From: Opitutales bacterium
GTDB taxonomy: Bacteria; Verrucomicrobiota; Verrucomicrobiia; Opitutales; JABSRG01
Direction: 5' to 3'
Assembly: GCA_049599475.1 (NCBI GenBank)
Contig: JBMYOQ010000002.1
Location: 32,001 to 96,000 of the forward strand
Length of the DNA: 64,000 bases
Position numbers and translations under genes: made by a program. The notes beneath the pieces were generated by a model. That model had not been told where the DNA came from. It did not search any database and worked only from the letters and a program-made list of their open reading frames with translations. Positions 1 to 64,000 of this stretch are shown piece after piece; positions within the stretch are counted from its first letter, which is position 1; each line of letters begins with the position of its first letter.

Positions 1-1
1 T

Positions 2-1366
2 GCGGATGAATTGTATATCAATCCGCTGGGTGGGCTGATGTTACCGGGTCTCGCAACGGAGTCGCCTTATTTTGGAGAGGCGCTTGAGAAATTGGGCGTT
101 GGGGCTCAAGTGGTGCGAGTCGGCGATTATAAATCGGCCGTCGAACCGTTTATCGGGAGTGGTATGAGCGATGAAAGTCGTGAGCAGTCTCAGGGGATGA
201 TCGATGATGTCTGGTCTCGGATATCGGTTGAAATCGCCGAGGCCCGCGGGATAGACGTGAGTCTGTTGAACGATGTCATCACCTATGATCCGCTGGTATC
301 TGCCGACGAAGCCATGGCCGCAGGCCTTGTCGATGAGATGTTATACTATGATGCTGTATTGCAGAAGGTCGCTGAATCCGGAGCCTCCGATATGGACGGA
401 CGGACGTTTAAGCAAATTACGATTGAATCATATGCATCCGCCTTGTTGCAGCCGGAAGGGGGGCCGCTGGACAGCCTTGGGTCTGAGCCGTTGCCGTCGG
501 TAGCTGTGGTATACGCCGAGGGCGATATTGTCGATGGAGACGAGCTCGATCAAAACGTCCCTGGAGATTGGCTCGCGCGCCGCCTTCGCGATATCCGTTA
601 TGATGATTCTGTGAAAGCGCTGGTTCTCCGTGTAAACAGCCCCGGTGGGAGTGCTTATGCATCGGAGGTTATTTTGCGGGAGCTCGAGCTCTTGAACGAA
701 AAAATGCCTGTGGTCATTTCGATGGGGACCTTAGCGGCGTCAGGGGGCTATTGGATTTCTACCGCAAACGATCTCATCATGGCAGATCCCAACACCTTGA
801 CGGGCTCAATTGGGGTGTTCGGGATACTGTTCAACTTCCAGGAAATGACGAGTAAATGGGGCATCTATTTCGAAGGAGTAGAGACCCATCCTTACGGATC
901 CTTGTTTTCAGCTTTCGAAGAAAAGTCACCCGAGGCCCTGGCCCTTGTTCAGCAGGAGGTTGACGAAATCTACGAAGCTTTCTTAACGCGAGTCACCAAC
1001 ACAACGGGAATTGACGATCAAGAAGTCCTGAATGAAATCGCGGGTGGCCGTGTCTGGACAGGTGCGCAAGCCCTGGAACTCGGTCTCTTAGACAAGCTCG
1101 GAGGCCTCAACGATGCCATAGACGAAGCGCTTATCCTTGCCGATCTCACGACAGAAGATTACTCTCTCATAGAAATTCCTGGAGCCCAAACCCCGCAAGA
1201 GATGCTCGTAGAGATGCTCAGCGGAGGCACATCCGTCAAAGAATTCGGCATAGAGGACGCTCTCAGACCCAAGAATGAGACCATCTCCAAGGCCGTAGAA
1301 ACTCTCGACCGCCTCATGCAAATCCAAGGCATCCAGGCCCGCTCGCCCGTTGTTGGTCTGGAGTAG
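2..1366 (+). CDS. sppA: Signal peptide peptidase SppA (protease IV, 67K type), 5'-truncated by the window edge
   Basis: Motifs YKSAVEPF, LRVNSPGGSA, AASGGYWIS, TGSIGV and GRVWTG; the frame is open from the window start. Confidence 0.93.
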   Translation, partial: ADELYINPLGGLMLPGLATESPYFGEALEKLGVGAQVVRVGDYKSAVEPFIGSGMSDESREQSQGMIDDVWSRISVEIAEARGIDVSLLNDVITYDPLVSADEAMAAGLVDEMLYYDAVLQKVAESGASDMDGRTFKQITIESYASALLQPEGGPLDSLGSEPLPSVAVVYAEGDIVDGDELDQNVPGDWLARRLRDIRYDDSVKALVLRVNSPGGSAYASEVILRELELLNEKMPVVISMGTLAASGGYWISTANDLIMADPNTLTGSIGVFGILFNFQEMTSKWGIYFEGVETHPYGSLFSAFEEKSPEALALVQQEVDEIYEAFLTRVTNTTGIDDQEVLNEIAGGRVWTGAQALELGLLDKLGGLNDAIDEALILADLTTEDYSLIEIPGAQTPQEMLVEMLSGGTSVKEFGIEDALRPKNETISKAVETLDRLMQIQGIQARSPVVGLE

Positions 1367-1597
1367 GTTATTGGAAGGATGAAGGATGAAAGTTTCGTGG
1401 CGATTGAGTAGGGGCAGGGCAGAAGTGGCTTGGTCTCGTTTGTTTGCCTTGATGCCAGGCTCGAACCGCTGCGTTGTTGTGTCATCGTAATTGACGATAC
1501 GTCTTCTAGAGCATTCTGCGTTATTTCTGTCGCAAATTTCCTTTGACGTAAAAATGCGGATACGGTTCCGAGGAGCTTGCGACGACACGTCAAGCGA

Positions 1598-1664
1598 ATG
1601 CGCGAAGCCAATCCACCCTCCAAGGGCTTGGATTATTGATGGAGGGCGGATCTCCGCATCCGCC
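1598..1664. repeat. REP-like palindrome doublet
   Basis: GGAG followed by GGCGGAT-ctccgc-ATCCGCC (1641-1664); atccaccctcca (1611-1622) pairs with tggagggcggat (1640-1651). Confidence 0.55.
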
Positions 1665-1708
1665 AAGATCGGCGACTGATTATTTGCAGAATTTTCTAGG
1701 AAATTTTT

Positions 1709-1965
1709 ATGGTCAAGAGGGCAATCACACTTGTCTTCGTTTGATCTCGTTTTCAACCGTGGACCGACGAGAACGTCGTTCATTTACCATTTGTATAAGG
1801 GTAAATGCGAAACGAATTTGGACTGTAAGTTCGGTTCCTCGAGTCATCAGCCGATCGGCGCTTCCAAATCAGCTGTCGCTGCCCTCAAACGCTCGTTGAA
1901 AGAATATATAGCAAGAGGGACGCACTCTTGAGTCTCGAGCAGCCCCCATCTTCGCCCACTGTCAT
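1709..1965 (+). pseudogene. Possible degenerate REP-associated tyrosine transposase (RAYT) fragment
   Basis: Frameshifted pieces PWTDENVVH / FTICIR / VAALKRSLKEYIARG / PHLRPL loosely resemble a RAYT N-terminus and a decayed PDHLH motif; adjacent to the REP-like hairpin. Confidence 0.3.
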
Positions 1966-2111
1966 AGCCTAAGTAGATTGATGGGTTTTTCTAATAACTT
2001 GGCTTTATGTTATAAGCATTTTGAATTACGTTATTTTCATCCCCCATCCTTCATCCTTCATCCTTAAAAATCCTTGCCACTGTTCACTTTGTTCATTTTA
2101 TTTTGAACACA

Positions 2112-2363
2112 ATGAAGCGAGTGTTCGTATCTGGTTGCTATGACATTATTCACGCGGGACATATACAGTTCTTCCGTGAAGCGCGCTCGCTGGGCGACCA
2201 TTTGACTGTATGCTTTGCTTCAGATGGGGTGCTCTGGGAGCACAAAAACCGAAAATTTTCACTTCCTGAGGATCACAAGCGAGCCATTCTAAAGGAATCG
2301 GCGAAGAGAATGAAATCATGGATTCTTGGACTGACCCCTTTTTGCACAATTCAAACCTCATGA
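2112..2363 (+). pseudogene. Truncated cytidylyltransferase-like (TagD/RfaE-II family) gene
   Basis: MKRVFVSGCYDIIHAGH (HxGH motif); similarity is lost after about 60 codons. Confidence 0.75.
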
Positions 2364-2553
2364 CGCGACCCGCTACGCCGCCCTTTACTTTATGTCCTCA
2401 AAATATTTCAGATTCCACTTAGACACCAAGACTTTCGCCATCCCCTTCCGGGAAGACGACCATTCTCCTAGCATGACGAAAAGCGAGCCTGAAGAAGATA
2501 AAAGGTGCGCGATAGAGGTGAGGTTTGAAGCCCGATTTTGTTTCTGAAATACT

Positions 2554-3135
2554 ATGATTTCTATAGAAGAGCTTTCTCCATATAAATTTGTGATTTTCGA
2601 CTATGATTCAACAATTGCGAAAATACCCATTGATTGGCCAAAGGCTAGGTTAAGGTTCCGAGAATATTTGCAGGACCTAATTCCTGGCTTAAGCATACCA
2701 CAAAATTCTAGGGTCGATGAAATGGAATTATTGGCCTTGAAAGCCTTTCCTAATATGAAAGATAGTATATTTATGTTTCGATTAGAGCTGGAAACCCAAC
2801 TCGATGGTAAGCACGAAGGAATAAAAAATACAATCGAGCTCATTCGCGATCTTGCTGTTACTGAGACAAAGGAATTGTTGATCGTGAGCAATAATTTACG
2901 ACGGACGGTTGTGTCCGGGCTTTCACAGTTCTCGCTGAATGATTGTTTTAGCGCGGTTTTTGGAGTCGATGATGTCGGTTTTCCCAAACCGTCAACGGAT
3001 TCATTTTGTCTAATTGAACAAGTTTATGATGTATTGCCATCTGAATGCATTTTTATCGGCGACAATGATCGAACCGACGGCGGTTTCGCGGGTAAGATAG
3101 GTATGGGTTTTTATAATATTACGCATCTGAATTAA
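2554..3135 (+). CDS. HAD-superfamily hydrolase/phosphatase
   Basis: IFDYDST motif I, KP motif III, IGDNDRTD motif IV. Confidence 0.85.
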   Translation: MISIEELSPYKFVIFDYDSTIAKIPIDWPKARLRFREYLQDLIPGLSIPQNSRVDEMELLALKAFPNMKDSIFMFRLELETQLDGKHEGIKNTIELIRDLAVTETKELLIVSNNLRRTVVSGLSQFSLNDCFSAVFGVDDVGFPKPSTDSFCLIEQVYDVLPSECIFIGDNDRTDGGFAGKIGMGFYNITHLN

Positions 3136-3151
3136 TAGACGAAAGCATCTT

Positions 3152-4780
3152 ATGAAATTACCGAAACTGTTGGACTGTACGCTTCGTGATGGCGGCTACA
3201 TCAATAATTGGAATTTTTCTCTTCATTTTGGTGAAGCTCTGTATCGAGCTGTTTCCCAGAGTGGTTGCGATTTTATCGAGGCTGGTTTTTTTGAGCCCGG
3301 TGCAGAGGCTGGACTTCCCTGGGTAAATTTGGGAAAGGGTGATTTACTACGGCTCCAAGATCGTGTGCCAGGAGGCTGTGAAATCGCAGTGATGATTAAC
3401 TATGGCTCCGTCAATATAGAGGATGTGCCAACGGCATCAAACTACCCTGCGCAAATGATTCGGGTTGCTGCGCCAAAGAACAAAGCAGAAGAGGGGACAA
3501 TTTTTGCAGCTAAGCTTTCGCAGCTAGGCTATAAAACAACGATAAATTATATGGGAGTTAGTAATTATACCAACCAAGAGATACTTGGATTGGTAAATCT
3601 GATGAATCAATATACAGATCAGATTGATTACTTCTATGTCGCAGATAGTTTTGGCAGCCTTTTTCCAAAGCGTACAAAGGAAATCTTCACAACTCTTCGA
3701 TTTGGGACCGCAGCGAAGCTGGGATTCCATCCTCACAATAACCTTCAAATGGCATTCGCTAATTGTCTGGAGGCAATCGAAGCGGGAGTCGATATTATTG
3801 ATAGTTCAGTTTTTGGAATGGGTCGAGGTGCTGGGAATCTTTTTACAGATGCTATTCTCGCATATTTTGAGAAGGAGGAGCCTGATCGTTTTCATCTACT
3901 GCCGATACTTCAGTTTGCAGATCTTTATATGGAAGAGCTGAAAAAGACTTATAGCTGGGGATATTCATTACCTCAGCTCTTGTCGGGCATTATTTCGTGT
4001 CATCCAAATTTCCCGACGAATTTGCTTCGAGAGAAGGCATATACAGCAGATGATATTTACCGAATTCTTCAACACTTGCCAGAGGGAGAGACGTCTCGTT
4101 TTTCCCATCAAATGTTACAAGAAATAAAAGCTGAACATACCCATGCACAGACCGCGTTAGGAGTTACTAAGATCTCGCAAAAGTTGCGCGACGAAGTAAT
4201 CAATAAAAAGAGAAAAGCGTTGTTGATTTGTGGAGGGCCAAGTGTTGTCAAAGAGCTACCGCGTATCGAAACTTTTATTGCCGATAATGCGCCTACGGTA
4301 TTCTCAGTTAATAATCCTGTCACTCCGGTTTCTGTTGACGGGGTGATATTTTGTAATCGAAGACGCCTCTTGCAGTATTATGATGCCATTCCTTCTTCGG
4401 TTATGGTAGTTTTCGGTCCTGAAATACATGAAAACGCAAAGCTGGATTTCGATATCAGCGAGATCACACAAATTAACCCTGTTGAATTTCTACGTGAACT
4501 CAAATTTCAACTTGAAGGCGACCCTACTAACTCAGCGATCGTATCAGTTCTAGGCCTTTTACAGGTTGGATTTAAAGAGATATACATATGTGGTTTAGAT
4601 GGTTACGGTAATGAAGAAAACTATTACTATAATGAAGCGGACCAACTCTTGGGTGAGGAGGAGAAAGATGCTGAGAATCATAAAATTTTGAAACAGGTTC
4701 AGATGTTAAGCGGGCTCAAGAAGCTCATCGATTTTAAATTCGTGAGCATTACTGAGAGCCGGTTCTTCAGTAACCAATAA
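3152..4780 (+). CDS. DRE-TIM metallolyase (4-hydroxy-2-oxovalerate aldolase/HMGL-like) fused to a C-terminal DUF115/MptE-like domain
   Basis: LDCTLRDGGY, GFHPHNN and GMGRGAGN; C-terminal ICGGPSV...IYICGLDGY. Confidence 0.85.
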   Translation: MKLPKLLDCTLRDGGYINNWNFSLHFGEALYRAVSQSGCDFIEAGFFEPGAEAGLPWVNLGKGDLLRLQDRVPGGCEIAVMINYGSVNIEDVPTASNYPAQMIRVAAPKNKAEEGTIFAAKLSQLGYKTTINYMGVSNYTNQEILGLVNLMNQYTDQIDYFYVADSFGSLFPKRTKEIFTTLRFGTAAKLGFHPHNNLQMAFANCLEAIEAGVDIIDSSVFGMGRGAGNLFTDAILAYFEKEEPDRFHLLPILQFADLYMEELKKTYSWGYSLPQLLSGIISCHPNFPTNLLREKAYTADDIYRILQHLPEGETSRFSHQMLQEIKAEHTHAQTALGVTKISQKLRDEVINKKRKALLICGGPSVVKELPRIETFIADNAPTVFSVNNPVTPVSVDGVIFCNRRRLLQYYDAIPSSVMVVFGPEIHENAKLDFDISEITQINPVEFLRELKFQLEGDPTNSAIVSVLGLLQVGFKEIYICGLDGYGNEENYYYNEADQLLGEEEKDAENHKILKQVQMLSGLKKLIDFKFVSITESRFFSNQ

Positions 4781-4794
4781 GATTGGAGGATTCC

Positions 4795-5538
4795 ATGAGC
4801 ACAAAGAAAGACCTCTCAGTAATTCTTCCGATGAGAAAAGGTAGTGAAAGGGTTCCGAATAAAAATACCAAACCTTTTGCCGGAATTCCATTTGGTCTGG
4901 CGGAGCTTAAACTTTCTCAGTTGTTGCAGCTAGCGAGCGTTGATCAGATAATTATTGATACGAATGAACCTCGGATTAGCGAAATTGTCGAAAATCTTAA
5001 TTTTCCACATAAATCGAAAAAAAGAATACGTATAGAGGAGAGAGATCCTGCTTTTGCAGGTAATGAGGTCACTACCGATTCGCTTATAGCATATCTTGGC
5101 CAAAAAATCGAAACGACTCATGCGCTGTGGACACACACAACTTCACCTTTTGTTGATAGCAGTGTTTATCATCGTGCTATTGATCAATATTTTAGTCGAG
5201 ACCCGATCCAGAATGATTCTTTAATGTCAGTTACTCGGCTTCAGGAGTTTATTTGGGATGAGACTGGACCTAAGAATTACGATTATTCGGTCAGCAAGTG
5301 GCCCCGCACTCAGACTTTGCCACCATGGTACTTTATCAATAGCGCCATCTTTTGTTGCCCAACTGAATATTATGTGAGTTCGTCTAATCGGATAGGGTCA
5401 AATCCAATATTATTCGAAATGGATAAGATTGTTGGTTTCGATGTGGATTGGCCTATTGATTTCGAGATTGCTGAATTGATCTACAAAGCGTCTTCGCAAA
5501 GTTCTGACCTCTACTCGAAATCCCAGGAATCGTTGTGA
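4795..5538 (+). CDS. Acylneuraminate/ulosonate cytidylyltransferase (NeuA family)
   Basis: PMRKGSERVPNKN, HTTSPF, RTQTLP and DVDWPIDF; GGAGG RBS upstream. Confidence 0.9.
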   Translation: MSTKKDLSVILPMRKGSERVPNKNTKPFAGIPFGLAELKLSQLLQLASVDQIIIDTNEPRISEIVENLNFPHKSKKRIRIEERDPAFAGNEVTTDSLIAYLGQKIETTHALWTHTTSPFVDSSVYHRAIDQYFSRDPIQNDSLMSVTRLQEFIWDETGPKNYDYSVSKWPRTQTLPPWYFINSAIFCCPTEYYVSSSNRIGSNPILFEMDKIVGFDVDWPIDFEIAELIYKASSQSSDLYSKSQESL

Positions 5539-5544
5539 TTTCTT

Positions 5545-6993
5545 ATGCTGACAGGAAAATTAGCTAAGGTTTGGAATTCCCCTGTTTTGACAACCTGGGC
5601 GAGCCTGCTGGCACAGTCGCTGAGCTTGGTTGTTGTGATTCCCGTCATTATCACGCGTCTGACAGTTGAAGATGTTGCACTGTATTATGTACTGGTAACC
5701 TTAATAACCTTTCAGGCTGTCTTAAACGTCGGGTTCACGCCCACATTCACCCGACTAGTTGGTTTCGCGATGGCGGGTTTGCCACCTGAAAGAATGGCGG
5801 ATTTAAATTCGCTTCCCAGTTCTTTGGAAAAAAAAGATTTAGAGGATGATGCAGTTCAGAAATCTTTGGGGCGTGTCGTTTCAACTATCAGGGTTGTTCA
5901 TAAATGGATCGCATTTTTGGCGCTCGTGCCTTTTGCAATCCTGGCCGCATTTTTTGCAGCAGAGCCTATAGCAAATAGCAGTTCCTTGGCTGACGGATGG
6001 ATCGCCTTATTTATAGTGGTGTTAGTAACCTTGTTCAAAGTATTTGGCTCGCAATTTGAAAGCGTCCTCAGGGGAAGTGGTCAGATCGCGTTAGTCTCCC
6101 GCTGGCAGGCAGTTTCCAATTTTGCATCTATATTAACCATCCTATTGGTTTTGTATCTTTCGCCTTCAGTCGTATCAGTCATTGTCGCTCATCAAAGTTG
6201 GCAAGTATTTAATGTTTTAAGGAATTGGATCTTGTGCAGGAGATGGTTGAAGAGGTATTCGATTGATGCTTCTCAGAAATTTGATCGCGTGGTCTTCGAT
6301 GTGTCCTGGCCTCGTGCCTGGCGATCGGGTCTTGGGGTTTTCGCCAACAATGGTGTGATTCAACTATTAGCTTTGGATTATGCTAAAAATACGGATTCTG
6401 AAACAGCAGCTACTTATCTCTTGGCGGTTCGGATCGTGACGGCTATTGACCAATTTTCGATGGCGCCGTTTTACACTAAGCTGCCCATTATGAATCGCGT
6501 GAGGGCATCTGGCGATTTGAAAGGCCATAGCGATCTCGCGCAATCTGGTATGCTCATCACAAATTGCATCTTTGTTCTGGGTATTCTAACTGTGGCCGTT
6601 TTAGGAAATCGTCTTCTATTGTTAATTGATGCTTCCGTTATGCTTCCAAGTGCTACGATTTGGGTCGGTATAGCATCGGTATTTTGGTTAAACCGCTACA
6701 GTGCGATGCACATTCAGAATTACTCGGTTACCAACCATATCGTCTGGCATTGGTTAAATGGTATATCTGGTCTTATTGCGCTCTTAGTATATTTTTTGAT
6801 GAGTGAAGCAAGTTTGGGCCTTTACACGATTCCTTTTGCTATGCTGTGCGGTGGGCTTTTTAACGCTTCATTAAGCCTATATTTTAGTCAAAAAGTAATT
6901 TTTGGATCTCTTCTCTCATTCGAGGCTCGTGCGACAGGACCGTCACTGCTATTATTTTTGTTAATTGCTCCTATAGTTGTTTTACTCCAATGA
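5545..6993 (+). CDS. Wzx-like polysaccharide flippase
   Basis: Many hydrophobic helices, MOP-family-like N-terminus, polysaccharide cluster context. Confidence 0.75.
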   Translation: MLTGKLAKVWNSPVLTTWASLLAQSLSLVVVIPVIITRLTVEDVALYYVLVTLITFQAVLNVGFTPTFTRLVGFAMAGLPPERMADLNSLPSSLEKKDLEDDAVQKSLGRVVSTIRVVHKWIAFLALVPFAILAAFFAAEPIANSSSLADGWIALFIVVLVTLFKVFGSQFESVLRGSGQIALVSRWQAVSNFASILTILLVLYLSPSVVSVIVAHQSWQVFNVLRNWILCRRWLKRYSIDASQKFDRVVFDVSWPRAWRSGLGVFANNGVIQLLALDYAKNTDSETAATYLLAVRIVTAIDQFSMAPFYTKLPIMNRVRASGDLKGHSDLAQSGMLITNCIFVLGILTVAVLGNRLLLLIDASVMLPSATIWVGIASVFWLNRYSAMHIQNYSVTNHIVWHWLNGISGLIALLVYFLMSEASLGLYTIPFAMLCGGLFNASLSLYFSQKVIFGSLLSFEARATGPSLLLFLLIAPIVVLLQ

Positions 6994-7718
6994 AAAAGCC
7001 AGCCCTTCTCATCGGTAGCGGTCCGTCTGTGGATAAAATCGATCCAAAGTATTTTGATCATTTCGAAACTTACGGATGTAATTCTATTTTTAAGAAATTT
7101 GAAGAATGGGGGAGGCCGGTCGACAATGTTGTAATAACTGATAGCAAGCGCATGCAGGATATTGGTGATGCTTATAAAAATTATGAAGGCAGGCTGTTTA
7201 TTGGGGATCAGCGATATGTGATGCCTCCCTATAAAAAATATAAGCGCCTACTTGGTCGAGACTTCATCCCTTTGAAGCAATTAACGAAAAATACATTTCC
7301 AGAAAATTGGCTCACCAGACTCATACCTTTTTCAAAATATCTATCAAGCACTGTATTTCAAAAGTGGAACATGACTTTTGATTACGAAAGGGGCCTGAAT
7401 TTTGGTAGAAGTGTCTCTTGTGCAATGGTACAAATTGCGGCTATTGAAGGTCACAAAATAATCGCACTTACGGGGGTCGATGCAAATTACGATAATCCTA
7501 AAAGTTATTTTTCAGATGTGGCAGAAACAGTTTCCCACGTGAATGTTCCATTTGTCTCAAACCCAAGACTGATGATGGAGCCATTTTTTGTAATGGCTCA
7601 AATACTACTCGAGCCTGATGGGATACGGCTCATTGATTGCACGCCTGGAGGGAAATTGAAATTTATTGAAAAGTCTGAACTTAATCAATTGTTAGGCGTT
7701 GTAGGCGCTAATTCTTAG
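6990..7718 (+). CDS. DUF115/Maf/CstII-like protein, candidate ulosonic acid glycosyltransferase
   Basis: MKKPALLIGSGPSVDKID...GCN and LTGVD motifs resemble CstII (GT42)/Maf-type proteins. Confidence 0.6.
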   Translation: MKKPALLIGSGPSVDKIDPKYFDHFETYGCNSIFKKFEEWGRPVDNVVITDSKRMQDIGDAYKNYEGRLFIGDQRYVMPPYKKYKRLLGRDFIPLKQLTKNTFPENWLTRLIPFSKYLSSTVFQKWNMTFDYERGLNFGRSVSCAMVQIAAIEGHKIIALTGVDANYDNPKSYFSDVAETVSHVNVPFVSNPRLMMEPFFVMAQILLEPDGIRLIDCTPGGKLKFIEKSELNQLLGVVGANS

Positions 7719-7753
7719 TATCGTATTCCCAATAGTATCTAAAAATTATTTAT

Positions 7754-9067
7754 ATGATTAATAATTTGGCTATAAAGGTTGTCGGTATTTGCGCTGCGAC
7801 CTTTCTCATGTTTTTGCCCCATCATCACACGATGAGGCTTATTACTTCTAATGAAATAGTCTTTGGGTGGATCGAACTTTTGCAGTTTGTTTCAATGTGT
7901 TGTATAGGAATTCATTTCCTTTTTATTACGGATCGATTCTGGAAGAAGGTAATTGTTGTGTACATTTTTTCTTGTTTTCTCGTTCTCAGTTCAGTCAATC
8001 TGGAGTCTTTGTTTCTTTCTTTGAGGGGATTTATGCGAGTTGTCGGAGTTTTTGCTCCTATGCTTGTGTTGCCGTTTCTTGTTACTGAGCACTGTGAACG
8101 TAATTCTAAGTTGTTCCGGTTGTTTTATACCTGTTTTACGATAAATGTTATTTTTATCAGTTTATGGCTATTGGTTGAAGCTAGCTTGGGGTTAGGGGGG
8201 AAGTTTCACAAAGACCTTCTTGTTGATTGGGCGTATACAAGAGGTTTTACTCGTAGAGCATTTTATGCATTTGATTCACCAATGGTGGCTGGTCAATGGA
8301 TGTGGATGTTCGGTTGTTTGTTGATTTTTTTAATATTTCCCTACGTGAAAAATCGAATACACTCTTTGCTTGTACTTTCTGCGGGCTTTCTTTCTTTCTT
8401 CGCAACTTTTCCAACTATCAGTCGAGGTCCGTGGATACTCGTAGCTATTTCTGTTGTTTGCTACTTTTTAATCAACCTACAGCGAGGAGTTAAAAGCCTT
8501 GTATACATTATTTTTCTCGGGGCCGCGATTTGTTTATCTAGTTTAGTTTTTGCGAGTATGAACGCGGATATTCGAGACTCAGTAATGTTATATGTGGATG
8601 ATTTATTCGATACAGATGAACGTGCAAATGAGGGCAGGTTATATGTAATGTCAGTGGGAGCTCGTGCGATTTATGATGCGCTGCCATTCGGGTATGGATT
8701 AAGCCAATTCGCAATCGGATCAGGAGAGTCATCGCTAGATATCAATAATTTTGAGAACACATATTTGAATTATATGGTGAATCTGGGACTCGCAGGTTTT
8801 TATTTTGCTTTAGTTGTTATAGCTATTTTTTTATCGACGATTGTGCGTGGAGCGCATTTTATTTTTGTACGGCGGCTACGTGATCCGGTGGTGGATTCGG
8901 CTTTCGTTATGTCTTTGGCGCTGTTTCTTTACACTTTCGCGTCTCCGTTGTGTGCGAGCCGTGCAGGTTCTATGGTTCTTTCGCTAGTGCTGATTATTGG
9001 AGTGTATGCAAATTTACGCATCAACATAATGACTAAAAAAAGGTATGATTTGGGAGATCGATTATGA
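7754..9067 (+). CDS. Wzy-like polymerase / O-antigen ligase family membrane protein
   Basis: Multi-TM; TISRGPW, PFGYG and ENTYL...LG Wzy_C-like motifs; AT-rich. Confidence 0.75.
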   Translation: MINNLAIKVVGICAATFLMFLPHHHTMRLITSNEIVFGWIELLQFVSMCCIGIHFLFITDRFWKKVIVVYIFSCFLVLSSVNLESLFLSLRGFMRVVGVFAPMLVLPFLVTEHCERNSKLFRLFYTCFTINVIFISLWLLVEASLGLGGKFHKDLLVDWAYTRGFTRRAFYAFDSPMVAGQWMWMFGCLLIFLIFPYVKNRIHSLLVLSAGFLSFFATFPTISRGPWILVAISVVCYFLINLQRGVKSLVYIIFLGAAICLSSLVFASMNADIRDSVMLYVDDLFDTDERANEGRLYVMSVGARAIYDALPFGYGLSQFAIGSGESSLDINNFENTYLNYMVNLGLAGFYFALVVIAIFLSTIVRGAHFIFVRRLRDPVVDSAFVMSLALFLYTFASPLCASRAGSMVLSLVLIIGVYANLRINIMTKKRYDLGDRL

Positions 9068-9900
9068 AGATATCTAACTGCGATATATTTGTTCACGTCC
9101 CAAAGGCAGCTGGTACAACTGTACACAGTATTTTTGAAAAAAATTATAGTCCTTTAAGACAATTTTCATTTCGGGCGCCGCGGGAGCAGGCGCTCGAAAG
9201 ATTCCAGAGATTGTCTCAAGAAAGCAGGGACAGATTTCAGATGGTCAAAGGGCACTGTGGCTATGGAATTCATAATTTTATCAATTCCAAAGTTCGCTAT
9301 GTCACTTTTTTAAGGGACCCTGTAAAACGTGTTATATCTGAATATTACTACGTAAAACGTCATCCGCGCCCCTCAAACCACGCGTTACTGAACCGGGAAG
9401 ATATTTCTCTACGCGATTATGTCGAAGCGGGGATATACACGGACAATATGCATCTGCGGTTTTTGACGTTTATGCGTTTGGAAGACGCGCCCGAAGGGCC
9501 CGCAAAAGAAGAATGGCTTGAGCCCGCAAAAAAGCTGCTGGAAGAAAGGTTTGAGTCTATAGGCATCGTGGAGCGTTTTGATGAAAGCATGCTCTTGATG
9601 GCGCAGGATTTAGACCTGAGCGATGTCACTTATATTCGTCAAAATTCTAGAAAGGAAAGCGCTGAGGAGACAGACGAAGTTAAATGCTTAATTCGAGAGA
9701 AAGAGAGTTTAGACATTCAATTGTATGACTTTGCTCTTAATATATTTGAATCGAGATGGAGCGATTATTTGAAAAAGAATTCCGATGCACTCATGCGCTT
9801 TCAATGTGAGAATAAGAGAAAGATTTTTAAAAGAAAAATATTAGACAGAATGACTTATTACACTTGTAGAAGTATTTGGAAGCTTAGGGGGTATTGGTGA
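9064..9900 (+). CDS. Sulfotransferase (family 2-like)
   Basis: HVPKAAGTT (5'-PSB) and FLRDPVKRVISEYYY (3'-PB). Confidence 0.88.
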   Translation: MKISNCDIFVHVPKAAGTTVHSIFEKNYSPLRQFSFRAPREQALERFQRLSQESRDRFQMVKGHCGYGIHNFINSKVRYVTFLRDPVKRVISEYYYVKRHPRPSNHALLNREDISLRDYVEAGIYTDNMHLRFLTFMRLEDAPEGPAKEEWLEPAKKLLEERFESIGIVERFDESMLLMAQDLDLSDVTYIRQNSRKESAEETDEVKCLIREKESLDIQLYDFALNIFESRWSDYLKKNSDALMRFQCENKRKIFKRKILDRMTYYTCRSIWKLRGYW

Positions 9901-9902
9901 GC

Positions 9903-11063
9903 ATGAGTCGGTTGATTGTTACTTTTTCAGCATCGGATTACACGGGTGCTAGCCGAATGGGCTTTGAATACTTATCTGCATTGAGATCAGCAGGCTTTAC
10001 TCTGGATATCGTGATAGCACCCTATGAAGGAGAGCAGACCTCTTTACGAGGCGTGTTAGAAACAAATGGCTTTCAACCGATAGTTCGAGATTGGTTTTCT
10101 TCCTTCATCAACCTATCGGCAGTGAAATCGCTGGCCCTCTTAGCAGAGTCTAGAAAGGCAAGTTGTTTGATCTCTATGAACCAAGGTGATGTGAAGACAA
10201 CTGGACCCGCAGCGCGAATGGCTGGCTTATCTTACATTGCATTTGCTCAGAATCTTAGAAAATTTCATGGTCGTTTTCCAGTTCGAGTACTGAAAGAATG
10301 GGGCTACAAGAGAGAGATGAGGGCTGCTGCACGTGTAATTTCAGTTTCGAATACGGTATGCGACGAACACCGAAATAGATTTGGAGTTTCTAAGGATCGC
10401 TCAGTCGTTGTTGTCAATGGTGTAGACCTAAAGCGGTTTAAGCGCGAGCATATTAATCGAAGCGCGCTGCGCCGCCATTTTAATTGGGACGATGATGAGG
10501 CAATATCCTTAAACGTGGGTAGAATAACATTACAAAAAAACCAACTGGAACTAGTAGACGTATTCTTTAAAATATGCGAAAAGAAGCCAGATCAAAAAAA
10601 ACGACTTCTTTTCGTAGGAGCACCTGCGGGTAATGATTTCGGCTATTTCGAACAACTAAAAGATAAAATTCAGTCAAGTATTCATAGGGACAAGGTAGAA
10701 TTACTCGGCTGGCGCGATGATATTCCAGACTTGCTGAGCGCCTCAGATATTTATGTGCATCCAGCGAAATGGGAAGGTTGGCCGCTGGCTCCAACTGAGG
10801 CGATGGCAGCAGCGTGTCCTGTTGTCATGACTGATTGTTCAGGCGAACCGAGCGGGCTGATTCAAGGTGAAAACTGCTTTTGTACCCAAAACGGTGATAT
10901 GTATGCGTTTTCGGATGCGTGGATCACATTGCTAAATATGTCTGATCATGACCGGCGGGAACTTGGGCGAAAAGGACAAAAGATCGCGCTAAAATATTAT
11001 GACATAGAGAAGCTAAAAGCATCCTTTGTGGAAGCGATTCAGGAGGTGGTCGAGGATGTGTGA
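9903..11063 (+). CDS. Glycosyltransferase family 4
   Basis: VVNGVD, VGRITLQKNQ and EGWPLAPTEAMA (EX7E). Confidence 0.9.
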   Translation: MSRLIVTFSASDYTGASRMGFEYLSALRSAGFTLDIVIAPYEGEQTSLRGVLETNGFQPIVRDWFSSFINLSAVKSLALLAESRKASCLISMNQGDVKTTGPAARMAGLSYIAFAQNLRKFHGRFPVRVLKEWGYKREMRAAARVISVSNTVCDEHRNRFGVSKDRSVVVVNGVDLKRFKREHINRSALRRHFNWDDDEAISLNVGRITLQKNQLELVDVFFKICEKKPDQKKRLLFVGAPAGNDFGYFEQLKDKIQSSIHRDKVELLGWRDDIPDLLSASDIYVHPAKWEGWPLAPTEAMAAACPVVMTDCSGEPSGLIQGENCFCTQNGDMYAFSDAWITLLNMSDHDRRELGRKGQKIALKYYDIEKLKASFVEAIQEVVEDV

Positions 11064-11979
11064 ATTTGTTCCAGATTTCTTGATACTTGGAGCTCAAAAA
11101 GCTGGGACAACAGCTTTATCGGCTTATTTAGAACAACATCCGGAAATTTTTATACCGAGGAACAAAGAGCCGAGTTTTTTTTCATTTAAAAGTAAGCACC
11201 CCGAATATTGCGGGCCGGAAGACTGGTTGGCAAACCGAGATTTTGTTGTTCACCAAGATGCCTACTCTCAATTATTTCATCCTCGGGGACCGCAGCAAAT
11301 AGCTGGTGAGGCTTCTGTGACCTACCTATATTTGGCAGATACAGTGCGAAATATTAAATACTTTATTCCTAAGGCAAAATTTATTGTATCTTTGAGGAAT
11401 CCTGCCAAGCGGGCCTTTTCGGCATATCAGCATTTAAGGCGCGACGGACGAGAAGTCATCGGTAATTTTTCTGATGCATTAGAGGCTGAGAGCGAAAGGA
11501 TAGGAAAGAATTGGGAAACACTTTGGCATTATGAATCCGTAGGTTACTACGGAAAGCAGATTGAGCGGTATTTGGATGTTTTCAGTCGTGATCAATTTTT
11601 GTTTTTGAAAAGCGAAGAGATCTTCAATGATCCGCTTGAATCTCTTGAGCGATGTTTTGAGTTTCTAGAGGTAGATACGTCTTTTGTTCCTGATACGTCA
11701 TTCGAAATGAATGTATCTGGTGCGCCGAAATCTCAGCGGCTCAACGACTTTTTCAATAAGCCGAATCCCATAAAGGAAACGTTTAAAAAATTTATTCCGA
11801 TAAAGTTCGGCCGCAGAATTAAGAACGCGATCCAAAAGAAAAATTTGGAAAAGTCGGAGTCTATTGGCGAGGATGATTACATGAACCTCATATCGAGATA
11901 CACGCGCGATATTCAATTAACTGAACAGCTCACAGGACTTAATTTATCGAATTGGTATTCTCAAGACTTTGACTCATGA
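11056..11979 (+). CDS. Sulfotransferase (family 1/3-like)
   Basis: GAQKAGTTAL, KEPSFF and LRNPAKRAFSAY. Confidence 0.9.
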   Translation: MCEFVPDFLILGAQKAGTTALSAYLEQHPEIFIPRNKEPSFFSFKSKHPEYCGPEDWLANRDFVVHQDAYSQLFHPRGPQQIAGEASVTYLYLADTVRNIKYFIPKAKFIVSLRNPAKRAFSAYQHLRRDGREVIGNFSDALEAESERIGKNWETLWHYESVGYYGKQIERYLDVFSRDQFLFLKSEEIFNDPLESLERCFEFLEVDTSFVPDTSFEMNVSGAPKSQRLNDFFNKPNPIKETFKKFIPIKFGRRIKNAIQKKNLEKSESIGEDDYMNLISRYTRDIQLTEQLTGLNLSNWYSQDFDS

Positions 11980-13184
11980 AAATATGCATTGCCAATGATT
12001 TCGCATGTCCGAATGGGGGTGCCTCTAAGGTTGCTATTACAGAAGCAATGGGTCTGAGCGAATCGGGCCATGATGTTTACTATTTCGCCGAATCGGGCCC
12101 GATAGATGAATCATTAATGAATTCAAATGTCTCAGTTGTCTGTGCCAATCGTCCTGATATACTTTCCAACCCGAGCAGGATTAATGCGTGTATTCGTGGC
12201 ATAGCGAATAAGCATGCTTATGATGATCTAAGTGACTTAATTAATCGATTCGATGAGGATTGGATTGTGCACGTGCACAGCTATAGCAAAGCTTTATCTC
12301 CCTATATTTTTAAAATAGGCGAGAAAACTAGTGTGCAGCTTTATCATACGCTTCATGATTATTTTATTGGTTGCCCCCAAGGAGGCTTTTTTGACAAACA
12401 AAAGGAGAGTGTTTGTAAGCTTAAAGGAGGAAGTTTTCAGTGCTTAAAGACTCACTGTGATGCTAGAAGTTTCGCACAGAAAGTATGGCGCTTTGGGAGA
12501 TGGGTTTATCAAGAAAATGTATTTTCTGAAATTGCCTGTTTGCCGCAGTTTATTGCCGTGTCTGAATATTTAAAATCGCGGCTGCTGAACTATCTACCTG
12601 CAGGTGCTAAAGTTGACGTTTTAGATAATCCTATTGATGCAGTTGCATCCTCGACAATAAATGTTGAGGAAAATCATGTATACGGGTTTGTTGGCCGACT
12701 TGTAGCTGAGAAGGGAATTTTTCATTACGCGGAAGCGATTCGGAAGTCGGGAAAACGGGGTGTTATCATTGGGGATGGTGACGAATCTGTAATTCAGCGA
12801 GTGAAAGAGATTTGTCCCAATTTAGAAATTAAAGGATGGTTGCAGGGAGATGCGTTGTTATCTGAGATCTCGAGCTTTCGCGCGCTTATTTTTCCGTCGA
12901 TCTATTATGAAGGACAACCCTTGACGCCGTTGGAGCATATGGCGCTTGGGATTCCTGTTGTGAGTTCTAACACTAACGCAGCTATCGATTATATGGAGGA
13001 TGGTGTAAATGGATTCGTATATGATGGAGATAGTGTTGATTCATTGGTGGCGGCTATAGAAAAAATTGAGGAACGGGGCGTGGCTGGCAAATTGGGGGCG
13101 AGGGCCAAGGCATGGTATAAAGGCAGGGATTGGTCCATAGATGGCCATATTCGAAAATTAGAGAGATTATATGGAATCCGATGA
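11976..13184 (+). CDS. Glycosyltransferase family 4
   Basis: TLHDY, VGRLVAEKG and EGQPLTPLEHMA. Confidence 0.9.
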   Translation: MKICIANDFACPNGGASKVAITEAMGLSESGHDVYYFAESGPIDESLMNSNVSVVCANRPDILSNPSRINACIRGIANKHAYDDLSDLINRFDEDWIVHVHSYSKALSPYIFKIGEKTSVQLYHTLHDYFIGCPQGGFFDKQKESVCKLKGGSFQCLKTHCDARSFAQKVWRFGRWVYQENVFSEIACLPQFIAVSEYLKSRLLNYLPAGAKVDVLDNPIDAVASSTINVEENHVYGFVGRLVAEKGIFHYAEAIRKSGKRGVIIGDGDESVIQRVKEICPNLEIKGWLQGDALLSEISSFRALIFPSIYYEGQPLTPLEHMALGIPVVSSNTNAAIDYMEDGVNGFVYDGDSVDSLVAAIEKIEERGVAGKLGARAKAWYKGRDWSIDGHIRKLERLYGIR

Positions 13185-14344
13185 AAGCGGCCGAAAACAA
13201 CAAAAGTGTTTTAATGATATCCGAGCCGGGGGTGGATGGTGTATTTCGCCACGTAGAGGGTTTGATTGATTATTTATTGTTGAATGAATGGCAGGTTCAT
13301 TTTGCGTATTCAAGCCAGCGCTCATCTGAACGACTTTTTTCGTTGGTGCGACGGGTATCCGATGCAGGAGGCATGACCGCTGATTTGAAAATTGGTAATG
13401 CGCCTGAAGTAAGAGATATTGGGGCCTGGTGGACATTGAGGCGGATGGTCAAAGAAGTTTCACCTTGTGTAATTCATGGCCATTCATCGAAGGGGGGAAC
13501 GCTGGCCCGAGTGATTTCGAATATTCCTGTGCTTTATACGCCTAATGCCTACTTTGGCATGGGGTTTCGTTCTGGTGCCAAGGCATTCCTGTTTAACTTT
13601 GTGGAGCGCCTTTTGTCATCCCGGGGAGTAAACATTCATGTTTCGCCTGAGGAGAGCGCTTTCGCGCAAACGGTATTAAAAATAAATTCTGAACGGATGG
13701 TTGAAATCCCTAATGCGGTAGACTTTGACGCATTTCGTCCAGCAAGTTCGGACATAGAAAAAAAGAACTTAAAGGCCGAGATGGGAATTGAAGCTGATGC
13801 CTGGGTATTGGGCTCTATCGGGCGTATTTCTTATCAAAAAAATCCAGAGCTATTGTATCGATCATTCGAAGCATTCTCGAATCGTCGAAATGATGCCAAG
13901 CTTTGCCTGTTACACGTGGGTGGAGGGAGTCGAGAAGATTTGGACGCTCTTTCGGCTATTGCGGAAAGGTTTAATAAAAACACCATTGTTGTTCGTCCCG
14001 TTTACCGTTCGGATCCTGAAGTGTTTTATAAGGTGATGGATGCTTTTTGCTTGAGTAGTCGTTATGAGGGGTTGCCGTTTACTGCGCTTGAAGCTCTTGC
14101 CTCAGATCTCCCGTTAGTTTTGACCGATGGCCCGGGACTTCGATCGTTTGCTGATTCGAAATACGGGTTCGAGCAAATTTATTATGCAGCATCAGACAAC
14201 ATAGAGATGTTTGCAGAGGCTATATTGACTTGCTTCAATCAGAGAGAACGTGGGACGAATCATCGTTCAGCCTCAAAAGATTTTTTTTCGATCAATAGTG
14301 TCTACGGCCGCATTGTAGATTTGTACACACAATCAAAGGTTTAG
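13181..14344 (+). CDS. Glycosyltransferase family 4
   Basis: HGHSSKGG, GRISYQKN and EGLPFTALEALA. Confidence 0.9.
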   Translation: MKAAENNKSVLMISEPGVDGVFRHVEGLIDYLLLNEWQVHFAYSSQRSSERLFSLVRRVSDAGGMTADLKIGNAPEVRDIGAWWTLRRMVKEVSPCVIHGHSSKGGTLARVISNIPVLYTPNAYFGMGFRSGAKAFLFNFVERLLSSRGVNIHVSPEESAFAQTVLKINSERMVEIPNAVDFDAFRPASSDIEKKNLKAEMGIEADAWVLGSIGRISYQKNPELLYRSFEAFSNRRNDAKLCLLHVGGGSREDLDALSAIAERFNKNTIVVRPVYRSDPEVFYKVMDAFCLSSRYEGLPFTALEALASDLPLVLTDGPGLRSFADSKYGFEQIYYAASDNIEMFAEAILTCFNQRERGTNHRSASKDFFSINSVYGRIVDLYTQSKV

Positions 14345-14416
14345 GTCTTTCCAGATTAGCCCTACCTTGATCCTTTTAAAAAGTGTAATTCGGGCTGCAT
14401 AAAAAGAGGATGAGGC

Positions 14417-15109
14417 TTATGCATGAGGTGTGATCTTGGCTTTTTTTGCCAAATCTTGCAGCAATGGGAGTGTCGATGGGTCTTTTAATAAATCCCGAAT
14501 GTCGCGGTTCGAAGATATACGGACGAAGAATTGTTCACGCTTTTGATTGATACCGAATTGAGTGAGCGTCTTTAAGAAATTTCCAGATATTTGGCCGTAG
14601 CGAGATTGTTCATTCGCGTAAATTTGATCGCCGACAATATGCCAAAATGTAACGCTTTGTGTCTGACCTTGTTTTTCAAATACACGGAATTCAGCGGGGT
14701 GAGCATCGGCCACGAAGACTTTATCCAGATCTATTTGATGTTCTCGTTTGATGGAGGTCCAACCGTTGCCGACCCAGCAGATATCTGGCGTGTGTTCGTG
14801 GGCTTGTTTGATTGGGGCGCTGCCGGGCTTCCAGTAGGCTACGTAGAGGATGAGTTGGGTATTGCCCCGGGTGTATATTCGGGAGACGTAGTCGTCGAAG
14901 TCTAGGATTTCGTCTACGCGGGCGAGCATCTCTTCGGTTTCGGCTAGGGGGAGGTCTTCCGCTTTCCAACCGGGCATCTCGGGGTTTATCAGTTCGGCAA
15001 GGGGTTGGGTGATCGATGGTGCCGGCTGCGGACGGACGGCGTCGAACACCTGCATGCCAATCGCAAAGAGTAAACCCAGCAGCGGAATCGAAAGGAGGAA
15101 TAATCGCAT
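14417..15109 (-). CDS. epsI: Exosortase-associated EpsI family protein
   Basis: N-terminal anchor, LYVAYW, HTPDICWVGNGW and FFVRISS. Confidence 0.8.
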   Translation of the reverse strand: MRLFLLSIPLLGLLFAIGMQVFDAVRPQPAPSITQPLAELINPEMPGWKAEDLPLAETEEMLARVDEILDFDDYVSRIYTRGNTQLILYVAYWKPGSAPIKQAHEHTPDICWVGNGWTSIKREHQIDLDKVFVADAHPAEFRVFEKQGQTQSVTFWHIVGDQIYANEQSRYGQISGNFLKTLTQFGINQKREQFFVRISSNRDIRDLLKDPSTLPLLQDLAKKAKITPHA

Positions 15110-15324
15110 AGTCTAGACTTACCACAAAAAACACAGAATGCACAGAAAAGTTGTTGAAGGGGATTTATCGCCGGCAGCGGGTTTATTTTTAACCACGAAT
15201 CACACTAATCACACGAATGGGGTTTTTTACTGCTTGCCTGCTTGAGCGTAGCTGGCGTGAGATCATCATTGATGACGGAGGTTTGCCGGAGACGGCGGTG
15301 CAATTATGAAATGAAGAGCGCGTT

Positions 15325-15543
15325 TCAGCGCTTGGGCTTTACCAGATTCCCTGTGTTTGGATCAATGTATGCGTCGCCACTTTTCTTTTTGCGTTCAACC
15401 GCTTCGTCGAAGAGCGCATTCAGATCCTCGTTGGCCTTGAGCTTTTGGTCGAAGCTGAGTTTTTGCCAATCGATTAAATTATTCAATTCAGCTCCGCTAA
15501 AGGTGCATCCTGACCAGTCTATGTCGGGGGCGGTCTCGCTCAT
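15325..15543 (-). CDS. Small hypothetical protein coupled to the upstream nucleotidyltransferase
   Basis: Overlaps the stop of the NTase (ATGA coupling); WQKLSFDQKL pattern. Confidence 0.65.
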   Translation of the reverse strand: MSETAPDIDWSGCTFSGAELNNLIDWQKLSFDQKLKANEDLNALFDEAVERKKKSGDAYIDPNTGNLVKPKR

Positions 15544-16049
15544 TTCTGGGTAGCTTGTTGGATTTTCTTCAAAAACTCAATGTCGATCTGATCTTTGAGG
15601 CGATTGGCCGATTGTTTCATTGAGATGAGCGTGGGTATGCTGGCGAAGCGGACGAGGGTGTTTTGGTCTCCGGTGTGCTCGCTTTTAGCGGATTCCCATT
15701 CGGTGTTAAAATCGAAAGGATGTTGGACGAAAACATCGAGCTTCGTGTCTGGATATGAGTCACTCCAGAATTGTAGAACTTGCATGTTCTTTTCGGTGTG
15801 CCAGATCTTGCGGAGATCGGCGTTTGAGAACTGTTTTGAGGTAATCGGGACGGTGGGCCTGTATCCTATTTGATTGAGTGCGCGGAAAGCTGATTCGATG
15901 TTATCTGGAACCAATTCCAATACGATGTCTGCATCGCGTGTGGCACGTAAGTAGCCGTGGGCTATAACCGCTAAGCCTCCGACTACTATGTAGCGAACAT
16001 TGTGAGCCTTGAGTGCATGAACGATTGTGTGAAACGAAGATGCTTTCAT
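15540..16049 (-). CDS. Pol-beta-superfamily nucleotidyltransferase (DUF6036-like)
   Basis: VVGGLAVIAHGYLRATRDAD and LISMK...R.KD..D. Confidence 0.85.
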   Translation of the reverse strand: MKASSFHTIVHALKAHNVRYIVVGGLAVIAHGYLRATRDADIVLELVPDNIESAFRALNQIGYRPTVPITSKQFSNADLRKIWHTEKNMQVLQFWSDSYPDTKLDVFVQHPFDFNTEWESAKSEHTGDQNTLVRFASIPTLISMKQSANRLKDQIDIEFLKKIQQATQK

Positions 16050-16056
16050 GGCTTGT

Positions 16057-16161
16057 TTGAGTTCATCGATGAGCCGCTTCGGGGCGCATGGCGTCGAAGT
16101 CTTGCATGCCGATGGCGAAGAGCAAACCTAGCACTGGAATCGATAAGAAAAAAAATCGCAT
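16057..16161 (-). pseudogene. Orphan 5' fragment of an epsI allele
   Basis: MRFFFLSIPVLGLLFAIGMQDFDAMRPEAAHR*; many differences from epsI are synonymous. Confidence 0.85.
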
Positions 16162-16213
16162 TCTCTAGGCTTACCACAAAAAACACAGAATGCACAGAAA
16201 AGTTGTTGGGCTC

Positions 16214-16612
16214 TCACGGAGTCACGGAGAGCACGGAGATGCGTTCTGGTTTTATCTTTGGGTCTTGGGGTCTTTGCGTGAGACTTGGCAAATTCTCTTG
16301 GTCACGAGATGGCACTAAAAGGCACAAAAATGAAGCTAGGGAGCGGATTTCTGAAACCACATAAAGGCACAGCACACCAAAAAACTCCGTGTCCTCCGTG
16401 CCTCCGTGAGGGCTTAAAATCGACGTTTAGATTTAAGAATTAAGAGCTTAGATTTTAGAGTTAATGGGATTTGGAGCTTGAGAATTGTTCCTTCAGCGCC
16501 CGGAGGGCACCCGCTTCAGTCACCCCTGCGGGGCACGCTCTGGCGCGCGCACCATCTACGCGCTGCTCGCGCTCCGTGGTTTTTGGGATTTGGAGTTTGG
16601 AATTTGGGATTT
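16214..16612. repeat. Cluster of 8-10 nt CAC-triplet repeats and 7-mer repeats, including an inverted pair
   Basis: ctcacggagtcacggagagcacggag (~16214) versus ctccgtgtcctccgtgcctccgtgag (~16385); tttgggatttggagtttggaatttgggattt (~16582). Confidence 0.8.
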
Positions 16613-16780
16613 ACGGGATGAAGGAGCGTTTTCTTTGAGCTTGCGTAGGGTGGCTAGATCGTTCGCTAGTTGCGTCATTTGATCGATACGTTCGAACGGG
16701 CGAAGCGAGAGATTGTGCATCCAGAGAGAGGCATCGGGCTTATCGGTCGCTGTGAGTTTTGGTGGGTCCTTTGATTTCAT
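16556..16780 (-). CDS. Small hypothetical protein coupled to the upstream nucleotidyltransferase
   Basis: ATGA overlap; D.SL..HNLSL.P.ERI pattern; the C-terminus reads through the 7-mer repeats. Confidence 0.6.
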   Translation of the reverse strand: MKSKDPPKLTATDKPDASLWMHNLSLRPFERIDQMTQLANDLATLRKLKENAPSSRKSQIPNSKSQKPRSASSA

Positions 16781-17250
16781 GACTGGCCGAGAATCTTGAC
16801 GTTTTCAAGATCATGCGGTCGCCCCATCGCTTCCTTTGCTTGAATCAAGGTAGGTAGATCGAGTGTTAGGAGGATAGGGGATTCTTTTTCATCACCGAGC
16901 GGAATTTGGATGGTGTGGGGCCTGGCATCTTTGTAGGAGCCCACAGCCTTGACGCTGCCTAGGCAATCCTGCTGTCCCCAATCCGTGAGCAAAGAGATGT
17001 TTTTCCATGTGCGGTCGCAATCAGAAGCCTCGAATGCGCATGGTGGGCGAGCCATACGGTGTTTGGGTTGTAGTTTCTTCAGGCTCTGCCAGAGTTTGCG
17101 AATGTTTCGGGGATTCATATCGCAAAGGATATCTATATCTTGAGTCAGTAGTGAGCTGCCGTGGATGGCTCCAGCCATACCACACACCAAAATGAAGTCT
17201 ACTTGGCCGTTGATCAACTGGATGAGTAAATCGCGGAAGTGTAGAATCAT
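16777..17250 (-). CDS. Nucleotidyltransferase family protein (possibly decaying)
   Basis: LVCGMAGAIHGSSLLTQDIDI (the usual GG appears as CG) and LIQAKEAMGRPHD. Confidence 0.8.
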   Translation of the reverse strand: MILHFRDLLIQLINGQVDFILVCGMAGAIHGSSLLTQDIDILCDMNPRNIRKLWQSLKKLQPKHRMARPPCAFEASDCDRTWKNISLLTDWGQQDCLGSVKAVGSYKDARPHTIQIPLGDEKESPILLTLDLPTLIQAKEAMGRPHDLENVKILGQS

Positions 17251-17387
17251 AAACGTGTTGAAAGGGGTGAGGAAAGCATGAGCTTTTTTGTAAGATTAAA
17301 TAGCCTAGCTGAAGGTTAAAATGACTACTCGGGGCGAAGTAGTGAACCGCGAATCGTGGGATATGGGTATTTGAGGTCGGACTCTCT

Positions 17388-17564
17388 ATTATACGCCATA
17401 TCTTTGAGTATTTTTTGAGCTGAGCGCTCGTTGATTTCACGATGCCGTGGCACCGGCTGCCTCGCTCTTGACTGGGGATTGTGATAGATGTCGTATTTTG
17501 CTCAATGTCTCAGCAGTGTGCGTCCTATTTTTACAAGCTGCTGAATCAGGTCTCTGCGTTTCAT
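17388..17564 (-). pseudogene. hicA: HicA toxin pseudogene
   Basis: Manual translation MKRRDLIQQLVKIGRTLLRH*AKYDIYHNPQSRARQPVPRHREINERSAQKILKD; in-frame TGA at 17502-17504; 3' end approximate. Confidence 0.85.
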
Positions 17565-17757
17565 GCTACCTGGAGCTCATCGACCGTTTTGGTTCCTGGT
17601 ATCAGTTCGTAGATAAATGTTGCGTGAAGATCTTTCAGGTGGAGTTGAAGGTCTTATAAGCGGAACCTTAGATCCAATGGTCGGGATGGCTGTTGAGAAA
17701 ACCAAGGAAGGTGCCGTCCGACTCTTTCCAATATGTATATTTGATCTTAATCCTCAT
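17561..17757 (-). pseudogene. hicB: HicB-like antitoxin pseudogene
   Basis: MRIKIKYTYWKESDGTFLGFLNSHPDHWI*G, then a frameshift to ...HLKDLHATFIYELIPGTKTVDELQVA*; overlaps the hicA start (ATGA). Confidence 0.8.
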
Positions 17758-17814
17758 TAAACTCCGGTTTGAGATCGTTTAAATCAAGCGAGTAAGGGAG
17801 GCGCGTGAGGCTCT

Positions 17815-17885
17815 GAAATTAGAAATTTGGTTATTGGCTGTTGGTTGTTGAGATTTGGAGCTTGGGAGTTGGGATTTGGAATTTT
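17815..17885. repeat. Degenerate 7-mer tandem repeat
   Basis: gaaattagaaatttggttattggctgttggttgttgagatttggagcttgggagttgggatttggaattt. Confidence 0.75.
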
Positions 17886-17951
17886 GTTCGAGCGTAGCGG
17901 CAAGACCGGGCGCTCAGTGAACCGGACCATTATGAACCAGGACAAAGTCGA

Positions 17952-18374
17952 TCAGGGGGTCTTGCATCGGATGTCTTTGAAGCAAGCAAAGTCGCTTGGG
18001 TTGTAGGTTACGAGGGTTTCGATTCCGTTTTGTAGCATTACAGCTACGAGTTGAGCGTCATGGATGCGTTTGCCGCTGAGAGTGTGTTGTTTGACTAACT
18101 TGAGCAGGTTTTGAGTCGTTTGTATGTTTTCCTCGAGTTGAAAAAGGAAGCTTCGAAAACGATCAATGTTTTGAACTGCAGACTCTGGCGGCAAACCCAG
18201 GCCATTTCGCTCTATGGGGCGCGTAGCGACAACTGCGTACTCGCGAAACACTTGGCCGCTGGTGTACGCCGTTTGGGTGGATCCTATAATATCTTCAAGA
18301 AAAGCTTGGCAGTCCTTCTGGTGTGCGCGGCTCCTATCCGTAGCCTCTAAAAGAATGTTGGTATCAATAAACAC
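17952..18374 (-). CDS. vapC: PIN-domain toxin (VapC/FitB-like)
   Basis: FIDTNILL, E.A.V.TRP, IHDAQLVA and TYNPSDF. Confidence 0.9.
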   Translation of the reverse strand: MFIDTNILLEATDRSRAHQKDCQAFLEDIIGSTQTAYTSGQVFREYAVVATRPIERNGLGLPPESAVQNIDRFRSFLFQLEENIQTTQNLLKLVKQHTLSGKRIHDAQLVAVMLQNGIETLVTYNPSDFACFKDIRCKTP

Positions 18375-18375
18375 G

Positions 18376-18612
18376 TTATCGCCCTTCTGAGGAGTCTTCG
18401 TAAATGGCCGCGCGATTCCAAGAACCCTCCTTGATGCCAGACTCGGCGTAGCAGAGTTCTAGTGAACGTTTGCTTGATGGGAGGGGCAGTTTAGAAGCCG
18501 CTTCAAGGAGATGGTGAATCTCGTGTTGAAGAGACCTGTGATGGCTTTTGGCGCGAGTCTTAAGGGCTTCGAGAGTATGCTCAGGAACGTTGCGAATATG
18601 TATTGATTTCAT
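18376..18612 (-). CDS. Ribbon-helix-helix antitoxin (FitA/VapB-like)
   Basis: MKSIHIRNVPE..LEALK.RA..HHRSLQ.EI; immediately upstream of the PIN gene. Confidence 0.88.
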   Translation of the reverse strand: MKSIHIRNVPEHTLEALKTRAKSHHRSLQHEIHHLLEAASKLPLPSSKRSLELCYAESGIKEGSWNRAAIYEDSSEGR

Positions 18613-18615
18613 ACT

Positions 18616-18632
18616 GGTATCAAAATGATACC
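18616..18632. promoter_or_regulatory. Palindromic operator candidate for the RHH antitoxin
   Basis: GGTATCA-aaa-TGATACC, 3 nt upstream of the antitoxin ATG. Confidence 0.6.
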
Positions 18633-18875
18633 GAAGCGTGCGGTCAAATCTTAACCACGAATTGCTGGGAGGCAGGGGTATTTTTATAAATTTCTTAGTC
18701 TGCTTGGGATGGTGTTTGTGCTTTTTGCTGAGTCACTGAATCAGGTTTGAGAGCTGGAATCTTCCGCTTCTTTAAATAATGAGTCAGTCCAGATTGCACT
18801 AACTTGAGGGTGTCTAACGAGTGATTCGGGCTTGTTTTCCATTTTGTGCGATTCACGTATTCGGCCGCGTTGGAG

Positions 18876-18975
18876 CTCACGCGAAGGCGCGAAGACGCGA
18901 AGCTAAACACAGTAATTCACAAGTTCCAGAACCCAAGCTTCGGGTCTTTGCGCCTTGAGCGCTAGTGGGCGTGAG
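18876..18975. repeat. Imperfect inverted repeat built from GCGAAG-containing units
   Basis: ctcacgcgaaggcgcgaagacgcgaag ... ctttgcgccttgagcgctagtgggcgtgag; a partial copy cttgagcgtagctggcgtgag lies at 15241-15261. Confidence 0.7.
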
Positions 18976-19482
18976 TAATTTATTTACCAGCATACATAGA
19001 TCATCACCTGTTTCTTGAGCGTGCTCGGCGGGTTGACTGAAGCTGGGTGCCGTCGGGTGCTGAAGGAACAGAGATGAAGTTTTTGGATGCCTGTAGGTCT
19101 GTGCGGGGGAGACGTTTCCGCTGGAATCGTTCCTTAGGCGATTTTTCAAGTGTGAAAGTGGAGGGAGGTCAGGTAGGAGGTGTGCGTTACTTGGGGCGTG
19201 AGCCTTGTGAAACGGCTTGGTCGGGTTCTGTTACCTTAGTCCGCAGCCGGGGTATTCTAGTTGGCGCTCGTTTATTGGACCCAAATCACGGCGCTAGAAT
19301 GGCCTATTAATGCGAACTCAATCTCGAAAACGGGACTTGATTCAGGCTGCCTACATAGAGGAGGTTGAAGCTCGGTTTTATCAAAATTTAGCTGAAACTT
19401 TTTCGTTTCGAGTTGAAATTCTGTACGGGGATGTGTGCCTTGGTGCTGTAATTGCTCTGACTGCTTTACTGCTTTCTCTACT

Positions 19483-21027
19483 ATGAAACGTCTCTTTTTC
19501 CTTTTTTCATTGCTTTGCTATTTGTCGCCATTGGGCCTGTTGGCCGCAGGGGGTGGCGATTCCCATGAGAGTTCGGGCTTTCCGATTGCCTTGGAGGAAT
19601 ATCATGATGAGGACGTCGATTCTGTCCTTGGTAAGCTGCAGTATCGTATCGAGCAGGATCCTTTTAACTTGGTTGCGACCATTATCTTCTTCATGGCGAT
19701 CCTCCATACGTTCATGGCTGGGAAGTTCATGGATATGGCTCACAAGTTCCATCATGATCATGAGCATAAGATTAAGGAGAAGGGCCTGACTGCTGAGGCG
19801 AAGCCGTATAAGAATGCGAAAGATGACGTCAGCTTTAAGAGTGAACTCTTTCACTACCTGGGCGAGGTGGAAGCCATTTTTGGTATTTGGGTGGTGCCAC
19901 TGCTCGTTGCTGTTGCAGTGTTTCACGGTTGGGGTGGGGTCACCGATTATCTCCATTATTCCCCTGACTCGGTCAACTACACCGAGCCTATGTTCGTGGT
20001 TATCATCATGGCGATCGCGTCTACGCGGCCTGTTATGTATTTTTCTGAGCAGAGTCTAAAGAAGGTCGCGGATATCGGTAAGGGGAGTCCGGCGGCATGG
20101 TGGTTGAGCATTCTCACGATCGCACCGATTCTCGGATCCTTCATAACGGAGCCAGCGGCGATGACGATTGCGGCGATTCTTCTTGGTAAAACTTTCTATG
20201 ATTTACAGCCGAGTGCCAAATTCTCCTATGCGACTCTGGGACTTCTTTTCGTCAATATCTCTGTCGGGGGCACTTTGACTCACTTTGCGGCGCCGCCGGT
20301 TTTGATGGTCGCGGGCACTTGGGGATGGGACATGCCGTTCATGTTCTCAAACTTCGGCTGGAAGGCTGTTTTGGGTATTTTAATCGCGAATGCGGCCTAT
20401 TTCACGGTATTTGCCAAGGATTTTAAGGCCCTGAACGAGAAGGCTCAGAGCCTGAAGGCGCAGTCTGCTGACGAGTTGAAAGAAGAGCCGGTTCCATTTT
20501 GGATCACTCTGGTACACCTCTTTTTCATTGGTTGGACGGTTTTCAATCTCCACTACCCGCCGCTGTTCATTGGAGGTTTCCTCTTTTTCTTGGCATTTAC
20601 CAACATGACTGCGACTCACCAGAGCAAGGTTTCTCTGAAAACTCCGATGCTCGTGGGATTCTTCCTCGCGGGTCTCGTCACGCACGGCGGTTTGCAAAAG
20701 TGGTGGATCGCCCCCGTCTTAGGGTCTTTATCCGAGATTCCACTGTTCGCTGGTTCGACGATTCTGACGGCGTTTAATGACAATGCCGCGATTACTTACC
20801 TTGCATCATTGGTTCCTTCTTTTGCTACTGCAAAGGATCTTCAGTATGCTGTTGTCGCGGGTGCGGTAACTGGCGGGGGATTGACTGTCATCGCAAACGC
20901 ACCCAATCCCGCAGGTCAGTCCATTCTGAACAAATATTTCGTAGGAGGTGTTTCCCCAGCGAAATTAGCCATGGGCTCCATCTTTCCAACTCTGGTGATG
21001 GCGGCGTGCTTCATGTTTATTCGGTAA
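19483..21027 (+). CDS. Putative Na+/H+ antiporter (DUF1504 family)
   Basis: LGEVEAIFGIW, GSFITEPAAMT, LTAFNDNAA and GGGLTVIANAPNPAG. Confidence 0.85.
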   Translation: MKRLFFLFSLLCYLSPLGLLAAGGGDSHESSGFPIALEEYHDEDVDSVLGKLQYRIEQDPFNLVATIIFFMAILHTFMAGKFMDMAHKFHHDHEHKIKEKGLTAEAKPYKNAKDDVSFKSELFHYLGEVEAIFGIWVVPLLVAVAVFHGWGGVTDYLHYSPDSVNYTEPMFVVIIMAIASTRPVMYFSEQSLKKVADIGKGSPAAWWLSILTIAPILGSFITEPAAMTIAAILLGKTFYDLQPSAKFSYATLGLLFVNISVGGTLTHFAAPPVLMVAGTWGWDMPFMFSNFGWKAVLGILIANAAYFTVFAKDFKALNEKAQSLKAQSADELKEEPVPFWITLVHLFFIGWTVFNLHYPPLFIGGFLFFLAFTNMTATHQSKVSLKTPMLVGFFLAGLVTHGGLQKWWIAPVLGSLSEIPLFAGSTILTAFNDNAAITYLASLVPSFATAKDLQYAVVAGAVTGGGLTVIANAPNPAGQSILNKYFVGGVSPAKLAMGSIFPTLVMAACFMFIR

Positions 21028-21064
21028 AGACCACCGCACATAAACCTTTTAATCTGACACAGGC

Positions 21065-21343
21065 CTAGTCGATCGATCCGACTAGGTCTGCTATTTTACG
21101 GTGACTTTCGATTGGATTCGATAGCTGGCGATCAACGAGGATTTCGTAGGTGTTCTGGCGCCCGACGCGTTTGCGGCGCAGATATCCCCCCACTTCAAGG
21201 TCCGCTACAATACGCTGCACGGCGCGTTCGGTGATGCCGATCGTCGCCGCGACTTCGCGTAGGGGCTGATTGGGTTTGTGCGCGATACAGGTCAAGACCT
21301 GTGCGTGGTTTGTAAAAAACGACCAGTGGTTTCCCATTGTCAT
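21065..21343 (-). CDS. Winged helix-turn-helix transcriptional regulator
   Basis: WSFFTNHA...LREVA..IGITERAVQRIVADL...GRQNTY. Confidence 0.85.
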   Translation of the reverse strand: MTMGNHWSFFTNHAQVLTCIAHKPNQPLREVAATIGITERAVQRIVADLEVGGYLRRKRVGRQNTYEILVDRQLSNPIESHRKIADLVGSID

Positions 21344-21452
21344 AGCTTAATAAGGCAATTTTATCGGGAAACGCATTGCATGAAACAAAAAACATGAAAA
21401 AATTGTCGGTTTAGCTTGCGTTCGCGAAAATGCGTCATCTATTTCGTGTATT

Positions 21453-22358
21453 ATGAAACGCTACAGGAGCATCGTATCTCCCCTGTCTCTTACCGAGGCA
21501 GACAAATCCATCGTTCAGTGGACGTCCAAAGTGACGCGTCTCGCTGAATCTCAGAAAGTAATTTTCGTCCACCCTATGGACATCGGTGAAATCCCCGAAG
21601 AGGCGAAAGCCAAGTATCCATGGCTGGCGGCTCCGATCGGCGAAAAGGCGATCGAAGAGATGAAGAAGACCGTCGATGCGCTTTGGGATGGTCATCCGGG
21701 CGTCGAGATAGAATTCAAGGCACTGGATAAACCGAGTCAGGCGCTCGCCATCCTAGAGGTCGTTCTGGAAGCCTCTGCCGATCTCGTTTTGGTATGTAGA
21801 GGTGCCTTTGGTAATGATTTGGCAATACGATTAGCGCGCAAGGCTCCATGCTCTGTGATGGTATTGCCTAAGGGATCCGAGGCGCAGTTGAGGAATATCA
21901 CGGTCCCTGTGGACTTCTCTGTTCACTCTAGTCGCGCAATGGATGTGGCTACCGCGTTTGCGTCAGCTGAAGGACTCGAGAAGATTACGAGTGTTCATGT
22001 TTACAGCACCGGACGCATGTCACACCGAGCTACAATTCCTGCGGAAGAGCTCACTCAGCTGACACTTGATCACGTGAAAACGAAGCATGATGAGTTCTTA
22101 GATTCTGAGGATTTGAAAGGTCTTGAGGTTACTCGGGAACACGTGTGCAGTATGATTAAGCCTCAGGCTATTGTCAGCGAAGCTAAGCGCAATGGTTCTG
22201 ACATTATAGTGCTTGGATGTCGAGGTAAGGACACGATTGCAGCTCTCTTATTGGGCAGTGTTACCGAAGAGCTTATGCGGATTTCGGACGTGCCGGTGAT
22301 TGCAGCGAAAGAAAAGGGCACAGGTCTCAGCTTAGTGAAAGCCCTTTTAGGAAATTAA
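21453..22358 (+). CDS. Universal stress protein (tandem USP domains)
   Basis: ARKAPCSV, VPVDFS and IVLGCRG...LLGSVTE. Confidence 0.88.
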   Translation: MKRYRSIVSPLSLTEADKSIVQWTSKVTRLAESQKVIFVHPMDIGEIPEEAKAKYPWLAAPIGEKAIEEMKKTVDALWDGHPGVEIEFKALDKPSQALAILEVVLEASADLVLVCRGAFGNDLAIRLARKAPCSVMVLPKGSEAQLRNITVPVDFSVHSSRAMDVATAFASAEGLEKITSVHVYSTGRMSHRATIPAEELTQLTLDHVKTKHDEFLDSEDLKGLEVTREHVCSMIKPQAIVSEAKRNGSDIIVLGCRGKDTIAALLLGSVTEELMRISDVPVIAAKEKGTGLSLVKALLGN

Positions 22359-22373
22359 AGGAAAGCCTCTCCA

Positions 22374-24686
22374 ATGGTTCTGCTAGCTACACTTTGTATA
22401 TTGCTTGCTGCTGTACCCTGGGCATTTTGCGTCGGGAAGCTGAACAACCGGATGCGCGGACTGCTGTTAATGGCGCCTGCGTTTGTGGTTTTTCTTCTTT
22501 TAATCGGCCCACTCGCCTCGGAGTATTTAAAGGTTGGGGAAGTCGCCTACCAGTTTGAGTGGGTGCCTCAACTCGATTTGAGCTTTGCGCTTCGGCTACA
22601 CGGAGTGGGATTGCTTCTCGCTCTGTTAGTCACAGGGATTGGATCATTCATCATGCTCTATGCTAGCGGGTATATGGACGGGTATCCGGGGGCGAATAAG
22701 TTGTATGGGTATCTCTATGCATTCATGCTCGCGATGTTGGGCTTGGCTCTCTCGGACCACCTCCTCCTCACCTTTATCTTTTGGGAGCTCACGAGTATTA
22801 CGTCCTATCTTTTAATAGGGTTCAATCATGAGAAATCTGAGTCTCGCCGTAATGCATTACAGGCGCTCTTAGTCACAGGCCTGGGCGGGATGGCTTTGAT
22901 GGCAGGCTTCATATTGCTCGCCCAAGTGTATGACACCTGGATCCTTTCGGAAATCCTATCTTCTTCGATACAAGTAACTGAGCACGCTTGGTATCCCGCG
23001 ATTTTGATTTTGGTCGCACTAGGTGCCTTTACTAAATCCGCTCAATTCCCGTTCCACTTCTGGTTGCCCAACGCGATGGCGGCGCCGACGCCCGTGAGTG
23101 CTTATTTACACTCCGCTACGATGGTGAAGGCTGGAGTCTATTTGCTAGCTCTCATGCTTCCGATTCTAGGTGGCACGCAAATGTGGACTCTGATGCTCTG
23201 TATTGCTGGAGGAATTACGCTAATCCTCGGTGGTTGGTTTGGGCTTCAGCAGAATGATCTCAAAAAACTTTTGGCGGGAACGACTTTGGCAGTTTTGGGC
23301 TTGTTGACGTTTTTGCTCGGTCTGGGGACTGAGAAGGCTGCGTTGGCGGCAATATTATTCTTATTAGGACACGCCCTGTATAAGGCGACTTTGTTCATGG
23401 TCGCGGGTTCAATTGATCATGAGGCGGGTACGCGTGACATACGGATCTTGGGCTCTCTCAGAGGGCTAATGCCTGTTACGTGTGCGGCAGCGCTCATCGC
23501 AGCCGTCTCCAAAATGGGCCTCCCTCCGTTATTCGGGTTTATAGGCAAGGAGTACACTTACAAAGCGACATTGGCGGGGGGGGCGGCATTCTGGATGTCA
23601 GCTCTTCTGATTGTTGGAAACGCGATTTTATTCGCTCTAGCATTTAAGGCAGGTGTGCTTCCTTTTTGGAAGAAGGGGGACGTCTCAGAACTTCCTAAAA
23701 AGCCGCACGAAGCCCCTCTCTCGATGTATGCCGGACCGGTTGTGTTATCTCTGTTGGGTCTAGTCTTTGGACTGTTTCCAGCACTGGTTAAGCCTCTAGT
23801 TCAGGCGTGCATGACATTGATGGCGCCTGCTGCTGATCCTATAAGCATCAAGCTGTGGGCTGGGTTTAACCTTCCCCTGCTACTGAGTGGAGTCACCGTC
23901 GCTCTGGGCGCGGTGATCGTTGTGCTTGGGAAGCGGATACAACTATTCGCTGAGAAAGTGAAAATGCGAACCTTCGATGAATACTACGATGTGTTCTTAA
24001 AAGGAGTTGTAGGCTTGGCCAATTGGCAGACCCGTACGCTTCAATCTGGAAATTTGAGGCACTATTTGATCATTATTCTTTGCGGATCGTTTGCCTTGGT
24101 TGCTTACAAGCTCAGCAATTCAGGCCAATTTGGTTTGGGCGATCAGGTGCAGTCGTTCTCTTGGCCAGCAGTGTTCATTATCCTTACAATGTTTCCAGCT
24201 ATCCTCTTTGCGATCACTACGCAAAATAGGATTACAGCACTCATCGCACTGGGGGTCATTGGCTTTGGTATCGCGTTAATTTTTGCAATTTACAGTGCGC
24301 CAGACCTAGCGATCACTCAAATCTTGGTGGAAACTCTCACCGTTGCCCTGTTCGCTTGGGTGGTTTCGAAACTACCCAAACTGCGTATGATTTCGGACAA
24401 GAGTAAATTATTCTGGGATGCGCTCATCAGTATTTCGGCCGGAGCTTTGGTGACTATCATGGTCCTTAAATCTAAGGCCGTAGATCTGGGAACGCGGATC
24501 TCTGATCAGCTGACAGCCTGGAGTTACCCGGAAGCACATGGCAGTAATGTGGTGAATGTAATACTCGTCGATTTTAGAGCCTTAGATACTCTAGGTGAAG
24601 TCGTGGTTCTCTTTATCGCGGCTGTAGGGGTCTGGGCCTTACTCTCAAACAGCAAAAAAATCACTGAGAAGGAGGTGTCTCAATGA
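22374..24686 (+). CDS. mrpA: Mrp/Mnh Na+/H+ antiporter subunit A
   Basis: FWELTSITSYLLIG, TKSAQFPFHFWLP.AM.APTPVSAYLHSATMVKAG and DFRALDTLGE. Confidence 0.95.
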   Translation: MVLLATLCILLAAVPWAFCVGKLNNRMRGLLLMAPAFVVFLLLIGPLASEYLKVGEVAYQFEWVPQLDLSFALRLHGVGLLLALLVTGIGSFIMLYASGYMDGYPGANKLYGYLYAFMLAMLGLALSDHLLLTFIFWELTSITSYLLIGFNHEKSESRRNALQALLVTGLGGMALMAGFILLAQVYDTWILSEILSSSIQVTEHAWYPAILILVALGAFTKSAQFPFHFWLPNAMAAPTPVSAYLHSATMVKAGVYLLALMLPILGGTQMWTLMLCIAGGITLILGGWFGLQQNDLKKLLAGTTLAVLGLLTFLLGLGTEKAALAAILFLLGHALYKATLFMVAGSIDHEAGTRDIRILGSLRGLMPVTCAAALIAAVSKMGLPPLFGFIGKEYTYKATLAGGAAFWMSALLIVGNAILFALAFKAGVLPFWKKGDVSELPKKPHEAPLSMYAGPVVLSLLGLVFGLFPALVKPLVQACMTLMAPAADPISIKLWAGFNLPLLLSGVTVALGAVIVVLGKRIQLFAEKVKMRTFDEYYDVFLKGVVGLANWQTRTLQSGNLRHYLIIILCGSFALVAYKLSNSGQFGLGDQVQSFSWPAVFIILTMFPAILFAITTQNRITALIALGVIGFGIALIFAIYSAPDLAITQILVETLTVALFAWVVSKLPKLRMISDKSKLFWDALISISAGALVTIMVLKSKAVDLGTRISDQLTAWSYPEAHGSNVVNVILVDFRALDTLGEVVVLFIAAVGVWALLSNSKKITEKEVSQ

Positions 24687-25105
24687 ATTCCTTACTGATG
24701 AGTATCGCGGCACGCTATCTGGTACCACTTCTTTGGATACTGTCTATTTGTGTGCTTTACCGAGGACACAACCTTCCGGGAGGCGGATTTATCGGGGGGC
24801 TATTAGGAGCTTCAGCCATACTGCTGATCGCACTGGTAGAAGGGTGGGATCGTGCCAAGCGGGCGACTCCGTTTGAGCCGATCACTATCATGATAATCGG
24901 TTTGAGCATCGCGATCCTGAGTGGCTTTGTAGGCATCTTCGCTGGAGGGAATTTTCTACAGGGTATCTGGTTGCCCTTTTTCGACGCTCCTCTTTTGGGC
25001 AAGGTCAAGCTGGGGACGCCACTCCTATTTGATGTAGGCGTATACTTTGTAGTTATTGGATTCACCGTTAAGAGCGCTCAGGCGCTGGGAACAGAGGAAG
25101 GATAA
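24683..25105 (+). CDS. mrpB: Mrp subunit B
   Basis: RGHNLPGGGFIGGL and FDVGVY. Confidence 0.95.
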   Translation: MNSLLMSIAARYLVPLLWILSICVLYRGHNLPGGGFIGGLLGASAILLIALVEGWDRAKRATPFEPITIMIIGLSIAILSGFVGIFAGGNFLQGIWLPFFDAPLLGKVKLGTPLLFDVGVYFVVIGFTVKSAQALGTEEG

Positions 25106-25459
25106 ATGGATTTCTTAATTTCTATATTAATTGGGGCTCTTTTCGCGGGAGGTGTATTCTGCCTGTTGCGTCGGAGTTTGATGCGATTGATCATCGGCAT
25201 AATGCTGCTGAGTCAGGCTGCGAATTTGCTGGTATTTGCTGCGGGAGGGCTGACTACTTCGGTTCCGGCCTTTGCTGAGAGTGCTACCAAGTTGCCGCCG
25301 GTTGCACATGCGGATCCTTTGCCGCAAGCCCTTGTTCTTACCGCGATTGTTATCGGGTTTGGACTCGTTGTATTCACAATTTCATTATTGCTAAAGGCTT
25401 ACCGCGCGGTGGGCAGCGATGATATAAACGCTTTTGATCAAACCGACCGTATCTCATGA
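25106..25459 (+). CDS. mrpC: Mrp subunit C
   Basis: DPLPQALVLTAIVIGF. Confidence 0.95.
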   Translation: MDFLISILIGALFAGGVFCLLRRSLMRLIIGIMLLSQAANLLVFAAGGLTTSVPAFAESATKLPPVAHADPLPQALVLTAIVIGFGLVVFTISLLLKAYRAVGSDDINAFDQTDRIS

Positions 25460-26976
25460 TTTGGTTATTATCCTCTATCTTAATTCCTGCATTGGGAGCA
25501 ATTTTCTGCCTTTCGACGAGCAATCGTCCACGGGCCAATCAGGCAATGGGTGTTGCTACGTCAGTGCTCCTATTGATCTCATCGGTATTTTTACTAATTG
25601 AGGTTCAGAAGCATGGCTATGTTGCTACTCAACCCGGTGCCTGGGAGGCTCCCTTCGGGATCACTCTGGTCGCAGATTTATTCAGTGCAGCCATGGTACT
25701 GATCACGGCGATCGTTGCTGTCGCTGTTGCCATATACTCGTTGCGGGATATCGGCGAAGACCTAGTGCGTAAACACTACTATGCCTTGTTCCTCCTGCTG
25801 ATAACTGGTGTGAATGGGTCGTTCATCACCGGTGACCTCTTCAACCTGTATGTATGGTTTGAGGTCATGCTCTTATCATCCTTTGTGCTTATAACGCTCG
25901 GTGGCACGCGTGCCCAATTCGAAGGAGGAGTGAAGTACCTCGTAATAAATTTGTTGTCATCGATATTGTTCCTGGGAGGCGTCGGCCTGATATACGGGAA
26001 GCTCGGCACTTTGAATATGGCGGAAATCGCTCTACTTATGGAGCAGTCCGAAGATGCATTTTTGATCAACAGTAGTGCTATGCTCTTGCTCTCGGCTTTT
26101 GGCGTGAAGGCTGCGATGTTCCCATTCTTCTTCTGGCTGCCCGCATCCTATCATACGCCGAATGTTGTAATATCGGCTTTGTTCGCCGGGTTGCTCACTA
26201 AGGTAGGGGTTTACGCACTGATTCGTACGTATACACTGATGTTTCACAGCCAATTTGAAGTCGTGCAAGAGATCTTACTTTTCTTGGCTGGGGCTACCAT
26301 GGTTACAGGGGTTCTGGGAGCGGCAGCTCAATACGAAATTCGTAAGATTCTCTCGTTTCACATCATTAGTCAGATTGGCTACATGGTAATGGGACTGGCG
26401 ATTGGGAGTAGCCTGGCGCTTGCTGGTGCGATCTTTTACACCCTGCACCATATTATCGTTAAAACGAACCTGTTCCTCCTCGGAGGCATCATCATGCGTC
26501 GTTGTGGCACTGCTGACCTGAAGGCCATTGGTGGACTTTACAAATGGGCTCCTGGGTTGGCTTTGCTCTTTTTTATTCCTGCATTTTCGCTGGGCGGCAT
26601 TCCTCCCTTGTCTGGATTTTGGGCAAAATTTAGCGTGATCAAAGCTGGTCTTGAGGAAAGTCATTATATTTTGGTGACAGTGGCTTTGCTCGTCGGCGTG
26701 CTGACGCTTTACTCCATGACCAAAATTTGGGCTGAGGCCTTCTGGAAAAAATCTCCCGACGGAGCGAAAGAGATCAGCGCGACTGACGGAAGAGAGATAT
26801 CCTTATTGGGGCCGTGTATAGCTCTCGCGGTTATCACGGTTGGAATCGGGCTTTGGAGCGCACCCCTGTTCGAGCTGGCCGAGTCTGCGAGCGCACAGTT
26901 GGAGAATCCCCAAGCATATATTAACTACGTATTGAACCCTTCAGAATCAGAGAGTTATGCGAGCATTCATCCTTAG
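25456..26976 (+). CDS. mrpD: Mrp subunit D
   Basis: DLFNLYVWFEV, LTKVGVYA and GIPPLSGFWAK. Confidence 0.95.
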   Translation: MIWLLSSILIPALGAIFCLSTSNRPRANQAMGVATSVLLLISSVFLLIEVQKHGYVATQPGAWEAPFGITLVADLFSAAMVLITAIVAVAVAIYSLRDIGEDLVRKHYYALFLLLITGVNGSFITGDLFNLYVWFEVMLLSSFVLITLGGTRAQFEGGVKYLVINLLSSILFLGGVGLIYGKLGTLNMAEIALLMEQSEDAFLINSSAMLLLSAFGVKAAMFPFFFWLPASYHTPNVVISALFAGLLTKVGVYALIRTYTLMFHSQFEVVQEILLFLAGATMVTGVLGAAAQYEIRKILSFHIISQIGYMVMGLAIGSSLALAGAIFYTLHHIIVKTNLFLLGGIIMRRCGTADLKAIGGLYKWAPGLALLFFIPAFSLGGIPPLSGFWAKFSVIKAGLEESHYILVTVALLVGVLTLYSMTKIWAEAFWKKSPDGAKEISATDGREISLLGPCIALAVITVGIGLWSAPLFELAESASAQLENPQAYINYVLNPSESESYASIHP

Positions 26977-27292
26977 ATTATTTCACATAGTGGAGTTTTC
27001 CATAGTCTATATTGGAGAGGTCCTGAAAAGTAACTTCGAAGTCGCCTACGACGTGTTGACGCCTGTCGACCGTATGAAGCCTGCGATGATCAAGGTCGAC
27101 GTCGAAGGCCTCTCAGATCGCGAACTATTGGCATTCTCTAATTTGATAACAATGACTCCCGGAACGCTTAGTGTGGATGTGTGTGAGGAACGAAAGTCTA
27201 TCCTCGTCCACGCAATGTATTCTGAAAATCCCAAGGAGCTCGCTCAGGACATTAATGAAACCCTCAGAAAAAGGATAGCTCATGTTTTTTGA
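26957..27292 (+). CDS. mrpE: Mrp subunit E
   Basis: NLITMTPGTLSVD, VHAM. Confidence 0.92.
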   Translation: MRAFILRLFHIVEFSIVYIGEVLKSNFEVAYDVLTPVDRMKPAMIKVDVEGLSDRELLAFSNLITMTPGTLSVDVCEERKSILVHAMYSENPKELAQDINETLRKRIAHVF

Positions 27293-27572
27293 TATTCCTC
27301 AATTACCGGATGCCTTGATTGTCGCGATACAATCAATTTTGGGATTGGCGATGTTCCTGTGTCTTTGGCGTTTAGTAAAAGGCCCTTCGATTTTGGATCG
27401 CATCGTTGCTCTAGATTTACTCGCGGCACTGATAATGGCTCAACTCATCCCGCTGGTCTTAGTGAGTGGCTTTGTGTCCTTCCTAAATGTAGCTGTGGCT
27501 ATCGCAGTGATCAGCTTCATCGCAACAGTCGCTTTGGCTCGCTATTTAGAACATTCTAAAGATCTCGAATAA
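27282..27572 (+). CDS. mrpF: Mrp subunit F
   Basis: RLVKGPS..DRIVALD. Confidence 0.92.
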   Translation: MFFDIPQLPDALIVAIQSILGLAMFLCLWRLVKGPSILDRIVALDLLAALIMAQLIPLVLVSGFVSFLNVAVAIAVISFIATVALARYLEHSKDLE

Positions 27573-27934
27573 TGATATACGTAGCATCCTTTTTTCTACT
27601 ACTTGGCAGTATCTTCGCGCTGATTGCAGCGATTGGTGTCGTGCGCATGCCGGACTTGTATTGCAGAATGCATGCGGCTACCAAAGCAGGCGCCTTTGGA
27701 GTGAGCCTCATGTTATTAGGGGTTGTTCTCCTAATGCCTTCATTGCGTATTATTATTCAGAGTGTAATGATTGTGGCCTTCTTTTACATGACGGCTCCAC
27801 TGGCAGGTCATATGATCGGGCGGGTTGCTCTCAAAAAGAAATTGCCGATGTGGCAACCGATAGAAGTGAAGTCACTGCGCAATCAAACTCCGAAAGAAAA
27901 TTTGTCACTCTTGAGTGAGAGAGATCGCGTTTGA
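27572..27934 (+). CDS. mrpG: Mrp subunit G
   Basis: RMPDLYCRMHAATKAG. Confidence 0.93.
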   Translation: MIYVASFFLLLGSIFALIAAIGVVRMPDLYCRMHAATKAGAFGVSLMLLGVVLLMPSLRIIIQSVMIVAFFYMTAPLAGHMIGRVALKKKLPMWQPIEVKSLRNQTPKENLSLLSERDRV

Positions 27935-28129
27935 ACCGTATATGGCTTCTCGAAGGCGCTAGAGAGGGCGAACCGTCTCGGTAGCCAGCACCATTTAAGT
28001 CTTTCCTAGGCCCTCGATCGGCTCACCAGGGATAGTTCGCCCTGCCATTTGCGGAGATAATTTTGAGAAAGGGGTTAATGCGCGAGGCGAATATCAGGTT
28101 GATATCCTCTTCGCGCTGATGGCCTTGGC

Positions 28130-29023
28130 TTATTTTTGAAGCCGAGATTTCAACTCCTCGAGGCGGTCTTGTATTTCTGATACCAATTGCTCCGATGGGC
28201 TGTTTTGCACACTCTCTTCGCTGTTTGGCTTCGTTTCGGCTTTTGCGTCGGCCAAAGATTCCACCATCACTCCGATGAATAGGTTTATCATTACTAGGGC
28301 GCCCACCATGACGAAGGACACGAAATAAATAACGGCCCATATGCCAAATGCATGTGGATCGGGTCCTACCGGAATGGCCCCTTGCGCGTTGTAGACATCG
28401 GAGCCCAACATTCCGGTGTACATAACATCTGTCCAGTCCTCAAGAGTGACAATGCGAAATAGGGTAAGCAGCGCGAGTCCCAGGTCTCCGAAGTGGCCGG
28501 GATCGTTGCCACGGAAGAAATTCACCCCGATTACCGCATATACGTAGAAATGCATGCTCAAAAGGATCACCACATAACCTAGGGACGGGAGGCTGTGAAG
28601 CAGTGCGATGACGAGCTTCTGCAGCTTGGGTATCTGGGTGATGAGTCTCAATACACGTAAGATCCGGAAAAGCCGCAACACGGCGACCCAGCTCCCGGAG
28701 CTCGGGATTAAGCATATCGCAACAATCAGGAAATCGAAGCAATTCCAGCCGCTCTTAAAATAGGCCTGAGGGCGGGGGAATAGGGCGAGCATTTTGATTA
28801 CAACCTCAGCAGCAAAGATTCCGAGTACCAGTTTATCAAGGAACAGGATGATGTTCCCGTAATTTTCCATGATCGTCGGAGAAGTCTCGAGGCCCACCAA
28901 AACGCCGGCAAAAACGATTACAGCAAGAATCGATCGTTCAAAGGCCGGGTGGGTGGTCAGCTTTTGGCATATGCTGAACAGGTTTGCTTTCTTCTCTTCA
29001 GTCTTGTTTGCTTCGGAATCCAT
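28130..29023 (-). CDS. Bacterial voltage-gated cation channel (BacNav family)
   Basis: GWNCFDF, S4 RLFRILRVLRL, selectivity filter TLEDWTD and INLFIGV. Confidence 0.92.
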   Translation of the reverse strand: MDSEANKTEEKKANLFSICQKLTTHPAFERSILAVIVFAGVLVGLETSPTIMENYGNIILFLDKLVLGIFAAEVVIKMLALFPRPQAYFKSGWNCFDFLIVAICLIPSSGSWVAVLRLFRILRVLRLITQIPKLQKLVIALLHSLPSLGYVVILLSMHFYVYAVIGVNFFRGNDPGHFGDLGLALLTLFRIVTLEDWTDVMYTGMLGSDVYNAQGAIPVGPDPHAFGIWAVIYFVSFVMVGALVMINLFIGVMVESLADAKAETKPNSEESVQNSPSEQLVSEIQDRLEELKSRLQK

Positions 29024-29061
29024 AGGGGTCTTTACGCTCGATTAATGAACGAGGGCGCAGG

Positions 29062-29706
29062 TCAGAGTAACTCTATGAGAATAACCTGAACACATCCCAC
29101 CACGAACCCCAAAACGGCTCCAATACGCTCAATGGTTCTAAACTCTTTGCGTGCGACTTCCATGACAATAGATTCGAGCTTATCTAGCTCAAAGGCTTCG
29201 ATGCGTTCCTGGATAAGGGAGCGCACGTCGAAGTGATTTTCAAAGTTTCCGGCGATTTTTTCCATGAGTTTCGGAGTCTCGTTGCCGATTTCTTCATGTG
29301 CCATTTTTTCCAGGGATTCCACGGCGGACTCGTTGATGAAATTCCCGACAAGCGGTAGGGTTTGCAAGCGAGGAGCCAGGCGGTCTCGAATAAGCGTAGA
29401 AATCGCGACTTTGAGCTGAGGAGCTACGTCAATATTTGCCAGAGTATCGCGGATCTTATGGTTACTGATCAGTTCCCGTTCGATGATCTCGGCAGCCTGT
29501 TTGGCGAGCGCTGGCTGTCGCTTGGGGATCAGGCCTTGCCAGGTGAAAATGCCCAGGATTTTCAGCGGTCTCTGAGGGCGGAAGAGCATTTTGATCGCTA
29601 CCCAGTTGGTGAGCCAGCCAATGAAAGCGGTGATAAACGGGATGGAAAAGATGACTATAGTTTTAGCGTCCACGGTTATTGCAAAGTGTAGGAGGAAGCG
29701 TTCCAT
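29062..29706 (-). CDS. DUF445 family membrane protein
   Basis: IGWLTNWVAIKMLFRP, QGLIPKR and KEFRTIERIGAVLGF; start uncertain. Confidence 0.88.
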   Translation of the reverse strand: MERFLLHFAITVDAKTIVIFSIPFITAFIGWLTNWVAIKMLFRPQRPLKILGIFTWQGLIPKRQPALAKQAAEIIERELISNHKIRDTLANIDVAPQLKVAISTLIRDRLAPRLQTLPLVGNFINESAVESLEKMAHEEIGNETPKLMEKIAGNFENHFDVRSLIQERIEAFELDKLESIVMEVARKEFRTIERIGAVLGFVVGCVQVILIELL

Positions 29707-29716
29707 AAGGGTGTCT

Positions 29717-30748
29717 ATGTCTGGTGAATCAACGCAAAAGTGGGGTAATGGTTTGGTCGAGTTGCGACCAGCCGGGTTATTTTGTCCCCTCGGCAATTTC
29801 TACATAGATCCGTGGAAGCGTGTAGATAAGGCGCTTATCACACATGCGCATTCCGATCATGCTCGAGCCGGTTCGGAGGCGTATTTGACGGCGCAGCCGG
29901 GCGTCGGAGTCCTCTCTGAACGTGTAGGGAAAAAGTCGGTGATCCAAGGTATTCCCTATGGGGAAATGCTGCGGGTCGGCGACGTGGAGGTAAGTTTTCA
30001 TCCGGCGGGCCATGTTCTCGGAAGCGGTCAGATTAGGATCGAGCACAGTGGACGCGTAACAGTTGTGACTGGTGACTATAAGCGACATGAGGATTCGAGT
30101 TGTCACACAATGGAGCCTGTAAAATGCGATACCTTTATCACTGAATGCACCTTTGGCCTTCCTATTTTTCGTTGGCCGAATCCCAGGGAAGTTTTTCGAG
30201 AAATGAACGCCTGGTGGCGTTTGAATCAGCAGCAAGGCCGAACCAGTGTGATGTACGTCTATTCTCTGGGAAAGGCCCAGCGGGTATTGGCGGGTATTGA
30301 TTCGGAAATCGGTCCGATAGTCGTCCATCGCAATATCAAGAATTTCTTGCCGCACTACGAGGCCGAGGGCTTTGCTATGCCGGAAGTCTCGGCGGTATCC
30401 GTGGAAAACGTAAAACGAGTAAGAGGATCAGGGCTGATCCTTGTCCCAGGAGCCGCTCAGGATGCGGTATGGAGCAAGCATGCCGGTGACATCTCAGATT
30501 CAAGTGCGTCGGGTTGGATGAGAGTGCGAGGAATGCGGCGCTGGAATGCCTATGATCGGGGCTTTGTGCTATCCGATCACGTAGATTGGGATGGGTTGAT
30601 GCAGACGATCAAAGATACTGAGGCTGAGCATATTGGAGCGACTCATGGCTATACCGAGGAGGTTGTTCGCTTCCTGCGAGAGGCGGGACGCGATGCTTTT
30701 GAGGTACCGACTCGGTTTGTGGGGGATTCTTTGAAGGATGAAGGATGA
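29717..30748 (+). CDS. Ligase-associated DNA damage response exonuclease (MBL fold)
   Basis: ITHAHSDHAR, HPAGHVLGS, ITECTFGLP and LSDHVDW; start uncertain. Confidence 0.9.
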   Translation: MSGESTQKWGNGLVELRPAGLFCPLGNFYIDPWKRVDKALITHAHSDHARAGSEAYLTAQPGVGVLSERVGKKSVIQGIPYGEMLRVGDVEVSFHPAGHVLGSGQIRIEHSGRVTVVTGDYKRHEDSSCHTMEPVKCDTFITECTFGLPIFRWPNPREVFREMNAWWRLNQQQGRTSVMYVYSLGKAQRVLAGIDSEIGPIVVHRNIKNFLPHYEAEGFAMPEVSAVSVENVKRVRGSGLILVPGAAQDAVWSKHAGDISDSSASGWMRVRGMRRWNAYDRGFVLSDHVDWDGLMQTIKDTEAEHIGATHGYTEEVVRFLREAGRDAFEVPTRFVGDSLKDEG

Positions 30749-30888
30749 AATGCGTAAATGCTGCTGGTGATGCTGGAGAATCGTTCTATCGTTTGCGGTT
30801 AAAGGCCTTGACGCGGAACCCATTCAAAATTCTAACTGCGCTCGTGCTTGCATTTGGAGGGTAATGGGGGCATTATTCTTGGTTTTTC

Positions 30889-31851
30889 ATGTCTGAATTT
30901 GACCAACAGAGCTTCGCTAAACGCGATTTGAGCAAGATCTATGACGCTTCATTCACTAGCAATGATAGCTATCGGGACACATTGCCTGACCCTCAGAATA
31001 CAGAGGCGCCCTTCGGCTTAAACACCGATGTCGAAGTCAAACACGTGGGCATCTCGAATTTCAAATTGCCACTGAAAATTCGTGTCGCAGATGGCTCTGC
31101 ACAGACCGTCGAGGCATCTATGATCGGAACTGTTCCGTGTGCTTCGGGACGTCGTGGTATCAATATGGGGCGCATCATGCGTGTTTTCTACCGCTACCGC
31201 GACCAAGTCTTTACTCCTCAGCTTCTGGAAAGCGTTCTCAAAGATTATTGCGAAGAATTGAGTGCAGACTCAGCTCGGCTGAAAATCAGTTTTTCATACC
31301 CGATGATCCTACCGGCGCTGCGGAGCGGATTGGAGGGCTATCAATTCTACAAGTGTTCGTATGAAGGTAGATACTCGCGAGACAAGGGGTGTGAATTGCG
31401 AGTGGAGTTTGATTTTGTCTACTCGTCTGCGTGCCCTTGCTCAGCTGACCTTTCTGAACATGCGGAGGATACGCGAGAAGCCTATGCGGTGCCTCATTCT
31501 CAGCGAAGTAAGGCCCGTGTATGGAGTGTGATTGAGTCAGGTCATTCACTCACTTTGGAAGATTTACAGGCTATCTGTGTCGAAGCCTTAAAGACTGAAA
31601 CTCAAGTCATGGTGCGTCGCGAAGACGAACAAGCTTTCGCCGAGCTAAACGGAGCCAACTTGAAGTTCGTCGAGGACGCAGCTCGCCTCCTACATCAGGG
31701 CTTGGACGCACATCCTTCGATTGCAGATTTTCAGGTAGCGTGTGCTCACCTGGAGTCTTTGCACTCTCATGATGCTGTAGCCGTGATGGTGAAAGGAATC
31801 GATGGCGGGTATGATGGCGATTTTGATGCTTTCCAAGATCTGATTGTTTGA
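30889..31851 (+). CDS. folE2: GTP cyclohydrolase IB
   Basis: GINMGR, SSACPCS, HSQRS, FVEDAAR and ESLHSHDA. Confidence 0.92.
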   Translation: MSEFDQQSFAKRDLSKIYDASFTSNDSYRDTLPDPQNTEAPFGLNTDVEVKHVGISNFKLPLKIRVADGSAQTVEASMIGTVPCASGRRGINMGRIMRVFYRYRDQVFTPQLLESVLKDYCEELSADSARLKISFSYPMILPALRSGLEGYQFYKCSYEGRYSRDKGCELRVEFDFVYSSACPCSADLSEHAEDTREAYAVPHSQRSKARVWSVIESGHSLTLEDLQAICVEALKTETQVMVRREDEQAFAELNGANLKFVEDAARLLHQGLDAHPSIADFQVACAHLESLHSHDAVAVMVKGIDGGYDGDFDAFQDLIV

Positions 31852-31930
31852 CGATATTTGTCAAAAATGTAGCAAACTTAAGAAACTGTGAAACACGGGC
31901 CCTATTCCTGCGTTATGTATATGCAAAGTA

Positions 31931-32479
31931 ATGAGCCCTCCCGCACAGTCAGAATTGGAAGTTTTCGATGTCGTCGATGCGAACGACGTTGTGATCGGTA
32001 CGTCGACACGGGGTCAGGTGCATCGCGAGAAGCTTTTTCACCGCGCAATTCACATTTTTGTCTTCAATAGCCAGGGGCAGGTCTTTCTCCAAAGGCGCTC
32101 TCTGGAAAAGGACTCTGCGCCGGGTAAATGGGCGAGTGCTTGTTCGGGCCACGTTGATTCTGGTGAGGACTATGAATCGTCGGCTCGTCGGGAAATGTTA
32201 GAAGAGCTTGGAGTCGAGGCTCCTGAACGCCTAGAGCCTTTGTTTAAAGAGCGCGCTCGTCGCGAAACGGGCAACGAGTTTGTCTGGGTCTACCGCACCG
32301 AGCACGAGGGACCATTTGTCCTGAATGAAGAGGAAATCATGGACGGCCAATGGATCGATGTAGAAGTCTTGGATCGTTGGGTTGCGGAGAAGCCACGAGA
32401 CTTTTCATGGTCTTTTGTCTTCCTGTGGGAGCGCTATCGTCGTGAATCGGGTGAAATGCAGTTGAAGGTTTCTGCATAA
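31931..32479 (+). CDS. NUDIX hydrolase (IDI/YfcD-like)
   Basis: HRAIHI, LQRRS..KD and SGHVDSGEDYESSARREMLEELG. Confidence 0.88.
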   Translation: MSPPAQSELEVFDVVDANDVVIGTSTRGQVHREKLFHRAIHIFVFNSQGQVFLQRRSLEKDSAPGKWASACSGHVDSGEDYESSARREMLEELGVEAPERLEPLFKERARRETGNEFVWVYRTEHEGPFVLNEEEIMDGQWIDVEVLDRWVAEKPRDFSWSFVFLWERYRRESGEMQLKVSA

Positions 32480-32503
32480 ATTTTACGCCGTTAGGTTTTG
32501 GGC

Positions 32504-33373
32504 TTAGCCACCCAAAATATCCAAAATTTGGATTAGGTCTGTTACGACTCTATCTGGCTGAATATCGCCGACGATGCTGTCACCCTCACGCCAACGCAGA
32601 GAGCGAGCGTCGCCTGCAAACAAGACAGTCTTGAAGCCGACCTTGTGCGCTGGAGCGACATCGTTTCTCATATCGTTGCCAATATATAGGACTTCCTCTG
32701 GGGAAATCCCTGAGCTTGCGAGCGCTTCTGCCGCATTCTCGTATAGGGCAGTAGAGGGCTTGGCTTTCAGGTGAGCGAAGGACCAGTGGCTATGCTCGGG
32801 CTGGAATCCCAGGGTTTCTACATCTTTATCGAAAAATGCAGTGAACATGTGAGGCGTGAAGAACTGCGCGTTGGACACAATGCCTAGGCATAGCCCACGT
32901 TCCTGAATCTTTTCGAGCAGGGTGAGGGCGTTGGGCATGGGCCATACTGCGTTTACCTGGGCTTCATAGTAAGTTGCTAGGTGCTCGCAGGTCTCAATCT
33001 CTGCCTCAGGAAACCCGTAGCTGCTGATGAGGTCTCTCCAGACAAAGCGTATTTCTACCTCGGGCCAGTCAGTGCCCTGGGCTTTTTCTTTGGCCTGATG
33101 CTCTGCCACGATTTCGCGGAAGCGTTTGCTGATACCATCGCGATTGTCGTGGGGTATACCGAATCCATAGGCGGCTAAGCATCGGGCCATGACCGCATCG
33201 CGATTTTCGTCTTTGACCAGTGAGATATCTCCGACGCTGGATATAATCAGAGTGCCATAGACATCGAAAAACACCGCGCGGATTCCCGGTAGGGGATCGA
33301 TTATTGTTTTGGCGTCCGTGGGTTCCGGAGATAGTGGAGACGCGAGTCCAGTGAAAATTTTGGCGCAAGTCAT
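32504..33373 (-). CDS. HAD-family phosphatase
   Basis: FDVYGTL, VSNAQ, KPS and IGNDMRND. Confidence 0.88.
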   Translation of the reverse strand: MTCAKIFTGLASPLSPEPTDAKTIIDPLPGIRAVFFDVYGTLIISSVGDISLVKDENRDAVMARCLAAYGFGIPHDNRDGISKRFREIVAEHQAKEKAQGTDWPEVEIRFVWRDLISSYGFPEAEIETCEHLATYYEAQVNAVWPMPNALTLLEKIQERGLCLGIVSNAQFFTPHMFTAFFDKDVETLGFQPEHSHWSFAHLKAKPSTALYENAAEALASSGISPEEVLYIGNDMRNDVAPAHKVGFKTVLFAGDARSLRWREGDSIVGDIQPDRVVTDLIQILDILGG

Positions 33374-34845
33374 GAGGATCGGAGGAGATTAAAGCGTGTT
33401 GGAGAGAGGAAACTAGAGAGCACCCCGCGAGGATCTATGTGCCCCAGCACGCGCTCCACGCGAGCGGATGCTAGAGTATTATAGATATCTAAAAGTGTTT
33501 CTGCGTAAGACTGAGGCGTGTAGCTCTTGCGGATAATAGAGTCGTTCGACTCGATCGCGTCGGAGGAGATCTCTCCACCAAAGAATGTATCAGCCAGCTT
33601 TTGAGCCCAGGCAGGGCGTTCAGAGATGACTCGCTCGATGATGGATTCCTGGAATGGTTCACTGAGTACACCAAAATCTATGTGATCGTTTTGGATCCAG
33701 GTTTCGAAGATCTCGTCAATATCCTCTTCACTATAAGCCTCACCATACTGTTCGCGAAGTTCGGCGAAATGTGTGCGGGTTTCTTCCTTCAAGGGGCCCA
33801 GATCTCCTACAAAATCCACTGGAATATCAAGACGAGCGTAAAGGTGATCGAGGTGTAGCGCCTCTTCCTTGAAGTCCTGCGTGATCTCCGGAAGGTCGCG
33901 GCCAATTACGGCTTTGCCGAAGGTCCAGGGTTCCAAGAATCCGAGGCCAAACCCCTCGGCGACCGAAGTTGTGACCATGGTTTCCGCGCGGGCTATGATC
34001 TCATCGAAAGATGCATCGGTGCGGGAGCCGAGTTCGAAAACCACGGGGAGTTCCAAGGCTTTCGCTTTCTCAATCCACGCGTCGAAGGCAGGGCGGAAAT
34101 TCGGATTGGACGGGTCTAGGGTGTTGGCCAGCCAGGTGTCCTCTGGAGCAAGTGCACCCCAGAAGAGAAGCTCTCCCAAGTTTTTGCGGCGTACTGCCCG
34201 CACTGGGTAGAGGAATAGGCGGTCGCGTTCGCAAATTGCCGAGAGATCTGCGGGAGTCTCATCGAAGGTCCCCTGGGGTGCTGGAACTGGATTCGGTAAA
34301 AGATGAATATTTGAAGCAGGAATCCCGGCCTCTCGCATGATGGCGAAGTCGCGCCCATTCAGCAGGGCATAGTGGATGTGTTCGCCAATGGGATAGAGGT
34401 CCTCTGGAGACTCCAAGCCTTCTTGGATATGTGCATAATTCGAGGGTCTGCCGTCCTCAGCAAAATCGTGGATGTGTAGGAGAAGAGGGCGTCCATCGGC
34501 CGCCAGCCGCCGAACCACTCCGGCGAATGCTTTGTTCTTCCCGAGAGAATGGTTGTGGATGTGCCAGACGTCGGGCAGTCCGTCGAAGATCTCACGGGCT
34601 GCTCCGATTATCGAAAAATAAAGAGCCTCAGGATCTATCGTTTGATTCGCCGAGGTGTACCCTAATTCATCGAGACAGCGCGATTGTGAATCATCGTCTG
34701 AATACCCTGGCGGACCGGAGATAAACCCGAACTGAATATCTTCCGACAGCTTCTCAAATCCGGAAAGGGTCGACTGCGCTACGCGGGTGACCCCTCCGGG
34801 TTTGAAGTGATAGTGGACTACGGCAATTTTCAGCCGATCGCTCAT
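33370..34845 (-). CDS. GT-B glycosyltransferase (GT4-like), candidate mannosylglucosyl-phosphoglycerate-type synthase
   Basis: HYHFKPGGVTRV, HNHSLGKN, PVRAVRRKN and EGFGLGFLE. Confidence 0.75.
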   Translation of the reverse strand: MSDRLKIAVVHYHFKPGGVTRVAQSTLSGFEKLSEDIQFGFISGPPGYSDDDSQSRCLDELGYTSANQTIDPEALYFSIIGAAREIFDGLPDVWHIHNHSLGKNKAFAGVVRRLAADGRPLLLHIHDFAEDGRPSNYAHIQEGLESPEDLYPIGEHIHYALLNGRDFAIMREAGIPASNIHLLPNPVPAPQGTFDETPADLSAICERDRLFLYPVRAVRRKNLGELLFWGALAPEDTWLANTLDPSNPNFRPAFDAWIEKAKALELPVVFELGSRTDASFDEIIARAETMVTTSVAEGFGLGFLEPWTFGKAVIGRDLPEITQDFKEEALHLDHLYARLDIPVDFVGDLGPLKEETRTHFAELREQYGEAYSEEDIDEIFETWIQNDHIDFGVLSEPFQESIIERVISERPAWAQKLADTFFGGEISSDAIESNDSIIRKSYTPQSYAETLLDIYNTLASARVERVLGHIDPRGVLSSFLSPTRFNLLRSS

Positions 34846-35825
34846 GCCTTAATTCCGAATTCCTTACAGTATTCAGGAACGGTGATCATCGGTGGGCGTT
34901 CGACTTCCACGATCTTCTTTGTCGTGAGTTGATAATTGTTCCCCTCAGCGACGAATGAGCGGTAGACAGTGCTCAGTTCCGGCAAACGGTCGATCATGTC
35001 GAACTTCTCAAGGCGATTTAGGAAGCTCTGGAGGATACCAAAAGACATCTTTCCGAGAGCCGATGTGGATTGATTACGGTGAACCCGTTGGTCCAGATCC
35101 GTCTGCGCAAAAGCGTCGAGTCCGAGCTCAGAATACACGTCGAGAATATGGGATGTTTCCACACCGTATCCGATTGGGAAAGCGATCTTATCGAGAATAT
35201 CGCGGCGTACAGCATATTCACCCGAAAGAGGTTGAATCAGGGCTGTAAGCTCCGGGAAGAACAAGGAAAAGAGGGGACGTACGAGGATTTCGGTAACCCG
35301 TCCACCTCCTGAAGCGCGAACGCCCGGAGAAACGTTTAGCGGCCGGTCATAGAATGCCTTCACGTATTGGACCTCATCGCGATGGATCAGGGGCGCTACG
35401 AGGCCTGTGCAGAAGCGCGGGTGAATGTTCTTAATATCTGCGTCTACGTAGCAGATAATGTCGCCTTTGAGTTGGTAGATGGCCTTCCAGAGATTTTCAC
35501 CCTTACCCGGCTTGTTGCCCACGGATGGTAGAATGTCGGAAGCCAGGTAGGTGTCGGCTCCAAAAGACTTTGCCACCTCGAGCGTGCGGTCTGTTGACCC
35601 CGAGTCGATGACTGCGAGTTCGTCCACCAGTGGGTAACGCTCCATCAATTCTGAACGGAAAATGACGATCTCTTTCCCGATCGTTTTCTCCTCATTCAGT
35701 GTAGGAATACACAGCGAAATCTTGAGGCCCTTCTTCTCTTTTTCTTTGATGAGTTTGAGAAGATCCCAGAACTCGCCGTGATGGAAGGTGTTGTTTTTAA
35801 GCCACTTATCAATTTTCTTACTCAT
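34842..35825 (-). CDS. gpgS: Glucosyl-3-phosphoglycerate synthase (GT81)
   Basis: PTLNEEKTIG, GKGENLW, DAD, GGRVTE, QPLSGEYA and HRNQ. Confidence 0.9.
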   Translation of the reverse strand: MSKKIDKWLKNNTFHHGEFWDLLKLIKEKEKKGLKISLCIPTLNEEKTIGKEIVIFRSELMERYPLVDELAVIDSGSTDRTLEVAKSFGADTYLASDILPSVGNKPGKGENLWKAIYQLKGDIICYVDADIKNIHPRFCTGLVAPLIHRDEVQYVKAFYDRPLNVSPGVRASGGGRVTEILVRPLFSLFFPELTALIQPLSGEYAVRRDILDKIAFPIGYGVETSHILDVYSELGLDAFAQTDLDQRVHRNQSTSALGKMSFGILQSFLNRLEKFDMIDRLPELSTVYRSFVAEGNNYQLTTKKIVEVERPPMITVPEYCKEFGIKA

Positions 35826-36984
35826 CTAAAAGACCTTTGTCGATTGCTACCACGGTTGCTACGAGCTGTGCGATGCCTTTGAAGATGGGCTCGATTTCAG
35901 CAGATTCGTTAAATTCGTGAGCATTTTCACCATGCGTGATGCCCAGTGTCAGCCCGGGGATGCCTTCATCGATCAGCGCGCTGAGTTCGCCGGTGCTCGC
36001 GCCGATATTTGGCGTGATTTCGAGCTTATCCATGAATGCGTGCACACCCTTGACGAGTGGATGCTGGTAGCCGATCCCACCTACTTTGCGGCGTGCGAGC
36101 TCTATGAGACGTACCTTTACGCGAGTCTCCGCGGAGATTTCGCTGCAGATATCCACGATTTGGTCCCGCAGTTTGGCGGCGAGTCCATCTTCCTCACTGC
36201 GCACCTCAAATTGCAGGTAACCGGTCCTAGGCAATGTGTTGAATGCAGTGCCAGCGCCGACTGATCCGAGAATGAGATTTGTGCGCGGTTCGCTGGGCAA
36301 AGGAATGGAAAGCATCTTGTTGATGACACGATTGAGAATGGTGATCGCGCCGACGTTACCCCATTTGGACCAATCTGTCTGGTCTGGGATTTCGACTTGA
36401 ATCTCGCCGCGAAGCATGCCCACAGAGCTGTAAGACATGCGTCCGAGCTGAGTGCCTTCTACACAGATAGCACCGGAGATAGGAAGCTTGTTACTAGAAA
36501 GAAAATGACGCATGCCGCCGAGATCTCCGCGACCAAGGCTGCGTGTTGTGCCCATCAGGATGACATTATTCTCCAATTGGATATCCATCTTCTCCAGCAG
36601 AGTCGGCAGAGATGCGATAACCGCGAGTCCCAGCGTGTTGTCTGATATGCCGGGCCCTACGATCTTCTCTGGGCCTACAGCCATAGCATGATCGACCGCG
36701 CTGTTGAAAACGGTGTCTGCATGGGCTAGGAGGAGGATATTCGATTTTCCCTCTTTTCCGGGAATAGTGGCGATGCCATTGCCTGCTTCGTCTGTCGCCG
36801 CATTACTGAGACCACACTCAGTAAAGCGATCGTTGAGGAAGCGAATCCGCTCGGTTTCCCCAAAAGTGGGGGCTGGAATTTCTCCTATTAATACTGCGTT
36901 CGCGAGGACCAGCTCCTTCAAGGAGCGTAGTTTTTCCTCATAAGTGGGAATGGCGTCTAGGACGTCTTTTATAATTGGGCTCAT
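35818..36984 (-). CDS. M20/M28 family metallopeptidase/hydrolase
   Basis: IPAPTFGE..R, DEAGN, AHADTVF, GPGISDN and H..NE. Confidence 0.8.
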   Translation of the reverse strand: MSPIIKDVLDAIPTYEEKLRSLKELVLANAVLIGEIPAPTFGETERIRFLNDRFTECGLSNAATDEAGNGIATIPGKEGKSNILLLAHADTVFNSAVDHAMAVGPEKIVGPGISDNTLGLAVIASLPTLLEKMDIQLENNVILMGTTRSLGRGDLGGMRHFLSSNKLPISGAICVEGTQLGRMSYSSVGMLRGEIQVEIPDQTDWSKWGNVGAITILNRVINKMLSIPLPSEPRTNLILGSVGAGTAFNTLPRTGYLQFEVRSEEDGLAAKLRDQIVDICSEISAETRVKVRLIELARRKVGGIGYQHPLVKGVHAFMDKLEITPNIGASTGELSALIDEGIPGLTLGITHGENAHEFNESAEIEPIFKGIAQLVATVVAIDKGLLDE

Positions 36985-37119
36985 AATTGTAGCGGTGACT
37001 ACGCTCCGCTAGTTATACGAAGCTCCGCGGATATGGCTCCAGCAAAATTTGGCCCGATTCGTGTTAAATCCTGAAGGCAGGTCTTGGTGAAATGCTATAA
37101 GTGTTTGGTATTCAGCGCA

Positions 37120-40100
37120 CTATGCGTCTTGTGAAACCTTTAAGCAATCTTCCAGAGCTTTCCGGATCGAATCGATTCTGAAGGGTTTGGTGATGTAGTC
37201 ATCCATTCCCACACCGATCGCATGCTCTGCGTCGCCCTCCATCGCACCGGCGCTGACGCCTACAATTCGGTTGCGAATTGAGCAATCTCCGCACTTTTCC
37301 ATATCGCGGATTGCTATGGTTGCTTCATAGCCACTCATCACGGGCATTTGGCAATCCATGAAAATGATATCATAGTCTGCGCGACTTGGCTCGTTGAGAA
37401 AATCTACCGCTATTTTACCATTTTCGGCGTGATCGACGGTGGGGACCCCCAGTTTCTGGAGCATGCGTTCCAAAAGGGCTTTATTGGTAAAATTATCTTC
37501 TACAATGAGGGCTCGAGAAACTTGCTCGATCGTCTTTGTAGACTTGCGAGGTGTGTTAGGGCTGCCACTCTCGGTTTGAATGGCCGCGCGACACGCCTGG
37601 AGGATTTGGTTCGTTTTTAGGGGCTTCTCCAGGGTGGTATATCCTGTTTTAATCCTCGTGGTTTTACTCGTTGCGCGGTCCTCTATCGCGACAAAAGGTG
37701 TCTTGAACAAGCTGATGAGATCTTCGGATCGAGGTGTGCCCTGTGCGTGAGCGACGAGGAAGTCATAGTGGGCAATAATGAAATCCACTCCCTTCTCTTC
37801 GTTCATTATGGCCTCGGCGGTCTGAAAATCCGCGGCTGAGAGGACTGTGCCCCCTCCCGATTGTATCGCGTTGGCGATTAGGCGATCAGTGAAGGCGGAT
37901 GTTTCGATTATCAGGCCGGTCGACCCATTGAGGGGTCTGCGGCGTTCGAGGTCACTGCTATCGTTTTGCTGAGATGGTTTGAGTGGGAGTATTAGTGAAA
38001 AAACGGACCCTTCTCCGAGTTCACTTTCAATGCGCATCTCACCGTTCATGAGATTGCAGAGACTCTTTGATATAGCCAAACCGAGCCCTGAGCCACCGTA
38101 TTTGCGTGTTGTGGAAATATCGGCCTGAGTGAAGGGCTTAAAAATCTCTTTGAGCTTATCCTCTTCAATTCCGATTCCCGTATCGCGAACCCAGAACTGC
38201 AGCCCTTCTTCTTCACTGTAGTCTATTCCCAGTTCAACATAGCCCTCGTGCGTGAATTTTACGGCGTTTCCTGTGAAATTGATCAGGATTTGGCGAATCC
38301 GGGTGGGGTCGCCAAGCAAGTATTCAGGGCAACTGGGACTCTGAATGACTCCGATCTCAATTCCGGCAGCCCGTGCTTTGGGTGTCATGATATCCAGGAC
38401 CTGCTCCGCAATATCAAGTGGAGCGAATTCACTCTCCTCGAGCTGCATCTGGCCTGCTTCAATCTTCGAATAATCCAGCACGTCGGACACTGTAGAGAGC
38501 AGCGCATCTCCACTATTGAGGACCATTTTGATGAGCGCTTCTTGGCCTTCGTCCAAATTGGTTTCGCGCAGTAGCTCGGTGGATCCGATGATACCGTTCA
38601 GCGGTGTTCGGATTTCATGGCTCATAGCCGCGAGGAATGCGCTCTTCGCGTAGTTTGCCTTTTCCGCAGCCTTCATAGATTCAATGATGGCGCGCTCGGA
38701 GTTCTTGCGTTCGCTGATATCTTGAATCAGCGCCCAGATAAGGGGCTCACCCCCTTCATTCTCTACGAGAAAGCCGGAGAGCTGGACGTCGCATCGAGAG
38801 CCATCCTTCTTGATGTATTCTTTCTCGATGGGGCCGAAGCGTTTCTTCGATTTCAAGATTTCGACCTGGATGCGGTCGGCATCATGATACTCCTCTGGCG
38901 TCAAATCATTGTAGGTAAGATCGCGCAGTTCTGCGGCCGTATAGCCAAACATCGCTTCGCCCGCCGCGTTGATGTCTAAAAATCTTCCACTATCGAGTTC
39001 GTTTTTGGTAATCGCGATGGGTGATGATTCGTATAACTCGCGGAATTTGGCTTCCTCGGCTTTGAGTCGCATATCCGCGAGCTTTTTCTCATGGATGTCT
39101 TGAAAGGCGCCATACATCCGGACGCATTCGCCGTTTTTAAACTCCGAGACACCTTGAGCCCGCACCCACCGCTCATTCCCCTTGGCGGTGATGATTTGGA
39201 GTTCTTCGGTGTAAGAAAAGGGACCTTTCAGGGAGGAGTTCACTAGTTCTTTAATGCGATCTCTACTATAACCCTCTTTGTAGAAATTGATGGCACTCTC
39301 TACTTCGATGTGCGGGTGCTCCTCTTGATCGAGTTCGTGAATTTCGTAGGTAGTGGCCGTCCACATCAGTTCGTTATTGCTCGGTGTGAACTGCCAGCCT
39401 CCGACTTTTGCCGCCCGGCTGGTTTGCTCTAGCAGGAGCTTTAAGCGCTCAAGCTCTCGGTGAGCTTCATGCTCAAGTGTCACGTCGATGTGGATGCCCT
39501 CGACTATCAACGGGTTACCATCCGCAGTCCATTGTGTCACTTTCGCCCGAGATTTTATATAGAGTGTCTTGCCCGATTTATGTCGATAGCGGCAAACATT
39601 GATACAGGGATGTGTCCCTTTACTGACGAGGTGGGTTTCAAAATTTAAAAGAGCAGTTATCGCGTCTTCTTTGAACACGATGCTCTGCCATGCCAAATAA
39701 CCATCGGGCAGTTCATTGGGACCGTAGCCCAACATAGCTCGATAGTTGGTATCGAAGCACTGTGTGTTCTCTTTTACATTCCAACTCCATCGCCCGTAGG
39801 TGTCCGAACGCTCAGCGTTTTCTTCGGCGAGTAATTCTTCGTGAATATCCGAAGTGCTTTGAGCTGTTGCGGGGCTTTCGTAGTTTCCAGAATGCGCATT
39901 CGGTATGATGACGCTGCAAATCATCGCCGCTTTGTTGGGGTCTGAATCTACGTTCTTTATACTGAATCGATGCAGAATCTCGAATGACTGATGCATGCGG
40001 TCATGCACTGTATAGACCAGATTCAGGTTCAATACCTCCAATCGAATCAATTTTGCCAATTGTTCCGATACACGATCCTTATCTTTAGGAATGATGCGGT

Positions 40101-40296
40101 CTATCCAATCCTGCAGGCGTGTGTGGTCTAGAGAGTTGGGCAGGCTCAGGTTGCGTCGCCAGTTGTCGGAAACTTCGATCTTGTCTTCACTCACGGAATA
40201 CCACCATACACCGTCGCCAAATTCTTCGGCGGTGGATTTCCAGACATCAGCACTCGATATTGATTCAAGGGGAACGCTCGCAAAACCGTTTTGCAT
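37120..40296 (-). CDS. Multi-PAS hybrid sensor histidine kinase/response regulator
   Basis: PAS/PAC repeats, SHEIRTPLNG H-box, DTGIG/GGSGLGL and receiver FMDCQMP. Confidence 0.93.
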   Translation of the reverse strand: MQNGFASVPLESISSADVWKSTAEEFGDGVWWYSVSEDKIEVSDNWRRNLSLPNSLDHTRLQDWIDRIIPKDKDRVSEQLAKLIRLEVLNLNLVYTVHDRMHQSFEILHRFSIKNVDSDPNKAAMICSVIIPNAHSGNYESPATAQSTSDIHEELLAEENAERSDTYGRWSWNVKENTQCFDTNYRAMLGYGPNELPDGYLAWQSIVFKEDAITALLNFETHLVSKGTHPCINVCRYRHKSGKTLYIKSRAKVTQWTADGNPLIVEGIHIDVTLEHEAHRELERLKLLLEQTSRAAKVGGWQFTPSNNELMWTATTYEIHELDQEEHPHIEVESAINFYKEGYSRDRIKELVNSSLKGPFSYTEELQIITAKGNERWVRAQGVSEFKNGECVRMYGAFQDIHEKKLADMRLKAEEAKFRELYESSPIAITKNELDSGRFLDINAAGEAMFGYTAAELRDLTYNDLTPEEYHDADRIQVEILKSKKRFGPIEKEYIKKDGSRCDVQLSGFLVENEGGEPLIWALIQDISERKNSERAIIESMKAAEKANYAKSAFLAAMSHEIRTPLNGIIGSTELLRETNLDEGQEALIKMVLNSGDALLSTVSDVLDYSKIEAGQMQLEESEFAPLDIAEQVLDIMTPKARAAGIEIGVIQSPSCPEYLLGDPTRIRQILINFTGNAVKFTHEGYVELGIDYSEEEGLQFWVRDTGIGIEEDKLKEIFKPFTQADISTTRKYGGSGLGLAISKSLCNLMNGEMRIESELGEGSVFSLILPLKPSQQNDSSDLERRRPLNGSTGLIIETSAFTDRLIANAIQSGGGTVLSAADFQTAEAIMNEEKGVDFIIAHYDFLVAHAQGTPRSEDLISLFKTPFVAIEDRATSKTTRIKTGYTTLEKPLKTNQILQACRAAIQTESGSPNTPRKSTKTIEQVSRALIVEDNFTNKALLERMLQKLGVPTVDHAENGKIAVDFLNEPSRADYDIIFMDCQMPVMSGYEATIAIRDMEKCGDCSIRNRIVGVSAGAMEGDAEHAIGVGMDDYITKPFRIDSIRKALEDCLKVSQDA

Positions 40297-40389
40297 AGGT
40301 TCCTGTAATTCGGCAAACGAAATGGGTCTTTTATGCTTCGGCCCGGAATTAGCGAATATTTTGCCGATTAATACGGCTGCTAATCGATC

Positions 40390-41274
40390 CTAACGAAACT
40401 CGTCTAAGCAACGCTTCCGGAAATTCGAGGGAGATTGGCCCGTCGTACTCTTAAAAACTCGATTGAACTGCGATAGACTCGAAAACCCCACATCGAATGC
40501 AATGTCTGAAATCGGTAGGTCCGATTCTACAAGCTGCTGTTTCGCGTGCATCACGCGGGCTTCATTCAAATACTGGATGAAGGTGACTCCGGTCGCCTCG
40601 TGGAATTTTCGCGAAAAGTGCTCAGCGCTGAGCGCGACGTGCTCCGCAACTTCAGCTAGACTAAGGGGCCCCATGAGATTCGCATGAATGAAGCGAATCG
40701 CAGCGGCGACCGCTGTAGGCAAGGGAACCACTTCGGACGCATGCTGATTTTGAGTGTCGTCGCTGTCTTCCGCGCGGCGTGCCTTTTCCGCAGCCTCGCG
40801 CTCAAGGAGTGAAATGACGGCTTGATAGCGGTCTTTGCTCAACCGAGGTGTCGAGGAAATGACCGATGATACGGATTCGCCCATGCGTTCGACCCAGGCC
40901 TGCTCGATATTTGGATCGTCCAAAAGGATTTGGCCCGCGAGGTAGAAGCCAATGGTGGCGCGCTCGGATTTTATGGGAATCGCTGTCTCAGTAAGTCCCG
41001 CAGGGCACGTTCGGGTCACGGTTTCGTCCTTCGCCGCAGATAGCAACGCTTGGTGAAAGGCGTCGCAGCGACGGCACCCTTCTGGGGTCGAGCGAATTTC
41101 CTGGCAAATGCCTGGTATCTCTTTGGGCGAGGGCGCGTCTACACAGTGTCCGAGATATGAAAAGACAGACACCGATACTCCGGTTGCTGAGCGGAAAAGC
41201 TTTTCGAAGGTGTCGTTGGAATCAGAGCTGAAGGAATTGAGTCCTATTTGAGTCGATTTGTGAGACGTTGTCAT
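40390..41274 (-). CDS. AraC family regulator with PocR sensory domain
   Basis: C..C...C.AGL.E..IPI...GQI (PocR) and C-terminal AraC HTH (GFSSLSQFNRVFK). Confidence 0.9.
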   Translation of the reverse strand: MTTSHKSTQIGLNSFSSDSNDTFEKLFRSATGVSVSVFSYLGHCVDAPSPKEIPGICQEIRSTPEGCRRCDAFHQALLSAAKDETVTRTCPAGLTETAIPIKSERATIGFYLAGQILLDDPNIEQAWVERMGESVSSVISSTPRLSKDRYQAVISLLEREAAEKARRAEDSDDTQNQHASEVVPLPTAVAAAIRFIHANLMGPLSLAEVAEHVALSAEHFSRKFHEATGVTFIQYLNEARVMHAKQQLVESDLPISDIAFDVGFSSLSQFNRVFKSTTGQSPSNFRKRCLDEFR

Positions 41275-41680
41275 CGTCTAGTCAAAATATGCGCAGATAA
41301 AATCAAGAACTGCGGAGTAAGTCAAGGGGGGTGCATGCTATACTCTGACCCATCAACACGAGATGTGGAAGGCCGAGGTCTTCCTGAAAAAAACAGTTCT
41401 TTCTTACATTTTTCATATTTTTTCTCCCGGGTAGCCTCCCTTCTAATTCTGCTGTGCTTAAAGGTGCTCGGGAGAGAAACTTTTCCTAATTTTCAGGTGC
41501 GGAGCGAGGTCCACAATGAGGCCGCGCCTGAATGTATAAAAGGCCTGCTAGTCACAGGTCGTTTGAGCAATGAGTAACGGCCGTTCCTAAAACGGTCGGT
41601 CGAAAAAGTCAGTCATACATAGAAAGGTCGATCAATAGAGCGGGTCGGCCTTTCTTGTGTACGCATTTCACAGATGAGCA

Positions 41681-41718
41681 AAATAAAGCCGACCGAGAGA
41701 GTCCCGATCGGCTTATTT
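41681..41718 (-). terminator. Intrinsic terminator candidate downstream of the Zn-ADH
   Basis: Minus strand aagccgatcggga-ctc-tctcggtcggctt followed by tatttt. Confidence 0.6.
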
Positions 41719-41744
41719 GTTAACCGTATCGATTTGCCTGTAGA

Positions 41745-42902
41745 TCAGGGCAAAATGGCGAGCTTGATGCCCTTCATGGCGATGTTGTCCTGCATGGCTT
41801 GGTTGATCTCCGAGAGAGGATAGGTCTGAGTAACCAGCTCCTCAATGGGGATACCGATGCGCTCGCATTGTTGAATAAGGCCAATTGCCTCAGGATATTC
41901 CTCTGGCGTGTAGACCCAGGAGCCGACGGCGGTAATTTCCTTTTTGCATAGATCTTCGTGGGGATTGATCGGGCAGGTACCATTGTCCATGAAGAAGCCC
42001 AATTCGCATAGGCCACCGCCGCGCCGTACGTATTTCCATACATCTGCGGCCGCTGCTGCCACGCCCGTGCACTGGACGGCGAAGTCCGCACCTTTATGGC
42101 TGCCCGTCCATTCTTGGACTTGAGCGAGGCGTTCCTCGAGGCTGCTCTCGGAGATATTGAGGGTGCGTGTGGCTCCCATTTTTTTTGCCATATCTAGGCG
42201 CATTTGCACACCGTCGACCGCGATGATGTTGCGGACTCCGGCTGCCATAAGCGTTGCGATCATCATGAGTCCGATAGGGCCACAGCCTTGGACTAAAACG
42301 GTAGATGAAAAATCGAGAAGGTTTGTCGTCTTAATGCGATTCAATGCGTGGTTCGTGACGGCCATAGGCTCGATCAAGACCCTTTGCTTTACGCTCATTC
42401 CGTTTACCTTGAATACAGTGGCTCCTCCGCGGACGACCATGTGAGTCGCAAAATAACCGTTTAAATGGTAATCTTCGGTGTCCGGGAGCAAGCCGTAGAC
42501 ACCCATACCATCGCTTAGGTTTTGCTTTGCTGGGAACGTTTTTACGAAAGTGTCGTCGTCGGGAATCATAACGGATGTCACGATCTGATCTCCGACATTG
42601 AGCGGAGCGCCTGTGAAGTCTTCCTTCACGCCAGAGCCCTTTCGCACAATAGTACCCGTTCCCTCATGTCCGAGCACTACCGGAATCAAACCAAAGGGAT
42701 CGCGCTTATATTCATGCACGTCGGTTCCGCAGATTCCGCATCCCTCTACCTTAATTAGGATTTCATCTTCTCGGATTTCAGGAATGGGGAATTCTCTGAT
42801 TTCTATATTTTGTGGCCCAAGCAGCATGCTTGCTTGAGCGGTCTCTGTAGGGCTGGAGAGCCCGGAGTCTTGCTCTGTTGTTGGGTTGGATATCGTAAGC
42901 AT
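41745..42902 (-). CDS. Zinc-dependent medium-chain alcohol/polyol dehydrogenase
   Basis: CGICGTD, GHEG and GCGPIG. Confidence 0.9.
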   Translation of the reverse strand: MLTISNPTTEQDSGLSSPTETAQASMLLGPQNIEIREFPIPEIREDEILIKVEGCGICGTDVHEYKRDPFGLIPVVLGHEGTGTIVRKGSGVKEDFTGAPLNVGDQIVTSVMIPDDDTFVKTFPAKQNLSDGMGVYGLLPDTEDYHLNGYFATHMVVRGGATVFKVNGMSVKQRVLIEPMAVTNHALNRIKTTNLLDFSSTVLVQGCGPIGLMMIATLMAAGVRNIIAVDGVQMRLDMAKKMGATRTLNISESSLEERLAQVQEWTGSHKGADFAVQCTGVAAAAADVWKYVRRGGGLCELGFFMDNGTCPINPHEDLCKKEITAVGSWVYTPEEYPEAIGLIQQCERIGIPIEELVTQTYPLSEINQAMQDNIAMKGIKLAILP

Positions 42903-43122
42903 AGCACCTTCGTTCTATCCGTATACTTTTCATTAACGAACCTAATTGTTTGTAAAAGGTGTATTAGTTTATGTTCTTTTGGGCTTTATTAGAAAATCAA
43001 ACGGATTAGCGGTCTCAAATCCCACAAATTTCCACATTTATGGATTCTTTGGAGAGGGAATTAGAAGGGTTTTTGATAATAAAGATTGCCGACGAGTGTT
43101 CAAAAGTCTGACTGGGCCTCGT

Positions 43123-43788
43123 ATGAACGACGGTCATTCTGAACTCACTCACGAAAGCCTTTCCGAAACATTTGATACTTTAAAGCGAACCCAGGTCGCT
43201 GAAGAGGGGATTCGAATGGGTAAAATCGTCGATGCCGTAGCAGATCGTGGATTCGGTTTTATCTTAATGCTTTTAGCGTTACCAAGTGCGTTGCCAGTTC
43301 CCGCGCCGGGTTACAGTACTCCCTTTGGTATCGCGATCGTGCTACTAGGCGGACAGTTGATTGCGGGTGCACGCACTCCTTGGCTTCCTGAAAAGGTGCG
43401 TAATCTAAGTTTAAATAAAGGGATCGCAGAAAAGATGCTGTCTGCCGCGTCCAGCTTTTTGAAGAAAGTGGAGCACATTATTCAGCCGCGGATGCGCTGG
43501 ATCACTTCCCGTCAATCTCGACGCATCTTGGGAATCATCATTGCAGTGATGGGCTCACTCATGATTTTGCCTATCCCGCTTACCAATACATTCCCTGCAA
43601 TGGTTGTGTTTGCGTTGGCCATCGCGATTGTCGAAGAGGACGGTCTGGTGGGTATCGGAGCACTCGCTCTCGGGTGCGGGGCGGTGGCTCTATATGCAGT
43701 CATCATATATTTCGTGATCACTCAGGGCACGGAGGTGATCGATGTGGCGAAGGATCAAATTAAAGAGTGGCTGGGCCTCTCGGCTTGA
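43123..43788 (+). CDS. exoD: ExoD family membrane protein
   Basis: RGFG...LALPSALP, PWLP and PIPLTNTFP. Confidence 0.85.
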   Translation: MNDGHSELTHESLSETFDTLKRTQVAEEGIRMGKIVDAVADRGFGFILMLLALPSALPVPAPGYSTPFGIAIVLLGGQLIAGARTPWLPEKVRNLSLNKGIAEKMLSAASSFLKKVEHIIQPRMRWITSRQSRRILGIIIAVMGSLMILPIPLTNTFPAMVVFALAIAIVEEDGLVGIGALALGCGAVALYAVIIYFVITQGTEVIDVAKDQIKEWLGLSA

Positions 43789-43818
43789 TTTGAGTGTTCA
43801 TTGAGCTAAGTTTTCCCA

Positions 43819-44247
43819 ATGCCTTCAGGACTCGCAGAAAAACGTCAGGCTCTCGCCGATGAGCTATCCTTTATCGAAGACCCGTATGAACGCTTCGCCT
43901 ACATCATAGATTTGGGCAAGCAACATCCTGCGGTTGCCGATGAATTTAAGAGGCCCATGTTTGAGGTGGAAGGGTGTACCTCGCAGCTCTGGCTTGTCCC
44001 GGAATTCAGGGAAGGGCTCTGCCATTTTCACTGCGATGCAGATGCGCAGATCGTCAAGGGCATTGCGGCCGTTGTGTGCACGTATTACTCGGGAGAAGAG
44101 CCTCAGGAGATTATTGATAACGAACCTGACTTTTTGGGCGAGCTCGGCATCACTCAGCATCTTTCTTCGAGCCGACGTAATGGCCTAGGGCTGATCCGCC
44201 AAAAGATAAAGGCGTTCGCAGAATCCTGCCTGCGCGACCAGGCTTAA
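43819..44247 (+). CDS. sufE: SufE family Fe-S metabolism protein
   Basis: VEGCTSQLWL, DA.IVKG and LSSSRRNGL. Confidence 0.9.
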   Translation: MPSGLAEKRQALADELSFIEDPYERFAYIIDLGKQHPAVADEFKRPMFEVEGCTSQLWLVPEFREGLCHFHCDADAQIVKGIAAVVCTYYSGEEPQEIIDNEPDFLGELGITQHLSSSRRNGLGLIRQKIKAFAESCLRDQA

Positions 44248-44258
44248 GCCTTCTTCCT

Positions 44259-45056
44259 ATGGCCGCCTTGATTGATGCCCATTGCCATCTACAAGATGCG
44301 CAATTGGCGTCTTATCTAGAGGAGACACTCTCCAGCGATATCTCGACTTGGCTAGTGAATGGGACGAGCCCGTCGGATTGGGCTGCCGTCGCCTCTCTGT
44401 GTGAGCGCGATGATCGCATAATTCCGGCCTTTGGATGGCATCCTTGGCATGTATCGCGAGAAGCACCTGCGATGCAATTCGATACTCTTCTAAAATATCT
44501 CGAGCTGTATCCACGGGCGCATGTCGGAGAGATTGGGGTGGATCGCTGGAAGGCGGGACTGGATGAGGGTGCGCAAGTTGAGACTTTGGTCGTTCAGCTA
44601 GAGATAGCCGCTGCAGCGGGTCGACCCGCTACGGTGCATTGTCTCAAGGCATGGGGGCTACTCGAAGAAGCTTGGAAGCGCGCGCAATCTAAGCCGCAGC
44701 GCATCTTGCTCCATGCTTTCAATGGTTCCGCCGAAACTGCGCAAGTCTGGCTGAAGCGAGGGGCATTTTTCTCCTTTTCCACTTACTTCATTCATGCGCG
44801 TAAGTCGGCGATAAGAGAGATTTTTAGAACTTTGCCGACGGAACGAATACTTGTCGAAACGGATGCGCCGGCGATGTCTCCTCCCTTGTCCGAATGTATC
44901 CGTCCGATTGAGACAGTAGAGGGAAATGAGATTAACCACCCATTAAACCTGACGGCGGCGTACCGTGCTCTTGCTCGATTACGCTCAGTTGATTTTGATG
45001 CACTCGTCACTCAGGTGGCAGACAATTTTAATGCATTTGCGGAGGTGTCTTCATGA
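44259..45056 (+). CDS. TatD family hydrolase
   Basis: DAHCHL, GWHPW, GEIGVD and ETDAP. Confidence 0.9.
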   Translation: MAALIDAHCHLQDAQLASYLEETLSSDISTWLVNGTSPSDWAAVASLCERDDRIIPAFGWHPWHVSREAPAMQFDTLLKYLELYPRAHVGEIGVDRWKAGLDEGAQVETLVVQLEIAAAAGRPATVHCLKAWGLLEEAWKRAQSKPQRILLHAFNGSAETAQVWLKRGAFFSFSTYFIHARKSAIREIFRTLPTERILVETDAPAMSPPLSECIRPIETVEGNEINHPLNLTAAYRALARLRSVDFDALVTQVADNFNAFAEVSS

Positions 45057-45541
45057 GCCAGACATGGATCGTGGATGGGCATAACGTGATTCACGCTAGG
45101 CCCGATCTTCAAAAGTTGTTGCGAGATGACTCAACAGGTGCGTCTGCCCAACGTGTATTGATAGAGCAGATACGCATCTTTGCGGATTTTGGGAGTGCGG
45201 GAGTAAAGGTCGCCTTTGATAGTGGGCACCTTAAAAGCCTGAGCGAAAAGTGGCAAGAGCGCCAGCGTAGCCGAGGCGTTGAGATACATTATGGTTCGGC
45301 GGAAGAGCAGGCGGATACCATTATTGAGCGTTGGGTCGTTGCCTGCTCGGACCCAAGTAAAGTGTTCGTGGTTACGGAGGATCGGGCGATTCGCCATGTG
45401 ATTGAGGCTGCCGGTGCTTTCTCTGTATCAGTCCAAGAGTTTACGCAACGGCGTGCTGCATTAGAAGTCCAGCAATCGAGGATGCTTAAGAACCAAAATG
45501 CACGAGCTGCTGATGATTTTAGAAACGGACTGCCGCTCTAG
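45053..45541 (+). CDS. NYN domain (YacP-like) protein
   Basis: IVDGHNVI, FD, ADTIIE and VVTEDR. Confidence 0.8.
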   Translation: MSQTWIVDGHNVIHARPDLQKLLRDDSTGASAQRVLIEQIRIFADFGSAGVKVAFDSGHLKSLSEKWQERQRSRGVEIHYGSAEEQADTIIERWVVACSDPSKVFVVTEDRAIRHVIEAAGAFSVSVQEFTQRRAALEVQQSRMLKNQNARAADDFRNGLPL

Positions 45542-45574
45542 AAACGAACGGTTTCGAGTTATCAAAATTTCACC

Positions 45575-45940
45575 ATGGAAACAGAAAAAGAGAGGAGAAT
45601 GTCTTTCACCTTCGATCGATTGATCGACCAAATTATTGCGGGTGTAAAGACAGCGAGCACAGAGCGTGTCGACAACCAGGGAGAAGTCGACGAATGGGAT
45701 AGCGCGATGGAAGTCGGTGCCGTTTACACAGTCTATGATTCGAAGCGGGTGCCGCGCTGCAAGATACGCATCACCTCAATTCGTTTGTGCCAGTGGTCAG
45801 ATATTCCGGAGTGGCTGTGGCGGGGTGAAGGTAATTCAAATGCGGAAGAGTTTCGTGAGGATCATGATTCTTTTTTCGATTTCCCCGGGGCAGACTTTGA
45901 GTTTGTCGGTTATGAGTTTTGCTTGCTGTCTGTTCTTTAG
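45575..45940 (+). CDS. ASCH domain protein
   Basis: I.AGVKTAST...VG....V.D...RGEG. Confidence 0.8.
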   Translation: METEKERRMSFTFDRLIDQIIAGVKTASTERVDNQGEVDEWDSAMEVGAVYTVYDSKRVPRCKIRITSIRLCQWSDIPEWLWRGEGNSNAEEFREDHDSFFDFPGADFEFVGYEFCLLSVL

Positions 45941-45988
45941 GGCTTGTCGGAATTGACTCCTTGCGCTGTTCTCTCGTGCTTTGCACGC

Positions 45989-46354
45989 ATGTACGCTTCG
46001 CTCCATAGTCTTTCGTATGCTCGCCGTTTAATAAGCGGCCTGCTTGCGGTGTGGCTGTTTTTGGCGACGCTGGGCACGGTGAGCCCTGCGATGCACGCTT
46101 GGTTGCACGGGCATGCGCACGACGGTGAATCTTGTGGCGAAGTTCACCACCATGGCGAAGTGGCTCACGATGAGGAGCATGTATGCGCGGTGACCATTTT
46201 GGCATCGGATGCTTCGGCGCCGGCCGCGGCCGTGAGTCTCGTTTTCGAGAGCAGCCTCTTTTACCAGGCTATTTCCTATGCTGAGCAGATAGATGCTCAA
46301 GGCAAAGACCTATATACTCGAAGCCGGGCCCCGCCAATAGACGCGTTGATGTAA
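45989..46354 (+). CDS. His-rich DUF2946-like leader protein with a C-terminal RAPP motif
   Basis: N-terminal TM segment, HAWLHGHAH...HHH...HDEEHVCAV and ending RSRAPP; directly upstream of the TBDR. Confidence 0.8.
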   Translation: MYASLHSLSYARRLISGLLAVWLFLATLGTVSPAMHAWLHGHAHDGESCGEVHHHGEVAHDEEHVCAVTILASDASAPAAAVSLVFESSLFYQAISYAEQIDAQGKDLYTRSRAPPIDALM

Positions 46355-46365
46355 GCTGTGAATTC

Positions 46366-46392
46366 GCGACGCATCCGTCGCTTTCCATCTTT
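46366..46392 (+). terminator. Short hairpin plus pyrimidine tract between leader and TBDR (attenuator candidate)
   Basis: gcgacg-catc-cgtcgc followed by tttccatctttt. Confidence 0.4.
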
Positions 46393-46415
46393 TAAAACTA
46401 CAACTCGTCTTTAAA

Positions 46416-48641
46416 ATGCACTTTTCTCTTTCCAAGAGCGTGGTCGCCGTATGTGCCTGCTCACAAACTCTAATTTCATTCGCTCAGAATAGTTCCGAAG
46501 ACATTCAGGAGCTCGATAAATACACTGTCTCAGTGGGGCCTGTTCCTAGACTCGCTGAAGACTTTTCTCAGCCAGCGTCCATCCTAACATCAGAGGATCT
46601 GGAGAACGAAACTGCTGGGACCCTTGGCGGGATCCTGGCAGATCAACCAGGGCTCACAGCCAGCAGCTTCGGTGCAGGTGCGAGCCGCCCGATTATCCGC
46701 GGCTTCGATGGCCCCCGAGTTAAAGTCTTGCAGGCTGGACTCGAAGCGGTCGACGTCTCTTCTAGCAGCCCCGACCACGCGGTTTCTTTGGAGGCACTCC
46801 TCACAGACCGTATTGAAATTATCCGTGGACCTGCGGCTCTCCTTTATGGAAGCTCGGCAATTGGCGGTGTCGTCAATGTAGTAGGCTCGGATATCCCACG
46901 CGAATTTCGTGACGGCAGCTATGTCGGTGGGAAGGTTGAAGCGCGCTTCGACACGGTCTCCGAAGGTGAAACATTCCTCGCTCAAGGCACTGTAGGTGGC
47001 GACAACTGGGCGATTCGGGTGACAGGGCTCATGCGGGACGCTGAAGACTACGACATCCCAGGGTATGCCGAAATTCACTCCGATGAGGAGCACCATGATG
47101 AAGACGAAGAACATCATGATGAAGAGGAAGAGCACGACGAAGACGAACACGAAGAGGAGGAGCATCATGACGATGAGCACAGCGAAGAAGAAGTCTTCGG
47201 AACTCTCGAAAATAGCTTCGTCGAAACAGAATCTTACTCAGTAGGTGGCAGCTGGTTTTTCAATGATTCTAGCTTCTTGGGTGCTTCGATCTCTCAATAT
47301 GATTCCCTCTACGGAGTGCCTGGGCACGCCCATGAGCATGCTCACGAAGAGGAACATGATGAGGAGCACCATGACGAGGATGAAGAACATCATGATGAGG
47401 AAGAGCACGATGAAGAACATGGTGACGAAGAGGAGCATGGAGATGAGCACGGCGAAGAAGAGGAAATGGTCTCGATCGACCTCAAACGCACGCGCTTCAA
47501 TCTAGAACTATCCATGGGTGAACTGCCTGATTGGATCTCCGCACTGCGCGCACGTGCCTCTTACACTGACTACGAACACACTGAACTCGAAGGTGATGAA
47601 ATCGGAACGGTCTTTGAAAATGAAACAGCAGAGCTCCGCGTTGAAGCGCTGCATGGGTCATGGTTTGGGGCTGATGAGGGCGTTCTCGGGGCCCAATGGA
47701 AAGTAAGCTCATTCTCTGCAGATGGAGCTGAGGCGTTTGCGCCTGCATCTGAAACTGAAACAATGGCTGTATTTGTCTCAGAGCGCGTAGAGCTCGAGCA
47801 ATTGAGCTTCGAATACGGGGGCCGGTTGGAGCACCAAGATTCGGATGCAGAGAGCGATGCTTCAGATTATTCGGAAGTTGCTCTGAGCCTAGCTGTAGGA
47901 GCTGTGTATTCGATTTCAGATACAAACTCGGTAGCACTATCCCTCCAGCGTGCCCAGCGCCACCCTACAGCGATTGAGCTGTTTGCTGATGGTCCACACT
48001 TGGCGACCCGCCAGTACGAAGTCGGGGATGATTCTCTCGATATCGAAACGGCCCACAGTATCGACCTCAGCTACCGCTTAGACTCTGCGGATTGGGGAGG
48101 TAGCCTTACACTGTTCTTCGCGGATTTTGACGACTACATCTTTGCCGAAAATACCGGAGAAGAGGAAGACGAACTTCCCGTATACCAGTTCGGTGCAGTC
48201 GATGCGCGCTTCTGGGGTTTTGAAGGCGAGCTCGACCGTATTTTCGAAATGAGTCACGGAGCCGAGTTGAAATTGGGTGTCATTGGAGATTGGGTACGCG
48301 CAGAGGCGACAGATTCGAGCGAGGATCTGCCACGGATACCTCCATTGCGCCTGGGCGCGCGTATGTCTTACGATCTCGATGGTATTAGCCTGGGATTGAA
48401 GTTGAGACAGGCTTGGGACCAAGATCGTACCGGCGCCTTCGAGACAGAGACCGACGACTATACTGAATTTGATGCGACCCTCGCATACACCTTTGAGGCT
48501 TCTGAAAATGTGGATATGACGATCTTTATCCGTGGTGAAAATCTACTGGATGAAGAGATTCGCCACCATACTTCATACCTCAAGGATCTAGCTCCACTCC
48601 CAGGACGGAATGTGACGCTCGGAGCTCGCCTAGAGTTCTAA
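46416..48641 (+). CDS. TonB-dependent receptor, ZnuD-like, with two His/Glu/Asp-rich insertions
   Basis: GASRPIIRG, PDHAV, IEIIRGPAALLYG, HLAT..YE.G, HTSYLKD..P.PGR and C-terminal F. Confidence 0.92.
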   Translation: MHFSLSKSVVAVCACSQTLISFAQNSSEDIQELDKYTVSVGPVPRLAEDFSQPASILTSEDLENETAGTLGGILADQPGLTASSFGAGASRPIIRGFDGPRVKVLQAGLEAVDVSSSSPDHAVSLEALLTDRIEIIRGPAALLYGSSAIGGVVNVVGSDIPREFRDGSYVGGKVEARFDTVSEGETFLAQGTVGGDNWAIRVTGLMRDAEDYDIPGYAEIHSDEEHHDEDEEHHDEEEEHDEDEHEEEEHHDDEHSEEEVFGTLENSFVETESYSVGGSWFFNDSSFLGASISQYDSLYGVPGHAHEHAHEEEHDEEHHDEDEEHHDEEEHDEEHGDEEEHGDEHGEEEEMVSIDLKRTRFNLELSMGELPDWISALRARASYTDYEHTELEGDEIGTVFENETAELRVEALHGSWFGADEGVLGAQWKVSSFSADGAEAFAPASETETMAVFVSERVELEQLSFEYGGRLEHQDSDAESDASDYSEVALSLAVGAVYSISDTNSVALSLQRAQRHPTAIELFADGPHLATRQYEVGDDSLDIETAHSIDLSYRLDSADWGGSLTLFFADFDDYIFAENTGEEEDELPVYQFGAVDARFWGFEGELDRIFEMSHGAELKLGVIGDWVRAEATDSSEDLPRIPPLRLGARMSYDLDGISLGLKLRQAWDQDRTGAFETETDDYTEFDATLAYTFEASENVDMTIFIRGENLLDEEIRHHTSYLKDLAPLPGRNVTLGARLEF

Positions 48642-48707
48642 TCAAGCTCTGGTCGACCGAGATAGAATATCCTTCCTCATTTATTTCGAAGGGCATCGAA
48701 AACCAGC

Positions 48708-48740
48708 GGGGGGCTTCGTTTACGGAGCTCCCTTTTTATT
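48708..48740 (+). terminator. Intrinsic terminator after the TBDR
   Basis: gggggcttcg-ttta-cggagctccc followed by tttttatt. Confidence 0.75.
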
Positions 48741-48769
48741 GTACCGATTTACCGTCTCTTTTAATGCTT

Positions 48770-49036
48770 TAATACCGAATCCCGAAAATCTTGATCAAAA
48801 TAGGCAGAATTCAGAGGGCTTAGTGCGAGGCGCCTGAAATGGATTGGGTCGAGACCCTGTCCATTTCAGGGAACGCCGCAATCAGCCCTCTGAGTCTGTC
48901 CTTCGGATGTATGAAAATCGAAGTTTGCGGCGTTCCAGCATCAGTCAGGCATCCCGATGTCATCCTGATGCTGCGCCTTGCACTGCTTCGATTTTCATTA
49001 CACCTATTTGATCAATTTTTTCGGGATTCGGTATTA
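48770..49036. mobile_element. MITE-like element with ~34-bp terminal inverted repeats, TA ends and two internal hairpin arms
   Basis: Left end taataccgaatcccgaaaatcttgatcaaaatagg; reverse complement of the right end taataccgaatcccgaaaaaattgatcaaatagg. Confidence 0.8.
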
Positions 49037-49113
49037 GGCCCCTGATGGAGTCTTCGTTTTGCGGCAACGATCAGTCTTATACCTATGGGATCTTAGGATT
49101 GGGACGGGGGGAA

Positions 49114-50553
49114 CTACTTTGACTTTAATTTCTTCTCGAGACGGCCTTTGAATTCGGGGCGCTTGATGAAGTCGTCCAAATAAGGCTCGTATTCGGGAGT
49201 TAAATACCATTCGCGACGCGCGGGTTGATTGGGATCAACGGCGCCTTCTGGATAGTCTTTGCCTTGGATACTGGCTTGGACGCTTTCAAACCAGGCGGTG
49301 TAATCGGCCATCATCTTTTTGAAAAGCTCTGGGTGCTTGGATGATATGTCGGTGGATTCACTGGGATCATCGCTCAAGTTGTATAGGGTGAATTTGCCCT
49401 TTTTCTTTTTCTCAGACACGAGTTTGAAATCGTTGTCAATGAGGGCTGCAGCATCCTTGTAGAAGAAGGCTAGTGGAGCTGGTCGCTCTTCAATCTCTTG
49501 GGTAAACAGAGATGCTAGGCTGATGCCATCGAGCGGTTTCAGCATGGCAGAATCGGGGAGACCTGCGAGTTCTGCGATGGTTGGAAAAATATCCATGGTG
49601 GCCGCAGGGTAATCTGTGATGCGTGGTTTGATTTTCGCGGGCCATTCGATGATGCCTGGGACACGTATTCCGCCTTCCCAGATATCGCCTTTGTAGCCTC
49701 TGAGGCCGCCTACTGTATTGGGTTTTACCTTATCGAGTCCGCCGTTGTCACTGCAGAACCATACAATCGTGTTTTCTGCGACTCCGAGGTCGCGTAAGCC
49801 TTGGCGCAGTACACCGACACTGCGGTCAAAGGCTACGAGTTCGCCGTGATGTTTTTGACTGCCAGTATCTAGTTCCGAAAAGGGGGCCATGTCCGCTTCA
49901 GTGGCGACGAAGGGGCTGTGGGGGGAACCGTCCCAAACGACTGCAAAGAAGGGCTTCTTTGCCTCCACGGATTCTTGGATGAATTTAAGCGATTCGCGCG
50001 CGATAATATCCGAGCTGTCTCCTGTGAATTCTTCGAATTCGCCCTTGCGGCTCATCAGGGGATCAATGTCGAAGAAGTTCGTGACCGTGAGCCATTCCTC
50101 AAAACCGAAGGCGCCAGGACCGTGGGTGTCTTCTTTGAGGATGGGCGCTCCGGGGCCACGAAGGGCATTTAGATGCCATTTACCGAAATGCCCCGTGGCA
50201 TATCCGGCGTCTTTGAGAGCTTGCGCAATTGTCTTCTCCTGAAGGCGCAGAGCGTATCCGTGATCGGGCACTCCGGTGCGCGGTGCCTGGCGCCCAGTGA
50301 GGACCGTTGCGCGTGTGGGAGAGCACACGGGGGCACCTGCATAGAAGCGGTCGAAACGCAGCCCATTTTCGGCCATAGCGTCGAGATTCGGCGTCTTCAG
50401 ATAGGGATGTTTATAGTAACCGGTTTGCCCCCATCCCTGGTCGTCGGTCATCACGAGCACGATGTTGGGGCGCTCTTCAGCGGGAGAGAAACTCAGAATT
50501 GATAGGAAACTAGCAACGCATGCTAGTCGGCGGATTGTATGGATCATCTGCAT
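49114..50553 (-). CDS. Secreted sulfatase (S1 family)
   Basis: Signal peptide, [25 protein letters not shown] and SDNG. Confidence 0.93.
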
Positions 50554-50565
50554 TTTAAATTTTGC

Positions 50566-52149
50566 TTATTCGAAAGTGGGTAATTTCCAGTTCTCCGGGT
50601 ATTTCTTGGTGTGCAAATTTTTCCAGGCATCCCAGTGGTCTTCGGGACGTTCGCTGCCTGCCGGTTTCCTTTGTTTGATTGGAAGCCTATCTTTGTGTTC
50701 GGCCAATGTGTGCCAGCGCGCGGCCATGGCCTTTACACGTTCAGGATGCACGTCCGAGAGGTTGTATTGCTCAAAGCGATCTTCGGCGATGTTGTATAGC
50801 TCCCATTTGTGCCCGTAGAAACTGACAATTTTCCAATCGCCCTGGCGTAGGGCTCTGCAGAGGCCAAACCGGAAGTAAAGCTCCTCGTGTGGCTCGCGTG
50901 TTTTTCCTCGGAAAAGAGGGATGAGTGACTTGCCTTGGAGTGGCTCAATGTCCGAAGAATTTGGATACTGCGCCCCTGATATTTTGAGACAAGTTGCCAT
51001 CACGTCAATGACGTGTGCTTGGCTGCGCTCCCATGTCCCCGTGGCGGTGAGACCTTGAGGCCAGTGTGCGATGAAAGGGGTGGAAATACCTCCTTCGTGC
51101 TGAGTTTGCTTGTAGTGGAGCAGGGGCGTATTTCCAACCGTAGCCCAGCTGCTATCGTAGACATAGTAAGAATGCGCTTTCCATGGCTCTATATGAAGAT
51201 TCTTACTGCGGTCAAAGGGACATGCGCCGTTGTCAGACAAGATCATTACGAGGGTGTTCTCGTAGGCTCTTTGCTCTTTGAGGTAGTCAAGAAGGCGCCC
51301 GATTGCGGCGTCTGCGTGGTCGACCATTGCAGCGTAGATCGCCATGCGAAAGCTTTCGAACTCCTGTGCCTCGGCGCTCAATTCATCCCAGGCTTTCATA
51401 TGATTGGGGATACGGGGGAGATCCTGGGAGTCGTCGAAGAGTCCGAGTCTCTTTTGTTTCAAAAACCTCTGCTCTCTGATGGTTTCCCAGCCTATGTCGT
51501 ATTTATTCAAATACTTTTTGATCGACTCTTTGGGCGCTTGAAGTGGGTAGTGTGGGGCGTTGAATGCAAGATAATGGAAAAAGGGTTTTCCGCTATCGAG
51601 CGCTTCGCCGATGAATTTTTCTGACCACTCTACGTTAGCATCTGTTAGGTAAAAATCGTCGTCGAAATCGTTCCAGAATTCACCGTTTAAGCGGAAAGTT
51701 TTGTCTCCTTTGAAGAAATCGGTGGCGCCAGACAGATGGCCCCAGTAGCGCTCGAAACCGAAGTCGGTGGGTTCCTTGGATAAATGCCATTTTCCGGCCA
51801 TCGAAGTGAAATAGCCTGATTCGCCGAGGACTTGTGCGATGGTGGTGCCGCGGTGAAGTTTGCTATCGCCTGCTTGATTGGTATAGAGTCCGGTTAGCAG
51901 GCTCACGCGTGTGGCATGGCATTTGGATGTGTTGTAAAACTGTGAGAAGCGTAGTCCTTGCTCGGCGAGTTCATCGATACGGGGTGTTTCGATTTCACTT
52001 CCGTAGCAGCCTAGGTCTGCAAAGCCCAGGTCGTCCAACATGATGAGCAAGATGTTGGGGCGCTCTGCCTGGGCATTCTGAGCCTGCACCAGGAACAGGC
52101 ACAGGCTCAGGAGAAGACTGCTAATTACCTTAAGATGTGAGCGAGGCAT
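50566..52149 (-). CDS. Secreted arylsulfatase (S1 family)
   Basis: PNILLIMLDD, CHATRVSLLTG, GKWH and APHYPLQA. Confidence 0.93.
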   Translation of the reverse strand: MPRSHLKVISSLLLSLCLFLVQAQNAQAERPNILLIMLDDLGFADLGCYGSEIETPRIDELAEQGLRFSQFYNTSKCHATRVSLLTGLYTNQAGDSKLHRGTTIAQVLGESGYFTSMAGKWHLSKEPTDFGFERYWGHLSGATDFFKGDKTFRLNGEFWNDFDDDFYLTDANVEWSEKFIGEALDSGKPFFHYLAFNAPHYPLQAPKESIKKYLNKYDIGWETIREQRFLKQKRLGLFDDSQDLPRIPNHMKAWDELSAEAQEFESFRMAIYAAMVDHADAAIGRLLDYLKEQRAYENTLVMILSDNGACPFDRSKNLHIEPWKAHSYYVYDSSWATVGNTPLLHYKQTQHEGGISTPFIAHWPQGLTATGTWERSQAHVIDVMATCLKISGAQYPNSSDIEPLQGKSLIPLFRGKTREPHEELYFRFGLCRALRQGDWKIVSFYGHKWELYNIAEDRFEQYNLSDVHPERVKAMAARWHTLAEHKDRLPIKQRKPAGSERPEDHWDAWKNLHTKKYPENWKLPTFE

Positions 52150-52167
52150 TCAGTTCTCTAGGAAGAT

Positions 52168-53973
52168 TTAATATTTGGTAGCCAGATAGCCTAAAAAGCG
52201 CGCGATGTAGCCGCGCGGCTCTTTCGTGAAGGTGAGGCTGTTTACACGTTCGACGAGTTCCTTTCCATTATCGCCCATCCAGTCGATGATATTAAGGGCG
52301 GTTAGGGTGGCGTAGGAGTTTTGCTCGATCAGAGAGATCAGTGTGTCGGCTCCCGCTTCGGTGTCTCCGGTCTTGTATGCAAGCCATGCTGCCATCGCGC
52401 GCACTTCGTCTGAACTGTCCTTCATGGCGGTTGCGGCAACATCGGAATGGTTTAGTAGGAAACATCCGACAATTGCCCAGTACCGCTGGCCTACGTCTGG
52501 GCTGGCCAATAGGGATTCTAGCGCCGGGATATTTGCCGGATCTTCCGCGAGCGCGAGGTCAGCCGCGTCCAATAATGCGGGAAGGTTATAGAGGGATGGA
52601 GTGCGTGCGATTTCATAGGCGGTCAGGCCGGTTTCCTCGATGAGTTCAGCCATTTCCAACTCTGTAATCAGTCCCGTGTCGTTGTACTTAAGTTGTTGGC
52701 GACGGAGCTCTTTACGCAGCTTCTTCATAATCGATGCGTATTCAGGGTCGGCAGACAGGTTGTTTACATTGTCTGGATCTGTGCGCATATTGTAGAGCTC
52801 TTCGGTGACTGCGCGTGGCTTGAAGAATTTTGACTGTGCTTCATCGGTTTGCCCTTCCTTGTAGGCTTTTTCCCATGCCTGGCTGGCTGCCATGCGCCAA
52901 AGATAGTCTAGACGCTGCATCCAAGGAACGTATGGCATGTAGTTGCGGATGTATAGGAAGTCACCATCAGTAATCGCACGCGCATTGTCTAGGCGCTCAT
53001 CGGTGCGTCCCCGGAAGGCAAAGTGGTAATCACGCTTTGAGGTATCGTTTTTGCCAAGAAATACACGGCCTTGCATGGAATCTGGAATTTCAGATCCGGT
53101 GATGCTCAACCAGGTCTTAGGCATATCGACAAAGCTTACGATATCATCGATTTTGCTCCCTGGAGCTTCGGCGGGATAGAGATGTTTGAACTTCTCGGGG
53201 ATACGCACTATGAGGGGGCAGTGTATCCCTGATTGGAAGATGAAGCGTTTGCTACGAGGCAGAACACCGCCGTGGTCGGATACGTAGATGACAATTGTAT
53301 TCTCCGCCAAACCGAGTGACTCAAGCTTCGCAAGGGCTTCCCCGATCTTGGTGTCCATGCGTTTCACCGCATCATGGTATAAGGCATAATTTTTACGCAT
53401 GTCCGGCACATCTGGGTGGTAGGCGCGGAGCTGAGTATTCGCGGGATCGTGCAGAGTGCCCTCTATAGACTTAAAGGCGCGACTCTCGTGTGAATCTTTG
53501 TGGTTCAATACTTGGAAAAAAGGCTGTTTCTCAACGAGCTTATCCCATTCGATTTTACCATGATGGTCCCAGGGATCACTATCCTTACGGCCGCCTATGT
53601 TGAAATCGGTCTTTTCGTCATTAGCGACGTAGTATCCGTTTTTGCGGAGCTGATCGGGATAATAAGGAATTTTGTCATGTGGGATCTCATACCGGCTACG
53701 CATTGGGTAAGTGCCATTGGCAATTGAAAGCATCCCGGTGATCCATGTGCTGCGCGATGGGGCGCACACTGGCGCATTGGCGAAGCAGTTCATGTACTGG
53801 AAACCATCCTTTGCCATTTGATCGATATTGGGAGTATCGGCATGTGGGTTTCCGTAGGCGCCTACCCAATTAATGTTATTATCCTCACTGGTCAGCCAAA
53901 GGATGTTTGGGCGATCTTCGCCGAAAAGGCTAGCTGCGGTAAATAAGAGAAGGAAGATGGGGGATTTTTTCAT
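52168..53973 (-). CDS. Secreted sulfatase with C-terminal HEAT-like helices
   Basis: PNILWLTSED, CAPSRS..ITG and SDHG. Confidence 0.92.
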   Translation of the reverse strand: MKKSPIFLLLFTAASLFGEDRPNILWLTSEDNNINWVGAYGNPHADTPNIDQMAKDGFQYMNCFANAPVCAPSRSTWITGMLSIANGTYPMRSRYEIPHDKIPYYPDQLRKNGYYVANDEKTDFNIGGRKDSDPWDHHGKIEWDKLVEKQPFFQVLNHKDSHESRAFKSIEGTLHDPANTQLRAYHPDVPDMRKNYALYHDAVKRMDTKIGEALAKLESLGLAENTIVIYVSDHGGVLPRSKRFIFQSGIHCPLIVRIPEKFKHLYPAEAPGSKIDDIVSFVDMPKTWLSITGSEIPDSMQGRVFLGKNDTSKRDYHFAFRGRTDERLDNARAITDGDFLYIRNYMPYVPWMQRLDYLWRMAASQAWEKAYKEGQTDEAQSKFFKPRAVTEELYNMRTDPDNVNNLSADPEYASIMKKLRKELRRQQLKYNDTGLITELEMAELIEETGLTAYEIARTPSLYNLPALLDAADLALAEDPANIPALESLLASPDVGQRYWAIVGCFLLNHSDVAATAMKDSSDEVRAMAAWLAYKTGDTEAGADTLISLIEQNSYATLTALNIIDWMGDNGKELVERVNSLTFTKEPRGYIARFLGYLATKY

Positions 53974-54136
53974 TAAAATATGTTTAAAATTCACTATTTA
54001 AACAAAATATTTAATTTTGTCTCGAATGGAAGTCTTTTGAAAGATCGGGGTCTGCTCTTCGTGAACACCGGAGCCTCCGCTAAAGTAGCAATTTTAGCGA
54101 ATTTTCTTTCTCTAAGAGTACCGTTCTCTGGTCGCT

Positions 54137-56791
54137 TTAGTTCGAGTCGGAGGGCTTGTTTGAAAGCCGAAAGAATTTTTTCCCTAAACTGGCAGTCTCC
54201 ATTTCTGGGGAAAATTCTATATAAAGCCCCGATGCTATGGCTGAGTCTTTGTCTTCCCAGTTTTTGAGATTCTGGCTCTGCTGTAAAAAGTAAGTCTGGC
54301 CGAATAGGCTGGGACTTTTGATTCTGAGTTCGTTGAGGCCCGTGTCTAAGTTCTGAACGATTTTAGATTCGGAGATTTTGAGAGGCACTTGTTGGATAGT
54401 GATTTGTATGGAACCGATTCCTGTAGGCTTGATCCCGATACCGTTGCTATCGGTGTCGTCAGCAATTCTCAGAAGAATACCATAGTTGCTATTCGGATCC
54501 TCATACCAAGATCGGACTGTTTGTGTGATATCAAATTGATACGTTTTTTCCAAATTTCCATCTAAGTCTGTATGGATCTCACCTCCATCAATGACGTCTC
54601 CTCGGGTCGTGATTCCGTAGGGAGGCGTGGGACTTCCGCTAGGGTTCCATGCTTCGTTGAGGGCGAGTGCTTCTATACTTGCCGCTTGGCTTCCGTTTAC
54701 TGAATACGCTTGGAAACTCATGTGCGCGCTTGAGATCGGGCCATCGAGTTTCTGGGGTAAGTTGAAATTTACCAGTGCGCGGACGCGTTGGCTGGTGTTG
54801 CTATGCCCGCGGGCATAGAGGGTCGTTGTATATGGAGAGCCCGAGAATGTGCTGAGGTTGTTTCCATCCGTGGCAGGGCTGGTGTTGGTGCTGTCTACGG
54901 TTGTCCACGATGAGGCGGGAACGCTGTCTATGGATAGCGAATAGGGGAGCACGAAATCTTGAGCTGAAACGCTGTTTGAGGCCGTGCTAGGTTCTCCGGA
55001 TAGACCGATCGCAGAGCCCGCAGGTAGAGACATGCTAATCGTGTCAGCGGTCGGCACGATATACACGGTGTAGCTGCTTCCGGTGCCGCTCACATTTTCT
55101 GCGACGCCCCCAGTCACAGCGAAGTCAGAGGGAGACAGCCCGGTAACAGGTTTGCTGAAATTTACGGTGAAAGGCACTGGGGCCGTTGCGCCGTGGGCGG
55201 GAGCCGTGATGGTGGCAGATGGGCGGCTCGGGTGAATATAGAGTGTATCGTCGGGAATGGTTGCGTGCCAGGCATTCAGCTCTGATAGCATGTTATTGAA
55301 GACGTCTTGAATATCTTGGGGCCTGGATGCTAGGTCGGTGTCTGTTGCGAGCGGAGTGAGCTCAGTTTCTTCAGGACTGAGAGTCATGTCATAAAGTTGA
55401 AATTCTCCTCCTCCATTGCTGATCATTTTGTATTCCTCGGTCATCCAAGCTAGATCGGCACGAGATGCTTTATTGTGGCGAAATCCGACGGGTGTGCTGC
55501 GGGCGTTGGCTCGATCCTCAATCACTGGGCGAAGAGAAATGCCGTCCAATGCTTTGAGTCCGTCGTAGTTGATATCTAGATAATCCAGGATTGTGGGGAG
55601 GTAATCGCTGGTGACGGCGACAAAATCAGTGCGGCGTGCGTTGGGTATTGCTGCGGGCCATTCGAGCAGTCCAGGAACACGGATGCCGCCTTCCCAGAAA
55701 GTCTGTTTCCGTTGATAATAACCACCGGCTCGGATCGCTCTATTATTGTTTTGTTCGTTGGGCGAGTCGTAGCCTTTCTCGGGGCCATTATCGCTGGTAA
55801 ACCATAACATCGTATTGTCCTGCACACCGAGAGTTTGTAGGGAATTTCGTAGATTCCCCAGGGCTGTATCCATATCTTCTAGTGTGCGTTTTACGGTATC
55901 GGGATGGTTCTTACATTCGATCTCGAGGGGGTCGACCAAGGGCGAGTGGGGGGTGTTATACCACAGCACTACAAAAAAGGGTTTTTCGGCATCGACTGCG
56001 TCTTCGATGAAGGCGATTGCTTGGTCGGTAAGGAGTTTCGATGTGTCCCCGTCGGAGAGATTGTTTACTTCTTCGAGTGTCGCAGGCGTACCTTCTTGTG
56101 CTGTCTCCCAGACACCTTCCGGCATCTTCCAGTAATACGTGCCGTAGAAACTGGGATCGCTAATATGGTAGCTCAGTAATTTATTATTCACTACAACGTC
56201 TGTCTCAAATTGAGTGGGGAGTGGGTCGCCGTTTACCGGCATTCTGTAAGGGTGATAAGTCGGTAGGCTACCGATGCTCGCAAAGCAGGCGTCGTATCCG
56301 TGTTGCCATGGGGCCGAAAATTCAGACGGAGGTTTTCCACTGTTTGTGCCATCTTCTCGGATTTGAGACATTTTTCCGAGGTGCCATTTCCCGAAGTGCC
56401 CGGTGGTATATCCATGTTCGCTTAGGATCTCTGAGAGCGGTGTCTCATCGATGCCTAATTTACCCTTGCCGGCTCCAGTGACACCGACTCGGAATGGGTT
56501 GCGCCCGGTCAAACAGCTCGCTCGGGTGGGCGAGCAGACGCCAGAGGCTGAATAGAAACGATCGAAACGGAGACCATTGGCTGCCATGGCATCCGAATTC
56601 GGCGTAGAGATCCATCCGCGATCTGGGTGTGGCGAACCGTTGGGAAGATTTACATCTTGGCTGACATAGGATGGGTCTCCGTAACCCATATCGTCTGCCA
56701 TCACGAGGATGATATTCGGGCGCGTGGACGAAGCCTGCGCGTACAAGGAAAGGCAGCAGGCAAACACGGATAGTGTTCTGAACAAGGTCAT
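54137..56791 (-). CDS. Multidomain secreted sulfatase (sulfatase + Ig-like + DNRLRE/CBM-like + C-terminal tail)
   Basis: CSPTRASCLTG; FTVNFSKPVTG Ig-like segment; FDITQTVRSW...NYGILL. Confidence 0.9.
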   Translation of the reverse strand: MTLFRTLSVFACCLSLYAQASSTRPNIILVMADDMGYGDPSYVSQDVNLPNGSPHPDRGWISTPNSDAMAANGLRFDRFYSASGVCSPTRASCLTGRNPFRVGVTGAGKGKLGIDETPLSEILSEHGYTTGHFGKWHLGKMSQIREDGTNSGKPPSEFSAPWQHGYDACFASIGSLPTYHPYRMPVNGDPLPTQFETDVVVNNKLLSYHISDPSFYGTYYWKMPEGVWETAQEGTPATLEEVNNLSDGDTSKLLTDQAIAFIEDAVDAEKPFFVVLWYNTPHSPLVDPLEIECKNHPDTVKRTLEDMDTALGNLRNSLQTLGVQDNTMLWFTSDNGPEKGYDSPNEQNNNRAIRAGGYYQRKQTFWEGGIRVPGLLEWPAAIPNARRTDFVAVTSDYLPTILDYLDINYDGLKALDGISLRPVIEDRANARSTPVGFRHNKASRADLAWMTEEYKMISNGGGEFQLYDMTLSPEETELTPLATDTDLASRPQDIQDVFNNMLSELNAWHATIPDDTLYIHPSRPSATITAPAHGATAPVPFTVNFSKPVTGLSPSDFAVTGGVAENVSGTGSSYTVYIVPTADTISMSLPAGSAIGLSGEPSTASNSVSAQDFVLPYSLSIDSVPASSWTTVDSTNTSPATDGNNLSTFSGSPYTTTLYARGHSNTSQRVRALVNFNLPQKLDGPISSAHMSFQAYSVNGSQAASIEALALNEAWNPSGSPTPPYGITTRGDVIDGGEIHTDLDGNLEKTYQFDITQTVRSWYEDPNSNYGILLRIADDTDSNGIGIKPTGIGSIQITIQQVPLKISESKIVQNLDTGLNELRIKSPSLFGQTYFLQQSQNLKNWEDKDSAIASGLYIEFSPEMETASLGKKFFRLSNKPSDSN

Positions 56792-56981
56792 AGATGGGGG
56801 GATTGAAGTCGAGCGCTTAGGTAAGCAACTTAGCTAGCGTAGACCCTATCATTAGGGCGCATTTATGAAAACTCTATCAACTGTTGAATCATGGCTGCTT
56901 TCTGATGAAAACGTGTATGTGTGTCGTGGGTCCTATGGGTGTAAGGAGTGTTCGGTCCTTGATTATAATAATCCCTCTTAC

Positions 56982-57009
56982 TTGACAAAATTTAGTAAAT
57001 AAATTTAAT
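56982..57009 (+). promoter_or_regulatory. Sigma70-like promoter with an overlapping palindrome
   Basis: TTGACA-16 nt-TTTAAT; AAATTTA-gtaaa-TAAATTT at 56988-57006. Confidence 0.5.
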
Positions 57010-57054
57010 TGCGAACTGCCTCCCCCGCTTCAGCTAAAACTACCTCTTTACCCC

Positions 57055-60000
57055 ATGGCGCAGGAAGCAGCTCTCTTTTCTCATAAGGCCCGTCGGAGGT
57101 TAATCTCCGAAAGTTTGTATTGCATACTCTATTTATTTTTCATGAACCATTCTGCCATCGCGCAGCATGATTCTCACGATTTGATTTGCACGTGTTCTGG
57201 TTCTGAGCACACCGACGATCCTCCTACAGCACATAGCACGCTTTCGGATTTGGTAAGCTGCGACATCGCAACCAATCGCTCTATTCAATCGGGCGATTGG
57301 TCAGTAGCGGAAACCTGGAGTAATGGGGTCCCTGTGGATGGGGATCGGGTTGTCATTGAAGCGGAACACACCGTTACACTTCGATCAGAGCTGACGACTC
57401 GCATAAACACCGTCCGTGTGGATGGCATGCTCGAATTTGCGACGGACACGAACACGCTGTTGACGGTCGACACTATTGTCGTAGATACCTGCGGAACGCT
57501 TACGATGGGCACCGAAGCGAATCCGGTATCGAAGGACTATGCGGCACGTATCATTATAGAGGATTACGCGGGATCGGGGATAAATCCGTATTTAAACGAG
57601 GATGGTACTGAGCCTGAGGACTATGATCCCTTTCAAATTGGACTCGGCCTGATTGCGATGGGGCGTGTCGAGATGCGAGGAAATTTTAAGGAGCCTGGAG
57701 GCACGATAAGCGTTGAGCCCTCAAAATTGGACGAGCACATTGATCTAGATTTTAAGGCGCGTGGCTGGGAAGTTGGAGATTTGATAGCGATTGCGGGCAC
57801 GAGTCGAGATGCCTTGGGAGATGAACTGAGAACCATCACTGCAATCAAAAACAGCAAACGCCGTATTGTGCTGGATCGACCTTTGGAGCTGGATCACCAT
57901 ACACCGAATCATGCCAAAGATGCTATTTCTGCTCGTGGAAAAGAATTAAAAGTCCATGTCATTAATTTGACGCGTAATGTTTCCATCGAGACAAAGGAAG
58001 AGTATCGGAGTGCGTATCCCGGAACGCGGGTAAACGGTGTTTTGCAGTTCAATCGCAGGGGGCACATCATGTTCATGCATGGTCAGGACGTGTCCTTGAA
58101 ATATGCCGGTTTTTATGGCCTCGGCCGGAACAATAAAGCCTTTGATGGCGAAGATACTAAGGTGCTGGAGGATGGCACTCTACAGGTCGGTGGTAATCCG
58201 ATTGGGCGATATGCGGTCCACTTTCACCAAGCGGGCAGCATGGGTGAAGCGGCCCGAGTCGAGTCGTGCGCACTGATAGGTAGTCCTAGCTGGGGCTATG
58301 TAAATCATAGCAGCCATGTCGATTTCTATCGCAATGTAGCTTATGATGCGAAGGCTGCGAGTTTTGTGACTGAGGCAGGGGATGAAATCGGCTCGTTTAT
58401 AGAAAACATTTCGATTCGCAATGATATCGATGAGCAATACAGTTCGTCCGGCGATTTACGCTTTCAGAAACGTAAAGGGAAGCAGGAATTTGCTTTCGGG
58501 GGACACGGCTTCTGGCTTCAAGGAGTAAATGTCGTATTTCAGCGTAACGTAGCTTCTGGCGCTGGGCGAGAAGCCATGACGATTTATCCATTACCTTTGG
58601 ATAACCGTGTATTGGACCGTATGCCTTTGACCCTCCTTCCCGAACCCGAACGATTCGGTGATACAGACGATATTGGAATGGGACGGGTGTCTGCCCATAC
58701 CTTTGAAGACAATGTAGCCTATGGGTCTAATATCGGTATTATGGTCGGCGAGCATCGGCCCTTTTTTCCCTCTGAAGTGAAACGCTTTTTAGGTTGGTCG
58801 ATCAAGATGGGGCTGAGCTCAAACTATTCATCAAACATCAGCTACCAGGACATTACACTTATTGGTGATTTGGATAAGCCCATGGGAGTCGCAGCCTTTG
58901 CTCACCACGGGACATCCAATGTAGAATTCATCAATCCTTACGTCGAAGGGTTTGCCATAGGAATACAAGTTCCCCGTGCTGGTAATGATCAAGAGACCGG
59001 TGGTAAAATTATGCCGGGAGTACCTTTCAATTATGGTTTAGTAGAGGATGGATATTTTAATAATATTATCAATCTACACTTCCCTTTCGTGAGGCACCAC
59101 ACTTCGCTATTGGTGGATATCGTTCAGCCTACTTTTGGAGTGATCGATGATGTCTCACTCGTAGAGGATGATTCCTACCCCGATTCAGATGGAGCTCTAT
59201 TAACGCCGCTGGATATTGGCTTAAGGAATCTCGGTCGAGTCGATAACGACGGCGACTTCAATATAGATTCTAGCAGCAAGACGAGCAATGGTTTTGGATT
59301 TTTTGAGCAGGGAGTGGCGAGTGGCGAAGTGGATCGCACTTACAATTATTTTTTCCATTACGCGGCGGGACCAGAAATTTCAGGTGAAGCGTCGAAGCAT
59401 AAGCGCAATTTTGTGCATCCTACGATCTTTATGCTAGATCTGGGAGAGGCGGGTGAATATCAACTGTTCTTCGAGGATATTCAGTCCCAAGATCATGTGC
59501 CGTATCCGGCTGCCTTGTATGAGGGGAGGACGTTCGATAATGGCACGCCTCCAGTGGAGTTCTACGATAAGACCAATGCAGAGCTAGCACTTATGTATCA
59601 ACTTGCTCAGCCGGACGACCCAGACGGACTCTTGGCGGATTTTAAGGAGTTCTTCTCGCCCTCGCACTATTGGAAATTCTCCAATTTGGCCTTTGCCCAG
59701 GCGGGCTCAATGCTGCCTCGAGATTATCTAAATTCGGATCGCTTCACTGTCATGGAGGATGCTTACAAAATGGTGGCTATGAGAATCGACGACCTTCCAG
59801 AGTATCGGAACTATCTGTCTAAACCGGAAGCTACTTTGATGGATTTTAATTTCGATTTGGAGTTTGATCCGTTGCGACCTCGCTTAGATAAACCGGCGGC
59901 ACGTTGGCTCTGGGGCGTTGAGGGCGATCTGATTGCTGATGGTAGTGGAAACAATCGACTCTACTTGAACGGTCAAGGTCAAGGGATCGACTATGAGCAA

Positions 60001-61851
60001 CCATTTCATTTGGCCTTTAAGACCTACACATTGCTCGTCGACGTATGCCCCCTCGAGGTAGCTCAAGGTGTCTTTTATGAATGGGCAAATGATGAGTCCG
60101 CATTTCAATTGTCCCTACAAAACGGGGCCCTACGTGCGACCCTTAAAAATGCCTCGGGTTCAATTGTTGAAATCAATGGAGGGCAGCTCAATCCTGGTTT
60201 CTGGCACCAAGTGGCTCTAGCCTACAATCTGTCGCTGGGTAAAGTATTCCTGTATCTCGACGGGGAGCTGCTGGGGCATGCTGACTTAGACTATATTACC
60301 AGCTTGGATCTTGGTGATGTGCGCGTTGGCCGCGGTATGGGGCATTTTGTAGAGGTCTCGCCGTATCGAGGATTTATTGACAATATTCGCTTCCTTGAGA
60401 AAACCTTCACGGTGCCAGACATGGCCGATTATTACGTGCGAACGGCTCCATCTAGCGTCGATGAAACTCTCTCAGAACCCACGCAGATGAGCCCATTGCA
60501 GGATTCTGACTCGGATTGGGTGCCTGATATCTACGATGCGTTTCCCGATGATGCTACAGAGTGGGCGGATACTGATACAGATGGAGAGGGTGACAATACA
60601 GACCCTGATATCGACAACGATACATACGTGAATGCTGTGGATGGTCTTCCCTATGACGATTCGGATCACATCGACTCAGATGGCGATGGTTTTGGGGACC
60701 TTGTGGATGTCTTTATTAACGATCCATTTGAGTGGGCTGATCTGGATGGCGATGGCTACGGAGATAATATTGATAAACTCGATCGTAGTATCGCTGAGTA
60801 CCAGGATAGTGATGACGATGGATGGGGGGATAAGCTCGATAAATATCCGCTATCTCCGTATCTTTCACAGGAGCCCAATTTATTGGAGAATTTTGGTGCC
60901 GAGGATGATTTGCTCAATTGGACGGCGGATGTAGGTAACACAACAGTTTCCAGTGAGGTCGCCGCATACTCCGGAGATCGTGGATTCTATATCGAAAAAT
61001 CTCCGAGCTACGGGACCGCAGTCCTTACTTCCAATAGCTTTCCGATTATCTTCGATGAACCTATTTATGCAGTGAATATCAGCGCTTGGGTTCGTGTGAA
61101 ATACGACGATATCAAAGACGGTAAGGTTCAATTTATTGCGGACATTGAGGGTGTTAAGCATGTGAATCGCGGAATTCCCCAAAATATACCGCGTGAGTGG
61201 ACTTATTATAGCTTTGATTTTGTGGCAAAAGATGGAGGCATAGAAGCGATTCATTCATTCAAGATTGAAGTGCAGGAAAGCAGTTTACCTGTCTATTTCG
61301 ACGATATTCACATCGCTGTAGCGCGAGCCACACCAAATGCGGATGGCGACGATATTCCGGATTTAATTGACCGTGATGATGATAATGATGGCTATCTGGA
61401 TGGTGAAGATGCTTTCGTGACGAACTCCGCAGAGTGGTTGGATAGTGACGGGGATGGTGAGGGTAATAATGGCGATCCGGACGATGATAATGATGGCCTT
61501 AAAGACCTAGCAGAACTCGAAGTAGGGCTGGATCCGCTCGACGCTCTAGACGCCTACCGGGACTTTGATGGAGACGGCCAGATAAACCGAATCGAAGTGC
61601 TCGCGGGCACTGATATCCGTGACTTTGCTTCGAAGTTTAGAGTTACCGAAGTGCGGAGTCGCCTAGATGGCTCTGTGGATATTCGGTGGGCTGGCGGATC
61701 CGAAAAGAGCTTTTACCTGGAATATTCTGATGATATGGCGGCTTGGAGTGTGCTGCCGGGTGCTTCGGACTTATCGGTCCTTGATGGATTTATCGATACA
61801 CCGCCGCTGAATGTGGAGAGTCGCTTCTATCGGGTGGGTGTCAATGAGTAG
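57055..61851 (+). CDS. Large secreted modular protein: G8 + beta-helix + LamG-like + TSP3-type Ca-binding repeats + CBM-like domain
   Basis: SGDWS...TW...P, LTRNV, GRYAVHFH, WHQVAL.Y...LYLDG and repeated D.D.DG.GD..D. Confidence 0.85.
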   Translation: MAQEAALFSHKARRRLISESLYCILYLFFMNHSAIAQHDSHDLICTCSGSEHTDDPPTAHSTLSDLVSCDIATNRSIQSGDWSVAETWSNGVPVDGDRVVIEAEHTVTLRSELTTRINTVRVDGMLEFATDTNTLLTVDTIVVDTCGTLTMGTEANPVSKDYAARIIIEDYAGSGINPYLNEDGTEPEDYDPFQIGLGLIAMGRVEMRGNFKEPGGTISVEPSKLDEHIDLDFKARGWEVGDLIAIAGTSRDALGDELRTITAIKNSKRRIVLDRPLELDHHTPNHAKDAISARGKELKVHVINLTRNVSIETKEEYRSAYPGTRVNGVLQFNRRGHIMFMHGQDVSLKYAGFYGLGRNNKAFDGEDTKVLEDGTLQVGGNPIGRYAVHFHQAGSMGEAARVESCALIGSPSWGYVNHSSHVDFYRNVAYDAKAASFVTEAGDEIGSFIENISIRNDIDEQYSSSGDLRFQKRKGKQEFAFGGHGFWLQGVNVVFQRNVASGAGREAMTIYPLPLDNRVLDRMPLTLLPEPERFGDTDDIGMGRVSAHTFEDNVAYGSNIGIMVGEHRPFFPSEVKRFLGWSIKMGLSSNYSSNISYQDITLIGDLDKPMGVAAFAHHGTSNVEFINPYVEGFAIGIQVPRAGNDQETGGKIMPGVPFNYGLVEDGYFNNIINLHFPFVRHHTSLLVDIVQPTFGVIDDVSLVEDDSYPDSDGALLTPLDIGLRNLGRVDNDGDFNIDSSSKTSNGFGFFEQGVASGEVDRTYNYFFHYAAGPEISGEASKHKRNFVHPTIFMLDLGEAGEYQLFFEDIQSQDHVPYPAALYEGRTFDNGTPPVEFYDKTNAELALMYQLAQPDDPDGLLADFKEFFSPSHYWKFSNLAFAQAGSMLPRDYLNSDRFTVMEDAYKMVAMRIDDLPEYRNYLSKPEATLMDFNFDLEFDPLRPRLDKPAARWLWGVEGDLIADGSGNNRLYLNGQGQGIDYEQPFHLAFKTYTLLVDVCPLEVAQGVFYEWANDESAFQLSLQNGALRATLKNASGSIVEINGGQLNPGFWHQVALAYNLSLGKVFLYLDGELLGHADLDYITSLDLGDVRVGRGMGHFVEVSPYRGFIDNIRFLEKTFTVPDMADYYVRTAPSSVDETLSEPTQMSPLQDSDSDWVPDIYDAFPDDATEWADTDTDGEGDNTDPDIDNDTYVNAVDGLPYDDSDHIDSDGDGFGDLVDVFINDPFEWADLDGDGYGDNIDKLDRSIAEYQDSDDDGWGDKLDKYPLSPYLSQEPNLLENFGAEDDLLNWTADVGNTTVSSEVAAYSGDRGFYIEKSPSYGTAVLTSNSFPIIFDEPIYAVNISAWVRVKYDDIKDGKVQFIADIEGVKHVNRGIPQNIPREWTYYSFDFVAKDGGIEAIHSFKIEVQESSLPVYFDDIHIAVARATPNADGDDIPDLIDRDDDNDGYLDGEDAFVTNSAEWLDSDGDGEGNNGDPDDDNDGLKDLAELEVGLDPLDALDAYRDFDGDGQINRIEVLAGTDIRDFASKFRVTEVRSRLDGSVDIRWAGGSEKSFYLEYSDDMAAWSVLPGASDLSVLDGFIDTPPLNVESRFYRVGVNE

Positions 61852-62038
61852 TTTGTCATTAGGGTCGGCTCACAGTGGGTGCTCCAAACAAAAGATGGGC
61901 ACTTGTAGGTAAGTAGCTTTATACTTTCTCATTGGTTTTTGTATTGAATACACAAGTATAAGAATTCGGAAATTTCCGTACTAAATCTAATTTTTAAGTC
62001 CGTAACCCCCCAACTAGAATCCGCACAGTTCGGACTTT

Positions 62039-64000
62039 ATGATTAGAAAACCAATATCCACAGTGGCTGCACTCTGTGTAGGCCTCCTGTCTTGTGTACA
62101 AATCCTGGATGCGAAGCATGTATTTGTTTTGGCAGGCCAGTCCAATATGGCGAATATCGAAAAGCAGGCACTCGACGACTTTAAGAATGTCGTGAATGCC
62201 GAATACGGTACCGAAAACGTTGTAGTCCGTGTAAATGCCAAGCGAGGGCAATCCATCAAACGGTGGTTGACTTCGTGGCCGTTTGAAAACGATCAAATCT
62301 TTCCCCAGCCAGAGTCTATGGGCTCTTTGTATTTAGATCAGGGGAGTGGAGGATTGAAGAAAAATTTCAATAAGGCCATTGGTACAGGTGCATACGATAG
62401 CCTCACTCTAATCTGGATGCAGGGAGAAGCAGATTCGAAATTTGGGGACCTACGCCATTATTTCTATGAATATTCCTTTTATGAAATTATCTCACAATTG
62501 CGTAATGATTTTCCGAATATCGAACATATGAATGTCGTTATCGGGCGTATTGCAGATATTGGTGATTCGCAGGCGGATCAAACGATTGGCAATGCAAACG
62601 AGTATCGCTATCGTAATTTTGTCCGAGGCGCGCAGGTTTCTATGGCCGAAGCAGACCCCTATTGGGACTGGGTGACCACGGATGATCTCAATAATGTAGC
62701 TGTCGATCCGAGTGATCCAGCTTACACTGTGCCTCACCGTGATGCTGTCCATTACAATGAGGGGACAGTAAGTTATTACTCGGTTTTGGCCGAGCGTTTC
62801 GCTAATGCCGCGATTGCGTTGATTAACGAAAAGAAGCCGGTTTCTACTGCGCGTCAGTATATCGCGAGCGTATATCCGGATATCCTATCTGTCGCTGCAC
62901 CGGGTGTACTGACCAACGCTTATGATAAGGATGGAGCTGCTCTGACGGCGGTATTGATCTCGGGCCCGGCGAATGCGGAATCTTTCACGCTGAATGCGGA
63001 CGGTTCATTCATCTATCAGCCAGTGGATGGATTTATTGGAACAGATAGTTTCTCCTATGTGGCGAATAATGGAGCCGAAGATGGATTTGAGTCGGTGGTT
63101 ACAATTGAAGTGGAACCCACCTTATCAGACCTGTTCGTCTGGTACTCCTTTGATGAAGCGTCTGGCGCGACTGTTTCGGACCGCTCTGGTAATGGAAATG
63201 ACGGCACACTCAGTGGTGGCATATGGACAGATGGATACTTCGATGGCGCTATAAAATTCGATGCGTCCTCAATAGGAAATATTGATGTTCCAGCTGCGGC
63301 ATTTGCAGGTGTCTCCGACTCCCTTACTGTCTCCTTTTGGGCAGCAGACGATGTTTACCGTCCTGCCGCAGAATTTGTGGTCACCGATGCGCAAACAGCT
63401 TCACTCAATTCGGTAGCTCAGATATCATTCAGTGACCGAGTAGATGGCGTAGACGATATTTCTAATTACGCGAGCCCCATCACTGAAGTATCCGCCCTGG
63501 CAGGAGGAGATACAGGCTCCACAAGCTTAGGCTATGAAGAGACGTTAGACTACGCATACTGGGCGCATTGGGCGCTTACTGTGGATACTGTTCTTGGCGA
63601 ATCTAAGTTGTACAAGGACGGTGTTCTTGTCTCAAGCATCACGGGGGTAACAGATAGCCTGGCTGGGATTGATAGCTGGACAATCGGTAGTTTGGTATCT
63701 GGAGGTAATGCCTTCCGCGGGCTTCTCGATAATTATCGTGTGTATTCTCGGACGCTTTCGGAGGCGGAGATAGGCTTCCTCGCGGGTATTTCAGAATTCC
63801 CCGGCGACGGCGGATCTGGTGGTGACGGTGGATCCGGCGGTGGCGATGATGGATCTGGCGACGGCGGTAGCGGAGATACAACAGATACTGATGGTGATGG
63901 TGTGATCGATTCTCTGGATGCGTTCCCTCTGTCTCCTTACTTCGGCGAAGGGCCGTATCAAGATTATCTCTTTAATGGAGGCTTTGAAGACCCTCTAGCG
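62039..64000 (+). CDS. Secreted modular protein, 3'-truncated by the window edge and absent from the ORF track: SASA/CE6-like SGNH esterase + Ig-like repeat + LamG + Gly/Asp linker + TSP3-type repeat
   Basis: Manual translation MIRKPIS...FVLAGQSNMA...WMQGEAD...DAVHY...LNADGSFIYQP...WYSFDEASG...DTDGDGVIDSLDAFPLSPY. Confidence 0.85.
   Translation, partial: MIRKPISTVAALCVGLLSCVQILDAKHVFVLAGQSNMANIEKQALDDFKNVVNAEYGTENVVVRVNAKRGQSIKRWLTSWPFENDQIFPQPESMGSLYLDQGSGGLKKNFNKAIGTGAYDSLTLIWMQGEADSKFGDLRHYFYEYSFYEIISQLRNDFPNIEHMNVVIGRIADIGDSQADQTIGNANEYRYRNFVRGAQVSMAEADPYWDWVTTDDLNNVAVDPSDPAYTVPHRDAVHYNEGTVSYYSVLAERFANAAIALINEKKPVSTARQYIASVYPDILSVAAPGVLTNAYDKDGAALTAVLISGPANAESFTLNADGSFIYQPVDGFIGTDSFSYVANNGAEDGFESVVTIEVEPTLSDLFVWYSFDEASGATVSDRSGNGNDGTLSGGIWTDGYFDGAIKFDASSIGNIDVPAAAFAGVSDSLTVSFWAADDVYRPAAEFVVTDAQTASLNSVAQISFSDRVDGVDDISNYASPITEVSALAGGDTGSTSLGYEETLDYAYWAHWALTVDTVLGESKLYKDGVLVSSITGVTDSLAGIDSWTIGSLVSGGNAFRGLLDNYRVYSRTLSEAEIGFLAGISEFPGDGGSGGDGGSGGGDDGSGDGGSGDTTDTDGDGVIDSLDAFPLSPYFGEGPYQDYLFNGGFEDPLA

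Follow-up and report, generated by a model that had tools for sequence, protein, structure and literature searches.

In a marine Verrucomicrobiota genome (4.68 Mb; G000), four gene pairs resembling toxin-antitoxin (TA) modules lie in the same orientation on the minus strand, at positions 15110-19434 of the window, the 64,000-nt stretch of DNA analysed here. This row of co-oriented two-gene modules is free of integrase genes and attC sites, and we hold with moderate confidence that it is a TA islet, an insertion hot spot of long standing that borders a polysaccharide gene cluster, and not an integron-type array. The mechanism proposed for the islet is read from static genomes, and the toxin and addiction roles of its genes are predicted.

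Gene pairs of the row

The row is packed into one divergent intergenic gap before a single conserved gene, epsI, and neighbours a polysaccharide locus (2554-14344) with Wzy, GT4 and sulfotransferase genes. An initial annotation had described four same-direction TA-like cassettes upstream of epsI in different states of decay. Gene calls, Pfam matches and frame translations bear out this description, with RHH-PIN, a broken hicB-hicA and two nucleotidyltransferase (NTase) plus small-ORF pairs following one another, all oriented toward epsI. The Pfam scan covered the seven cassette ORFs and one spacer ORF. The features, all on the minus strand, are:

14417..15109, minus: epsI-like gene (DUF3485), the row's downstream anchor (PF11984, E 3.9e-14)
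15110..15156, minus: epsI leader with micro-repeat TTCTGTGCATTCTGTGTTTTTTGTGG, part of direct repeat D1 copy 1 (15021-15156)
15157..15324, minus: spacer S0, with ATTCGTG-type micro-repeats (15180-15218) and dispersed 25-35-nt modules (15233-15266, 15274-15304)
15325..15543, minus: small ORF 1, 72 aa, predicted to partner NTase-1 and conserved beside the NTase in G001, G003 and L033
15540..16049, minus: NTase-1, DUF6036-like nucleotidyltransferase, 169 aa (DUF6036 23.5 bits, cut-off 23.6)
16039..16208, minus: second-epsI relic, D1 copy 2, abutting the NTase-1 start (32 open codons and, at 16162-16208, a copy of the leader)
16209..16555, minus: spacer S1, with CTCCGTG arms (16210-16238 and 16385-16413), further micro-repeats and a 55-nt element
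16556..16780, minus: small ORF 2, 74 aa, its C-terminal tail encoded by micro-repeat 16577-16612
16777..17250, minus: NTase-2, 157 aa, distantly related to NTase-1 (BLASTP, 23% identity, E 4e-10)
about 17330..17760, minus: hicB-hicA pseudogenes (frame translations; alignment to hicB/hicA of G003)
17828..17891, minus: AAATCCCAA-type micro-repeat at the PIN/hicB junction, a direct copy of 16577-16612 (D2, 86% over 36 nt)
17952..18374, minus: PIN-domain VapC-like toxin gene, 140 aa (PF01850, E 4.2e-8; TIGR00028)
18376..18612, minus: FitA-like RHH antitoxin gene, 78 aa (PF22513, E 7.5e-13; orthologue in G003)
18613..18670, minus: promoter/operator-like RHH-PIN leader, with a TATCAT..TGATACC palindrome and ATTCGTGGTTAA upstream, kept in G000 and G003
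18671..19434, minus: distal spacer, reaching a divergent Na+/H+ antiporter gene (repeat searches)

The epsI-like gene stays under the cut-offs of the EpsI NCBIfam models; its orthologues are 80% identical in G001, from the same genus, and 69% in G003, from another genus. Within the region, promoter-like matches occur in the RHH-PIN leader only. The alignment of RHH-PIN and then hicBA between G000 and G003 shows that this part of the row is older than the split of the two genera. The PIN gene, one of just two PIN matches in G000, has its orthologue within the G003 array. In G000, hicB carries one stop and one frameshift and hicA an in-frame TGA at codon 21, while G003 has an intact hicB (63 aa) and a hicA broken at another codon. 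Because the stop differs between the genomes, the alignments show that hicA was inactivated independently in the two lineages.

The NTase-1 family search gave 306 proteins at E<=0.001, NTase-1 itself included, with G24 and D41 invariant and G25 and D39 almost invariant. The L034 counterpart of the pair is a single 227-aa ORF (a fusion or a frameshift), and a profile search with small ORF 1 gave 480 cluster representatives at E<=1e-3. The two proteins are predicted to bind each other: their complex model reached 0.81, against 0.00 for the best control. Solved complexes attained this mark in 116 of 157 cases and mismatched pairs in 2 of 215. Runs agreed in at least 96% of contacts with a partner pLDDT of at least 72, and the small partner is placed on the motif-bearing loop of NTase-1 (residues 26-38). 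NTase-2 has 25 homologues apart from itself, none of them more than 49% identical; for small ORF 2 we found no family and no detectable relationship to small ORF 1. Both NTase pairs are conserved modules present in RNA libraries, with contigs at 15844-16201 (NTase-1), 16671-16877 (small ORF 2) and 17028-17397 (NTase-2), and library coverage of the region is restricted to these cassettes (4 of 30 bins per run).

TA modules built around an NTase are known, among them AbiEii/AbiEi, MenT/MenA and MNT/HEPN. The pairs described here share with them a minimal NTase fold with a G-G...D-x-D motif, a two-gene layout and a 4-nt overlap, but their partner is a downstream-encoded protein of 55-100 aa from no named family, and no AbiEi, MenA or HEPN partner accompanies these NTases. 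We found no mention of DUF6036 in the literature searched.

The same slot in relatives

The comparison drew on a small sample, seven genomes of the family and about ten usable metagenome loci. G001 carries one unrelated VapBC pair in the gap flanked by the same antiporter gene and by epsI, and G003 has at least eight co-oriented modules before epsI. In a third relative, G002, the slot is empty, with a 75-nt gap before epsI, and in G006 the corresponding gap is 1.3 kb long and repeat-rich, without recognisable genes. Cassette content therefore varies among relatives, as the initial annotation had supposed, and whole gene pairs likewise occupy loci that change from genome to genome: the NTase-1 pair of G001 is located after rfbA, with homology spanning only its ATG to the small-ORF stop, and G000 and G003 have this pair at different places in their arrays. 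G003 has a second TA array elsewhere in its genome and two epsI paralogues, and its PIN matches number 30, compared with 26 in G006 and 2 in G000. The cassette nearest epsI is a 4HB gene in both G003 and L044.

TA loci cluster in islands. The row resembles clustered type II TA loci and defence islands (VapBC, HicAB) in its small modules of two genes each, whose frames overlap or abut, its family matches (PF22513, PF01850, hic homologues), its patchiness among relatives, with different loci occupied in close relatives, and its independent pseudogenisation. It is unlike them in that all modules share one orientation within one gap before one conserved gene, in that the same slot is used in two genera, and in that the leader of the downstream gene recurs between its cassettes.

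Micro-repeats and the epsI leader

The row contains the densest 6-12-nt tandem micro-repeats of the genome. TRF (period 6-12) found ten merged arrays within 4 kb at the row, with nine and five at the runners-up and a maximum of four in a shuffled genome. The 2,244 nt of spacer hold nine arrays, as against 0.98 expected from the genome's intergenic density (Poisson P about 1e-6), a density about nine times the intergenic average, and the earlier description of repeat-rich spacers at most junctions is thereby confirmed. The same annotation had taken the repeats for recombination or RNA-processing signals of a cassette system; their distribution does not support a dedicated recombination role. 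Genome-wide there are 220 intergenic arrays, compared with 60 in the shuffled genome, and 58 of 209 tested arrays have an inverted counterpart no more than 300 nt away, mainly next to ordinary genes; most of the row's micro-repeat families are dispersed through the genome, where they are frequently hairpin arms adjoining ordinary genes. The distal spacer includes a CTTCGCG x3 element (18870-18907) accompanied by a module at 18934-18983; about 20 further copies are present in the genome, several at contig ends. The CTCCGTG arms of S1 could form a long hairpin (fold -70.2 kcal/mol, z -3.3), and the 55-nt element of S1 (16486-16540) has an inverted copy at 19017-19070. Spacer sequence is not conserved between genera at the orthologous PIN/hicB junction of G000 and G003, the flanks of the NTase-1 cassette have no sequence in common across three copies, and other TA arrays in relatives (L039, L011, L012) have few or no micro-repeats. 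On these alignments, the genes and the RHH-PIN operator are conserved and the spacers are not.

The association of repeats with cassettes does stand for the epsI leader: in four lineages, sequence immediately upstream of epsI reappears upstream of a nearby cassette. The 47-nt leader is present twice in G000. In G003, TTCATAATTCACAATT is confined to the epsI array within 3.4 Mb, with six forward matches at three junctions and none in reverse. An exact 19-nt repeat brackets the 4HB gene immediately before epsI in L044, and the direct repeats of L050 are 132 and 44 nt long; the epsI locus of G001 has no comparable leader repeat. At rfbB-rfbA, one repeat arm is present at the empty G000 site and two direct copies surround a Phd-PIN pair at the filled G001 site. 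The recurrence of the epsI leader upstream of cassettes is an unexplained regularity. One instance carries less weight than the others. D1 has just two copies in the genome, both at the row, which are identical at 44 of 47 leader positions and 67 of 89 coding positions, and 15 of the 22 coding mismatches fall at third codon positions. This bias marks copy 2 as the relic of a once-functional second epsI rather than a fresh target duplication, which weakens that case of leader reuse.

Origin of the row

Insertion of new pairs is probably anchored at the leader. Self-contained addiction-type gene pairs would enter the slot rarely, would be hard to lose while the toxin is functional, and would decay once it breaks. 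Pairs would probably be brought in by recombination that depends on homology or microhomology and takes place at the short tandem repeat making up the downstream gene's leader; this would account for the leader copies bracketing the cassette nearest epsI. The remaining micro-repeats would be the lineage's ordinary intergenic hairpin repeats, building up in dispensable DNA, and tolerance of such junk DNA is a putative cause of their roughly ninefold density. The co-orientation of about ten cassette types counts against this explanation, being stronger than a passive model would give unless antisense transcription into epsI is selected against.

A less likely explanation, though one to be taken seriously, is that an ordinary TA cluster occupies a permissive gap and that its micro-repeats and leader copies are irrelevant to insertion, being relics of tandem duplications, a lost second epsI or generic intergenic repeats. 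The third-position bias of the epsI relic, which shows a formerly functional gene, agrees with this explanation, as do the two epsI paralogues of G003, the genome-wide occurrence of most repeat families next to ordinary genes, the repeat-poor TA arrays of relatives and the repeat-rich gap of G006 without recognisable genes. It fits poorly with the exact 19-nt duplication around the 4HB gene of L044, the array-specific repeat at three junctions in G003, the one arm at the empty and two at the filled rfbB-rfbA site, and the single orientation of all cassette types.

We consider it improbable that a dedicated system operates here, in which a putative recombinase would take up and rearrange cassettes by acting on the micro-repeats and the repeats might also be RNA-processing signals. 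The genome's highest repeat density, repeats at most junctions in both G000 and G003, direct repeats bracketing cassettes or groups of them (D1 and D2 in G000; also in G003, L044 and L050) and the differing placement of the NTase-1 pair in the two arrays are consistent with such a system. So is the presence of both 4HB genes of G000 (contigs C43 and C10) within operons, between inverted micro-repeat arms. However, the ORFs scanned within the row and next to it in G000, G001 and G003 included no recombinase gene, the repeats differ between genomes and at the orthologous PIN/hicB junction, cassette copies lack common ends, and duplicated lengths ranging from 19 to over 130 nt poorly fit a site-specific enzyme.

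The initial annotation had reported neither an integrase nor attC sites at the row, which is correct, and had proposed an integron-like but mechanistically distinct cassette system, although the row lacks the features of the genome's real integron. That integron lies on other contigs, with an IntI (contig C120; TIGR02249, 349 bits) and about ten 120-nt attC sites, and all six tyrosine-recombinase matches in the genome are likewise on other contigs. An attC model built from the genome's own sites (R1) gave seven true sites 115.8-131.5 bits. Its scores did not exceed 8 bits in the window (E 0.31 for the best match at the row) or 9.4 bits in the epsI arrays of the relatives, yet it detected 8 sites elsewhere in G001 and 16 in G003, which rules against an integron array. 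Co-oriented, TA-rich small cassettes of variable content without an adjacent integrase do recall a CALIN, and CALINs are common, half of them in IntI-encoding genomes, according to PMC4889954. An eroded array, placed by IntI at a secondary site with attC decayed past recognition, is nevertheless very improbable despite the genome's IntI and attC arrays and G003 PIN genes within about 250 nt of attC-model matches, given the scores of the structure-aware model, the absence of nhmmer attC matches at E<=10 on the row's contig, repeats that differ per junction, variable duplication lengths and the conserved operator-like leader that RHH-PIN has of its own.

The repeats of the TA islet themselves have partial counterparts. 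REP/BIME elements are short dispersed modules in intergenic mosaics, many of them hairpin-forming. The row's repeats are similar in these respects and have copies at contig ends, but their arms consist of 7-9-mers repeated three or four times in tandem. In G000, G001, G003, G006 and L044, the epsI leaders have the form of tandem 7-9-nt units, with ACTGA repeats in G006. TAACTGA heptamers are described, in PMC4679880, as direct repeats upstream of start codons in Beggiatoaceae, Cyanobacteria and Bacteroidetes; on that description, both are intergenic tandems of two to six 7-9-nt units, in many cases ending close ahead of a start codon, by a few nucleotides, but here there are many unit sequences, many inverted hairpin-capable pairs and small accessory genes bracketed by them. 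The 4HB genes on C43 and C10, as PF05635/TIGR02436 ORFs within the stem of flanking inverted repeats, resemble the Coxiella 23S rRNA intervening sequence with its S23p/four-helix-bundle ORF, as PMC4990558 presents it, except that the elements here lie between protein-coding genes and that the epsI loci have direct instead of inverted flanking repeats.

Gene content of the row upstream of epsI

The window (G000:C2:32001-96000) lies in a marine, Opitutales-like genome of the Verrucomicrobiota (G000; 4.68 Mb in 146 contigs). Upstream of epsI, four TA-like pairs of genes form a row on the minus strand.

Features of the row (window coordinates)
15109-19435, minus: limits of the row, from the epsI start (15109) to a divergent Na+/H+ antiporter gene (19435)
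18376-18612, minus: FitA-like RHH gene (PF22513, E 7.5e-13)
17952-18374, minus: PIN gene (PF01850, E 4.2e-8)
about 17760-17330, minus: hicB and hicA remnants, with clear homology to the pair in the family relative G003
16777-17250, minus: NTase-2, a distant relative of NTase-1
16556-16780, minus: small ORF 2 (74 aa), pairs with NTase-2
15540-16049, minus: NTase-1, DUF6036-like
15325-15543, minus: small ORF 1 (72 aa), pairs with NTase-1

The RHH and PIN genes are 1 nt apart and follow the VapBC order, a small DNA-binding antitoxin and then PIN, with the PIN product scoring 53.8 bits against TIGR00028, under the 73.6-bit cut-off. Both hic frames are broken in G000: hicB carries a frameshift as well as a stop, and hicA has a TGA at codon 21. 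The epsI product matches DUF3485 above cut-off, reaches 33.4 against a cut-off of 42.8 for TIGR02914, and falls far below cut-off for the type B and V EpsI models. Exosortase has three matches in the genome, all on contigs other than that of the row; on the plus strand, 2554-14344 is a polysaccharide locus whose genes include Wzy, GT4, and sulfotransferase. Nothing matched in an Rfam scan of 14300-19600 (E<=1), PADLOC matched 0/6 cassette proteins of the window, and tblastn of seven proteins against their own genome found no paralogues except an epsI relic. Promoter and terminator pattern scans of the row gave no excess over shuffles, with two promoter-like sites 5' of RHH and one terminator-like site 3' of small ORF 1. 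Contigs from two RNA libraries of a single study match the window identically at the two NTase cassettes alone (16671-16877 and 17028-17397 in run X3, 15844-16004 and 16011-16201 in run X4; 4/30 bins in each), and one contig stops inside the duplicated epsI leader, although transcription, starts, and ends are beyond proof from such contigs.

The two NTases share 23% identity (E 4e-10). NTase-1 scores 23.5 bits against PF19502 (DUF6036; cut-off 23.6) and its G003 orthologue 26.3, precomputed annotation places PF19502 in many NTase-1 homologues, and NTase-2 has no Pfam match. Across 32 aligned homologues of NTase-1, the minimal NTase motif G-[GS]...D-x-[DE] is present, with G24 and D41 fully conserved and G25 and D39 almost so. 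NTase-1 has 306 homologous proteins at E<=0.001 (itself counted) in Verrucomicrobiota, Burkholderiales, and other groups, at 51-69% identity among the matches listed, while a genome-collection scan with NTase-1 yielded 5 loci only; for NTase-2 the count of homologues is 25 without itself, none above 49% identity. The small partner follows the NTase in an Opitutales MAG, and the two read as a single 227-aa ORF in L034, a gammaproteobacterial MAG, through either a fusion or a frameshift. A word-index homologue search with small ORF 1 returned only itself, and a partner profile built from four sequences identified 480 cluster representatives (E<=1e-3), 65 of them at E<=1e-10, with lengths mostly of 55-100 aa. 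Small ORF 2 showed no relation to the family of small ORF 1 (BLASTP E 1.9; hhalign probability 0.1).

A model of the NTase-1/small ORF 1 complex scored 0.81, with 0.00 for the best of 3 controls. The mark that it reached is also reached by 116/157 solved complexes and 2/215 mismatched pairs, counts that are only rough here because our own alignments were used as input. At least 96% of contacts agree between runs, with a partner pLDDT of at least 72. The modeling supports binding of the small ORF 1 product by NTase-1 and places the partner's conserved helix on NTase-1 residues 26-38, the loop with the G-G...D-x-D motif; the partner may be an inhibitor or a substrate. Neither NTase matches PF08843 or any PADLOC AbiEii model (E<=0.01), and the arrangement differs from AbiE type IV TA systems in that the partner lies downstream and belongs to no family, rather than being an upstream AbiEi. 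The literature collection searched has no paper mentioning DUF6036; as a module, this NTase and its small partner are widespread and make a ready candidate toxin-antidote pair.

Integron machinery and the epsI slot in relatives

Integrons and CALINs resemble the row in having co-oriented cassettes with content that varies between relatives, and CALINs (PMC4889954) are the closest literature for this type of array. The row differs from both in that no attC sites were found in it, and it shares with CALINs the lack of an adjacent integrase. The sole IntI of G000 lies away from it, on contig C120 (TIGR02249, 349 bits, cut-off 265), and is a 472-aa protein with an N-terminal extension. In the C120 integron (L024, 5079-8854), IntI is followed by cassettes on the opposite strand with 120-nt attC sites between them. 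Further attC-like copies occur on C77 (L025, about 5796-8675) and C5 (L026, 2709-2843), C39 and C55 carry weak copies, and the arrays on contigs other than C120 stop at contig breaks. Pfam matched 0/2 scanned integron cassette ORFs of G000.

A lineage-specific attC covariance model (R1), built from 7 G000 sites, scores 115.8-131.5 bits on those sites and works across genera, detecting 8 attC sites in G001, a genome of the same genus, and 16 in G003. With filters off, its best score in window positions 13000-21000 was 8 bits (E 0.31), and nhmmer found no attC match on the row's contig, C2. R1 found no attC in the epsI arrays of G001 and G003 or in the rfb cassettes of G001 either (best 9.4 bits). 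The row is without integron machinery and is not an integron array, and G000's own integron, as an internal control, excludes the obvious mechanism for it.

We compared the slot before epsI in seven genomes of the family and in metagenome loci with enough flank. Cassettes share the orientation of epsI in G000 (4/4), G001 (1/1), and G003 (8/8), and their content differs. In G001, the antiporter gene and epsI are still neighbors, with one VapB/VapC-like pair between them that is unrelated to that of G000. In G003, everything from the contig start to epsI is co-oriented: DUF433 and DUF5615 genes, a pair orthologous to NTase-1 and small ORF 1, an AbiEii-like gene accompanied by a 99-aa ORF, an inactivated MNT-HepT pair, RHH-PIN orthologues, hicB with a broken hicA, a fragment of a four-helix-bundle (4HB) gene, and an intact 4HB gene. 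Only 75 nt separate epsI from a divergent DegT gene in G002, and 1.3 kb of GC-rich repeats with no recognisable genes precedes epsI in G006 (both family relatives). Among the metagenome loci, the gene immediately before epsI is a 4HB gene in L044 and a divergent DegT gene in L041; an RHH-like ORF accompanied by further small co-oriented ORFs occurs in L050, and a Wzy-like gene lies upstream of epsI in both L045 and L046. An independent metagenome run (X2) contains pieces identical to the window, with no alternative joints within the parts covered, and is therefore uninformative on the turnover of cassettes. Within window 19435-24686 of G000, the PF07399 antiporter gene lies upstream of an mrp-type antiporter operon, but in G003 (L031, G003:C63) it is directly downstream of that operon, so the neighborhood of the row was rearranged between genera.

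In the alignments, conservation is of the genes, not of the spacers. The G000/G003 alignment of RHH-PIN-hicBA begins at a TATCAT..TGATACC palindrome, ~55 nt 5' of the RHH start, spans the genes, and breaks down in the PIN/hicB spacer, where the micro-repeats differ between the genomes. The hicA stop differs between the two genomes, and hicA therefore died twice. Three copies of the NTase-1 pair, located next to epsI in G000, second in the array in G003, and 12 nt after rfbA in G001, are homologous only from the NTase ATG to the small-ORF stop. TA clustering extends beyond the epsI slot: a second G003 array (L039, G003:C79:19000-27000), beside ahpC and prfB and with only two micro-repeat calls, holds two HepT/MNT pairs, PIN, DUF5615, and DUF6364 genes, mostly on one strand. 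PIN matches number 30 in G003, 26 in G006, and 2 each in G000 and G001.

The initial annotation is confirmed in what it observed. Its four co-oriented cassettes with repeat-rich spacers before epsI are upheld by the gene calls, the uniform orientation, and a micro-repeat count that is the genome maximum; and its failure to recognise attC sites or an integrase agrees with the R1 and IntI searches. Cassette content is not invariant among relatives and differs among G000, G001, G003, and G002. The label integron-like holds for the layout but not for the machinery. The best-supported reading of these sequences makes the row an old TA islet that flanks epsI on its 5' side, probably shaped by gain, rearrangement, and decay of self-contained pairs. 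If it is a TA islet only, the row would be a clean natural case of addiction modules piling up and dying at one slot across genera.

Recurrence of the epsI leader

In G000, a 136-nt direct repeat (D1), comprising the 47-nt epsI leader and ~30 codons, lies on both sides of the NTase-1 pair. Its copies are identical at 44/47 positions in the leader and 67/89 in the coding part (Fisher P 0.0097). Third codon positions account for 15 of the 22 coding mismatches, and the upstream copy is therefore a relic of a second, once-functional epsI gene; a fresh target duplication was rejected on the same bias. The two epsI paralogues in G003 are in line with this relic. The second of these, at 9-596 of L014 (G003:C52), is followed by IS66-family genes, and near identity of the two over their first ~85 residues, followed by divergence, suggests gene conversion of the 5' half. 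A match in spacing between D1 (1052 nt) and a repeat pair in G006 (1053 nt) is a coincidence, the G006 segment consisting of GC-rich repeats only.

Leader repeats recur at other loci. The G003 16-mer TTCATAATTCACAATT has six forward matches at <=2 mismatches (two exact) and none in reverse (controls, 1 and 1), all confined within 3.4 Mb to the epsI array, where they precede MNT, 4HB, and epsI. L044 has an exact 19-nt repeat just 5' of the 4HB start region and again just 5' of the epsI start, and the small-ORF region of L050 has direct repeats of 132 and 44 nt, 575-577 nt apart. Between rfbB and rfbA, the empty site in G000 has one repeat arm, and in the filled site of G001 two direct copies of about 35-40 nt flank a Phd-PIN pair. 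No such recurrence was seen at the epsI locus of G001. In both G000 and G003 the leader repeat is restricted to the array, and four or five cases suggest leader-anchored insertion. The duplicated lengths, from 19 to >130 nt, are more in keeping with homology- or microhomology-based events than with a site-specific enzyme.

This recurrence keeps alive the idea of a cassette accumulation system in the initial annotation. A short tandem repeat in the leader of epsI and some other genes could be a docking site for small cassettes, although we consider this unlikely. Small self-contained cassettes (TA pairs, 4HB genes) would enter at the leader repeat, the leader would be duplicated on entry so that newcomer and downstream gene each retain one copy, and repeated entries would produce a co-oriented row. 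Docking would amount to integron-like gene capture without IntI or attC, parallel to a true integron in one genome, and thus to a second cassette-capture route that does not depend on integrons. A role would then also fall to the tandem 7-9-nt repeats with which the intergenic DNA of these Verrucomicrobiota is filled and which resemble unexplained heptamer repeats of other phyla.

Micro-repeats of the spacers

The repeats in the row are real and their density is exceptional. Low-threshold TRF calls of period 6-12, merged, gave 939 arrays genome-wide against 492 in a locally shuffled genome, and the row is the genome maximum, with 10 arrays within 4 kb (runners-up, 9 and 5; shuffled maximum, 4). 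The 504 kb of intergenic DNA, from a crude gene call, hold 220 arrays against 60 in the shuffle, and the 2,244 nt of row spacers hold 9 against 0.98 expected. BLAST against the genome resolves the spacers into mosaics whose 25-50-nt modules recur many times in the rest of G000, several copies lying at contig ends; some modules are present in other genera too. An inverted partner lies within 300 nt of 58/209 intergenic arrays (1 in the reversed-sequence control), typically between ordinary genes or directly 3' of them, making these arrays arms of long hairpins built from 3-4 tandem 7-9-mers. The row has a single inverted pair, with CTCCGTG arms at 16210-16238 and 16385-16413 (fold -70 kcal/mol, z -3.3), and its remaining arrays are single or in direct orientation.

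The best-supported view is that most micro-repeat families of the row are the generic intergenic repeats of this lineage. Like REP/BIME or heptamer (TAACTGA-like) repeats, they are short units, genome-wide, mostly intergenic, and above chance; TAACTGA heptamer repeats upstream of start codons (PMC4679880) are the closest literature. The epsI leader of G006 (L015 3861-3900) has ACTGA-containing repeats right before the ATG, likened to the TAACTGA heptamer repeats of Beggiatoaceae and Cyanobacteria. Inverted micro-repeat pairs as general brackets of passenger genes were rejected: the 7 pairs with a spacing of 300-1600 nt (controls, 2 and 0) enclose genes of any kind (116-445 aa), as neighboring intergenic hairpins would also do.

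Several individual elements were seen. The second densest micro-repeat spot (G000:C115:1-2700) has tandem-like ~190-nt units, each with ACGCGAAG x3, and adjoins a 306-aa ORF and a large dehydrogenase-like gene, with no TA genes seen. A dispersed conserved element of ~95 nt or longer occurs at 13/22 TTCGTGGTTAA sites of G000 (including C21:20299, C27:35895, C58:23387, and C86:15087); with a triple CATTCGTG-type repeat as its core and GGTTAACAGAAAGCTGGTCATTGATTTAAC at its end, it resembles a MITE or small RNA gene. A dispersed ~140-nt element (G000:C40:33957, C7:73931, C6:63760, C12:82737) consists of an internal inverted repeat ATCTCCGAGCGG...CCGCTCGGAGAT, a 31-nt core ATTGCTTCGCCATCTCCGGCAAGCCTCCGTC, and a short hairpin, and its core stands alone at window 15274-15304. 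The two genome copies of a 55-nt element are both in the row, in opposite orientation (16486-16540 and 19017-19070). The final 15-20 codons of small ORF 2 (…SRKSQIPNSKSQKPRS…) are formed by a AAATCCCAA-type micro-repeat (16577-16612); either the repeat invaded the 3' end of the gene or the true stop is earlier. Both 4HB genes of G000, of the 23S rRNA IVS protein family (C43:26030-26344 and C10:3242-3541), are flanked by inverted micro-repeat arms within runs of co-oriented housekeeping-size genes, and look like intervening-sequence-type stem-loops, with the ORF in the loop, between protein genes.
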